A stretch of DNA of 64,000 nucleotides from Marsupella aquatica (Eukaryota > Plantae > Marchantiophyta). This document shows positions 1 to 64,000 of the stretch, in pieces. Each line of letters opens with the position of its first letter. The stretch's first letter is position 1. The notes below the pieces were generated by a model. The model saw nothing but the letters and a program-made list of their open reading frames with translations, had not been told where the DNA came from and made no database searches. The translations under genes were made by a program, and so were the position numbers. The stretch is taken from assembly GCA_973895155.1 (NCBI GenBank), contig OZ316896.1, forward strand, positions 22,029,722 through 22,093,721, read 5' to 3'.

Positions 1-107
1 CTCCTTTCATGTAGTTTTTCTTCCCTCCAACAAAATTAATAGGAAAACAGAAAATAGGGAGGAAATAATAAACTTAAACCAAAAGCAATACAAAATTCAC
101 TCATTGC

Positions 108-481
108 TATTAGGCATTTACTCTTAGGTCTAGGGTTACAACTGTAACTGTAGTTAGGGCTGACATTAGTCACACACTAGGCTACGTTAACTAGGTTGCA
201 CATTATATCCCAAACATTGTTTGCTTGGATAGGAGGAACTTAGGCTCAGGCTTAGGCTCATTGTTACAAAGCCAGTTGAGAGATAAAGAGATCTTGTATT
301 GCGAAGACTCGGTATGGCCGACCGACTAGAGTGCAGTAAAGCTCTCGTGTGTTCTCGTTGACGTAGCCTTAGCTGAGGTGAACCACATATCTCTCTGTGT
401 TGACTACTTATGCGTCGGATATTCATGGGCTTGCTGTTGTGAATGTAGTCTTTGTTTGCTTTATGTACAGTATAGCCAACA
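108..481 (+). repeat. Degenerate LTR copy, same family as the solo LTR at 36333-36677
   Basis: Colinear similarity to 36333-36677 (tttactcttaggtctag; agtgcagtaaagctc; gacgtag...ggtgaaccac..atctctctgtgt). Ends ...ccaaca; 5' end reads tattagg instead of tgttagg; no clear TSD. Confidence 0.65.
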
Positions 482-1071
482 CAGGTACCTTGTATTACCA
501 TAGATTTGAAGCAATTACATCGGTCCCTTGGACATCCCCTTTTGCTCAATTCAAGGGTGTCAAAAAATGTAGAATACAGGATAAATTACATAAAGGCAGG
601 TTTGTTGTTTACTCCTTCAGTCATTCAAGTTTGTTAACAGACCTTGGGAATGATAGATTTTGGAGGTTTGTTTATTTACTATATCTAGTGGTTGATTTTG
701 GAGCATTCCCTTATGATAGTGGTTGATCTTCTAGGCTTCCCAAACTAGTGTGTGCTCCTTTGTGTTTTAAATCCAGGCCTGGTAGTATTATTTGTCACTT
801 TTAGTTTACCTTCCACACAAACTAAGGCTCTTAGCCTCTTTCGCTCTAATAGTTACATCTTGGCAGCTCTTAAGCTGAATAGATTCTTCCATCATTGTGA
901 TATTCTTGCAATTTCTTATTCCCAAGCGACTCAAAACTTTGGCCACAATTTGTCATTCAATTTTCATCGGGCTGGATTATTATTTTGTGATTAATGTAAA
1001 GACTGAAGAAATATCTTCTGCGCGCAAACTCAGTGAGTCTTTAGACAATGATTGAGAGTAGACAATGATGG

Positions 1072-1133
1072 AAAATTCAATTAAAAAAAGAAATAGACAA
1101 TGATGGAAGAGAGTCTTTTTTTAATTGAATTTT
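1072..1133. repeat. 20-bp perfect inverted repeat (hairpin) at the outer breakpoint of the large inverted duplication
   Basis: aaaattcaattaaaaaaaga (1072-1091) pairs with tctttttttaattgaatttt (1114-1133); tagacaatgat is locally repeated. Confidence 0.8.
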
Positions 1134-1142
1134 TGTAAAATA

Positions 1143-2613
1143 GACACTGCTACCCTGAAAACAAAATTTTACTTTGTATTTGAAACCACCTTATCCAAGA
1201 GAGGGACATGATCATGGAGTTGTCCAGAGTACTTACTAGGTCCTTGAGGGCATTCTCACCTGCATTCTCACTTTGTCACATCCTAATTTGGAAAATTTTG
1301 TGTCCTAAATGCAAAGGTATAGGAGTCTAGTAATGCCCTCTCGCAAGCTAGGGCATGTCCTCAATAAAACCTGAGGTGCTGGTTAGGTGATTCACATGTG
1401 TGCCCAAAGCTTTCAGATCCCTTTTTAAAGCCAACTCTTTAATTACTCATAATGGCTTCATATTCAAATGAATTGACCACACCAAGTTTTATTTTAGTCT
1501 ACTAAATTTAAATTTGTACTTTTGAACTCAGAGAATCCAAAGATGAAACTTGAAGAAAAAACCAGTGTTGAACATTTTGATGTGGGAAAAAACTCCCAGA
1601 AAATTTTGGTCTTGAAAAGCCCAAATTAATTATATGTTTTTCTAAAATAGCGGTCTACAGCCAAACTAGCCAGTGTTTTGGGATTTTATAAAAAGAAATT
1701 GGATTTTCCTAATAAAATTTGCACCATTTAGGATATTTTGAAGCAGACGTGGAAAAAGGAGAAAACCCAATTTTGTCAAATATTAGTTTTCATTAATATA
1801 TCCAACCTTTTAAGTCCATATAAGATGTAGGCTCATGTCTATCATACAAGGTCTGAGCTAAGTACCTGGCTGGTTTTAAGATCAGGTAAGAGCTAGAAAT
1901 ATAACAGGCAGCTGCCTAGTAAGGACAACCCCACTTTGATAGTCTACATTTGGGCTAATTAAATCAGGAGAAAGATCAAACTTAGATTTGTTCTAACATC
2001 CTGCCTACACTTGTGCTTTCTATATCCACTCGACCCAAGCTAAATTAAGTACAAGTTCAAGCAATTTCAGCTCAGCCAAGGTGTTTTGTTCCAGCATAGC
2101 ATGCTAGTTAATCTCAACCATTGGGTCTGTTGCCATGCCAAACATTGATGGGGTAAACGCATGGCATGCAAGTTAACCTCAACCATAATTAGGTCCGTCG
2201 CGAAACATTGATCGGGTAACCGTCAACTAGTATTGGGAAGTTGACATACGCTGTACCCTGATCAGGCCCTTCTCTCTCAAATCTGTATAGGTCAGGAAAT
2301 TATCAAGAGTAAGCATTTGAATTTGGATTTTCATTGGCATAGCTTTGGATTTTGTACCCCAACTTAGCTGTTCAGAAAAAAAAACTTGCTTTAAAGAATA
2401 GGAATTGATTCAGAGCATTGCCAATATCAAAAGAAAACATGTCAGTCATGCATGTGCTACACTACTTAAAGAATTAAATCATCTGACTGTGTTAAGCTTG
2501 CGCAAGTTTTACAAGGCGTCAGTGTACAACTTGCTTGTAAGTTGTGGTGAGATGATGGACTAGGATGTTAAAAACCAGTTTTGCAAGGTCGTCCCCCGGG
2601 CACCGATGTACTC
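1143..2613. repeat. Large inverted duplication, left arm, outer part (pairs with ~17998-19452)
   Basis: Reverse complement of 18001-18030 matches 2582-2611; 1143 gacactgc...ccttatccaagaga matches the reverse complement of 19380-19452; the ORF track shows MKLEEKT at 18810..19037(-), matching 1543 atgaaacttgaagaaaaaacc. Confidence 0.9.
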
Positions 2614-2940
2614 TGTCACACCATTCTGAGTAGTGTAGTAGTATATCGTGCTATTAGAGTATGTATGTTTGGTATGAGTGCTACTGGAGCCGATAAGGTT
2701 CCGTCAGGTTTGTGTGAAAGGGTACTTCTCACTTGTGAGGCATTGAAAGGTCATCTTTCAATGTTGAGCCTTGGAGAGAGAGGAGCTTGAGTGGCTATGG
2801 TGGCTGTGAGCTCCGCTTGTGTAACGTGGATTCCTTGAGTAGTGCAAGGTGCGTTGGCTTGACATATGTGTGTGATCGGATCGGTGCGGGATCGATGGGA
2901 TATTGTTGACCGGGATCGTTGTGCCGATTATATGGAGATT
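2614..2940 (+). repeat. Terminal repeat A1 (327 bp)
   Basis: tgtcacacc...ggagatt, repeated at 11691-12017 with about 7 transitions (counted by eye). Confidence 0.95.
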
Positions 2941-2952
2941 ATATTGAAAGAT
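2941..2952 (+). promoter_or_regulatory. Candidate self-priming primer-binding site
   Basis: atattgaaagat immediately after A1 is complementary to atctttcaatgt (2753-2764) inside A1, with 11 WC pairs and 1 G-U; no tRNA-type TGG PBS at this position. Confidence 0.55.
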
Positions 2953-3210
2953 CACATTCAAAATCTGTTGTACGGACTGTGTGGACAGAAGTTTGATTGA
3001 TTGAGTTATCGACCGTTCGTGGTAGCTCGGATCGTGTGTTATTATCGAACAGATCGTTGGTATCTTGACCTGTATCGTTGTTGTCCGATCGGCCTGCTTC
3101 CCGATCGATGTACAGATCTGTGATTGGTGACAGGTTTTGAGTTGGAGGTCGATTGATGATTTGTGGAGGAAAGCGAATGTTGAGTAGATGTTGGACAGTG
3201 GAAGTCGATC

Positions 3211-3300
3211 CGTGAGGCTTCAGATCCGATTGCCGGCTACTGTGAGGCTTCAGATCTGATTGTCGGCTACTGTGGGGCTTCAGATCTGATTGCCGGCTAT
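3211..3300 (+). repeat. 3 x 30-bp tandem repeat in the element leader
   Basis: Ygtg(a/g)ggcttcagatcYgattgYcggctaY at 3211, 3241 and 3271. Confidence 0.9.
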
Positions 3301-3529
3301 TGTTGGACGATGTTGGCAAGGCGCAGGTGAAGCGACGGCTCTTTTCCTGAAGGAACGGAGCTGCCAATGCCCCGTGCGGCGGTATCATCATTTCAGTGAA
3401 AGAAACGAGGGTCAAAGGTGTTGAATCAAGCTACTGCCAATTCTATGGAAGGGCTGCATTTTTCATGAAGGAAATCGACAGTTTTCGGGAGCTTTTCGTG
3501 AAGGAAGTAGTCATTTTTGGGGTCAGGTG

Positions 3530-3722
3530 TGAGGCGCACGAGGTCACCCCATCCCGAAAGTGCTCCCAACCGCGAGCGCGAAGTCACCCATCGCAAGCAC
3601 AAGCAGGCGCGAGGTCGAGGTCACCCATCCCGGGGCTATTCCAGGCCGTGAGCGTGAGGGGAGGCACAAGGTCGAGCGCGAGGAGGTCACCCATCCCGGG
3701 GCTATTCCCAGCCGCAAGCGCT
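3530..3722 (+). repeat. GC-rich imperfect repeats in the element leader
   Basis: gtcaccc(c)atc core occurs four times; gaggtcacccatcccggggctattcc occurs twice. Confidence 0.8.
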
Positions 3723-4276
3723 TAACTAGAAAATTCTCATCCCACCTTGTGTACACGCGAGTTTTCACAACTTGTTGTTTAGATTCAAGTGCTAGGGGGC
3801 TTTATACACTTTCCGGTTTGCTTAGAGCCTTGTTTTGGGCCAAATCAGAGGCTCTTTAGAGGTTTTTGATAGTTCTGAGTTCATCTAAATACACAAATTG
3901 AACCAATTGTGCATGGTTTCTCATCTATAACATTGGGACATCATGAAGCCTATTATGAAGGCCTTTCATTGAACATTATGAATATTTGTTTGATCAATGT
4001 GTGATCACTCTTGGTGTGGAGAGTTAGTGTTTGACTATTCTTGTTGATTGGATCCTCTTCACACTTGTTTCCTGTTTATGCGCCATGTTGGTTCGGTGTG
4101 GGCGCTTGATTCCATAGGAGTGATCCGGGTTTGCAACTGGACATTCTAGTGTGCTGTGTATTTCTCTCCTGGTAATGTTGGAGTGATGCCCAACACACCA
4201 TGGTGAGTGCTTGTGGTGCTGACAGGGATAGATTGCCCTTAGGGTTAGCACATAGATTAGGTTAGGGTTGGTCACC

Positions 4277-6190
4277 ATGGATTCTTCTGGTGCTGCTGGA
4301 TTACCCGATGGACGACGGACCGGTTTCACTCGGAGTGGGGCACAGTTTCGGCCAGCGGCATTGGTAGCAGTCAGCAGTGCAGCTTCAGACAGTGATTCCG
4401 ACGAGGACTCAGTGATCAGTTCTCCTCGTCATCAGGTGGTTGCACCTTTGTTGTGGGATATGGACGCGATGTACGGGGCTACAAAGGGCCCACGATGATA
4501 CTCTGGTGCAGTTGGCACAATTGATCTGGATGACTTCATCCAGGAGTTTGATACGTGGTGCGATATGCAGACATTGCGTAACGCCACGTTGTTTACCCCT
4601 TTCATGGCATGGAAGGGATTATTTCAGCATTTGGAGGGGCCACCCATGGATGACTACCATGAGTTTCGGAAGGCTCATTTGGTTGAGATTGAGGCATGGA
4701 GGCAGCATTGGTCACCTAATTACGTGTCCATCACCTATGGCACTAGTGCGGCTGCCCAACCCATTGCCACAACTGCTGCCTCTTCTAGCAGCACTAGCCA
4801 GAGTGGCACACCATCCACCAGCAGCACTCCAGCAGCATCCACCGCTACTCCTGCCGGTGTGATTGTGACAGGAATTGGAGTTACGCCAGCATTTAATCCT
4901 GTGGTGGAATTCTTTGAGGTACTGAAGCAGAACTATCAGGGTGTGAGAACTGATAAGTTGAAGGGTCTCCAGGAGTTCCAGCGCAAGACTAGAGAGAGTC
5001 TACGTGAGGCATACACTCGTATGCGCAGATTGATCACTGTCACCAAGGGAGTGACAGAGGCTCAAGTAGTCCAGTTTTGGTATGCAATTTTGGACAGAGA
5101 ATTGCGACGCAGAGTGAGAGATGTCACTCTGCTTAGGGATGTAGATCCCACATTAGCAGTTGTTTTCACCCTTTCTGAGCGCATTGACCTCAATATGGTG
5201 AATGAGAAGGTGGTGACTTCTGGATTTGCCAAGGAAGCACCAAAGGTTGCATCTACATCCACACCAGAGCCTACTGCATGGAAGAGCCAGAGGGAGAAAC
5301 CTACTGCACGAGAGTCTACCAACCAGAGACCTGTGCCCTCTTATGCTGGACAGCAGTCAGGATGTTGGACCTGTGGTGGGGATCATGCACAGAGATATTG
5401 CCCAGATCATAGAGGATCAGGGGGAGCATCAACGCCTGATCAGCGACAGTGTGATCATTGTGGAGCTCCTGGACACACTAAGGATAGGTGTTTCTCACTC
5501 CACCCTGAGTTACGGAGGGGAGGATCCCGTACACATGATCAGGGAAGAGGAGGAGGAGGAGGATGTGGTCGTGGCATGCCACATGCAGGGAGACAAGGAG
5601 GTGACGCTGCCCCTCCTGTAACCATAGATCCAAAGGATGCTAAGATTGCTCAATTGGAGCAACAGCTAGCTACCATGGCTAGTTCCCAGGTGAGACCTAC
5701 TTCGGGTGATGGGGCATCTACATCCTATGGACCTTCCACATCCCATGGTCCTTCCACATCCTATGGAGCTGATGGAGATCTTGCCACCATGGGATTCATG
5801 TGTGGCACTGCACATATTGATGCATCAGCAGCTTTGACACGTGGGGCAGCCAAAGCTCTTGAGCCCCGAGGAGCAGTAGTGGAGTTAGATCCACAGAGGG
5901 GGGATGCACGTTGGCAGACAAAGCTTCCTCAGTCTTTTACATTGTCAGAGACAGTTCAGACTGCCTCTATGAACCCGGTTCGGACAAACCCTGGCGTGGG
6001 TAAGTTGGCAGAATCTGGTAGTGATACAGTAGGGATGACAGGTACCCTACTGGGGGTGGCTACTACCATAGTACGCACCCCATTATTTTCAGCGACAGAC
6101 ATGAGGAACTTGGGAGTTGGTCCTGCAAAAGTGTTCAGATTGGCAGCTACACTCTATGAGGACACTCCAGTTGTTGCTTCCCATTCATAA
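4277..6190 (+). pseudogene. gag: Retroelement Gag with two CCHC zinc knuckles
   Basis: ATG at 4277; ORFs 4268..4498 and 4565..6190 share a frame across a TGA at 4496; knuckles CWTCGGDHAQRYC and CDHCGAPGHTKDRC. Confidence 0.85.
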
Positions 6191-6211
6191 GCAGCTTGCA
6201 GTGTTGAAGCA

Positions 6212-6800
6212 GTGAAGACCATACCACCTACTGCTACTAGTGAGACATGGCATGCAGCAGCAGCGAGGTTGGTGGATTTACCAACACGCCCTGCATTTGA
6301 GAGGACTAGGTTTAAATCTAGTGTTGTGTCATTGGATAATCGGAGTGGTATCTTCCGATTAGTTGGGCCTTCTGGAGCAATATACCAGCCAGAGAGAGTG
6401 TTACTGGATACTGGTGCTCAGCCCTTGATGTTGGGGAAGTCTACCATACGTGGATTGGGATTGCATCCAGAGGATTTGGAGGATTGTCCCTTTCCCATTC
6501 AGACTTCATTGGGGGGACCTACACCTACACAGCATATCACCAGGAGACCACTTGATCTGAGGATTCAGGAAGGTCATACCATAGATAGCTCACAGATACA
6601 GGCGCGAGCTATTCTGACTAAGGCAGAGTCATATGATGTGTTGGTGGGATGTACAGTGCTCTACCCCATGGGATTTATTCTTGATTTTTGGGAGGAATCA
6701 GTGTCATATAGACCTGATTGGCAGTCAAGAGATGCTCGATTGAGCAAATTGCCAGTGAGATTTAGTGGACCTGTGGGAGGCCTAAATCTACACCATTGTC
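6212..6800 (+). pseudogene. Retroviral-type aspartic protease
   Basis: VLLDTGAQ catalytic motif and YDVLVG; same frame as gag after a TAA at 6188; frameshift near 6780. Confidence 0.85.
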
Positions 6801-6933
6801 TTTGGCAGCATTTAGTGGTGTAATTGCTGGACCTGATGATTTGATTGAGGGTAATGCGCATGCAGCCGATGTACTACCATTGGAGGAGTCTCATGAGGAG
6901 CACATCATGTGAGGATTACCTGTTGGCAGTGTT

Positions 6934-8250
6934 GTGCCACCAGTGTGGGGCACTGCACAGGCCTTGCCACAGGCAGCAGCACAATTGGTACATGATGCAT
7001 GGCGTCATGCTTTTACACCACAGTCAGGAGCAGAGCAGTCTCTTGCAGATGGACCTGTGACTCTTTCACCATTGGATACCACTCCTATTGCTTGGCAATA
7101 TCCACCGGAGGGTATTTGTTTGTTGGATCTTTTTGGTGGGATTAGCACTGGATTGGCTGTTGTTCTTCAGGCAGGAATTCCTGTGCATCGTTATTTGTAT
7201 GTGGAGATAGATGAGACAGCACGGAGGGTCTCATTGCGACATGTGGCTATGTTGGTGGATAGATATCCACAGTTGCTGCCAGTGGATGCTGTTCGTGGTT
7301 ATCAGCATGCACTACCTGCTGATATTTCATTGTTGGGGGCGGATCATCTGCATCGTGTTGGCCCCATTGATTTGGTGATTGCTGGTTGGCCATGTCAGGG
7401 CCAATCTAGAGCTGGCGTTGGGCATGGACTTCATGATCCACGCTCTGCATTGTTTTGGGAGATGTTACGGGTGCTGCGTCATCTCCAGCTACATCAGACA
7501 CAGTCTCCAACATACATTTTTGAGAATGTGCCATTGTTAGGTGATGATCGTAGTTGGATTGTTGCCAGTGTTCACCAGGTGAGGTCTTGGATTGGACCTG
7601 CTGTGTTATTGGATGCTGCACGTGTGGGTTCTCGTGCACATCGTCCACGCTTGTGGTGGACTAATTTGATCCCATGTGAGGTGCTGAAGCGCGCATTTGA
7701 CAGCATTCCACGCTCACCAGCCTTAGTGGTGGATGATATTTTGGATCCAGGGCGTCGTGCACAGGGTGTGACCCAACCTGATAGACCTCCATTGGCAATG
7801 GTCAATGCAGTTGGGTGCCCACGTTGTGCATCACCCACTCTTGTAAGCCACTCTGTTTCATATGCATTCAGAGTAGGTGGCCCTGGACTTGTGTGGGACA
7901 CAGCTCTCCAGCAGTTACTAGAGCCTACTGCTGATGAGAGAGAGCGTGCTATGGGATTTTTGACTGGCACCACTGCAATTGCCTCTGTGTCAGAGGGTTT
8001 GCGGCGCCAGGTTCTTGGTCAAGCAATGGACCTGAATTGTTTGACTTGGATTATCAGCTTGGGAGTAGCTGAACAGTTGTGGATGCGCTCTGCTGGAATT
8101 ACTGATTGTCCCTCGGTGAGCTTGCGGTCCACTGAGACAGTACTGACCACAGTTGGGGGCGAGCAGACAGTCCATGGACCTATGGCAGGATTGGCCAAGG
8201 CTGGACAGATTGTTGAGCAGGAAGGGACTGCTCAATCTACTGCTAAATAG
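6934..8250 (+). CDS. DNMT3-like C5 cytosine DNA methyltransferase domain (core ~7114-8070) within pol
   Basis: Motifs in canonical order: I LDLFGGISTG, II VEID, III DI, IV GWPCQG (catalytic Cys codon at 7393), VI FENV, VIII SRAHRPRLWWTNL, IX ERERAMGF, X RQVLGQAM. Same frame as RT (8296..) across a single TAG at 8248. Confidence 0.92.
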   Translation: MPPVWGTAQALPQAAAQLVHDAWRHAFTPQSGAEQSLADGPVTLSPLDTTPIAWQYPPEGICLLDLFGGISTGLAVVLQAGIPVHRYLYVEIDETARRVSLRHVAMLVDRYPQLLPVDAVRGYQHALPADISLLGADHLHRVGPIDLVIAGWPCQGQSRAGVGHGLHDPRSALFWEMLRVLRHLQLHQTQSPTYIFENVPLLGDDRSWIVASVHQVRSWIGPAVLLDAARVGSRAHRPRLWWTNLIPCEVLKRAFDSIPRSPALVVDDILDPGRRAQGVTQPDRPPLAMVNAVGCPRCASPTLVSHSVSYAFRVGGPGLVWDTALQQLLEPTADERERAMGFLTGTTAIASVSEGLRRQVLGQAMDLNCLTWIISLGVAEQLWMRSAGITDCPSVSLRSTETVLTTVGGEQTVHGPMAGLAKAGQIVEQEGTAQSTAK

Positions 8251-8295
8251 CAATCATCGGCTATCTCTTCTACCCTACAAAGAGATATTAGGGAT

Positions 8296-9740
8296 TTGGT
8301 GGAGAGTTGGGAATCACAGCTTGGCCCTAAGTTAACAGGGGAGGAGAGACGTGGCATGCATCGATTCCTGAAGAGTTATTGGAATTGTTTTGCATTCAGC
8401 ATGAAGGATTTGGGGACATTGAAGGGCCCTGATATTCAGATTGAATTGGCTAGTGATGCGCCAATCTTTCGTAGACCATACCGTTATAGTGACATGGAGA
8501 GAGCTCTGATTCAAAGCAGAACTCAAGATTTGTTGGAGGCTGGATTGGTGGAGATTTCATATGGGGAGTATGCATCTGCCACAGTGATGCCAACCAAGAA
8601 GGATGTGCATGGCAATTACATAGATAGGCGCATGTGTGGTGATTACAGACCTATTAATCGCCAGACAAAATCTGATCGATATGCCAAGCCCACACTTGAG
8701 GAGATCTTTGATGATGTGGGGCATGCAAAGGTTTTTAGTTCATTGGATTTGAGGGCAGGGTACCATCAGCTTCCAATTAGGCATGCTGACAGGTCCAAGA
8801 CAGCATTCTGGGGGATTGATTTTTATGGAAAAGATTGTTTGTATCAGTGGTTATTCTTATCATTTGGGTTGAAGAATGCACCAGCTGAGTTCCAGAGAGT
8901 CATGGATCGAATCCTTGCAGGTTTGGATTTTGTCAGATGTTATATTGATGATATTTTGGTCTATTCTTCTACTGTGGAAGAACATCAGTAGCACTTGCAG
9001 ATTGTGATGGAGAGATTGAGAGCACATGGGTTGAAACTCCATCCTGGCAAGTGTAAATTATTCCAAAGACCAGATTGAGTATTTGGGCCACACTATATAC
9101 CCAGGGGGATTGGGTGTACAGCAGACTAAAGTGGAGGCCATTACACAGATTCCTTGTCCTACTGATGTGAGTAGAGTTCATGCATTCTTGGGATTGGCGA
9201 GCTACTACAGGAGGTATGTTAAAGGATTTAGCCAGCTTGCTAAACCTTTGACCATACTCACTAAGTTGGATCAGGAATGGATTTGGGGTGATGACCAGGA
9301 GCATGCCTTTCAGGAGTTGAAGCAAAGGTTGGCATCATCCCCTATTTTGAGAAGACCCATTTCAGGCAAACCATTTCAGCTACACACTGATTGGAGTGGA
9401 GTAGGACTTGGAGCAGTGCTGACTCAGAAGGATGATGAGGGGAATGAGTTTGTTGTGGCTTATGCCAGTAGATCAAACAATTCAGCAGAGGCTAAGTATA
9501 GCTCTTATGAGGGAGAGTGTTTGGCAGCAGTGGTGGGCTGTTGCACACTTTCGTTGCTACTTGTTTGGTAACCCCTTCACCTTGATCACTGATCATCAGC
9601 CTCTTAAGTGGGTAATGGAGTCTGACAAGCTTACAGGGAAGCTTGCACGATGGACATTGTTGTTACAGGAGTATGATTTCCAGGTGGTGCATAGGCCTGG
9701 AAAAGTGAACTTGGATGCAAATGGATTAAGCCACAATCCA
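8296..9740 (+). pseudogene. pol: Reverse transcriptase and RNase H (Gypsy-type), disrupted
   Basis: RMCGDYRPIN, SSLDLRAGYHQ, FGLKNAPAEFQ, YIDD (8941); RNase H LHTDWSGVGLGAVL, YSSYEGE, TDHQPL; stop at 8989 and frameshifts near 9070 and 9535. Confidence 0.93.
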
Positions 9741-10099
9741 TGTACCAGTCAGCAAGATGAGACTAGAGCCAGATGGCATGATGAGTCAGATAAGGAGATG
9801 GTGCCAGGATGGCATGCATCTGCCTTTCTTTGTTGGGTGCCAGCATATAGTGGATCTGTGGACTCTACCTCATTGGATGGAGTGGATGATGAGTCTTCAG
9901 ATGTGGATGTTAGTGAGGTAACTACTGGACAGCAAGATATTCACAATGATGTGAGAGTGTTGGAATATCTGTGCAGTGGTTCTATTGTTGGCAGTGTTGA
10001 TGCCAAGGAACGTGACAGGGTTCTACAAAGAGCCAAGAGGTTTTGATGGGAGGGAAACCATCTTTTGAGATTACTGCATGATGGTAGAGTGTTGGTGGT

Positions 10100-11377
10100 C
10101 CCAAAACCATCATAGAGAGTACATTTGGTGCGACATGCGCACGAGGAGTTGGGTCACTTTGGTGTGAAGCGCACTTACAGCTTGCTGTAGACACAGTATT
10201 GGTGGCGTGGTATGCACACTCATGTCCAGCAGTTGATAGCTAAGTGTGTGGTATGTGATAGAGTGAGAGCATCATTTAATGCTCCCACTCCCCAGTTGCA
10301 CCCGTTACCGATCATGGGTTTGGGATATCGTTGGAGTTTGGATTTTGCTGGTCCATTACCTCTTACCCAACGCCATAATCGGTATGTTTTGGTCATGGTG
10401 GAACACTTCTCCAAGTGGATTGAGCTAGTGGCGTTGCCAGATAAAGCCAGTGGAGGAGTTGCTGCTACATTTTTGGATCGTGTACTCAGTCATTTTGGAG
10501 CACCAACTGAGGTGTTGACTGATCAGGGAACTCAGTTCCATGGAGAGTTTGAGAGTTTGTGTGAACAAGCTCTGATTGATCATTGTACTACCTCTTGTGA
10601 TCATCCTGAGGCAGATGGATTAGCTGAGAGAGTTGTGCAACTGTGAAGAGAGGATTGCGTAAGTATGGCTTGCAGGTTGGTCATCTGGGAGATTGAGATC
10701 TCTAGCTACCTTGGTTAGCTATGGGCTATCGTTTCAGTCGGCAAGCATCACTTGCATCCTTCTCACCTTAATTTTTGCTCTATGGTAGAGAGCTAGATTT
10801 GCCAGCAGCTATTCGTCGTGATGTTGCATCAGTTGTGAACTTGGATGATCCTGATGTTTGGGTCAAGGTGTGTTCAGAGAGAGCACGGGTATTTCAGCGA
10901 GTGATGCCCATGGCTTTCGACAACCTTGCCATTGCCCAACATCGTGATACTTTGAGGTATGCCACTATTCATGGAGGAGGTTACCGTGCAAGCATTCGGC
11001 GATTTCATATTGGTGATTATATTTATTTGCAGCAGACAGCACCCACGACACTTGATGTGACCGCAGGCCGGACAATCTTACGTGTGCGTGAAGTGTTGCC
11101 TTCTGGTGTCCTGATGTTGGAGGGACGCGATGGTATGGTTTGGAAGGATCATGTGCGCAACTGTGCACCATGTCACCTTCCCAACATTGATGGTACAGTA
11201 GATCCAAGCTTGGCACATGTTCGTGCTGGCTTGAAATGTATGTTGTGTGGATCTGCTCAGGGAGCAGCTACTATGTTGATTTGTGATAAGTGTTCTAGAG
11301 GATGGCACATGTCATGTTTGACACCACCATTGCAGGTGATTCCTAGTGGATCATGGTTGTGTCCTCAGTGTTGGTGA
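10100..11377 (+). pseudogene. DDE integrase with C-terminal PHD finger (11237-11374)
   Basis: HHCC (HEELGHFG...CVVC) and catalytic SLDF, LTDQG, DGLAER; PHD C4HC3 CMLC...LICDKC..GWH..C...WLCPQC; several stops and frameshifts. Confidence 0.92.
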
Positions 11378-11540
11378 AGCCGACTAGTTATCATTTGTGT
11401 TCTCTTGGCAGATATGGATTGCAGGTAGGTGATCGATGGGGCTCACTTGCACCCGGCCTCCTGATCTTCACACCTAAAAAGGTGTATATCAACCTTGTAG
11501 AACTCATGGCTAGCTAGAGTTAGGGGACCTTACTCCCAGC

Positions 11541-11550
11541 TAGGGGGGCG
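11541..11550 (+). promoter_or_regulatory. Polypurine tract
   Basis: taggggggcg immediately precedes B1. Confidence 0.65.
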
Positions 11551-12155
11551 ATTGTGGGTTTTGGACATGTGTGGACATGAGTTCCACTTGTATTCCATTC
11601 TCTTGTGTTTGTGATGTGGCAGTGTGACTATGTCTGGATGTATGTGACAAGCGATGTATGTTGTGTAGCGATATGTATGCGCACGACAGCTGTCACACCA
11701 TTCTGAGTAGTGTAGTAGTATATCGTGCTATTAGAGTATGTATGTTTGGTATGAGTGCTACTGGAGCCGATAAGGTTCCGTCAGGTTTGTATGAGAGGGT
11801 ACTTTTCACTTGTGAGGCATTGAAAGGTCATCTTTCAATGTTGAGCCTTGGAGAGAGAGGAGCTTGAGTGGCTATGGTGGCTGTGAGCTCCGCTTGTGTA
11901 ACGTGGATTCCTTGAGTAGTGCAAGGTGCGTTGGCTTGACATACGTGTATGATCGGATCGGTGCGGGATCGATGGGGTATTGTTGACCGGGATCGTTGTG
12001 CCGATTGTATGGAGATTATTGTGGGTTTTGGACATGTGTGGACATGAGTTCCACTTGTATTCCATTCTCTTGTGTTTGTGATATGGCAGTGTGACCATGT
12101 CTGGATGTATGTGACAATCGATGTATGTTGTGTAGCGATATGTATGCGCACGACA
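11551..12155 (+). repeat. 3' terminal repeat block B1(11551-11688)-gc-A2(11691-12017)-B2(12018-12155)
   Basis: B1 and B2 are 138-bp copies with 3 differences; A2 is a copy of A1; the B1/A2 junction is the palindrome GACAGCTGTC. Confidence 0.95.
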
Positions 12156-14311
12156 ACTCCCAATCCAAATGGCATGTAGGTACTTGGTTTGGGTGCAACC
12201 TGAAATTTGTTACAATCAAAAGTTACAGCAAGAAGTCTATGCTTCACTAGCTATATATTGAGGTATGCCTACTATAAGGCATGGCTATGCGGCATTCCTG
12301 TCCAGTTTGATTTTGTGCAAAGAACCCAGGGAACATTCAAGGCAGGGCAAAGTGTTGAAGTTACAAGAGCATGCACTTTGGTATGATTTTAATTTCCATG
12401 ACTCCAACTTGTGAAACTTAAACTTTTTCTTATGCATTACAAACAAATCGATCAGGTTTTGCGGCACTCACATCAAATCGGTCTGGATTAAAAGTCATGG
12501 GATCTTTATAGTTGGCAGGATCGCGGTGCATGAAGTTTGTTAGCGCAAGCACTCCCCACCCCTTCGGTACCAGGAAACCTGTGCGCAATTATATAGCAAA
12601 TGTTAAATTGGGGCTTGATCGCAGTTAAGTCGATGAGGAATTCGCTGACAATTTCATTAATTAGCCAGTCCTTAAACAATCTCCAGATCTTCAGTAATTT
12701 AGACGGCGACCTGCAGGGAAGAGAGTAAAATCTAGATCGATACTCAGATCACCCTGCTCGCATTCAATTGGAACCACCTCCAACTCAACTTCATTTCATG
12801 AAGACGAAGCAGGTGGCTAGCTAGCACGATCGGACTCTCTTGGAGTTGATCCCGAGATGCCCATATATATTTGAGGTGCAACAGCCAGAGCCCTGGGTGC
12901 GAGGTGGCATGGGCATGGTCCTTGCCAGGCTACTGAGATATCATGTATGCATGTTAATAAGAGACCATGTTCAGCTCAACGATTGCACCAATAAAGCTAG
13001 GAGAAACTTGCCCACCGTCGTACACAACGTCTTGAGCCGCCTTTCTCGCAATTACGAAGCTAATTGAAAGTCTCCTTTGTACTTCTTGGAAGAACTGCAC
13101 ATCCAAACTCCAGAGCTGAGTACAAATCATAGTTTTCGTCCACCTTAATTGTTCGTCATTGGAGTACAATAGATGCAACCTGGAGAAGCCAAGCAATCCA
13201 TCTACTGGAGTTTTTGTCAAGCGGCAGCGGGGACGGCTTTCGGTTCTTCCCACACTGCCTTCACCCTTTAGCCGTCGCTGGGTTAGTATGTTCCATCAAG
13301 GACAAAGCGTGTCTGATAATCCACATATCAATGTACCTTGCCCGCATAGACCATTTTCTTCGTATCCTCCCAAGTAAGCCTTGGCCCATCGACGGACACG
13401 TCTTTGCCTTCGAGAATTTCTTGTTGCTCGGCCTACACATATAAATGCAGAGGATCATCCATGCAGATGAGAATTCATATATAACACGAATATATGACTG
13501 TGTGAGATTCATTCAATTCATGTGCAACAAGTTTGGGTGGCTACGCTTGTGTGCGAGTCAGATACTGGCGGAGTAGATTCAGGTGACGAAACGCCTCTAA
13601 AATTAGACAAGGGCGGTAATTTGAACCAGAAAGAAACTCCAGGGATATGATTGCTTCTTGAACTTGTCGAACTGATCACATTTGGAAATTTCGATCGATC
13701 AAGTAATTTCTATCTTGGCTGAAGACGCCAGCTAAGCCAAATAAACCAAAGTGGGACCTACAAGCTCCACTTATACCTGAATCCGCTTGAAGATATCGGG
13801 ATTGTCCACGAGATACTTCAGTGTCCATGCCAAAGTCGTAGAAGTAGTGTTAAGGGCACCAAGCCAAGCTGCAATCACCTCGTCAATTATTTTCTCTCCA
13901 TCAAAATATTGCACCTCCTCTCCTCGTGCTTTGTCTCAAGCTTCTAACAAGATTCTTAACACATCAGAGTCGGTATCCTCTTGGCTCTCTCTCTGTTCCA
14001 CGATGGATTTCATATACGACTTCAAAGCGTTTCTTGCCTGTGTCGACGACCCAATATATCGTCAGTTCTTGTCATGTTAAGGCGTCTTCATTAGTTTTGC
14101 TCAAACTCTGCGCTGGTTTTTGAGCTGGATTTTGAACTTTCCGATAAATGCAAGCACCTAGCCTAGGCTCTATCCTAAATCTTTAGAGGTGCGTTCAGCC
14201 TTTTGACTCTGTCTCGGATCTGACTCACATCTAGTATGCTTTTTGACTCTTGGACTGATTCGTTCAGATGCATTCAGGGTTTTACTAATATCTAATATAT
14301 GATCAAGGTAG
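12156..14311. repeat. Large inverted duplication, left arm, inner part (pairs with ~15146-18000)
   Basis: Mirror ORFs 13214..13444(+) and 15964..16251(-), 13787..14080(+) and 15287..15538(-); similarity ends at aaggtag (~14311) versus ctacctt (~15146). Confidence 0.92.
13334..14080 (-). pseudogene. Inverted copy of internal cytochrome P450 exons (I-helix region)
   Basis: Minus strand encodes EKIIDEVIAAWLGALNTTSTTLAWTLKYLVDNPDIFKRIQ and AEQQEILEGKD...WEDTKKMVYAGK, with the intron retained. Confidence 0.8.
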
Positions 14312-14342
14312 CCGTCGCTGGGTTAGTATACCCATGCTGCAG

Positions 14343-16071
14343 GTATGGAAGCATATTCAAGTCTTCCATATTTTTGCAGAAGACCATACTTGGCACGACT
14401 CCCGACTTTGCAAAGTTCATTTGTTTCAACCTGGAACTCTTCCCAGTGCAATATCCAATAAATGTGGAATACATTGTCCCTAATGCAGTCTCTTTCGGGG
14501 ATGGCCCACAGCATCTCGCTATCAAGAAGCTCTTCAAAACTTTAGTGTTTCCAGATACTATCGCGAGTATGATCCCAGCACTGGAGAGCATGGTTCTTGA
14601 AAATTTAGCGTCTTGGGAAGAGAAAGGGACCGTTTTGGGCAGTGACGCGACGAAAGTGGTGGGCTGTTTCTCTTGATTGCTCATAATTTACTATGTATCT
14701 TAATATATATGTTCGATAGATCTCAACTGAAGTTGTTCTTTCCTTCATAGCATATCTCCAAGCTAGGCTTCGTGTTCCACCTTTCCTGAACGCAGCATGC
14801 CTTCTATGTGCACAGTTAGCTTGTTGCAGACACGAGCGCGTACCTCGCATTCAAAATTAAGAGCATCCGCAGCACACCAGAAGGAGATTTGGCAGTGAAA
14901 AACATGTTGACTATGATCGCCAGCATTGACGGTGTACCAATAAATCTTCCAGGAACTGCTCACCACAGAGGACATCAGGTGCGCGCGTGTGTCTAGACTA
15001 AAACTATCATATATCACAGTGCCAAAAACACCGAAACGCATACCGGGAGACAGGATCTTATAAAGCGAGGGAAATGGCCCAAAGGATGAACATGAAGACT
15101 GTCTTTAGCCTCACCGGCTTGTGACTCTCGGGTCTGACTGACTGCCTACCTTTACCATATATTAGATATAAGTGAAACCCTGAATGCATCTTAACGAATC
15201 AGTTCAAGAGTCGAAAAGCATACTAGATGTGAGTCGGAACCGAGATTTAGAGGGGAGCCTAGGTTAGGTGCTTGCATTTAACAAAACTAACGAAGAGGCC
15301 TTAACACGAGCAAGAAGTGACGATTGGGTCGTCCACGCAGGCAAGAAAGGCTTTGAGGTCGTACATGAAAACCATCGTGGAACAGAGAGAGCGCCAAGAG
15401 GATACCGATCGAGTCTGATGTGTTAAGAATCATGTTACAAGCTCGAGACAAAGCACGAGGAGAGGAGGTGCAGTATTTTGATGGAGAGAAAATAATTGAC
15501 GAGGTGGTTGCAGCTTGGCTTGGTGCCCTTAAGACCACGGCTACGACTTTGGCATGGACACTGAAGTATCTCGTGGACTATCCAGATATCTTCAAGCGGA
15601 TTCAGGTATAACTGAAGCTACTAGGTCCCACTTTGTTTTTTTGTTTGGCTGGACCATATCTCCGACCTTCAAACTGTTTGTTCAATTCTTGGCTGGCGTC
15701 TTTCAGAAAGGTACTCGATCGATCAAAATTTGAGAATGTTATCAGTTCGACAAGTTCAGGAAGCAATCATATCCCTGGACTTTCTTTCTGGTTTAAATTA
15801 CCGCCCTTGTCTAATTTAGAGGCCTTTTGTCACCTGAATCTACTCCCCCAATGGCTGATCTCGCACATAAGCGTAGCCACCCGAACTTGTTGCACATGAA
15901 TGAATCTCACACAGTCATATATTCGTGTTATGAATTCTCATCTGCATGGATGATCGTCTGCATTTATGTGTGTAGGCCGAGCAACAAGAGATTCTTGAAG
16001 GCAAAGACCTGTCCGTCGAAGGGCCAAGGCTTACTTGGGAGGATACGAAGAAAATGGTCTATGCGGGCAAG
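14343..16071 (+). pseudogene. Truncated CYP85-clan cytochrome P450 (CYP707A-like), lacking ExxR, PERF and heme-Cys exons
   Basis: Exon RYGSIFKSSIF...GPQHLAIKKL...ALESMVLENLASW (14343-~14657), I-helix exon ending 15606, exon 15977-16070. Downstream is the inverted arm; no FxxGxRxC was found. Subfamily assignment is tentative. Confidence 0.78.
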
Positions 16072-19000
16072 GTAAATTGATATGCGTCCTGATACTAAAA
16101 CCGCCTGGATAGCTACTGAATAAATTCTCTTTGAGTCGATCATCCGGCTCAGATATGCTTTGTCCTTGATGGAACATACTAGCCCAGCGACGGCTAAAGC
16201 GTGAAGGCAGTGTGGGAAGAACCGAAAGCCGTCCCCGCTGCCGCTTGACAAAAACTCCAGTAGATGGATTCTTTCGTTTCTGGTTGCATCTATTGTACTC
16301 CACTGATGAACAAGGTGGAAGAAAACTATAATTTGTACTCAACTCTGGAGTTCGGATGTGCAGTTCTTCCATGAATTACAACGGAGACTTTCAACTAGCT
16401 TCATAGTTGCAAGAAAGGCGGCTCAAGACATTGTATACGACGGTGGGCAAGTTTCTCCTAGCTTTTTTCGTGCAATCGTTCAGCTGAACATGGTCTCTTA
16501 TTAACATGCATACATGATATCTCAGTAGTGGCAAGGACCATGCCACCTTGCACCCAGGGCTCTCGCTGTTGCACCTCGAATGTATACGGGCATCTCAGGA
16601 TCAACTCCAAGATAGTCCCATCGTGCTAGCTAGCCACCTGCCTCGTCTTCATGAAATGAAATTGAGTTGGAGATGGCTCCAATTGAATGCGAGCTGGTTG
16701 ATCTGAGTTTCGATCTAGATTGTACTCTCGTACTTGCAGGTCGCCGTCTAAATTTACTGAAGATCTGGAGATGGTTTAAGGCCTGGCTAATTACTGAAAC
16801 TGTCAGCGAATTCCTCATCAAATTACTGCGTTCATGACCCAGTTTAACCATTTGCTGTTTAATTGCGCACAGGTTTACTAATACCGAAGGGGTGGGGAGT
16901 GCTTGCGCTGACAAACTTCGTGCACCATGATCCTGCCAACTTTAAGGATCCCATGACTTTTAATCCAGACCAATTTGATGTGAGTGCCTCAAAACTTGAT
17001 CGATTCGTTTGTAATGCAAAAGAAAAGTTTAAGCTTCACTAGTTGGAGTCATGGAAATTAAGTCGTACAAAAGTGCGCTCTTGTAACTTCAACTCTTTGC
17101 CCTGCCTTTAGTGGGTCTCTAAACCCCTAGTGTATTTTCTTTCTTTGTATATCTATAGACTTAGGAGGCATTACCCTGCAGGTGAGGCACTGAACCGTGT
17201 GCCAGCCTGGCCTGGAAATTCTTACATTGAATGAGAATGCAGATAAGGTGCAAGGGATGTCAATTTAAGAATTGCAGGGTAAGCTCACATTTCATCGAAC
17301 ATACCAGATCTTGTGGCCATGCTGTCATACGGAAGTCCTGACACAGATTGGCAATTTACCTACGTAGGGACTGGACCAAACAGCAGTACAAAATTAGGGC
17401 TGGAAAGTCCACGTATGGGAATGCCATCAATGACATGACCATGAACTACGGATCATGGAGTGCTTTGTGGGCAATTCATGAAGACATTTTGCAGGTCCCG
17501 CCGGTCCCGCCTAGACCACCATGAATGTGATCCTTTTGCAGGAGTAGAAGTAGTACTGCAGGCTAGACTAATAGTTCTTCCTATCGCGGATTCACTGTTG
17601 GGTGCCCCGCCGGCGCCTGTTCACTGACCGGTCTTTTGGGGTTTGCCGTTCCTTTCTGTAGTGGTTAAACTGCTGGTTTGGCTTCCTTTCTTTGGGGCCT
17701 GCTTCTCTCCTGGTGCCGGCCTCTCCGGTCCTGTGGGCTTCTTGACCTTTGGTCCCCCCGGGTGCCGACCCCTTCTTGTGGGCCACCCTTTTTGTATGCT
17801 GGCTTTTTGAATGAATTTCAATTGGTTTTTTCGAGGCAAAAAAAAAAGAATTGCAGGGTAAAATTGAATAGAATTTAGGGTTTACAAAATTAGCTAGTGA
17901 TGTAATATAGAATTCTTGCTGCAAATTACTTTTGATTGCTAATGTAAACAAATTCCAGGTTGCACCCAAACCAAATACTTACATGCCATTTGGATTGGGA
18001 GTACATCGGTGCCCGGGGGACGACCTTGCAAAAATGATTTGTAGTATCCTAGTCCATCATCTCACCACAACTTACGAGTAAGTTGTACACTGCCATCTTG
18101 TAGAACTTGAGCCAGACCAACATCTTCAGATAATTTCATTCTTTAAGTAGCGTAGCGCATGCATTATTGGCATGTTTTCTTTTGATATTGGAAATGTTCT
18201 GAATCACTTCGTGTTCTTTAAAGCAAGTTTTTCTGACCAGCTAAGTTTCAGGGTACAAGATTCACAAAATCTATTAAAAGCTTTGCCAATAAAAGGTCCA
18301 TATGAATTCAAATGCTTACTGTTGATTTTTTCCTGACCTATACAGATATGAGAGAAAAGGGCCTGACCAGGGTACGGCGCATGTCAACTTCCCAATACTA
18401 GTGGGTGGTTACCCCATCAATATTTGGCGACGGACCTAAATAATGGTTGAGGTTAACTTGCATGCTATGGGGTTACCCCATCAATGTTTGACAACAGACC
18501 TAATGGTTGAGATTAACTAGCATGCTATGGTGGAACAACACACCTTGGCTGAGCTGAAATAGCTTGAACTTGTACTTACTTTAGCTTAGGGTAAGTGGAT
18601 ATAAAGCACAAGTCGGTAGGCAGGATCTTAGAACCAAGCTAAGTTTGATCTTTATCCTGGCTTAATTAGCCCAAACCAAGACAGTCTAAGTAGGGTTGTC
18701 CTTACTTAGGCAGCCTGTTATATATATTACCTGATCTTAAAACCAGGTACTTAACTCAGACCTCGTATGATAGGCATGGGTCGACATCTTATATAGACTT
18801 AATGGTTGGCTATAATAAAAAGTAATATTCATATATTGGGTTTAATTTCTCCTTTTTCCACATAATTATGCTTACAAATATTCCAAATGGTGCAATTTCT
18901 CTTAAGGAAAATCCAAAATTATAATAAAATCCCGAAACGCTGGCTACTTTGGCTGTAGACCCCTCTATTAGAAAATGTATTCCGGGAAATTTTTCCACAT

Positions 19001-19452
19001 CAAAATGTTCAACTCTGGTTTTCTCTTCAAGTTTCATCTTTGGATTCTTTGCGTTGAGAGGTACAAGTTAAAGTTTAGTAGACTAAAATGAAACTTGGCA
19101 TGGTTAGTTCATTTGGATATAAAGCCATTATAAGGAATTAAAGAGTTGGCTTTAAAAAGGGGAGTTGTGTACCTGGGATCTGAAAGCTTTGGGCACACAT
19201 TTGAATCACCTGAAAATCACCTCAGGTTTTATTGAGGACATGCCCTAGCTCGTGAGAGGGCATTACTAGACTCATATACCTTTGCGTTTAGGACACAAAA
19301 TCTCCAAATTAGGATGTGACAAAGTGAGAATCCTGGTGAGAGTGCCCTCCAGGACCTACTCCAACTCCATCATGACCATCTCTTGGATAAGGTGCTTTCA
19401 AAATAAGAAGTAATTTTTTTTTTTAGGGCTTAAGGTTTCAAGGAGCAGTGTC
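15146..19452. repeat. Large inverted duplication, right arm
   Basis: Continuous reverse complement of 1143-2613 joined to 12160-14311, apart from a non-matching segment at ~17110-17888. Confidence 0.92.
17283..17845 (+). mobile_element. 5'-truncated non-LTR (L1-like) insertion
   Basis: 16-bp TSD aagaattgcagggtaa at 17267-17282 and 17846-17861; poly(A) tail; absent from the left arm. Confidence 0.8.
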
Positions 19453-21928
19453 AATAAATTAAAGCTTTTGCACTCACCCTTGCCGGCAAGTTGACTTCAA
19501 GTTAAACCACTCTTGCCCATATAAAAGACTCTCTCTAGGTAACTACAATTTGGTATCCTCTGCCTCCATAATTATACCTACAAAAGCTCTGGACGTCGTG
19601 CACAATCATCGAGCTCTGCTTATTCGAAGAAATTGAATCGCTTTCTCACCCGTCAGAGACACAATCAAATATCAGCAAGCGCCCAGATAGTGATCCTGGT
19701 CGAAAGCTCTTCGATGTTTCTGAAAATGTTCCAAAGACGAGAAGCGCCCTTCAATTATTACACCGAACGACGAGACTGTGTTGTAACCCAACACACCAAA
19801 ATCTGCTGCTCTTGTTGCAGCGGATCAGCATCCGAAGCAGCCGGTAAGTCACTCCTCTGGGTTACTTTCTCTGTTCAATTCCGTGAAGAATCCTTCCAGC
19901 GTATACCATGCGGCCACAATTGTACAGATAGACACTGGAATTAAGAACGTGAAAGGTTGAGATAGGCATGGGCTACTTTTCTGGAGAATTGACCTCAATT
20001 TTGTGTTAATTTGCTGGAATTGCTCGGACAAAACTGCTGTCGCTGTTTGGAGAGCAACAGGATCGCTTGTGTATGCTATTTTGTAATCCTGCAACTGGGT
20101 TTCTTTTTGAGAATTAACCTTACTTTAACTCTCGGAGGCAGTGGATTTCGAAGCCACATTTAGTTGGGAATCAACTCGTGTCATCCGAATTCGATCCTTA
20201 GCCACAGTTATCCTTACTACGGGGCAAACACTGAAATCACATTCGATTGAATGAATATGAGCTGATAAATACTTTTGTGGATCGTGCGGTGCCCTAATTT
20301 TGGAGACATTGGGCACCATTACCGTGGAATTCGAAAGAGAAGAGAGGTTGGGAGACGACTGTGACTCGGGAGGTTTCTCTAGTTGTTCGAAATTACACCA
20401 ATTGGGTTCCGTGTTGTGGGTCTTTGCAACACCACTCCGTTGGTCCAAGCCTGGGACCCGAAACCTGGCGTTCATGTTCCAATCGAGGTCACCGAATTGA
20501 AGCTAGAATTGCAAGCTGAGGGATGATTGCCTAAACCCTTTCAACTTGGCCACCCATACCTGTGAGAAGTCAAAATATTTGCTTCAAATATTTGTGAGAG
20601 CTCTAATGTTCATGATTGGCGAGTAGATTGTGTCATGAGAAACCAAGCAGATATTTGCGAGTAGCGTTGATGACAGAGGACCCTACTTGAACAGAAATGA
20701 GGGGGTCGAGCTTCTTTCGACACTGTTGAAACGCTACTTAAACCTGAAAATCGAAAGCGTCTACGTGAACGTTTGGAGAAGAGTAAGCAACGAATCGGTC
20801 CGCAGCAATCAAAACTCCTCGAACAGTCATCAAATGTGGATCAATGGAAGTCACTTGCACAAACCAACTGTCTTCAAGATCTGGGAGTAATACATTTAGA
20901 GATGGAAGGTGATACCATTGATTCTGGGAGATGTCCTTCTGATCAAGTATCCCGGATGACCACAAGTGTCACAATTCCACTCACAAGTCAGATGACAGAG
21001 CTAGTAGAATTAGTGGAACAGCCCAGAAGCATTGAGAACCCCGAATCTCCCACAGAGAGTATTGAGGGCAAGGAGGGCAGCTCACTGACTACTATTCGAA
21101 GGCTTAAAGTGCTAGATGTACATTCTTATGTTCATAAAGCATTGCGTGACAGTGTCCTGAGATCATGGTTAAATTCAAGAACGATTGAAGAATAAGTTTG
21201 ATGTTTCCTCCTTTATCCTGGTGTCCATTGTCCATATGTTCGGAACGGTCTTGACTTTGAAGGCTGTCCTTCTGGATTCGAGGTAGTCTAGTAAATATGG
21301 GCTCTCCCCATAACTGCAAATCAGGGAGACGTTCATGTCGACTGGAAATCGGGCGATGGAATCATAAATGTTTACAAAGGCTAACATTCCGTTTGGATAA
21401 ATGGGAATGAATTGAAGGGAAAGCCACCAAGTCCCAGCCCGCTGCCAATTTGATTAAATTAACGAAGACACTCAAAAGAGCTGATAAACATCGCAAGCCT
21501 ATTTTACATGACTACAATAGACGGGGAAATTCCTGACTCCTATCTGAACGCAGTTTAGAGGAGCGATACTTAGATTGCGGTTCCGAAAACACATTTTAAT
21601 TATCATTGGTTGCTGGCAGTTGAAGATTTTTCACTTCTGTCGTAAACATTTGGTTACACATTCAGACTAGCAAGTACATGATCTCCAATCCGCGAGGAGG
21701 AACCGCATTCTTGGTCACAACGCGTTGATTGCCGCAGCCTTGCTAATTCGGCCTAAGCAAAACGCTTTCTTCCTGGGAGGAACAAGTAACAATCAGAAGG
21801 ATCGCCTTTCCGATACAAATTACTCGTCACGATTCCTAGATCGATATAGGAAAAATGCCCGCACTGATATGCTATCGATCGAGGGAGTCCAGTCAGGAGA
21901 AACACCCGCGTAATTGAAATTATGACGA

Positions 21929-22672
21929 TTATCTCGAATCAGTGGAATTAATTACGAAATCCATCGCCGAGTAACCACAGAGGCCGAAAGCGCAGGTTCC
22001 GCCCTGGCAGACATTGCCACATCTCCCGCAATTTCTGGAATCGCTCTCAATGGCTACGCAAAACCCCGAGCAGCAAAAGTAGCCGAATTTGCAGGGATTC
22101 CCGCAACCACCACAATTCAGCCCGTCGAAATGAATATCAGTGCACCACCCGTTGTGGCAGCAGGTGGACGCAAACGACTCCGTGGTCCACCCTGCGACCG
22201 ACATGCACATGGTGGGATCCGTCAAGCATCCGGAGTTTGACGACAGCTTCCTCAAATTCCCCACATCTTTCTTTTGTGTCTGCTGGTACTGGTGTTGCTG
22301 GCTTCGCAGCAGAGACGCCCTAACGTAACTGCTTGTCTGAAATCGTCTACGATGGTGAGGGTGGTGGTGATGGTGGTGACGGTGTAACACTGCTTCGACG
22401 TCTTCTCGGACGATCTTGTTCGAGGAAGCTCCGAGCTCCCCAGTCGCGTTAACAACAACATCAACACCTGAACGACGCCTGTTGTCGCTTTTGATATTGT
22501 CGAGGTTCGTCGTCTCTGTTGAGGAGGATTCATTGAGAGCGCTAACAGTGAAGAATTGCGTAGAGATGATGAGAATTACACCAATTAGTGAGACGACCCT
22601 TCGAAATTTAAAGCTCTGAGTAGCAGCAGCAACGAGAAAAGTGACAGAGAATTGGGAGGGACATCGTTCCAT
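21929..22672 (-). CDS. STIG1-family secreted cysteine-rich protein
   Basis: Hydrophobic N-terminus, His/Gln-rich spacer, C-terminal Stig1 Cys pattern TCC...NCGGCGNPC..GYFCCSGFCV..D.RNCGRCGNVC..G.CAFGLCGY; intronless 247-aa ORF. Confidence 0.85.
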   Translation of the reverse strand: MERCPSQFSVTFLVAAATQSFKFRRVVSLIGVILIISTQFFTVSALNESSSTETTNLDNIKSDNRRRSGVDVVVNATGELGASSNKIVREDVEAVLHRHHHHHHPHHRRRFQTSSYVRASLLRSQQHQYQQTQKKDVGNLRKLSSNSGCLTDPTMCMSVAGWTTESFASTCCHNGWCTDIHFDGLNCGGCGNPCKFGYFCCSGFCVAIESDSRNCGRCGNVCQGGTCAFGLCGYSAMDFVINSTDSR

Positions 22673-25600
22673 TTTAGTCTAGACTTCCTCCGGACAGTTC
22701 GCACAGTGGTGTTGGCCGGCTTGCCAGCTGCATGCGAGAGGTTGTATACGGTCGGTAGCAGTTCCTTCGTATGTGGACCCAACGAACGTCGATTCACCGC
22801 GAACCGTTACGTCGTGGAATACCGGTGCAGATTCCAGTAAGAAGTTGCAGAATTGATGCCGCTGCTGGCTGAAGGATCAACGAATGGAACTGTGCGTACA
22901 TAGTTACCAGAACTGCCACGCAAACCCTCCGTCGACTGCCTTGCGTAGAGATAATGATGGAATCTTTCCGACTCCACTGACTCTTTCCCTGTCTTTTCTC
23001 TTCCGTCCTCCTGCCACTATTGAACTACGTGTGGGCTAAAGCTTTCTCTCCATAGAAGGCAACCTCAGCTCCGTCTCCAAGGAAACGAACTCAGCTCGAG
23101 CACTTTCGCACGAACGCAGTGCTCTCTCTCTCTGTCTTTCACGATAATTTACTGTTAGGGGTCCGGTTCATTCTGAAATTCATCTGATTCAAATCTTGGC
23201 CACCATGAATCCAAGACGTACATCACCGCTCACGTCTTACAATTGACTACAGTCGATATGTATCCCTGAATAAATCTGTCTCTGTTGTACTCCATGTCCA
23301 ATATCCCTTGGTGCCCGTGGACTAGTGAATTCGTTCCTCATTCTCTAATTGTACTGAAAATGTACTTTGGATTGAGCTGGATTTTTCCTCAGGCATGCAA
23401 TGATGTAATTATAACACAGCTGCACATTGGAAATTCGGATTTCCAATGTCATGTCCTTCTCCGCACACCGCTCTTGCCATCATTGCGAGTGGAGCGCCTG
23501 GAAACCCAGCGTGGAATCGTGGACGCACTACACTAATAAACAATCCAATCAGAATATCTCGAGCTTATCGGTCGTCGCTTTCACAATACTTCGTCTTACG
23601 AATCTGCACGCATGTCTTTTCCGGTCTCGATCCTCGCTGAACTAAACTAACTATAGAAAACTCTTTCTCTGTTTCTCCTGCTCGTCTCTCTCTACGGTTT
23701 CACTCACTTCTACGCATCTCTCATCCGACTCTCTCGTGGTCGGAGATCAAGTGCTGAACAAACAAAGAAAATAAAGATTCCCACGCTTGCACGCATTCAT
23801 ACTCAGACTGAATAATTGGTTGTCTAAATTTCTCAGCAGATCGTTCCCTCGAAAGCACTAATTCTTGCACGGGATGCTCAATTCGTCGAGCCCCGACCAG
23901 AATGCGCTCCCGTCAGCAGCAGCAGCAACATCGGGCAGTGCCATGCTTGCAAAGCATTGCAACGAGTGGCCCAACTACGAGACATTCGACCTCTGCCCCG
24001 CCGGAAGCTTATAAATGCAGCGCGAAATCAGGGAATTCTTCAAACCATAGCAATAATTGCATGATCGAAGAAAGATTCTAACGCTCTCGCAAAAGAAATT
24101 GCGCGGGTCCAGCCGTCCACGCTCTCGTTAATTCGCTGGCGCAATGCTCAATCGAAACGGCAGTGTCTGCAGAAAGGCGTTTCGTGGGTGGGTGGGTGGG
24201 TGATCGATCAACACCGGGCCACATGTACAGGAGCGATCCATCGATCAATCGACCAGCAAGCTCGTCGAATTGTGATTATCTCCTCTCCTACTTTCTTCTC
24301 GTCTCTTTGTGCAACGCTCTCCCCTCCTCCTCCTCCTCCTGTTGCTGCTTCGATCGATTTTCGCTCGCTCATCATCGTTTTGCTTCCGTTCCTCGTGGTC
24401 TACATTTGTACCGAGAGGTAATCATCGTTTCCGCATGAGCAGGATTGCAATTAGCGAAGAATTGCCGAAGACTGTTGCGGATTTAGTTTTGGTCGTGAAC
24501 TGCTACTGCAAATTCGAGTCTTGCGGATTATTTTAGGGGCTTTTATTACAAGAGGACCGGACACCAAATGACCCTTTTTAGATTCCTTCTTAATGCACTT
24601 TGTGATTTTTGTCATTTCTCATTTTATTTTTGTATATTTCAGTGAGTTGTTGTGAGTTGTTGGAGAAAATGCCCGGTTGAGATTAATTTTTATTTATCTT
24701 AAATTCACTTAGCAAAGTAGCAAATTCTCTGAATACAATTTTTCATAATACAATTTTTCCAGGCAATTGAGGGAGTGTCAAGGGCCATAGAAGAAAGTAC
24801 TCTTGACATGCAAGACAGCCTCAAAGCTCCCAAGTTTTCCCGGGCACTGTATCCTACCCTTTCCAACTTCCAATGCATTGGGTCTGCCTTTCTATACATT
24901 GTTTTTTGTTTTTGTTTTGAGAAAATATATTTTTTGGTTGTTGGAGAAATATAGCAATGTGGAAAAGAATTACTAAAGTCCTTTTGCCTCTGGGACCATG
25001 TTTCCCTTTTTGGCATTTTCTCCTTTCATTGGCACTCTCTACATGGATATAGAAGATATATAGAAGACTGGCCTAAATCCATGTTCTTTAAACTTGAATA
25101 GAGGTGAGGACCAAAAAGTGCATCTTTCATGCATTCTTCAAGTCCCTAGCTCCATCATGCCGCTCCATTGAGAGCTTCCTTGGCTACCACCAGCTACTCC
25201 TCAATGCCCTGGTTTGAATGTCATTACCAACTGGTTGCCCTTTCAACTACTTTCAAATGAATCCATCTAGTTCATAGACTTGCATTAAATTGTTAGTCAT
25301 TGTGAATACTCACCCCATCGCCCCCTTGTCATTTCTCACCCTCACCTTTCTAGTTACGCCCTCAAAGTCATGGTCTAGAAGTTTCACTCTTGACCAGAGC
25401 CCTAACAGTAGATTTTGATTGCAATTTAGTAAGTTGAGCCTGAATGCCCATTATTTTTAATCTTAATTTATAAAAATGATGACAAAGGTCATCATGCATG
25501 ATCATCAATGCACACATCCCATACTTTTTGCCATCCACATAAATTTTGGTGGGGCCCTAGAGTCTCGGTCTAGAGGCTTCACTCTACAAGCCTAGACCAC

Positions 25601-26314
25601 AACTCTAGCTTCTCATAGCGATTAGTTATAAAGATTAGAGAAAATTACCCTTTCCTTGAACAAAATAGAGATGAGATGCAGGAAAAGGATTCCCCCTTTT
25701 TGCCAGTTTTTCTTTGCGCCCATCCTGGTCTGCACCCGCACTTAGAGTTAGTGTTTAGAGGCTTCTTTCTAGCTTTATTAGTTAGACTAGCCTGATTACT
25801 TGTTTCCTTGAACTCAAATCGAGATGAGTAGAGGAGCCAAAGAAAATGTTCAAAAAGAGGATTCCCCTTTATTCTTCTTCATCTTTCCTCCCATGCCTGT
25901 CTGCACCCTCACTCAAGGCCGTCTTGGATGGGGTCTTGCATGTCCTGAAAAAAGCGGCCCTTATCACTCCAACATTTTCATTAAAAAGTGAATAAGTATA
26001 TATCCATAGAATCTGCTCACGAAAGACTCGTGACCTGCCCAAGCAGTCTGGTGTCCTTTCTTTTTCCACACCCTTGTTCTAGTACAAGGATCCATGCTGG
26101 AAACATTGCACCAAAATATGTCCATGCAAAGTGTCTCTTGTTTTGGTGTTAAATTGAAAGGCTGGGACTTCAATGGCCAGAAAGTTGCTGGCCCTTTCCC
26201 TTCACAATCCTCATTCAGTGCCATCAGGACTCCTTGGGGAGGTGGTTGAGGCATGGAAGTGTAATCCAGTCAAAACTTGCCAGAAATATACTAAAAGGAT
26301 CTATTTTTTAATCA

Positions 26315-26652
26315 AGGACCATCACATGCAAGACAGCCCTTAGAACTATGTAGACTGAGGCCCTTAGATTAGGGTCTAGAGGCTTCACTCTAGACAACAG
26401 GCCCAAGCCTAGAAGCTTAACTCTAGTTGCAATACAGCATGCTAACAAAGTGTTATGGGCTGAAACTTTTTAGACGTAAGATTCTTGTGGGGCTTGTATT
26501 TAGGTAGCCCGTAGCTCCTTACGTCCTATCATAAAGCATAAACACCGTATCTCATTTATGGTGCTGTTTTGACACGCCATAATAGACCCAGTCTAGATAT
26601 TTCCATCTCACATTATAATTCCTTAGGGCTGTCTTGCATGTGCAAGAGTCCT
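26315..26652. mobile_element. Possible MITE-like remnant
   Basis: cacatgcaagacagccct (26323-26340) is inverted at 26625-26642; a related motif occurs at ~24808; ggtctagaggcttcactcta is repeated nearby. No TSD resolved. Confidence 0.35.
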
Positions 26653-27465
26653 CAGAAAAGCAGCCCTTACCAGCCCAAACTTGTCATGGAAAAGTGAGAT
26701 CTCAAATGTGCAGATAATCAGGAAGGGAATATGTGTGCCATCCACACTCACCGCGTTTCTTTGTTTGTCCTGCATTTTGATCTTTCTCTGTCTTTCAAAG
26801 GTTGGGAAGGCAAGGGCCAGATACTTTCCAGCCCTTGCCCTTGAGAATCCTCAAAGACAGCAGCCAGGATTGGCTCTTGAGGGGGAATTGCACAAAACAC
26901 TCAGTCAGTACAAAGTTGCCACCCGATCATTTGAAGGGGAGTGTCGCAACCCTATCAGGTACCCCTCACAGTTATAAGATATCAGTCAAAGATATCAGTG
27001 ATTACAAATAGGATTGGAAGTGACTCAAGGAGGTTGTCAAGTTGTGGACTTAGAGTATTGAAGCCATCATTTTTTGAAGGACTTGGTGAAGGTTGCTAAA
27101 TGTTGCCCAAAGTGACTAAGCAAGGTTGTTGAGTTGTGGATTTAGAGTATTGAAACCGTTATTGTTTGAAGGACTTTGGAGAAGGTCGCCAAAGGGACTC
27201 AACGAGGCCGCTGACGGGAAGGGATGTATGGGCTCCGCAAGGACGCTGAGCTCAACTGATATCAATGAGTCATTACTAATATGGTTTTTCAATACCCTCA
27301 CATGCAAGAGGGCCCTTAGATCATTGAGATCGCACTCCATAGATCACCGTTTCAGAGTTACACGTCATTACATTGTAACTCGCTGTCAGGCTTATCCATC
27401 AATTAACCCCGATTTTGAATGTTGGAGTGTGAATTCTTTACCTTGGAAGCTTAGGAACCCGAGCG

Positions 27466-29864
27466 ATGGCGATGGTGAGCATCCCCTGCAGAGCTCTTGG
27501 GACCTTCTCGTCTGGATCGCCTCTCGGAGGTGCGAGCCTCTCCAATTTTTCCGCACTCGCAAGTCCGTCGCTGCATTTGCACCCACTTAGACGGCAGAGT
27601 CTGCGGCTCACCAGACGAGAACCGACGAGGAATCGAGGCAGCCAATTCCGAGAGGGAGCGGCATTCGCATCACTCAAGGTAACCCACTTTCCTTCCTCTT
27701 GGAAATGATGGGTACATTCGCTCTTGACCTTTTCTTTCTCAATTGGACTCAGCGGTCTGAGCTTGTGGGCGGCATCCTAAATTCCACATGCGTTCTTTTC
27801 TTCCAGCTAGGCTTCTGTCGTTGTTCTCTTCGATTTTTATCATGTAAATGAAGGCATTTGAATGTCTACGGCACCGATCGTGTGCTAAGGTTACCCAGAC
27901 TCCAAAATTTCAAGGCAGATCAGTAGGTCACTGAGCAGAGGACCAATTGGCTAGTAAGAGGATCACACTAGTAGGAGAGGAACAGCTTGGTGTTCACTTT
28001 TCTGGCCGTTCTCTTCCTCAATCGCGACCTTTAAGTTTTGATCCTCTAACCTTTCTACCCTACTTTGAATTTTTTAATGTACTTTTTTAGCGGTAACAAT
28101 TTGCGGGAACGAATGAGGAAGGAATCGAAGGACGCCACTTTTCTCCGTGGGCCTGGAAGTACTTACTGTCAGCCAATTCGAAAATCACAGCAAATTGGAG
28201 GATTGTTGAGGTGGTTAATTGTTTTTCATTCTGGTTCGCTCTTCAGCTCTGGGTGCCTCATGGATTTTCTAGCAAGGAATCGCTTCGATTTGCTTTGACA
28301 TTTGCATGAGGTTTATCAACTATACAACAGACTTAACCACTTTGCTGCTTGCAGAAGAAGTGTAGACTTGAAGAATATTATTCAATTCACATTTGGTCAT
28401 TGAACCACCAAAATCCAACTCTCTCAACCAAATGTTTCTTACTTTGCTCATAATTGACAAAAACATCCTCACTCAGAACATCGTCACATTTGAAATAGCT
28501 GCACGGGCAGACATAGCGCAAACTCTGTTTTGATTTTTATCGTTCAGTTTCTTTCAGTTTTCTGGAGAGAGACGGCTCATATTGCTTTCGTCCGTTTTTC
28601 TCTTTCTGGCTCATTGACACAGTGTTCATTCGACCCTTGGCCCTTTTGGGCCATTAGAGAACAAGTTTTCTGTTGTCGCTTTCATGATTAGGTTGCACGA
28701 GTCAAAGTAATACCTCGTCTCAACGCAGGAAGAATTGCAGATATACCTTGAACAGTTCCAAGAGGTGAAGTTTGACATCAGTCTAGAGCAGAAAGCAAGG
28801 GTCACTTGCCCAGTTTTCTTGCCTGCAAATATCATGCCGAAAATTGGTTTGGAAAGCACGCGACACGGCGAGTAGACGATAATACTCAAAGTGAAGAAAT
28901 TTTTCTTATCGGTAGCTGTTCAGTCTAAGCTAATAAATGGACTTCCACTCGGTAGGTTCCTCATAGTCTGCATGGGAACGACTAAAGCAACACGTGTGGC
29001 CTTTGTCTAGCAGATCTGGCAGCCAAGAACTAGGGGTGGGGGGTTTGGTGAGCCTTTGCAATGAGCCTCTGCAATCTGAACGAACCTCAGCTATTTGCCT
29101 TTTGACCAGGATGCTCAAGTACTGGTGCAGTCAGGGGTGGTCCGGCTAGTCCCATCAGCTGAAGCCTCAAGCCTCCTCTCTGAAGAAGGATATGCCTTGT
29201 TGGATATTCGACCCAGTTGGGAGCGAGAAATGGCTTTTGTGCCAGGATCATACAATGTACCTCTGTTCGTCGAGGATACCAGTACCGGTGCGTTAACTCT
29301 ACTCAAGAAGAGCATACAACAGGGCCAAGGCGGGTGGTGGAATGGCCAGAAACTTACCACCAGAAATGAGCAATTCGTAGAACAAGTTCAGGCAGCTGTT
29401 CCTCCAGGCCAAAAGCTGCTAGTTGCATGTGGAGAAGGGTTGAGGTAATCTGCATCTCCTATCTGATTGCTATGAGTTTTGACGCATCGTTTTTAGTCAC
29501 TCTCCTCAGGACGTTGGTCTTGGTGGCTAGATAGGTCACACTAGAGTGCGTTGAAGTGGACTCGTCAAGCTCTGTCTCTGTAAGTGTCGATGATCTATTT
29601 TCATAAAGGAATGAAGTTTAAAATTTAAATTTTCACAGGTCCTTGCTCGCTCTTGAGGAACTGAACGATGCTGGATTCGAGCAACTAGCTTGGTTAGCAG
29701 GCGGGTTCAACACGGCGAGAGATACAGACTTTCCGAACGTTGGGGGACCCACAAAGCTCCGATTTGCGACTGTGGGAGGTGCTTCGGAGTATGTATTAAA
29801 GTTTGCCATGTTTGTTTCAGGTATAGGTAAGGGAAAAGAGTCCTTGGATAGCACGGGATCCTAG
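27466..29864 (+). CDS. STR10: Chloroplast rhodanese-like domain protein, 3 exons (27466-27678, 29110-29444, 29639-29864)
   Basis: Transit-peptide-like exon 1; GYALLDIRPSWERE...VPLFVED...TLLKK...LLVACGEGLR|SL...WLAGGFN...LRFATVGG; GT-AG junctions keep the frame. Confidence 0.88.
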
Positions 29865-31010
29865 TCTTCTTGTACACTAACATGATGCTTTTCAGATGTC
29901 GGTACTTCCAAATGCTGCTCAGCATTCGGGGCCCATACTGCGACCATCTAGTATTACTCCTGTACATTGAACGCTCTCTCAAAATCAATGTGGAGGGTCC
30001 ATCTATGTGGATTATATTTCTGGATCTGTTCGTTGACAATTGGCTTGCAAGAGATGTGCCACTTCGTACTTTCACCTGCCCCACTAAAATTGCCGTCTGT
30101 CCACTTGTCCAATCAGTCCATTCTCGCAGATATGACATGGATAAGCACCAACTTTGGATTGTCAATTACAACCACTTCACAATAGCGGGTGAGTGACCTG
30201 AGGACGAATTCGAAAATTCTAGTTTGCAGCACACTGTGCAACGCAGTATTATAAAGACCACACATGACGTGCCATGCAGTCGTTACTCGCTCGCAAGCAG
30301 AAGGTCGGTCCGCCATAGGACTGGGTGTGCACCCAACATATGCAAAATCTTCATCCGAGCTTTATAGATGAAGGTCACGGACTCAAAAACCTTCAAAATG
30401 TTTTTCCGTCAAACTCTTAGGTAACACGCCACACGAAGAGTACCAAACTGATGGTGCATGAATGTCCTACGATCATGTTGTCCTTTGAATTGCCCAAACG
30501 CCCAAAATTAGGGGTATTGTGTGTTGAAGACAATCCAGCAGTGACGCAAAAATAAGCCATTCATACAAGTGAAATTCATGACTCTCTAATCAAAATGTTC
30601 AGCTTGCTCGTGCCTTTCAGAAGCCACAGTGTGGCTGCTCCTGATGACAATTTTATTGACAGCGTAAGTGAAAGCTCCTTGTCACGGCTTACCAAGCCAT
30701 CACAATCCAACTTCCTCTAAAAATAATAAAAACCCTGATAAGAGTAGTTCACTGAAAGGATATTCTAATATTTATGTAAAGTACTCTCCTCAGCTAACAA
30801 TGGATTGACCGACTCCAGTAAATGTTCATTTGAATCGACGCGAACCTTTGCTGTCCAGTCTTCCTCCCTATCGGTAAACTAGACCAGATGTAAACACTAG
30901 ACCGTCTCTCAGTATCAAAAAAGTGGACGCCCACACATTTGTATTTCGCCATTCCCAATTTAGGACCACACGTGCCTGGATAGTCACAGCGAGAGCGAAT
31001 TACAAGATAC

Positions 31011-34000
31011 CTATGACGATACACTTTGTATGGCCATGCCAAGAGCCCAGGCTGCTTCGACCTCTGCCTCCTTGTAGACCACCCTCTTTACTAATCTTAT
31101 CGGTTGATCACGTTGGACACCTGCCACCCAATTGAAGACTTCGTTAACAAGAACGATATATGCGCAAGAGCGACATTTCTAGTTTGACACAAGTTATTAC
31201 ATCATGAAGCAGGTAAAACTTGTAGAAAGTTATTATCCTTACCAAATCCATCGACGAGAAGAACATATTCGTAGAGCAGGTCCATGCATATGTAGGGTCT
31301 GTCAGATGCCTGTATGTCCGGGTACTTGGACGCAACTTCTTCCAAGCTGGTACCACAGACTTCTTTTGCCGCATCTTCAAATTGAGAAGGTTTAACAACT
31401 GCAGTTGGAGCTTTGCTATCCTTAATAATGCCTACCTGAGAACGCATAACAAATTCAAGGTTTAATACCCAGGTGGACGCAATTTATAATATTTATTTTC
31501 ATCTAGAAAGCGAACTGGCCTGGCATCCAAGTATTACTAGTTAGGAGGATCATGCGACTGAACTTCAGGCAACAATACCTTGTCAATTCCAATGGAGTGG
31601 CGATGCAAGACTTTTCTCCCCCTTCTGTTACAACTTCCTCCTCTCTAAAGACCAAGAAAACAACTATCTATCCACAACAAAACTCCGGACAAACTCACCT
31701 CTGCAGCCTTGTCAAAAAAGAAAGAAGCTACAAGAAGGTTCGACTGGCCAGATCCTCCGCCCCCACTCCAGACCCCACCAAACGTGCAATGCAAACTGGT
31801 ACAAGTTTCGTCCTTCTTCAAGGCTTTCAAAACAAGGTCTTTGCAGCCTCCGACATCAGCACCATTAGTAGCTGCTACGGCCGTAAACTTCTCATCTCCA
31901 TATTTGTATGCACCTGGATCACAGTGAAGGCAACCATCAGTTCAATGAGAAGTTAAGCCCGGATCAGACTCACATGATAGAGTAGTTGTCATTACACAGA
32001 CAAGAATCCTCTTCTCGTATACACGTCATTTGGCCGACGAAATAGGGCTCGTCAACCAACATGAGGAATACAAATAACAAACCTATAGATTCTTTCACTG
32101 AATCATACAACTGACCAAGATAAATCCCAGCGTGAACATAGGAAATTACAATTCCAGACCTCCCTGCAAGGTGTATGAGGCTATAGGGTGCAACCAACTG
32201 CAGCAAAATTTTCTAGGAAATCCTCATACCATTGTATCCCTGGAGAAGACAAGGACAGGTACTGTCCTTGGTAACGAGCCGGAGGATCCCAGCCCGGACA
32301 GCATAGAGTCCATACCGCAGATAGCTGCCACAGTTGTTATCAGAGTGCTTTAGAAATATTCATGATACGAAGAAGACAAAACGGAAAGCAGTTGCAACTG
32401 TTGGCATACCTGTAGACATAAAGGTGGAATTCCTGGCCAAGCAGCTGCAACTTGACGATGTAAGATGCTCGGTCTTTCAGAGGTTTGGGTGCCTTCTTAG
32501 AGGCTTCGTTTGATACTGCGTAAGACATTTGAACTGAGCCTCCTCCAAGATCCACCACGCCAACTGTGTCTTCAAACGACTTCCGAAGGTTGCCGAGCAA
32601 GTAGTTGACAGTGATCTGCAACACGTGTTTACAAGGGTGTAAATATTTTCTTTCTACATCAATACACTATGATAGTAGAAAGTCATCTGATTCAGGAAAG
32701 AAGTTCAGCATTTATGCCCGTTCGGCCGGGAGCTTGTGAATTATATGGTATACTATCGGTATTAGTTCAATTGGTTAAAGAGGACAGCTAGTCAAGAAGT
32801 CTCCTAAGTGCTGCAATCAATTGGTTCATAACCCTGAATTTCGCTAAATAAGCTCCGCAAGCGCTTGCTTCAATTTCGTTTGAGATATTTAATAACAAGT
32901 AAGAGAATAGAACAAGAGTTACCCATTGATAGGTACCCTCATTGGCACCATCCAGGATGGAAACCCAATCATCTTCGAATTTGAACCCACTTTTGTGAAG
33001 CAGCAGCCGTACCTGCTCAGGACATTTCAGCTCAAATACCATCTCCTGACTTCCTATCTCAACATCTCGACCATCTATTTCCATAGATGGTCGAGATGTT
33101 TAAAACGAACTGAAGAAACTATTTTGACCGATGACTCCACATAACGTGTTCCAAATAGTCATCAGGACCAAAAAGAAATAAACGCATTTTACCCAACAAA
33201 TAGTAATATCCATCAATTAGGTCAATTGCTGGTACCTCACTTAAGATCTTCTCTGCAGTATCTCCAGGTAACAACCTCAATCCTGCAGTGGCCTGCATCC
33301 ACATCGTGGGGAAAGGTCACAATGTGTCAGGATAGAAACCCCCGCAGATCAACAAACTTGGCATTGTGTGAAGCACAGGAGATCATGAAGTTGATTAAAT
33401 ATAAGAGTCTCCTCATACGCAAAGGTGCGAAGTTCTATTTGCACAAGACTTGAATGCGGAGTTTGTAAGAAGAGTAGAGAAAAACCTAATTACCCCAAGG
33501 CGAACAGGTGTTGATGAGTGGAGGCTTTCTGGCACAAGGTCGAGAGCCTTCTTGAGTAATCCATTCAGAGATTCAGCCCCATTCTTAGGATTGTCGCTGT
33601 AGTTGCTCAGTCCAGGTTTGATCTGTTCCGAGAGTTAAGAACACCAACAGGAAAACACCCTGAATAAGTGCGAACAAAAGGAGATGATCGAATAAATCGT
33701 TATGACAACTATCTTTAAAATAAGCTCGAGGTCCAAAGAAATTAGCCATGCCCCACTTAAATACACACTGAGATGAACCATTGACTTCACAGAGGCTGAT
33801 ATGACGCGACTGGCTTTCACAACTACAGCTCGACGACTGCCAAGACAGGGACGTGCTGGGAACAACTGTTGCATAAATGTGGAAGGAAAAGACATGGTCA
33901 AAGCATTCCTGGACCAGGGATGAAGTATGCTTCTTCCTAGCAGTAGGAAACAGCTCAACACCCAACAAAAACTACAATGGTACTAGTGCTCCAGTTTTTC

Positions 34001-35037
34001 TGATTCTCATCCTTCCATCTCCAAGTGTGACCAAACTCCATAGCTTCCTTCAGATCTATGCTTACACGTGGGAACCTTTCGATCTGGCTTGCTCAGTGAC
34101 AACCGAATGGCTGATCGACGGGGGCCCCATAAGAGTATGGACGCTAGAAACCAATGCAGCTCAGACCTCCCTATGAATGTTGTCTGAAGACAGATAGGTA
34201 ATCCTCCGATCTAATTGCTGAGACTAGAAGGGCTGGAAGTTCATCAATTCGTCCCTCATCCAAAATCACATCTAAGACACCGATTCATGCAAAAGTGGGT
34301 TTGATCTGGTAGCTACTCAGAATATTCATTTCGATTTCCCCTAATTCGACTGCCCATTTAAGAAACACCAGATCCCATGATCAACCAATCCCCAATTGCC
34401 CCAAGAAGTTCTCTTTTTCTGCCACCCCGACCGTATTGTGCAATTTGTGAGACCTGTATGACATGAATGACACTGAAATTACTAGCGCAGAGAGGCACAA
34501 TCCGACTGCAAACGGACCGCAACAGCGAAGATGCAGCACCTGTTCAAAGAGCTCCAATTCCCCATCCTCCATCTTGACGAGATCCACATTCTTGTCGAAG
34601 CAAAACACATGTACCCTACTTCCTGAGCTGCCGGCATCGAATATCACCGAGTAGCGCTTAGAAGATGACCCCCCTTTCGCGTTAGTCGACTGCCGATCGA
34701 AAAGATCTTCAACAGCACTACCTGATGTGACCCCTTCGTCCAGAGAGCGGGGCATCATGAGGAGAACGAACGCAATGAGCGCAATCGGGATAGAAATCAC
34801 AATCACCACTCCCCGGTATCTGTACAGCTTCTCGGTCAGCGTCTCCTGCCGAACTCGCCTCATCTTGCCACCGTCGTCTTTGAGCAAATGGGACTCCTCC
34901 TCTCCGTCTGGCTCCGTTTTGGATGTGGGTCGGAAGCGAACTTGAGAAAGCGATGACGCCCGGGGCGACTCCGTCACTGATACTCGTATCTCTTTGGCGG
35001 CCTCCACTGCCCCCTCGTCCCCTTTGCTGACCTGCAT
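31011..35037 (-). CDS. Apyrase (GDA1/CD39 NTPDase, APY1/2-like), about 9 exons
   Basis: N-terminal TM helix; ACR1 [12 protein letters not shown] (exon 35037-34540), KPGLS (33622-33494), ACR2 ATAGLR (33292-33236), ACR3 DGANEG, ACR4 [28 protein letters not shown]5 EAAWALG; stop at 31011-31013. Confidence 0.92.
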
Positions 35038-36332
35038 TCACTCGTTCCGTAATTCCCACACCAACTTTTGCTTCTCCTCTCTTCTCTCTCTTGATCTGGA
35101 TCCCCTGTTCCTAGATCTGCTCCACTCATGAAGCAGGGTACATACGGAGACTACAGTACCACCAGATCTGTACTATAAAGTTCCAACCCCGGCAATGATC
35201 TGCGTCTTCTGCGACGTGGGATTTGCTGAAAACACCGTCAGGAGCGTGTGGTAGCCAACAGACCAGTCCGAGCGTCCTAGCATTCGTTAGGCAGCTGGAA
35301 GAAGGAACTATTCAACAGGGAGAAAGGTCACGTTCTTAATTTCGAAGCTGCAAAGCTCAAGTAACCTGCAGAAAGAACGTCAAACGTAAAACCCATCCAG
35401 GGATCCACTAGCTAGTCAGTCAGTCTCCCTTTCCCACCGCCTCTCGCTGCCCTCAATCCCTCATTGACTGAAGATGAATAAAAGCAAATCGGGCAACCGC
35501 ACCAGAACCAAAACACCACCGCTTTTAGCTTCCGAATTAGCAGCACAAGGATCTTTGCATTCACAACGACTTTCAATTTGGTGCTTTCCTCCGGAGTCGT
35601 AGGAGAGACAACTTGTTACTCGACACTTTTCCTTCTCCTGAAAGCTCAAAGTCTGGAGCACATAAACAACATCGTGGGTTTGCTTCTGTGGTTTCTGTGC
35701 CCACAAATTAATGCCGAACGAAGCAGTGAGCAGACTAAAATTAGCGTCACTAATAAATGAGAGAAGCTCACAACAGCCTGTCGAGAATCTCGTGCCTGCT
35801 TTTGAGGTGTGGAGGTGTGGGTGAAGAAGCCCAGCAGAAGCAGAAAGCAGGCTCAGGGTTAATTAAAGGAAGACTACAGTCCACCCTTTGCTCAAGATCC
35901 TCATGGATGATGGATCTGACTGAATGATGATCAAGAAGGCAACTGGACCGAATATGCAGGCTCAAACTCGAAGGCTGTGCCAAAAAGTGAGGGTCTCTGG
36001 TCTCAGTAACTTCACATCAAAATATGACATACATGGCATCAAAATATGGGACATACAAAATATGACATATCTAAATATGGCATATGTAGCATATGATATC
36101 GTTCCATACCATGATAAACCTGGTCAGTGAGTGCACATTGTCTATTATCACATTTTGATGTGTGATTACTGGCAGGGGTCTCATAAATAGTGTGATGGTG
36201 ATTCAAAGGGAATGATACAATTGTTCAGGGTGGCAAGGGGAGATGAGATCCTGACCTTTCATTGGTGACGCTAACAAAATTCTCATCCGTGTTGTTTCCT
36301 TCTCAAGAGATATTACTAAAACATGTTTTGAG

Positions 36333-36677
36333 TGTTAGGATTTACTCTTAGGTCTAGAGTTACGACTGTACCGTAGTTAAGACTAACCTTAGTCGTAGAC
36401 TTGGTTAGGTTAGTCATACTGTGCACACTCTATAACCAAGCGGTGTTTGCTTGGAGAGTGGAAACTCAGGCTCATTGGTACGAAGTTAATTGAGAAATAG
36501 AGAGAGCTTACGTTGTGGATGCTTGGTATGGCCGGTCGGCCTAAAGTGCAGTAAAGCTCATGTGTGTTCCCGTGGACGTAGTCTCATGTGGAGGTGAACC
36601 ACGTATCTCTCTGTGTCGACTCTTGTGCGTTGTATAGTTCATGGGCTTGCCGTTGCGATTGTCGTCTATGCTCAACA
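36333..36677 (+). mobile_element. Solo LTR (Copia-like) with 5-bp TSD
   Basis: TGTT...AACA ends; TSD ttgag at 36328-36332 and 36678-36682; gacgtag...gaaccacgta motif. Confidence 0.88.
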
Positions 36678-39239
36678 TTGAGAAAACATTTTTTTTTTTC
36701 TCTTTTGTAAGCCTGCATCCATGGGGGCATTCAACAGGGTGGCACTAAGATCTCATCCATGGGGGCATTCGACAGGGTGGCTCTAAGATCTCAAGGCCTT
36801 TCCAATCCAAGCTAATTGTGATTATGTGTATGGTGGAAGAGGTTGTGCCTTTAGACGAGTGCATTCCATTTGAGATATTTGTTTGTGGGTGATGAACGGA
36901 AAGTGTGGGATCTATAGAAAGCTCGAATTGAGAAGCTTCAGAAGGAATCTTTGAAGGAAGAGACAAACTTAGGGTACAATGATAAGTTTAAAAGTTTTGG
37001 GTGAGAAAGCTTCCTTTGTTGGGGCTTAATGAATGATTAAGATTTGAGGAGTAATATTTGATTGAATACCTTTATTTTACCATCTTGGCAGATCTTCTAG
37101 AGTATCAAATGGTGTGCATGGTCACTGGGAGACAAAAGCAATCCCCGGCCCCCCCCCCCCCCTCCTCTTCTTTCTCCTCGCTTCCCACAAACCCCCAAGT
37201 AGCCCCTGACCCTCCAGTGCATAGCCCCTGCCCATAAACGGTATAGCAGGGAGCACCCCCTCTCCCTGTCCACCAACCCATACCACAAAGCAGAAGCAAA
37301 GAAAGAAATGGGTAAGACACCTCCTACTCAAATGATCTTGATTGTGAGGGTGTTCCACAACACTTGACTTTCTTGTGATTGTGAACATGCAATCTCTCTG
37401 GATGGTAGTCCTACCAGTGCCCTGTCCTCCATCAATATGCTCAGGTGCTGTAAGCTTGGCTCCTTGTTATCAGGTGACAATATGACCTATGCAGGCCCCA
37501 CCTTTTCATTCCATCACTTCAAAAATTTCTGACATCGGTGAGAACAAAGTAAAGCCTACATTTTGTTCATTTTATGGAAGTAGTTAGATCGAAGTAGCAA
37601 AGAAGTGAGTGAGGGGGTAACATAAGTGCAGTTTTGTGAGTCAAAAGTGGGGTTTCAGCAAAGCATGTTTTGGGGAGTTCTTGAGGCCCAACAATGCTGT
37701 ACTTTTCTGCTACTCAGGCCTGCACAAATTGGCCTGCAACAACAGGCAAAGGGGGGGAGAGGTGGGTTTAATCCACAGCCAGTAGCAACTCATCATGTGG
37801 CAGCTGGAAGTTCTAAGTCAATCTGGGAGCCAATCAGATGATTGGAAACTGAGTTACCGATGTTGAGTTAATACTAACCACATATGATTAGGGATCAACT
37901 CAGGTTATCAAACAATTTAGTTTTAGGGATACCTTGGTCAATTCAGCTAGTTTGGGGGACAGCTGAAATAGTTAGTAAAAAGCAAAAAAAATTGGTTATA
38001 ATTGGACCTACTGATTAGTGCAAACATAAACATATAGCACAGTTCCATTTGCAATTAACAAAGGCCAAGCAAGGTATGAAGTCAAGATACTTTACAAATT
38101 TGACAGTTCCATTGCTTTGCAAATTCTCTTATATACTGGCCAAGAATTCCATTGCCCCATTCTGTGTGTCATGACGTGTGGGAATCAATTGGTGCAGCCC
38201 TTGGACTAATTGAAATGTTTAAAAACAACTTGGCAGGCATGTTGCATTCATCATTTTATTCAATTATTTAGACTCTTGTCATAACTTATGTCAACAGGTT
38301 GAAGAGCTGGCAGAGTGCACAAAGTTTATGTGATGCATGCAGTAGATGATTAGAGTTCACTCCATGGTAAACTTTAAGGTTTTCTTTATTTGCTAGAACA
38401 GTGTGAAGGAGGGGACATTCCTTATCTTAATTTCATGGACTAATCTTAGACTCTTAAATCTTCCTACATTTAAGGGGAACCATCAGATTCTGGTTTTTGG
38501 GACTTGGCGAGAAACTACAGTAGCAAACAGCACCCATTAATGAAGCAGGCGAATTTTAGGCCAAAGTACAGTAGCTAAAGCTTTTTCAGAGGTGGAACTC
38601 GAAACGAAATTCTACTAAACAAATACTGGTCCACGCGGAGCTGCAATTTATTGCCTTTGACTTTACTGCTGTAAAAGTTCGACAACTTGACTGCAAAAAG
38701 CATACAGTACTTGACTTTAAGAGGGAGAGATTCTGTTGTGTAAAAGATCTTATATTCCAGACACCACTGTACAGTAGGTGCTAACACAGTGTAGTATGCT
38801 TCAATGTACGTACACCTCCAGTGAGGCCAGCAATCTGAAGTCTGAAAGTTAGTTGATGGCAGGAAGGATCATTCATAGCGTTTGACCTGAGTGACTCCAT
38901 TCAACAAAGTAAAGCAATCCCGAACGTGCTTGGCAATTTCTCGAGACGAAGAAAACGCTGTGCACCGATCAACAAGAAGGTAAGCTCTGCTTCCTGAAGT
39001 GAAGATGCGATGAAACTACGCCCAGAGCGACAAAATGGATCGATTATTGAGAGCAGTCGCTCGTGACATGTTGATTGTAGTCTGATGCCAATGGAAGCAA
39101 GCCTCGCACCGCTTCACTTAACTCTTTGAGCGCATCCAATTGACCTCGTACCGTCCACAATCAACTGGTATTTTGAGGGGGAAGAACTCACAACGGAGGC
39201 TGCTTCATTCCGCTAGACTTGTGCGTGTATGCTGTGTCA

Positions 39240-42200
39240 ATGGCGGAGTTGGTTGCTGCCTTGCCTCTCTTGGGCATCGTCAAAGCTGCGGGGCAGCTTG
39301 TTGCGTCGTTGCAGCAGGTGGACGCCATCAAAAGACACAATCCCGTCATTGCACATGAAATCGAGTACTTTATCAAGTCCTTGAACGACTGCATTGATCT
39401 GCTGAGGAAGCAGCTACCCAACAAGAAATCATGGGCCCTCGGTACGTTTTCTGTACTCAATCACTTTGTCTTCATATACTTAAGGCAATTCTATTTCCCG
39501 TTCTAATTGAAATTGGCACAGTAAGTGCAGATCGACTGATGCAAGAGCCAGCTGCAATGTTAAGTTGCAATTCCCTTGTGTTAACGTAATGTATAACATA
39601 GGCACTGACACTGTTGCGAGGATCCAACTTCATTCTTGCCATTTTCTAGCTACCTAAGTATGGTAACCTAACCCACCTCAACTTGGCATTGGTGGGATTG
39701 CACGGGGCCTTGAACGTAATCAGAATCTTTGGAAACGGATTTGAATGCGGTCACTCGTGACTTGGAGTACAACTTGAAGAAGGGAAGCTTCCGCCAATTT
39801 TGGGATGCAAAGCAGATCAAGGAGAAACTAGAGAGGCTTCGACAGGATCTAATCAATAAGTTCCAAGTGAAGCTATTTGTCACCAGCCTCGAGGTTCGTA
39901 TCTATGGACCTGGCAGACGACTCCTACCGACACTTTGCTTTAAGACCGATGATTGCTTGCGGTACGTGGACATAACCCACAGTTAGTAGGAGCCTTAAGT
40001 CAGATATAAATTCGAGCTCCTTCGTTAATGTCAACCGAACACATGATGATGTTGACGGACCTCGATCCATGAGTAGAGCGTACGTACCTTGAAACGCCAA
40101 ATTAATAGAGACAGTGTAGATTGACTTTCCCGATGTGGCATCGGTATAGTAAATGGCCAGGACTAAACTTGTGCTGAATTTGGACAGGTTACCGTCGATG
40201 CCGATAAGAAAATGGACGGGAAAATGAACGACTTCGGAGCCAGGATGGTGGAACTCTCATCAAACACGGCAAAGAGTCGTGCAGAAACTGTTGAAATCCG
40301 GAAGCTCCTGGAACCGCTAGTGGTGGGAATGAAGAAGCAAGACGATAGGATCCAGTCTTTGGTTTCCATTGTCCGGCAAAACGAAGCGAAAGTTGAAACT
40401 TCATCAGAAACGCAAAAATTTTTGGCAGATGTGAGGACTCCAGAGCTCTGCCCAAATTTGGGTCCGTTCTTTCCGATTGCGGTGGCATTGAACAGCAGTG
40501 CCGATTGGATGTGTCTGAGCAGAAACAAGCATTTGTCAGACATTGCCATTTTTTCGTAGCCCGTACCCTTTTGTTTCTGTAAAACAGTAGAGTAGACTCT
40601 GGAAAGGCTGAGAATCGGCAAATCTATTGCTCCACTGGACTCGCATCCCAGTTTCGGTATTCGATAAGAATTTTTCCGGTTTGTGTAAACCATACTTTTC
40701 GTTTTTGCACAGCGGCGATTCAGAAGGTGCACTTTGTTGAATGCGTTTTATTATCTACCTTACAGGCTAGGTACCAAATCGCAGACATAATTTGGTTCCA
40801 TGGTTAAAAATCTTTGAGAAACATCCACGCTGTTAGAAGGAAAAACAATTAGAATCCTTCGATGGTACATCATTGAGCATGTATTAAGTGGATGCCAATG
40901 AAGACTTTTTTAGACCGGTCAGAACTAAGGATGCAGGCCCTGCAAAGTCAAATTTTAATGTCTAGCTAGACGTTGTAAGGTCTTGGGCTGGGCTGCTCAG
41001 CTTTCGACTAGATCACGGGCCCACGAAAGACACCGATAAAGAAACATTCTAGGCATTTGCGCAGTTTTCCATCTAGTGATATCCATCGTATTGATTTGTC
41101 GTATGGGATATGATGGACTCCCCTCCAAGAGCCATGATGTCACAAAGTGTAGCTGCCTTAGTCTTGCTTCTCCATTGTTACACGGCCATTTGATCGTCAT
41201 TGTGGAGAGTCCTGATCTCATGTGTTTTGTGCTGGGTCCTATGAATGCAGGTGTTGGCGAGCTTACAAGATCTGGCTGTAGACGAAGGACCTTCTTCGAG
41301 ACCATCTTCTTCGAGACCAACACCAGCAGAGGATGACTACGACGACTACCTCGACCCCATCACCGCCGAATTGATTATTGATCCTGTCAAATGTACTGAT
41401 GGAGAAACTTACGACAGGAGCACGGTTTTCAAGAATAATATGACTCAGCAAAAGCAATTGGTTATTTTGTGTGGCGATGAATCTATGCGGAAGCGCCTGT
41501 TCAGAAAATTTCCGGACGTAGAAAGAAGGTTTTACAGTCAGCGCAAGTCCTACCGGGATGAAGGCCTCGGATTAGCTAACACAGGCCATAGCGCCGAAGC
41601 ATTGACAATGCTGAAAAATGTGTTGCAGTGGGCCCCAAACGACAACGAGTGCCGCCGAAAGACAGACGAACTGCAGCTTGTCCTTGAAATGTCCAAGCTG
41701 GAGGAAAACAACCTGGAGAAACAGAAGGTTGTGGATATGTCCAGGCTGGAGCAAAAGACAGTTTTGGACAGCAACCTGTTTCATGTTCCCGATAGCGACC
41801 GGTTTCGGGTTGTCGTGAGCAACCTGGAAAACAAGAAGGTTGTGAATCCATAAATCCTTGTTCATTTTCAAATTTCTTTATAACAAGAGACAGTTGTCTA
41901 ATTTTAGAGTCAAACTAACACGTTTGTTTCTGAAAAATAAATATATGCAATATCATAATTGACCACTGTTAAGTAGAAAGTTTCTATTCCGAGACAACAG
42001 CAGGACAGATATATACTGGTAATTGGTCTGTGACTCAATTTCCATCAGTCCCACTGGATTCCAATGAATCGTCTGCACTCTAGAAGTAATTTGCTGGAGC
42101 AGATACAAGTGTGGGGGTCAGAATGCTCTGAAAGTGGTTTGTCGACTTTGTTCAGGGCAGTACCATACCACAGAATGGAAGAGAGAACGTCTACCACACA

Positions 42201-45200
42201 AATGTATCTTGTGACGAGTGTTTAATGGACCCCATAAAGGGGCCAAGATTCCAGTCTATGGTACGACACGACTACGATCTGTGTCTCAGCTGTTTCGACA
42301 AACGGGGTCGCACAAAACGAGATTTCAAACGTCTGGATCTACCTTCTGTACGTAACCCCAAGCTACTGACCTCTAGCAAGAATTTTGATTGTTCTTGATT
42401 TTCTGAGCAGCTGCAAGTTTAGGGGGTCAGAATGCTCTGAAAGTGGGTTCTCGACTTTGTTTTCACTATAAAAGAGAAGATGAATCATGTGATTACATTG
42501 AGAAACTAAGTCTACTACGGTAAATTTCACACTGAATCATCGTGAGCAATTCAAAGCTACAGCCTTAATTATTTACGCTGACAGTGGTCAAGCCTGGTTG
42601 ACAGGAATTTCGAGGTTTGTGATCTGGATGTTGCGTTTTGTGATGTTTCTGAATCAAACCAATATCCTCTTTTATTTTCTTTAATCAGTGGCAGTACGTT
42701 GCGCCACTTTGAATTGGCTTGGTTTCGGGCTTGGTTTGTTCTTTGAAGTGTTATTCAATTTTGGTTACTTAGATTGCATGATCATTTTTACTGGTTACTC
42801 AATACCACCTCTAGGAAAAGAAGCCGTGCACTTTTACTATAACGTTGCGTTGATAACCTCGATTGAGTGTGTAGGAGGTTGTGGAAATGTCCAAACTGGA
42901 GAAAGAGAAGGTTGTGGAGAGCAAGCTGGAGAAACAGAAGATTGTGAGTAACAACCTGGAGAACAAGAAGATTGTGAATCCATAAATCCTTGTTCATTTT
43001 CAAATTTCTTTACAGCAAAGAGACAGTTGTCTAATTTTAGAGTCAAACTAACACGTTTGTTTCTGAAAAATAAATATATATGCAATATCATAATTGACCA
43101 ATGTTAAGTAGAAAGTTTCTACTCCGAGACAACAGCAGGACAGACATATACTGGTAATTGGTCTGTGACTCAATTTCCATCAGTCCCACTGGATTCTAAT
43201 GAATCATCTGCCCTCTAGAAGTAATTTGCTGGAGCAGATTCAAGTGTGGGGTTCAGAATGCTCTGAAAGTGATTTGTCGACTTTGTTCAGGGCAGTACCA
43301 TACCACAGAATGGAAGAGGGAACGTCTACCACACGAATGTATCTTGTGACGAGTGTTTAATGGACCCCATAAAGGGGCCAAGATTCCAGTCTATGGTACG
43401 ACACGACTACGATCTGTGTCTCAGCTGTTTCGACAAACGGGGTCGCACAAAACGAGACAAACAAGGCTTCTTACGTCTGGATCTACCTTCTGTACGTAAC
43501 CCCACGCTACTGACCTCTAGCAAGAATTTTGATTGTTCTTGATTTACTGAGCAGCTGCAAGTTTAGGGGGTCAGAATGCTCTGAAAGTGGGTTCTCGACT
43601 TTGTTCTCACTATAAAAGAGAAGATGAATCATGTGATTACATTGAGAAACTAAGTCTACTACGGCAAATTTCACACTGAATCATCGTTAGCAATTCAAAG
43701 CTACAGCTTTAATTATTTTCGCTGACAGTAGTCAAGCTCGATTGACAGGAATTTCGAGGTTTGTGATCTGGATGTTGCGTTTTGTGATATTTCTGAATCA
43801 AACCAATATCCTCTCTTATTTTCTTTAAGTAGTGGCAGTCCGTTGCGCCTTACTTTGAATTGGCTTGGTTTGTTCTTTGAAGTGTTATTTAATTTTGGTT
43901 ACTTAGATTGCATGATCGTTTTTAGCGGCTAATGGATACCACCTCTAGGAAAAGAAGCCGTGCACCTTTACTATAACGTTGCGGTGATAACCTCGATTGA
44001 ATGTGTAGGAGGTTGTGGAAATGTCCAAACTGGAGAAAGAGAAGGTTGTGGAGAGCAAGCTGGAGAAACAGAAGATTGTGAGTAACAACCTGGAGAACAA
44101 GAAGATTGTGAATGCATAAATCCTTGTTTATTGTTTATTTTTCTGAATAAAGACATACGTATCTAATGTTAGCGACAAATAAAAACGTTCTCTTCTGACG
44201 TTATATTTTTGGAAAATCGTAATTGGCCAATGTTAGAAGTTTTTAGTCCGAGAAAATAGGATTACAGATGCGGTTGGGGGTCAGAATTCTCTGAAAGTGG
44301 TCTCTCCACTTTGCATGATCAGGGCGGTATTGTACCACAGAATTCGACAGCAGAGATTTTGAGGAACGTCCACCACACGAATGTAACTTGTGACGAGTGT
44401 TTGATGAACCCCATAAAGGGGCCGAGATTCAAGTCTACGGTACGACTCGACTTCGATCTGTGTCTCAGCTGTTTCGACAAACGCGGTCGCACAAAACGAG
44501 ACTTCTTACGTCTGGATCTACCTTCTGTACGTAACCCCAAGAATTTTGATTGTTCGTAATGCCAGTTTCGTCTGATCATGCCACAGTCTGTACACGGTGT
44601 GTTAATCACGATTTGAAGGAGTTTCGGATATTAAAAAACGAGCGCATCCATGATCCGCCTTTTCTAATATAAACTTGACACTTATTTATTCAAAGATGTT
44701 AATAGAAGAAAGATCATGATTGCAGAGAGCACGAAAAGGTCAGAATTTCAAGGTGCATGCATTACATGAATTCTGAATGGGATCTTAAGGGCAGAATTTT
44801 TATCTGCTTACGATTCTGGAAAATGTGCACCCATAGGGACCTTTGATTTAATTGCTCTTGAATCTGTAGTGTTGAGGCTGTCGTAGTCTCCAAATATGCA
44901 TTTTCGCAATAAAAGAGAAGATGAGTGTGATTACATTTAGAAACGAAGTCTATGACTGTAATAGACCAAGTACAAGTAAATTTCACACTGAATCATCTTT
45001 AGGATTTCAAAGCAACAGCCTCGCTGACAGTGGTCAAGCCCGGTTGAGTAGGAATTTTCACAATTGATGTCTGTGATGTGTATCTTGTGTTTTGTAATAT
45101 TTCTGAATCACATCAATATCCTCTGTATTTTCTGTATTAGCATTCCGTTGCACATTACTTTGGCTTGCTCTTCGAAGTAATTAAATTTGGTAATTTGAAT

Positions 45201-46578
45201 TGGACGGATGAGCCTCACGGGTTCCCGGAAAAGAAAGTTGTAGAGAGTAGGCTGGAGAAACAGAAGGGTGTGGGTAACGGCCCGAAGAACAAGAACTTGG
45301 TTGTGAATGGATAAATCCTTTTTTAATTTTCCCTGACATAATTATTTAAACTGAGTGTCAAACCGAAATGTTTTTTTCTGAAAGTTCATGTTTCGGATGA
45401 TCATAATTGACCAATTAATGTTAGAAAGTTTCTGCTTCGAGACAACAGGAGGTCATAAGATTTACCCTTACTAGTAATCGGTTTCAGTTTCAATTTCCTT
45501 TAGACCCACTGGATTCCAATGAATCATCTGTATGCTCGAAGCAATTCGTAGCTGCTGAAAGTTTAGAGGATGATCGAGAATGTTCTGAAATTGGGTTCTT
45601 GACTTTGTTCAGGGCAGTACTATACCAGAGACAACGGCAGAGCGTTCGACGCACGCCTACCACACGAATGTAACTTGTAATGACTGCTTAACGAACCCCA
45701 TAGAGGGGCCGAGATTCAAGTCTATGGAACGATCCAACTACAATCTGTGTCTGACCTGCTTCGACAAACACGGTCGCACAAACCGAGACAAACAAGGCTT
45801 CTTACGTCTGGATTTACCTTCTGTACGTAACCCCACCGACCGACCTCTTGTATGATTTTGATTAATATTCTTAATGACAGTTTCGTCTTATAGTACAAAA
45901 GCTCTGGAAGGTTTGTCAAAGCATGATATTCCCGTGTGAAGGTTATCAGATGCTAAAGACATAGCGCATGATCTTCCTTCTCTAATAGAAAACATGAGTA
46001 AGCTGGATTAGTGAAAGATGGTGAAGAAAGACATTGCAACATTTTAATCTGCTTCGATCATGGACAACGTTCACCACCCGGTTCACTCATGGAAGCCTTT
46101 GCCAAGTTTATGTGCCCTTGTGATGTATCTGAAGCGTTGAGCCTGTCCTCGTCTCTCAACGATATATTTTCGTTTTCATTCACTATAAAAGAGAAGATGA
46201 ATTTGATTACATTTAGAAACAAAGTCTAAGACGGTAATAGAGAACCAGTACCATCAAATTTTCACACAGAATCATCGTTAGGAATTCAAAGCTACAGTCT
46301 TAATTATTTACGTGAGGGTTGTCAAGCCCGTTTGTGCAAAGAATTTCGATGATGTGACGTGTATCTTAAGTTTTGCGAAACTTCTGAATCAAATCAATAT
46401 CCTCTTTTATATTCTGTACTGGCAGTCCGAATAATTTTACTTTGGCGTGTTCTATTTCTGAACTCTTTTCCAGGCCGAGGACAGCGACGAAGACAGCGAA
46501 GAGGACAGCGACGAGGACAGCGACGAGGACAGCGACGAGGACCTCGACGAGTCCAGCGACGAGTACAGCGATTTCTAA
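39240..46578 (+). CDS. Multidomain protein: N-terminal helical bundle, U-box, TPR-like helices, four NBR1-type ZZ fingers, acidic tail
   Basis: Exons 39240-39441, 39724-39893, 40188-40430, 41251-41814 (U-box DPITAELIIDPVKCTDGETYDRS); ZZ exons 42156-42347, 43291-43491, 44323-44526, 45613-45822; linker exons 42875-42943, 44009-44077; final exon 46474-46578 (AEDSDEDSEE...DF*). GT-AG junctions are frame-compatible. Splicing is inferred. Confidence 0.7.
41790..46420 (+). repeat. Four tandem ~1.1-1.3-kb genomic units, each containing a ZZ exon
   Basis: Repeated intron and exon text; period 1135 bp between ZZ1 and ZZ2; units 3 and 4 are more diverged. Confidence 0.9.
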
Positions 46579-48113
46579 AGCGAGTTCAACGCAGCCACAT
46601 TCTAACTTTCTAAAGCTTGAGTAATTTTATGCCTATAAACTCATTAGCGTTATCCATGGCAGGCCAATCCCGAGGCCAATATTGGGGATGTCTCAAGTAC
46701 TATAGCTGCAGAGTCTAAACACTGCACTGTCTTACTAGCTCTAAAGGATTCGTAATGTGTGGAATGTGTGTCACAATTGGTATGATTGCATGCCAAGCAC
46801 TAGCTAGCTAGCTCGGTCGAGCCCAGTGAGGGTCTTATCACACACTGCACATACAAAACCACTGAGCATCATTTGACACTCTCCATTAATCAATAAGTGC
46901 TGATGCAAATCTGTTGTTGACCATCGTTCACGTGTTCACTTGCAGGATCTGCATCATCTCCTTGTATCCTGTTGAGCATCCCAGCCTGTGGCCATCCCAT
47001 TTGTGTGGCTGCTGGTAATGTCTGAAATTAAGACACAAGTTCTCAGGAGCAAATCGATTTCTCATCCATCCATGTCACCAAATTGGAGGATAGTATACGT
47101 AGGGGCCAAACCAACTGAAGCTACCCAACAAAGCAAGTTGTGCTTCGATCAGATAACAGTAGGTGTCCACAAGGCTTGTTTTAACAAAGTTGCTTTCAGA
47201 GGAACGAGATTTCGATTAAACCCCTTGATTGATGGTAGTAGTCATTTACACACATTATCAAATGCCGTGTAGGAATACTTCTTAAACAAGTTAGTATTGG
47301 TTTAAGTATAAAGGAGCCTAAAGTTAACCATATATTTTACCTAACTACATTTTTTGCACGCCATCTTAGTTTAATGTAACAACTTACATGTTTACACAAC
47401 AACATCTTCTGCGCAACAATGTCTGGTTGAATTCGTGTTAAATAACAATGGAGTATAATGAACATTGTCTTAGCCATGTCTAAGCCAATGCTTGGGTCAA
47501 ATATGTATGATTTCTTATTAGTTAGTTTATATTGTCTGGGATTAATAAGATCTATACTAGGACTAGGAAAATGTTTCTGAGACACACAATGCTCGTAGAG
47601 ATAGAGTAGGTTAATCGCAGGGGGCTCTCATGATTTTAAAGTGATTAACACAACTGAAGTACTACGGTGTTAAGGGGACAAACGAGTTCTGCCGTATGGA
47701 CAAGTGATTGGTGCATTGTAAGCTTGTGGTCCTTGTGGTGTAGTTGGCCTCCTCCTCCCTTAGTCTAGCCCTCCTTCTCCTAATAGTATGCTTCCTATTT
47801 TGGCAACTGTCCATGCCCTCCACCTCACGAACTCTAGTATGGCTACTCTCGTGGCTACTTTGTCCAATAAACCCAAAATTTCAAATGCTTCTAACTTTAT
47901 ATTATCACAGGTTTGTTTCATAACAGTGGCACATAATTGGAATTAGGTTTTCAAGCTCGTTGCAATGAACATTATAAACCAGCATGATATTGAGTCTCGG
48001 AAATACCATCTGTCCTTAAACCACCACTGGCCATATAAAAGGAGGAGTGTCCAAAACTTCTCCTTTTTTCACATCTCTCTCCTCTACTAAGTCCAAAAGG
48101 AATATACACATAC

Positions 48114-51100
48114 TTTTTACAGAAAAAGGCCAAATAGAGTACAAAAGAATAAACAAGAGAGGTCTCAAGTGGACAAAACCAAACACAAAAGAAGTGAGCA
48201 AAAGGAAACCCTAAAAACCAAGAAAGAGGAACTAATAGAAGTGAGCAAAAGGAAACCCCTAAAAACCAAGAAAGAGGAACTAAAACTACCCCAAATGGAC
48301 CGTGGTCATCATCATACCTAGCAAATGTGGCAACAAGCTAGTGGTCTACATCAAGTGTCGAAACTAGATCGGCAAGTGGGACAGGAATGTCCTCTAGGGG
48401 GGCTAGCCGCTGCGGAGTCACACTAGCACCCACTGTCAGAGATCGACAATAGACGGCCCGAGCTTGAGCACGTTGTAAGGTGACTGAAATGCGTTGGCGA
48501 AAGTGCGTGGTCAAAACAGATAGCGGGGGCCCGGTGGGACCCATCCGGCCGTGAACATCCCGAGCAGCTTGGCGAAGAAGCCCGTCGAACTGATGATGGA
48601 GACGCCCAAATATCTCAAGAGCAAGGGGCAAGAAGCTATCAGATGAAGCTCGTGCAGCATATTTGGCCTCCTTCGTTGTTGCTGCTCGTGATGCTGCTGC
48701 CCCTGCTGTTGTTGCCATTGTCCCAATGATGTCTTGACGCAATGGGTTTGCCACCACTACATCTGCCAAAGTACGGTGACCTTCACGGACCATGGTGAGA
48801 TCCACCTGTACGTAACCGCTGTGATGGAGGACCAGGTAACTCGAGCACCACCTCCCGCCGTGCGCAAACCAAAGAGCCAGAGAGAACCTGAGCAGTCGCA
48901 TCTCTCACAGCGTCGTGAACAAAAATGGTTTCGCCGCCCAAACTACATCGAAGAAGATGGACACCTGTGGCATCACAAGGCTTCTCACAAGTGCAAGTAG
49001 GAGGTAAACCAGCAAGAAGTGGGTGGGGCAAGCCCATACGAAGATGCATGGCTGTCGCAAACTCCGCTGAAGACATCCGTAGGTGAGGAATGACTGGATT
49101 GGCCTGAAGCCAACCTCCTGCGCCCTTCCCTCCAGAGGAAAGAATCCGAGCTCGGTCCGTGTTAGGTGCCTTGGTGAGGATGCTGGAGAGGGTGAAAGCG
49201 TGCATACGCCCAGCAAGGTCTGCCTGAAGACGGACGGGGTCCAAGGATAAAAACTCCTGGAATGAAGGTAACGCAGCTCGAACAGGATCGGGTAATGATG
49301 ACCGCGCCGTGCGCAAATGAACCTGAAATGGGAGGGAACCCTCCTCGACCTCCATGAGAGACGAAAGTAAAAAAGGTCGATCCTTAGTAAGGAAACGATC
49401 TGCCAACAATGAGAAGGCGGCCGCCCACGCGCCCAAGAAGGCCAAAGGTGCAAGGTGCTCAGTGGAAGTAAGCCCAAAACCACCGTGAGAAATAGGAAGA
49501 CTGAGCTGTCGATGAAGCCATGGAGATGAGAGCAAAGTACCTGGCCCTAAAAGAGAGGCCAAAGTCTCACGAATGGAGACATCAAACGCTCGGAGGTGTA
49601 GATAAAGATCCTCGGTAGGGGGATGTGTCCGAGCCAAATAGGACGCACGAGGGTGGATGCATCTCAACAACAACCCAAATGCTGCCTGAGAGTCTGCTAA
49701 CTTAGGGAGCATAGGAGTAGGGGCTAAGGTAGCCTAGAGAGCATCAGCAATGAAAGATGAGCAAAAGGAGGCGGTACCGACTAGGGAGCCAAGGACCCGA
49801 AGACCGTCGGCTGGACGTAAGAACCCAGGGGGAAGCGCAAGATCAGAGGGTAACCCAGCTGGACTCCATGCATGACTCTTCACCGGCTGAACCCGTAAAC
49901 CGAGGCCCAACAAATGGGTGGAAAGGGTGGCGAGGGCAGAAGTAACAGCAACAGGTGGACCAATGATGTGGGTGTCATCTGAAAGGGAGGGGAAGATACA
50001 CTGGGGGTGGGCCGCGGAGGCTTCCCGTAAAGCAATAAAATGGGCAATGGCAAAAAGAGGCCCACCCAAAGTTAGGGTCACCCTGACGTGTACCTTCTGT
50101 AGAAGAAAGAGTGGTATACACTCCTGTAGAGGTGTGATGACTATAGAAGAGGGGGGCCTCGAACCCATAAAAACAACGGACAATGGGGATAAGGGACTGG
50201 ATGTCTAGATCCGCTGCCCTCAAAGCACGAAAAATTGCTGCCCGAGAAACCGTATTGAAAGCATTGGAGACATCAACCTGGAGGACAACCCAATCAGGGT
50301 GGAGGTCCAAGGTAGTACGAATACCCGCAATAACCGTCTCACAACCGCCAGGAACGCCCACTGCAAACTGATGTGGAGAGAGATGATCCGATAGTGCAGA
50401 GAATACTGCGATAAAAGTGTGTGAGACACCAGACGAAGAAAAACCTCTCCAATAGCTATGGGTTGAACACCCGGTGAAGACTTAGCCATGGCCAATAAAC
50501 GAGAAGCATTCAAAAGCCGAGAGACGGGAGGAGGCAAACGGCCGGCAGCAATACACTGGCAAAAGGAGAAGAAAACTGGAAAACCAGACTGAGGATCCTC
50601 AGGGGGAATAAATCACGAAAATGCTCAAAGACATAGCCAGAGGGGCCACCAGCCGTGCAACGCGGACCATGGAGGAAAGCATAGGTGAAGTGGTCCCTAC
50701 TAAACTGAAGATCCTCCTCAGGCTCAAAATCCTCCATGAACAAAGGGAGCTAATCATAGGGCTGCGGATGGAGATCCTGAAGGGCCGTCAAGGTGACCTC
50801 GCCAGGGGGGCTGGTGTGGTGGGATAAAAGGCCTGGAACGCACGACGATATTCACCAGCCTGGGCTAAATGACAAGAGCGACGAAGGCGTCTATGCTCTG
50901 GAGGATGAGAGTGGTGAGCTGGGTCAGACAAAGCACGGGTAGTAAAGGAACGGGCTCAAAGAAAGTACTCTTCCTGAAGCTGTTACCAATCTCCCCGCAG
51001 AAAACAATGGATACGAGAGGCAGTCTCACGGTGACCCACGCGACCACTATGACTAGGGAGGGTAAGAGTCCACTGTGGAAAAAGCATGAGTAAAGACCAT

Positions 51101-51900
51101 GGAGACCTCAATAGGATGCGCCAAGATAAGCTGCATGAGTTGCAACAAGGATGACCGAACTAATGGGCGCAACGCTAGTGGGATGTGGTTATAAAGGCGA
51201 GGTCGAATGTACCCTGGATGGTAGGCTGGAAGGGGGTCTAGAGAGCGAACCCAACTCCATGCCTGCTCGGAAGCCTCCAAGGAAGGAGGGGCAGAGCTAA
51301 CTGGGTCAAGAGGGGGCTGGGGCTGGGATTGTGCTTGCTGGCAACGTTGGCACCGGCCCCGCCCGCGGTGATGAGGAAGGGAGAATGAGGCCAACCCAGC
51401 CACACTCAGGACAAGTATGCAGGGGACGCTCGTCTGGGGAGGGAGCAGGGAACGACTGGACAGGAGGTGGGGGGGAACCGACGTGGATGAAGAGGCCGGA
51501 GGGGGATGCTGGAGGGGTGGAGGGGGTATGAGGTGGGGAGAGGAGCCAGGGCGTCGATGGGGTGGGCAGTAGACTGGGGGGACTAGCAGAGCATCGGGCA
51601 TGGGGTCATCACGAAGATGAGAGAGATCCAATGAAGAAGAGCAAACACGAAGGCGACCACGAGGCGGGGGGGGGGGGAGGAGGGGGGAGAACTGTGTGGG
51701 GGGGACTGGGCGCTTGCCCTGTGCCAACACTCTCAACGTAGACATGACAGGTCGCAACCCGATAAAAGCAAAAGCGCATCAAGAAGCGACAAAAGGCCCA
51801 ACCAAGACATGTGAAAAGAAAGGGAAGGCTATGGAGAGAGCCCACCGCGTCAAAATCCGAGAAACGGCACCACCGCTAGCCTAGAAAACTGTTGAGCACG
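48114..51900 (-). mobile_element. RLE-type (CRE-like) non-LTR retrotransposon, degenerate; 5' end not defined
   Basis: RT motifs PIAIGEVFLRL, VDVSNAFNTVSR, GTRQGDP, LSDDTHI, LRVLGS, LPISHGGFGL; knuckle CTC...HLLRC; RLE ADVVVANP...KEAKY...PLALEIFG; QRISVTLQRAQA; short A tail at ~48114. Confidence 0.85.
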
Positions 51901-54900
51901 TGCAGGCACAGCCGGGAACAAAGTTGGAGCACTCGTCGATGTGTTCGTTGAGGAGTCAGTGCGAGTGAATATCTCTCCGCTGATTTGAGCGTGCTGCTAC
52001 AGCTCCCGAAGATGGTGGAATGCAAACTGGTCCACTAAACTTGGCAAAAGCCACCTTGTCAGAACTGAAGAAGAAAGGCAACCACCAATCGGTGGAGAAA
52101 CGTGGCAATACAGGAATGCTCCAAAGCTGATCAAGGGAAACCGTCACCAAAAATGGAGGAGTAAATCAGAATCGTAATCGGAGCCGAAAGTGGTTGACAT
52201 GTCACCAAAAGGACCGCGATAGGGATAGATGTTGCACTCCCGGACAAGAGCTGGCCAAATCACATGAGAATGCCGGATTTCGTGAACAAAGAACTGCTAC
52301 AGGACCCCAAAGCTAATTGAAAGTGAGAACGGTGGAAATTGAAGAAAAAATGTGAGAGCTAATCAAAGTCCAATTGGGGCAATAGGAGACCAATTGGACC
52401 GCTCTTGGGATCAATCTGATTCTCTCGGAGAGGAGCTATACAAAGCACTTGAGAAATCTGAAATCCGTGAAAGATTGACCAAGATATGACCGTCGAAAGG
52501 AAGACGAAAATCGCAGAAAAACGACTGAAAAATGGTGAAAACAAATGTGACCATAAGTATGTAGATACGGCATCGTTTTGGACGTGTTTTATATGGATTT
52601 GATGCGCCTCGGCAAGAGCAAGCTAATGCAACTGAGAAAACTGGATTCAGAGAAAAACTGAGTGCAGGAGGGTAGTCGAAGTGGCGCAAAAACTGTGTGC
52701 TACAGTCTGAACTCCATAGCCAGGAGTTCCAAAAGTACTAAAAATGATGAAATGTGCATAACCACTTTTTTTCGTCTTGGCTAGTGGTGGTTTTAATGCC
52801 ATCTGTTGCGAGGGCAAAAGCCTGTTTTCTCCCTCCTGGTTTTGCCTGGCAGTGTGGCTTTTCCTTGGTCTGCCTTCTCGAGACCCCCTGGTTTCTTACT
52901 ATTGGCTTGGTCCTCTCCAGAATCTCCTGCCACCTGGCTGTTGCTCTGGGCGTCTCACAAGAAGTACTTATAAAACCTACTTACAGTCACATAGTAATCA
53001 ACAGGTGTATAACTCTATTCACAATATAGCATGCTCATCCCGGAATGTGTTTGATTTTTTTGTCTTGTAGTGATCTGAAAGTAAATAAAATATCAGAGCA
53101 TAACTAGAAGGATTAAATAATGTCAGTAAATTGCGTGCCAAAAAAAGCACAGTGACCAATGAAAAATACAATCAAGTTTTATGACTTGGATGCTACGATG
53201 TGCACTTAATTCAATGTGCCTTATGAGTGACACTCATTTCAATAAAAACCATAAACTTAGGAAAGACCCCGTGGTGGGAGTCACATCTCTAAGAGATCAC
53301 AAACTTTGAAAGTTATAATGGTGGTGCCAAAATAAGTTCAAAATAGTCTAGAATACCTAAAATTAAAGGGGTCTAAACATTAATTAAAAATGTATATGAT
53401 ACAGAGGTTGCCCCTTGATAAGGCACATTGGAATAAAAATACATGACACAAAATCTGAATAAGACAAAATACAAAAGGTGGATTCACCATATGTAAGAGC
53501 TTCACAACTAATGTTCATGTATACTTGTCAAGGGGTTGCACTAATAAACTTGTCATTTAGCAAACACTTTTGACCTTTTCGCTCTAACTTACAAAAGGCA
53601 CAATCCCGCAGGTAAAAACCTGGGAAGAATAGGAATCCTTGCACCAGTTTTCCACTTATGGAGTATGCACTTAGCGAGGGACCTGCTGATTACTGTAGAC
53701 GTGGGAATATAGTACAGTTCCATTCGCAATTACCAAGGGTCAAGTGAGGATTACACTCTAGTCTCAGCACTTAACAACTTCTCTTGATGCTAATTGAGAA
53801 TTCCATTGTCCATTGTGTATATTCAAGTGTGCGAATCCTGTTTTATTAATTTGGTACAACCCTGGCTTGTACTAATTGGAAAAAGTGTATTTAAAAACTT
53901 GGCACCTTGCAATTATCAACAAGCCCTTCAGCAAGTCCAATTTTAGCCTTCGTGACCACTAAAATTAAAGTCTGTATCTGCGTACTATTCACGTGTTGCC
54001 TAATATTTGAAGTACTCCCCTCATGCTCCTTATTTGTAGAGACTACAAAAGATGAGCAAGCCAGGGGCAGATTAAAAATGAATTCAGAGGGATGGAGCAA
54101 TAGAAATTTATTGTTTCTTGACTCTTTCTCAATCCCAAAACATTCCAAAAAGTCATTGTTTGGGGGGCAATGTTTCATCTCTTGAGTATTTATATAAATA
54201 ACACTGCCGTACATGCATTTCATTGGATGCATGCATGGAGGAAGAAGTGTAGAGTGGAAGCCACTTTATTACAGAAGGAAGATGATGAGGAGTTTAGGGT
54301 GGATTTATGATATATCCCGTCCATTGTCTCAATTTGATTTCCTCTGAAATGCATGTTGACTGTAATGAATGAAAACTACTGGAGTTGGCTTTACAAGCTA
54401 TGAGTGACCCATTCAAGTGTGGTATTTACCAGTGCTAGATGGGTATACTACTGCAATAATTTCCAGTAATACCACCCGGTAAAGGTAAGGTATTGCAAAT
54501 TGTTTGGCCTGACAATATCAATTTCAGTGATACCCTGTACCATAACGTTAATATAGATTTTACTATACCTGGTTTCATACCTATACCTCCCATCTTAGAG
54601 GGAGTTATTGACTGGGTAATCTTTTACAAAAACACAAAATCAACTCTAGGTGCAAGGGTTTAGGGAGGGTATATGGGGATGCACCTGTATCCCTAGCTTG
54701 AACATGCTCTTGCTGCTAGAGTGCCTAGTGTTGATTGTTGGAGGCTAGAACCCAAGTGCCTAGTAGGAAAACTACATGTTTACATCTTGATGCATTGCAA
54801 CATGTATGCAAGGCCAGATTACATATGTTTAGGCAAGACAGTTTAGGTGCTCAACCAGTCGTTGCACCCCTTGCTTGGTGGAATGAGAATAAGAGGACCT

Positions 54901-55134
54901 ACCCCAATCATAGTTGGGATTTTGGGTTGACAATTCCTTTGCATTCCTGGCTCCCAAATTGAGTGCAAGTGCTTCTTGATTGCTGGTATGTACAAACCTC
55001 AAGATATTGGTGATTGTCTCTTAGAATTGGCCAAATGATGTACTAAAGGTCCAGTTTTGAGATTAGTATGATTGGGGTGATTTCAAAAGTGATACCATTG
55101 ACGTTGCTGAGGATTAAAAACATCAATACAAATT

Positions 55135-55293
55135 TTTTACAGAAAGGGCCAAACAGAGTACAAAAAAACAAACCAAAGAGGTCCAAAGCTGACAGAAACC
55201 ACACTCAAAAGAAGTGAGCACAGGGAAACCCCAAGAAACTTAGAACATATGGCAAGTAAGGGAACCCCCAAGAAACCCAGAAAGAGGAAATAG
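55135..55293 (-). mobile_element. Short 3'-end copy of the same RLE LINE family
   Basis: tttttacagaaa.ggccaaa.agagtacaaaa...aaaagaagtgagca..ggaaaccc...aagaggaa matches 48114-48235. Confidence 0.75.
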
Positions 55294-55964
55294 ACCGGGG
55301 ATGAGTTAGTTGTGGATTGGTTGCAAAGAAGCCTTAACATACTAGTTTCATGGTGTTTTAAGCAAGTTTTCCCTGATAAACTTTACAGCATATGTATGAT
55401 CAAAACCTATACCTGTCCATGTTTTTTATTTACCATATATTGCAAGCAATGGGCCCAGGTGATTGTTAATGCAATGTTTATTTTGTCTAGAATTTTGAAT
55501 CACCAAAAGTGATCCAAACATTTCCAAACTGTGGTTCCTCCAATCCCATTTACATTTATTGAATTTCAAAGATTTTTGTGTGGAGTCATCTTTATTAGAA
55601 CAAGAAGTGGCCCTCCCAGTTACTTTAATGAACAACGCTACCCTTATTTTAATGTTAGATCACCTCCTAGGTGGTCCAAACATTTCCCAATTTAGTCCGC
55701 TTCATTCAATTGATTTGCATTTATGTAACTTCATTGAAAAATACTTTTAGTTTAGAGTCCATCATTATGACAAGACGTGGAAAAAATGAAGTCACGAGTG
55801 CCCCCTAGGCCCCTACTTCTCATAAAGTCACACGAGTACGTGAGGTGTAGGTGGCCAGATTTTTTAGGTGGCCAGAATTACTAGATTCCACCTCATTTCA
55901 CTGAACAGTCTTAGCCATTGTTGGCCAAAATTCCCTAGGTTCTTTGTCTTCCAGTAGGCCAGTT

Positions 55965-56633
55965 CCCACACCTAAGTAACCAGAATCTGATTTATAGAGA
56001 TCCAAGGGGGTTTCCCACCTAGCCAGAATCTGATGGCTGTTCTTAAATTTATAGGATCCAAGGGTGAATTCCACCTAATCTGATGGCTGCAGCCTTCTTT
56101 CTAGTGGCAAAAATTTGCCAAATTTCACTTCCCCAAAAAGCTTTCCCAATTTTTGGCAAAAATTGGCTAGTATTTTTCTGTCAAATTAGCCAGTGTTCCA
56201 CCTAACCACAGGTCCCATTAGCCAGAATCTAAAGTTCATTCTTAAATCTAGGGAGATCTTATGGTGAGTGAAATAATCAAATAAGGAACATTCTCAGCAT
56301 CTTTTCCTTCACACACTAGACATTGGACACTCTGGTTAAAAATTCAAAACCTTAAAAATACACTGGATGGCTGTCCTCAAATTTATAGAGATCCATCCAA
56401 GGGCGTTCCACACAGCCAGACTCTGATGGTTGTCCTTAAATTTATGGAGATCCAAAGGTTAGAAAGGAATCCAAGAACAGTGAATAAAGAATAGTTTAGT
56501 AGCTTCTCGAATTTACAGAGATCCAAGGGCGTTCCAATTAGCCAGACTCTGATGGTTGTCCTTAAATTTATGGAGATCCAAGGGTTGGAAATCAATCTTA
56601 AAAAAGTGAATAAAGAATAGTTTAGTAGCTTCT
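55965..56633. repeat. Degenerate tandem repeat cluster including two ~126-bp copies
   Basis: gccaga(a/c)tctgatgg(c/t)tgt.cttaaattta...gatccaaggg recurs; 56381-56506 resembles 56511-56633. Confidence 0.8.
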
Positions 56634-56661
56634 CGTTCGCGCAAGGTCACATTCACACCCT

Positions 56662-56678
56662 GGAGAGAGAGAGAGAGG

Positions 56679-56712
<34 letters not shown>

Positions 56713-56774
56713 GAGAGAGAGAACCTTAAAAACCTTGGAGAGAGAGGGAGAGAGAGAGTGAGCGAGAGAGAGAG
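56662..56774. repeat. (GA)n microsatellite
   Basis: Interrupted GA runs about 600 bp upstream of the SABATH ATG. Confidence 0.95.
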
Positions 56775-57369
56775 GAAAAAAAAGGTTAAAAGATGAAGGT
56801 GGTGGCGGCCCTTGAAGGAGCTATATGCAAGTGGAATGTCGACCTGTGGGGTCAAGGTTGCTCTCAAGCAGGGCCAGTCCAGCCCAGTCAACTGTATTAC
56901 CTACCCTCGCATTTATCCGCCGCATTGCCGCTTCCGACAGTAGAGTTGCACGCAACTTTCTATGGCAGAGCTGTTGCTGGATAAGAGACGAAATGCTCGA
57001 CAGAATCACAATCATCTCGCACTTGGAGCTTTGCTGCTGGCTGCTGGTCTCGTTTCTGCTTCGTTCTCGTCTCTTGGCTTTGTGGGCCCTATTTTAGGAA
57101 AGTGGATCTTGTTTGGATTTTGATTGCTGGCGAGGCTCATCTCGTTCACCACTGAGTCAGTCAGTTCGGACTTCTGAGCGCCAATTGATTTGTACCGGAG
57201 ATTTTGTCGAATGCTGTGGCGCGAAAGGGTTGCTGTCTATTAGTCAATCCGCCTCAATCCCGAAACAAGTATTCACACGAAGTCCTAATTACTTGATAGC
57301 GACATTGTGGGTAGAGTGAGATACCTCTTCAGTGTTTCGCATTGACCTGAATCTCACTTTCGCACGGCG

Positions 57370-59029
57370 ATGGAGGCGGAGACAACTAACCGTGTAGTGC
57401 CACAGAAGCCTCTTGAGCAAGTATTCATCTCGATAGGAACAGGAGACGGAGAAGAGGGCTACAGGCAGAACTCGGAAGTGCACGGCTTCCTCAACAAGGT
57501 CCCGCACTTGGAACTCCAAGACGCACTAGAAAAAGTGACTCTTCCCTCCGATGGCCCGGTGGTGGTGGCAGATCTGGGCAGCTCTTCGGGCCCCAATACA
57601 ATTGACAATGTAGCTCTCATCGTTGAGAGATTGAGACTTCGGTTGCCCAAAGATGCGGAGATCCAGGCTTATTTCAACGATCTGCCCTCTAACGACTTCA
57701 ACAATCTATTTCAGATGTTGACAAATGATAGTAGAGCCAAGAATTTCTTCGCTGCTGGTGCTCCGGGCTCATTTTACGAACGCCTTTTTGCTGGATCGGC
57801 AGTTCATGTCTTCTATTGCTCCTTATGTCTACATTGGTTGTCTAAGGTAAGTTCTCATCATCACTGTTACGTCCATTCCTCGTGGCTCGCTCATATCCCA
57901 ACTCCTAACGATTATAGGGCTTCTAGCTCTTGCGGATCGTTCATGAATCGCAAGGAGACTTTCCATGCTAGACCCAGTTAGCTGTTGATTTGTCCATAGT
58001 CATCAAAAGCCCTAAAGCTTGGCTCAGGGAAATAATAATAGAGGAGGTATCTTCAGCTTGGTCAAATCTACAGAAGAAATCACAAGCAAATACGCGCTCT
58101 CATCCATCCGTCTCGCTCAAAATACCTTGGGGAGAGAATAGCTATGCTGCACACGATCAACCTCGATCAACTATGTTTATTATTATGATTCGGAGTGACT
58201 TGCAGGTCACTGAAAAGAGTCTTGTGGTTTGCAGATCCCAAATGCGGTCCTCGCCAAGGACTCACCTGCATACAACAAAGGCAACGTTTGGACAATTCAT
58301 TCTCGCTCAGCTGTGGCGAAAGCTTATCAGCAACAAGCTGCAGTGGATTTGAAGAAGTTTCTTAACGCGAGGGCAAAAGAACTGGCTCCAGGAGGGTTGC
58401 TGTTCTTCACTTTACCTGGGAGACTAAGCTCAGAGCCAAACGAGCCCACGGATGACAGTTGGGATGAATTTATGTTGGACTTCAATGAAACCTGGAGTGA
58501 TCTAGTTGCAGAGGTAAGCGCTTGGAAAGTCACTCTTAGTGCAATTTCGGCTTTCTGCTCAGAACATTTACTATGCAATTTGTTCCTTGGAGTCATGAGA
58601 AAACGAATGAAAAGTGGCGATGTCTTGTACTGAAACGACTCGATGTGATTGGCTATCCCTCCATGCATGCAGGGTGTCATAACAGAAGAACAGCTAGATA
58701 CCTTCAATCTTCCAGTCTACATGCGAAGCATTGAAGATGTCAACGAAGCAATTGCAAGCTGCGGCTCTTTCAGTGTGCTGATAGCCAAACTGCATGCATT
58801 TGATACGGCTCCCCATAATCTCTACGAGAGTGTTATATCTGAGCCCAAAGACCGGTCCAGAGAGGTGGGGTTCGTGCACAAAGCTGTGATGAATGGTCTT
58901 GTGGAAACCCACGTCGGCAAGAAAGCCGCTGAGCTCATTTGGCAACGTTACTTGGAATTGCTTGAGAAACGGGTCACGATGGGAAAGCCGATACCCCCAC
59001 TGTGTATTGTAGCTTTGATCCGCAAGTAG
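57370..59029 (+). CDS. SABATH-family carboxyl methyltransferase, 3 exons (57370-57846, 58235-58513, 58673-59029)
   Basis: VADLGSSSGPNT, NDLPSNDFN, PGSFYERLF, LHWLSK|IP, AYNKG, FLNARAKEL.PGG, DTFNLP.Y; canonical splice sites. Confidence 0.92.
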
Positions 59030-60383
59030 ATCAAGCGATAAGATCTTACAGCGAGTAAGATTGCTGAGACTCATCCTTTGTTATCATGATTACCAACACA
59101 TTGCCATACAATTATATGACTACAGAAGAGTCCTGCTGATTTGCATGAAATAAACTCCTTGGACCTCAAATATCAAATGTCCACCTTAATTTGCTCACTA
59201 GAACGACGTTCAATGTCAAATTTCGCCACGAGCGCATCATAATTATGGATTCTGGATCCCATCTACAAATTTGTATCATTATTATGCGGTCGTTCGAATG
59301 GTATTTGCTCACTCTGGTTAAATGAATGTGTGAGGTAGAATAAAATTCAAGAGCAAAGAAAAGGTGTAGAAGAGTAGAGCGTGCGTTTCATAAGCTACCT
59401 TTGAAGGACAAGTCTTATGTTCTACATCAGGAATGTCGTCAACTATCAAACCGGTATCAGAATCCTCGTCTGGGATGTATGAAACGCTGAGGCCCAGAGT
59501 TCGTTCAAGTTTTCAACCGTGGGTCCACTGTGACTGAACTTGGACTTCTGGATATGTCGACCATGTAAGAATTTGAGTAGTCGGAATTTGAAGATTTGAG
59601 TAGTCGCAATTTGGGGTGGGCTAAATGTCAGCACGTGGCTGAAGTATAGTCGGCTGGGTCGTCGCTGCAAACAAGCTACTGTACATGAACTCCTCATGAG
59701 TACGTAAGAGCTTGACTGGAACTTTTGAACTGGCGGAGTACACATTGGCGTGTCTGAGCTCATTCGTCATTCGTGGAGCATGTTCTACAGCGGCGCTTTT
59801 TCAGTGAAAGGGTTTTCGCCATTCTCACCTTGGAACGATGACTACACTTTTCAGAGAAGTTCTCCACAGACAACTAATGGTAAAAAAATAACCCATACAG
59901 ATTGCGCAGACAATTATATGCATTCACAGACATTGTTCAAAAACAGAATCATGAATGAAGATGCTCGATTCTTTTCGTAAAAAAACAATCTCATGCTTCA
60001 GGTTTCTTGATCACTAGCAGATACTTGGCCAGTCAACAAATACATTAAATGAACCACATGATGCCACAATCAGCGATCCTGGGAGAACATTTGGTCGTTG
60101 CTCTCGTGGCAAGACGCCATTGCCCATCATTTTTCCCAAACCAAAATGATGGGCAGTAATGCTACCGTAGGCACTGTCCTTTAGTTCTTTGCACAGCAGC
60201 CTTAATTATTGTTCTTGTCATATCGGTTTCGGTAATCGAGAAGGAAATTCAATTCCTCCGTACTTACTGTCGTCCTTTGCGGTATGGTCAAAAAGCATCC
60301 TGATTCCTATAGGCTGGTCATCAACTTCTACTCACATCTTTGTTCATGTTGGAAGTGACCAGCTCCTACTCATAGCTTGTTGA

Positions 60384-60728
60384 TGTTGGAAATGAACCAG
60401 AGTGGAATTGAACTCCTCCTCAGAGCTTGTTCATGTCAGAAATAAACCACACTCGAAATGACACTAGCATGAACATGAAGGGCACGATAATGTACACGGG
60501 ATATCCTAGGTTCAATTCCTACCCGATTCATGTTGTTGACAATTCCAACATGGTATTAGAGCCAAAGATCAGGAGTTTCCCTTGTAACAAGAGTGGCTCA
60601 AGGGAGGGTGTTGGAAATGAACCACACTCAAATTGAGTATGAAGGGCCTGTAACTCAATGATAGAGCACTACAATGTAAGCTCCTAGGTTCAATTCCTAG
60701 CTGGTCCATGCTGTTAGCAATTCCAACA
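60384..60728 (+). mobile_element. TRIM (miniature non-autonomous LTR element) with a tRNA-like sequence in its LTR
   Basis: LTR1 60384-60550 and LTR2 60609-60728, both TGTTGGAA...TTCCAACA; iMet-type PBS tggtattagagcc (60551-60563); PPT aagggaggg; TSD gttga/gttca (4 of 5). Confidence 0.88.
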
Positions 60729-62570
60729 GTTCACCCGTAGTTTTGGCAATTTTGGCTGGGATCCACAGTGAACTGTTGAGAGACTACTTTGGGGAGGACC
60801 CATAGTGAGTGTTCTATACTTCACGGACCTTAAAATTTAAGGTGTAATGCTACCTCCAAGGGCCATTTTGCATGCTTTGTGACTTTATTTTTCAGTCACC
60901 CACACACTCCATGTGTTCTTTGGGGACTTTGTGGTGGTTCAGCCTGCATATGAGCCTCAAAATTGTCCATGTGATGCCTGTAGCCGAAACACATATGCTG
61001 ATGCTCTCAGTCGATGTCTTTTGGTTTTTCTTGCCGTCCAAATAGACTTTGTTTGACACCCTTTGAGCTTAGTACTTTGTTTTACTTTCCTGTCCCCCAA
61101 TTAGTAAAAATGATTAGCTTGCCCCAAAACTAAATTTAAAATGCCAGTGACCAAAGCTATGTGATCACCATAAATTGAGTGATATGGTTCATGAAAACTG
61201 GAAGAAGTTTATTAGCTTGCTCCCAAATCTATTTTTTAAATGTCTATGACCAAAAAGTAAGTGATCATCATATTGAATAAGATGTTCATGAAAATGAGGT
61301 GGACAACACTTCATGGGGCCATTTTTAGGCAACCAAAAACCTCGGGAGCCTCACCCCACGGGAGTTCCCATATCAAGGTCAAAGTTTTCAAGTAAGAAAC
61401 ACCCTAAAACTTAAAAGAATAAAATTTATTATTATTATTTTAACCCCTAATTTATGAAATATTTTTAAAATATTATCAAATTTGGTATTAAAACCATATA
61501 CTTAGTTCTTATAATTCTCAAATTGGATTAAAATATCCCTATTTTCTACAACAATTTTTTTAAAGTCTTCCGCCAAATTAAATTACAATACCCTGGCTAA
61601 TTTATTCTCTCATGATGGGTCAGAATAAAATATGTGAGGACCCTGGGCCAAAAACTACGTGACTACCATACATTGAACAATGAATATGGTTCATGACAAT
61701 AAGGTGGACATCACTTTGTGGGGCCATTTTGGGCCCCATCACAACACGTACAGGACGATAGTTCAGGAGAAAAGTACACAGAGAATGTTTTCGAAGGGTT
61801 TCAAGGATGGCATGGGATCACGCCTCTCTGTGTTTATACCCTATTTGGGCACCAAACATCACTTGGTTTAATTTTTATTTTCTTAGTAGAAATACCATTG
61901 GAGGAAGAGATGCATCCATGTTCAATGTGGTCTTTCATTAGTGCCTTGAATTCAGGAGCTCAGCTTAAACTTCCAAGGAATTAATTTATTGTGGAAGAGA
62001 GCCAACCGGGGAACCAGCAAGTACTGTCTGGCACAAGTACCCGTGGGCATGCAAAGGAATGGTTTTCTGTACCTACAATAGGTTCCCCATGTCTGTCCAA
62101 TATTCACCAATAAAGTCTAAACACCAATGAAAATATTATGTTGCTATGGAAAATATTGTGTATGGCTTCACCATGTTGTGTCATCATGATAAACTTGAAT
62201 CACAAATTATAGCATAGACTAGCTCAATGCCTGTGCATAGTGGCAAACTCTTATCAACAGTAACCAATGTAGAGGACAGGTGCTCTCTAACATAAGTGAG
62301 ATGGCCAGGCAATTTGACACTATGCAGAGTCAGCAAACAAATTGGATTTCCAAGGAGACAGTGTGCAAGCTGTTTAGAGAGTCAGGTTTAGCTTGAGAAA
62401 AATGCACAATCATGACACTTTGAAGCCCATCAGGAGCACTCGTCACTCGAATGGAAGGGCAAGGGACCCTTCACCCTCCAGATAATCACACATCAAAATG
62501 TGGTAATATGCCATATACAACTATTAATTTCAAAATAATAATAAGATTTTTCATGGTATGGAGAGATATA

Positions 62571-63030
62571 ATTTTTATTTTTTATTTTTTATTTTTCCAA
62601 AGAGGCCGAAGAGCCAACCACACAAGGGGGCAAAAACCACCCAAGCAAGACAGAGAGGCAACAACGTCAGGGCCAACCGGCCAACAAGAACACACTAGTC
62701 AGGCCACTCCAGGTTATCCTTAAGCTCTGGGAGACTACTGCAAGACCTATTGCGATGAACACTCAAGACAAAGATGGTTGAAACGATCAACATTGACAGA
62801 GGGAGACTTTGTATCCAAGGCTGGAATTACAGTGAGGATGAGTTCTCCAGGGTGACCAAGTGGCATCAAGTGATGAGGAGAATTGGTTATTACAACCCGA
62901 GCAGGACCAGAACTGACAATATGGATATGGAGAACGACAAGGGTAGGACTAGGATGACAATTGTTGATAGTATGAGTAGACAGCAAGACAGCAGTTGGCA
63001 GGATAGACTGAAGGCGAACACTAGGGTTTA
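62571..63030 (-). mobile_element. Probable truncated non-LTR retroelement 3' end
   Basis: (TAAAAA)n-type tail on the minus strand at 62571-62596 preceded by a pyrimidine-rich UTR-like tract; no diagnostic protein motif. Confidence 0.4.
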
Positions 63031-64000
63031 GGATTGGTTTGCTTTGGGGGCCATCATAACATGGATCTTTAGGGATGGAGCCATATAATAAAATGTATAT
63101 ATGATATTTGGATGTGGAGTTATGGAGACCCCAAAAATAACTCTTTCAATCACAGATCATGAGAGAAGAAAAGTGAGATACACATTGTGGCCTCTAGATA
63201 GATGACTTGAAAACGATAATATAATTTTATAACGAATGTGGTCGGCAATGCCGTACTGTACTGAGCTATGGACATACCTACTACGAAGCCATATCTGGGA
63301 GAAGGGAATCTTACGTACCACATGTGAATATGCAATGCACGTATCCACTCGTCATTCATAATGGGCAGGAGTTACGGAGGACCTACTCAAATTATATTCT
63401 CAGTTTTTTTCTCTCTCATAATTAAGTCCAATCGACGTTCAATAATACGAAAGGCTTAAGCAGTTGAGCAGGATGGCAATTTGCATGAGCATGGAATCTT
63501 TAATTTTCCAACATGAACGTCCTCGAGTCTGATTTGCCAAAACAGTTATACCAGACCAGACCTCACCTCAGACCTCAGCATGTGCGGATGGAAGATCTGA
63601 ATCGTGGTGTCTTGAAGATGTCCTGATTTTGAAATCGAACAAGTGTTTACGTACAAATTTCATAAAGAGGAGATTGAATTCTGCAGAAGAGAGAGTAGAC
63701 ACCTTAGTGTTGCGTAAAGGACACGATAAAAGATTTCAAGGATGCGATTCACCCAACAAGAATATCTAAGTCACGGCTCACCAGGAGACAATCATGGGGA
63801 GGACAGCCACTCACCTGTTGAGGCCGTTCACGCTCTGGATGTTGAGTACGGTACAATTGTTGACCAGTCGATTCCTTTTCCACAACTGCCACCCTTCAGT
63901 ACTGGCAATCTTCAGTACCGTATTGTCGACCATGGGCGTTTGTGTTTAGGCTCACTGGTGATCGAGCTGAATATTAAGATCTCACAGTAGCAACTAAAGG

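Follow-up and report, generated by a model that had tools for sequence, protein, structure and literature searches.

The window analyzed in the current study is a 64,000-nt stretch of a Marsupella aquatica contig. It contains a Ty3/Gypsy element of 9.5 kb (positions 2614-12155), which is bounded by 4-bp ACTC duplications and carries a cytosine methyltransferase (DNMT) in the domain order gag-PR-DNMT-RT-RH-IN-PHD, together with a Ty3-like reverse transcriptase (RT) and a DDE integrase (IN). The element is located in the left arm of a large inverted duplication of host DNA. Both of its ends are fixed by the empty insertion site preserved in the inverted paralogous right arm. The features of the element and of the rest of the window are collected in table 1.

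Table 1. Features of the window, with positions in window coordinates and the evidence for each.
Feature	Position	Strand	Evidence or remark
Inverted host duplication	1153..19428		centre near 14300-15150; arms 80-92% alike
Left target-site duplication, ACTC	2610..2613	+	identical 4 nt at 12156-12159
Terminal repeat A1, starts TGTCA	2614..2940	+	97.9% identity to A2, 7 differences in 329 nt
Predicted transcript 5' end and self-primer, 3' arm of hairpin in A	2753..2764	+	pairs with 2941-2952, 11 Watson-Crick pairs and 1 GU
Predicted self-priming primer-binding site, directly after A1	2941..2952	+	different, fully pairing 12-13-mers there in L060/L062 and L162
gag, zinc-knuckle-like region, broken by stops at 4496 and 6188	4277..6190	+	tblastn of intact Marchantia P0003, 51% over gag-PR
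Aspartic protease (PR), DTG at 6407	6191..6823	+	PF13650 E 0.001, below its cut-off; 81% identity to P0001
DNMT3-like C5-cytosine methyltransferase and linker; core 7093-8100, catalytic Cys 7393-7395	6913..8247	+	PF00145, PDB matches, fold, motifs
In-frame stop, type I readthrough context TAG CAA TCA	8248..8256	+	conservation across loci; motif definition PMC5382211
Reverse transcriptase (YIDD 8941-8952) and RNase H (RH), broken	8251..9700	+	PF00078, PF17919, PF17917; best PDB matches Ty3 RT
DDE integrase, H2C2 zinc finger and rve, broken	10100..11236	+	PF00665, PF17921
C-terminal PHD finger	11237..11377	+	PF00628 E 1e-11
Polypurine tract AGGGGGG, then CG	11542..11550	+	same tract before B1 in Sphagnum-type loci and L162
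Repeat B1, ends CGACA	11551..11688	+	about 97% identity to B2
Palindromic B1/A2 junction GACA-GC-TGTC	11685..11694	.	identical in L001, L020 and L162
Repeat A2	11691..12017	+	repeat comparison with A1
Repeat B2, right end of element	12018..12155	+	repeat comparison with B1
Right target-site duplication, ACTC	12156..12159	+	match to 2610..2613
Empty insertion site, right arm of duplication	17999..18002
STIG1-like host gene	21929..22678
Apyrase host gene (GDA1/CD39)	34381..35037
Tandem array	41245..46500		units of about 1.1-1.3 kb; adjoins U-box ORF
Decayed non-LTR-type retroelement	48338..51778	-	weak RT match
SAM-dependent carboxyl methyltransferase host gene	57346..57981

The TG...CA ends and the short target-site duplication of Ty3/Gypsy LTR elements are present, but the two matching terminal LTRs of the standard type are absent; the repeats are split instead, in the order A-internal-B-A-B, with about 2% divergence between repeat copies. 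The same layout was found in three related metagenome loci (L050, L059 and L063), with 4-bp target duplications in L050 and L059/L063. At its A2/B2 junction (10837-10855), which is precise in other copies, L050 has a 17-nt filler and two extra bases, and this filler may be a product of end joining.

Comparison with intact relatives showed that the window copy is dead, a point absent from the original prediction. It has at least 11 internal stops (4496, 6188, 6910, 8989, 9076, 10044, 10113, 10188, 10694, 10703 and 10769) and several frame changes, one of which falls near 6790, from the protease to the DNMT frame. The observed/expected ratio of CpG was 0.19-0.47 in the element and 0.65 in the flanks, a depletion that is compatible with self-methylation and host methylation alike and separates neither.

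The DNMT lies in a stop-to-stop ORF of 445 aa in frame 1 (6913-8250), which is terminated by the TAG at 8248-8250 and directly followed in the same frame by the RT ORF (8251-8991). In the profile search PF00145 matched at 39.7 bits, well above its cut-off of 22 bits (E 5e-10). Motifs I (7126-7140), II (7198-7212), IV (GWPCQG, 7384-7401), VI (FENV, 7519-7530), VIII (HRPRLWW, 7639-7659), IX (7936-7959) and X (8014-8031) were located in canonical, unpermuted order. The prediction of a C5 methyltransferase in the RT frame, with one TAG between the two, was thus borne out. DNMT3A/B/C accounted for 29 of 30 PDB sequence matches. The AlphaFold model (pLDDT 93) retrieved DNMT3 chains in all 33 Foldseek matches listed (best E 8e-21, TM 0.70/0.82), and its fold matched DNA-bound DNMT3A. 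By similarity of sequence and modelled fold, on which the label is based, the domain is DNMT3-like and unpermuted, not DRM, as had been proposed. When phage ORFs were compared with the domain, one of 79 scoring ORFs ranked above DNMT3A (56.7 vs 51.7 bits), the trees having been built without host DNMT3, and two of the three Atlas clusters among the matches listed were phage-dominated. Searches of viral contigs with three single-protein queries returned no close relative, and a profile scan of viral contigs returned distant phage enzymes only.

The catalytic Cys is kept in 173 of 175 aligned DNMT domains, the Glu of motif VI in all 175, and the two Arg of motif VIII in 173 and 172. The Pro preceding the catalytic Cys in motif IV is replaced by Glu in 73 of the 175. 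The enzyme is likely to be active on DNA. It is quite improbable that selection has preserved the domain not as a DNA methyltransferase but as a binder of nucleic acids or an RNA methyltransferase within the particle. A Gag fusion would suit packaging, the Glu substitution would fit such a role, and the Klebsormidium domain showed no activity in yeast (PMC5890265), but near-invariance of the catalytic Cys, of the Glu in motif VI and of the two Arg in motif VIII, and the match of the fold to DNA-bound DNMT3A, argue against it.

Named relatives of the DNMT were found in Marchantia polymorpha, M. paleacea, Riccia, Calypogeia, Sphagnum, Closterium, Klebsormidium nitens and Scenedesmus, the nearest being those of Marchantia (72%) and Calypogeia (71%). 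These nearest relatives, and the STIG1, apyrase, U-box and carboxyl-methyltransferase genes of the window, point to a land plant as the likely host. A protein search without length limit gave 237 clusters at E 1e-30 or better; two other protein searches were limited to 2000 residues, so that fused forms were under-counted in them. With P0309 as query, no match was found in genome contigs. For comparison at the DNA level the best 80 of 146 metagenome loci were used. RT or RNase H was found downstream of the DNMT in 57 of the 62 loci with enough downstream DNA, and gag or PR upstream in 39 of 49 with enough upstream DNA; as these loci were found via the DNMT itself, copies without one could not show up in either count. 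In the divergent, decayed DNMT elements L055, L064, L066, L077 and L078, inverted PR-DNMT or RH-IN-PHD segments adjoin the match.

Median dN/dS between the window and 23 gap-free copies among the 80 loci was 0.18 for the DNMT, and for RT it was 0.11 (24 copies). Among the dead copies of one subfamily (the Sphagnum-type, see below) the values were 0.56 for the DNMT, as decay had set in, and 0.49 for RT. Comparison of these sequences indicates that the DNMT is a stable part of a Gypsy family and not a one-off capture, and that the domain is under purifying selection, as anticipated by the original prediction, which had asked for a ratio below 1.

The junction between DNMT and RT was covered by 52 of the 80 loci (50 distinct sequences). 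All belong to a single subfamily, termed Sphagnum-type, whose linker matches a Sphagnum fallax protein. A stop occupies the junction in 51 of the 52 (40 TAG and 11 TAA), CAA is the next codon in 51, and the other codons of the 61-codon junction stretch have at most four stops each; as the 52 loci are one subfamily, only three independent lineages are represented at the DNA level. L162 is an intact element, in which open ORF1 and ORF2 are joined in frame by TAG CAA TCA; its DNMT is 50% identical to that of the window, and its linker does not align. This sequence (1-9285) is a eukaryotic-type retrotransposon recorded as a collapsed circle in a cyanobacterial MAG, likely a contamination, and its CpG is barely depleted (o/e 0.73-0.84). 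The protein P0001, which is 86% identical, terminates at the same residue as the window ORF. In all four sequencing runs, which represent close copies and may include the source DNA itself, no variant of at least 3% was listed for 8241-8256; positions 8240, 8257, 8258 and 8260-8262 vary.

Judged by this recurrence, the TAG between DNMT and RT is a conserved feature and not decay. The opposite had been assumed originally, namely one open gag-PR-DNMT-RT-RH-IN-PHD frame, with the DNMT made at the Pol level beside RT and IN, into which the TAG would have come by mutation. The window copy does have many true decay stops, and fused PR-DNMT-RT ORFs exist in other branches (P0148, P0290 and Closterium P0291), but a stop in 51 of 52 loci, in the intact and distant L162, and at the same residue of P0001 makes that model hardly credible, and for the branch of the window element the conserved junction stop refutes it. 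Persistence of the TAG in three DNA lineages contradicts the single open frame. The placement at the Pol level is contradicted by intact ORFs of Marchantia (1278-1281 aa), which stop 69 aa past the DNMT domain; intact Gag-PR-DNMT frames of M. polymorpha include Mp4g09160, Mp5g06330 and MpVg00370. The conserved stop, and Marchantia proteins that end just past the DNMT, indicate that the DNMT belongs to the Gag-PR ORF.

Tobamoviruses such as TMV have a type I readthrough signal with the sequence UAG-CARYYA (PMC5382211). When this signal was placed in a plant reporter, readthrough was about 20%, and UAA works too (PMC2754532). Both the window and L162 conform to it with UAG CAA UCA, here between DNMT and RT. 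The context is rare, being found at 3 of 825 TAGs in the window and at 1 of 101 in L162. The last base of CARYYA is wrong in all 52 Sphagnum-type loci, 50 of which have TAG CAA CCC. No consistent RNA structure was found downstream of the stop (z -0.7 in the window, -4.5 in L162 and -1.4 in L060). We consider that RT-RH-IN-PHD is probably made by stop-codon readthrough.

It is rather unlikely that pol is translated from a spliced or internally initiated mRNA, with the TAG as splice acceptor or plain stop and the DNMT still on Gag-PR. In Ogre elements an intron is spliced out between PR and RT. At the Sphagnum-type junction the TAG follows a T-rich run, and there is an in-frame ATG at codon +3; both would suit such an mRNA, and the similar gag-stop-pol junction of Tca2 is described as having a promoter and no readthrough in a yeast reporter (PMC2194720). 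The 11 TAA variants are no argument against splicing, because TAGs elsewhere in the Sphagnum-type loci decay at the same rate. Against this reading, the frame has been kept over unrelated linkers in three lineages, and the hexamer CAATCA is common to the window and L162, neither of which has an ATG before the conserved RT start. In L162 there is no ATG within 150 nt of the stop, and the first in-frame Met is codon 117.

With the DNMT on the Gag-PR product, the enzyme would be made at the capsid level and each particle would receive many copies. In the proposed pathway, translation of a single RNA would in most cases stop after Gag-PR-DNMT, and ribosomes that read through the stop would add RT, RNase H, integrase and PHD to a smaller share of the protein. 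The DNMT would be packaged at the capsid level, in many copies per particle, released there by the protease, and would then methylate the new cDNA of the element, so that new insertions would arrive already methylated; the PHD finger would steer integration. Taken as a whole, a first frame of Gag-PR-DNMT ending at a leaky UAG, and hence DNMT at the capsid level that likely methylates new cDNA, is slightly favored. The chances that cDNA is the substrate are about even. Methylation of cDNA is also the role proposed for retroelement DNMT3s in PMC5890265.

Among 210 related proteins three layouts were found, i.e. PR-DNMT ending in a stop, PR-DNMT-RT in one ORF, and RT-RH-DNMT-IN-PHD (43 proteins). 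The last of these forms one branch in both the DNMT tree (support about 0.97) and the RT tree (0.77), indicating that the DNMT moved position at least once; the trees were made with FastTree, without host DNMT3, and domains below 280 aa and RT below 190 aa were left out. A large clade including P0164 of the chlorophyte Scenedesmus has a homologous DNMT between RNase H and integrase. Capsid-level dosage is not needed throughout the family, since in other branches DNMT and RT share one ORF or the DNMT lies between RNase H and integrase.

The same architecture could also serve an enzyme whose targets lie outside the particle, be it host chromatin, the site of integration or further copies of the element, in which case Gag-level output would limit or tune the spread of the element. 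Such output would far exceed the need of one cDNA per particle, and a self-limiting role has been raised in PMC5890265. On the other hand, no targeting module is part of the domain, the PHD as sole reader lies on the integrase side of the stop, and the RT-RH-DNMT-IN-PHD order ties the enzyme to the cDNA complex. We regard action outside the particle as unlikely.

The window offers further clues to the replication of the element. A tRNA-type primer site is absent from the element. None of 1310 other leader 12-mers in the window pairs as well with the predicted transcript start as the site directly after A1. In L060/L062 a different 12-mer pairs at 12 of 12 positions, 31 nt below a TATA-like box (0 of 1063 controls as good), and in L162 a third sequence, a 13-mer, pairs at 13 of 13 (0 of 1166). 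Pairing of primer and site across lineages falls to 7-9 pairs, indicating a covarying complement. At least 11 Watson-Crick pairs were found in 6 of 17 Sphagnum-type 5' ends, in one case at a second site, the remaining 5' ends being decayed or deleted. The pairing count was used in place of a duplex-energy scan, which gave no discrimination in the window, where 58 of 113 scan windows did equally well. Self-primed reverse transcription of the Tf1 type is the likely mode of replication indicated by these complements.

As in Tf1/Sushi and Tcn1 (PMC6317226), the predicted transcript start is complementary to the bases that immediately follow the 5' repeat, and Tf1-type self-priming has been predicted for Tcn1 elements of mosses in the same paper. 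The window element differs from these chromoviruses in its split repeats, its DNMT, and a PHD finger in place of a chromodomain, for which no match was found after the integrase.

Given the polypurine tract ahead of B1, a terminal repeat B-GC-A would be expected at both ends after ordinary reverse transcription. The integrated A-B-A-B form would correspond to a circle of this product that had been opened at GACA-GC-TGTC, a palindrome shared by three lineages. A symmetric two-LTR-circle model was rejected as incomplete, since it predicts some copies with B upstream of A1, and none was found among the 16 5' ends listed.

A wider reading, which we consider doubtful, is that an ancient green-plant Gypsy clade doses its DNMT by recoding and that methylation may mark the junction for the integrase. 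The leaky amber of bryophytes would then lead to capsid-level DNMT3 and pre-methylated cDNA, and methylation would mark which of two GACA-GC-TGTC circle junctions is opened by the DDE integrase. A junction marked in this way would explain the one-sided A-B-A-B ends.

The closest published system is KnitGypsy-Dnmt3 of Klebsormidium nitens, described by de Mendoza et al. (2018, PMC5890265) as a Gypsy element with DIRS-like repeats whose Pol ORF includes a DNMT3. Shared with it are the Ty3/Gypsy domains, an unpermuted, intronless DNMT3-like domain, purifying selection and DIRS-like split repeats. The dN/dS of the window DNMT also lies below the Ka/Ks of 0.2 that characterizes this type. The K. 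nitens protein KFL_013780020 (P0212) is 36% identical and has the CCHC-PR-DNMT order of the window. According to that paper DNMT and RT of KnitGypsy-Dnmt3 are in one ORF, whereas a conserved in-frame stop lies between them in the window element. The capture is described there for the K. nitens lineage, whereas the hosts found here include liverworts and mosses, and, again unlike KnitGypsy-Dnmt3, the related chlorophyte clade has its DNMT between RNase H and integrase. In yeast, no methylation was obtained with the Klebsormidium DNMT, a result called inconclusive by the authors (PMC5890265).

SymbioDIRS-Dnmt3, whose enzyme is described as methylating CG in yeast, likewise has A-coding-B-A-B repeats and a retroelement DNMT3 (PMC5890265). 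DIRS elements use a tyrosine recombinase, whereas the window element has a DDE integrase (rve) and 4-bp target duplications; neither a tyrosine recombinase nor the lack of target duplication, by which DIRS/Ngaro elements are recognized, was found. Gypsy-7a_cRei of Chlamydomonas is also a green-lineage Gypsy element with a PHD, and no DNMT is among the domains listed for it (PMC9940879). EpiLTRs are green-lineage Gypsy elements with a cytosine methyltransferase, too, but their DNMTs are described as the sister group of DNMT4 and are explicitly set apart from Gypsy-DNMT3 (bioRxiv 10.64898/2026.05.21.726589). The Gypsy-DNMT3 type is cited as known from streptophytes (PMC12344493; bioRxiv 10.64898/2026.05.21.726589).

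The capture of a DNMT3 by a Gypsy element is therefore already known, and because the repeats and the PR-DNMT order are common to the published Klebsormidium element, the window element is less new than the original prediction held. In the open-access papers searched, neither the layout with a conserved, probably leaky stop nor the intact Marchantia frames were found. Bryophyte copies, the stop and its readthrough, and self-priming likewise went undescribed there, though figures or supplements could contain some of this.

The function of retrotransposon DNMTs was left open in the 2018 paper (PMC5890265). Klebsormidium is poorly tractable, and the intact frames of Marchantia polymorpha make the question testable in a genetic model. 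For annotation of bryophyte genomes, the results mean that many DNMT genes are borne by elements and could be mistaken for host enzymes. With its 237 clusters and three domain orders, the family is broad enough to suggest a mobile module of considerable age and not a Klebsormidium oddity, and a conserved leaky stop would imply that there has been selection on the dose of DNMT relative to RT.
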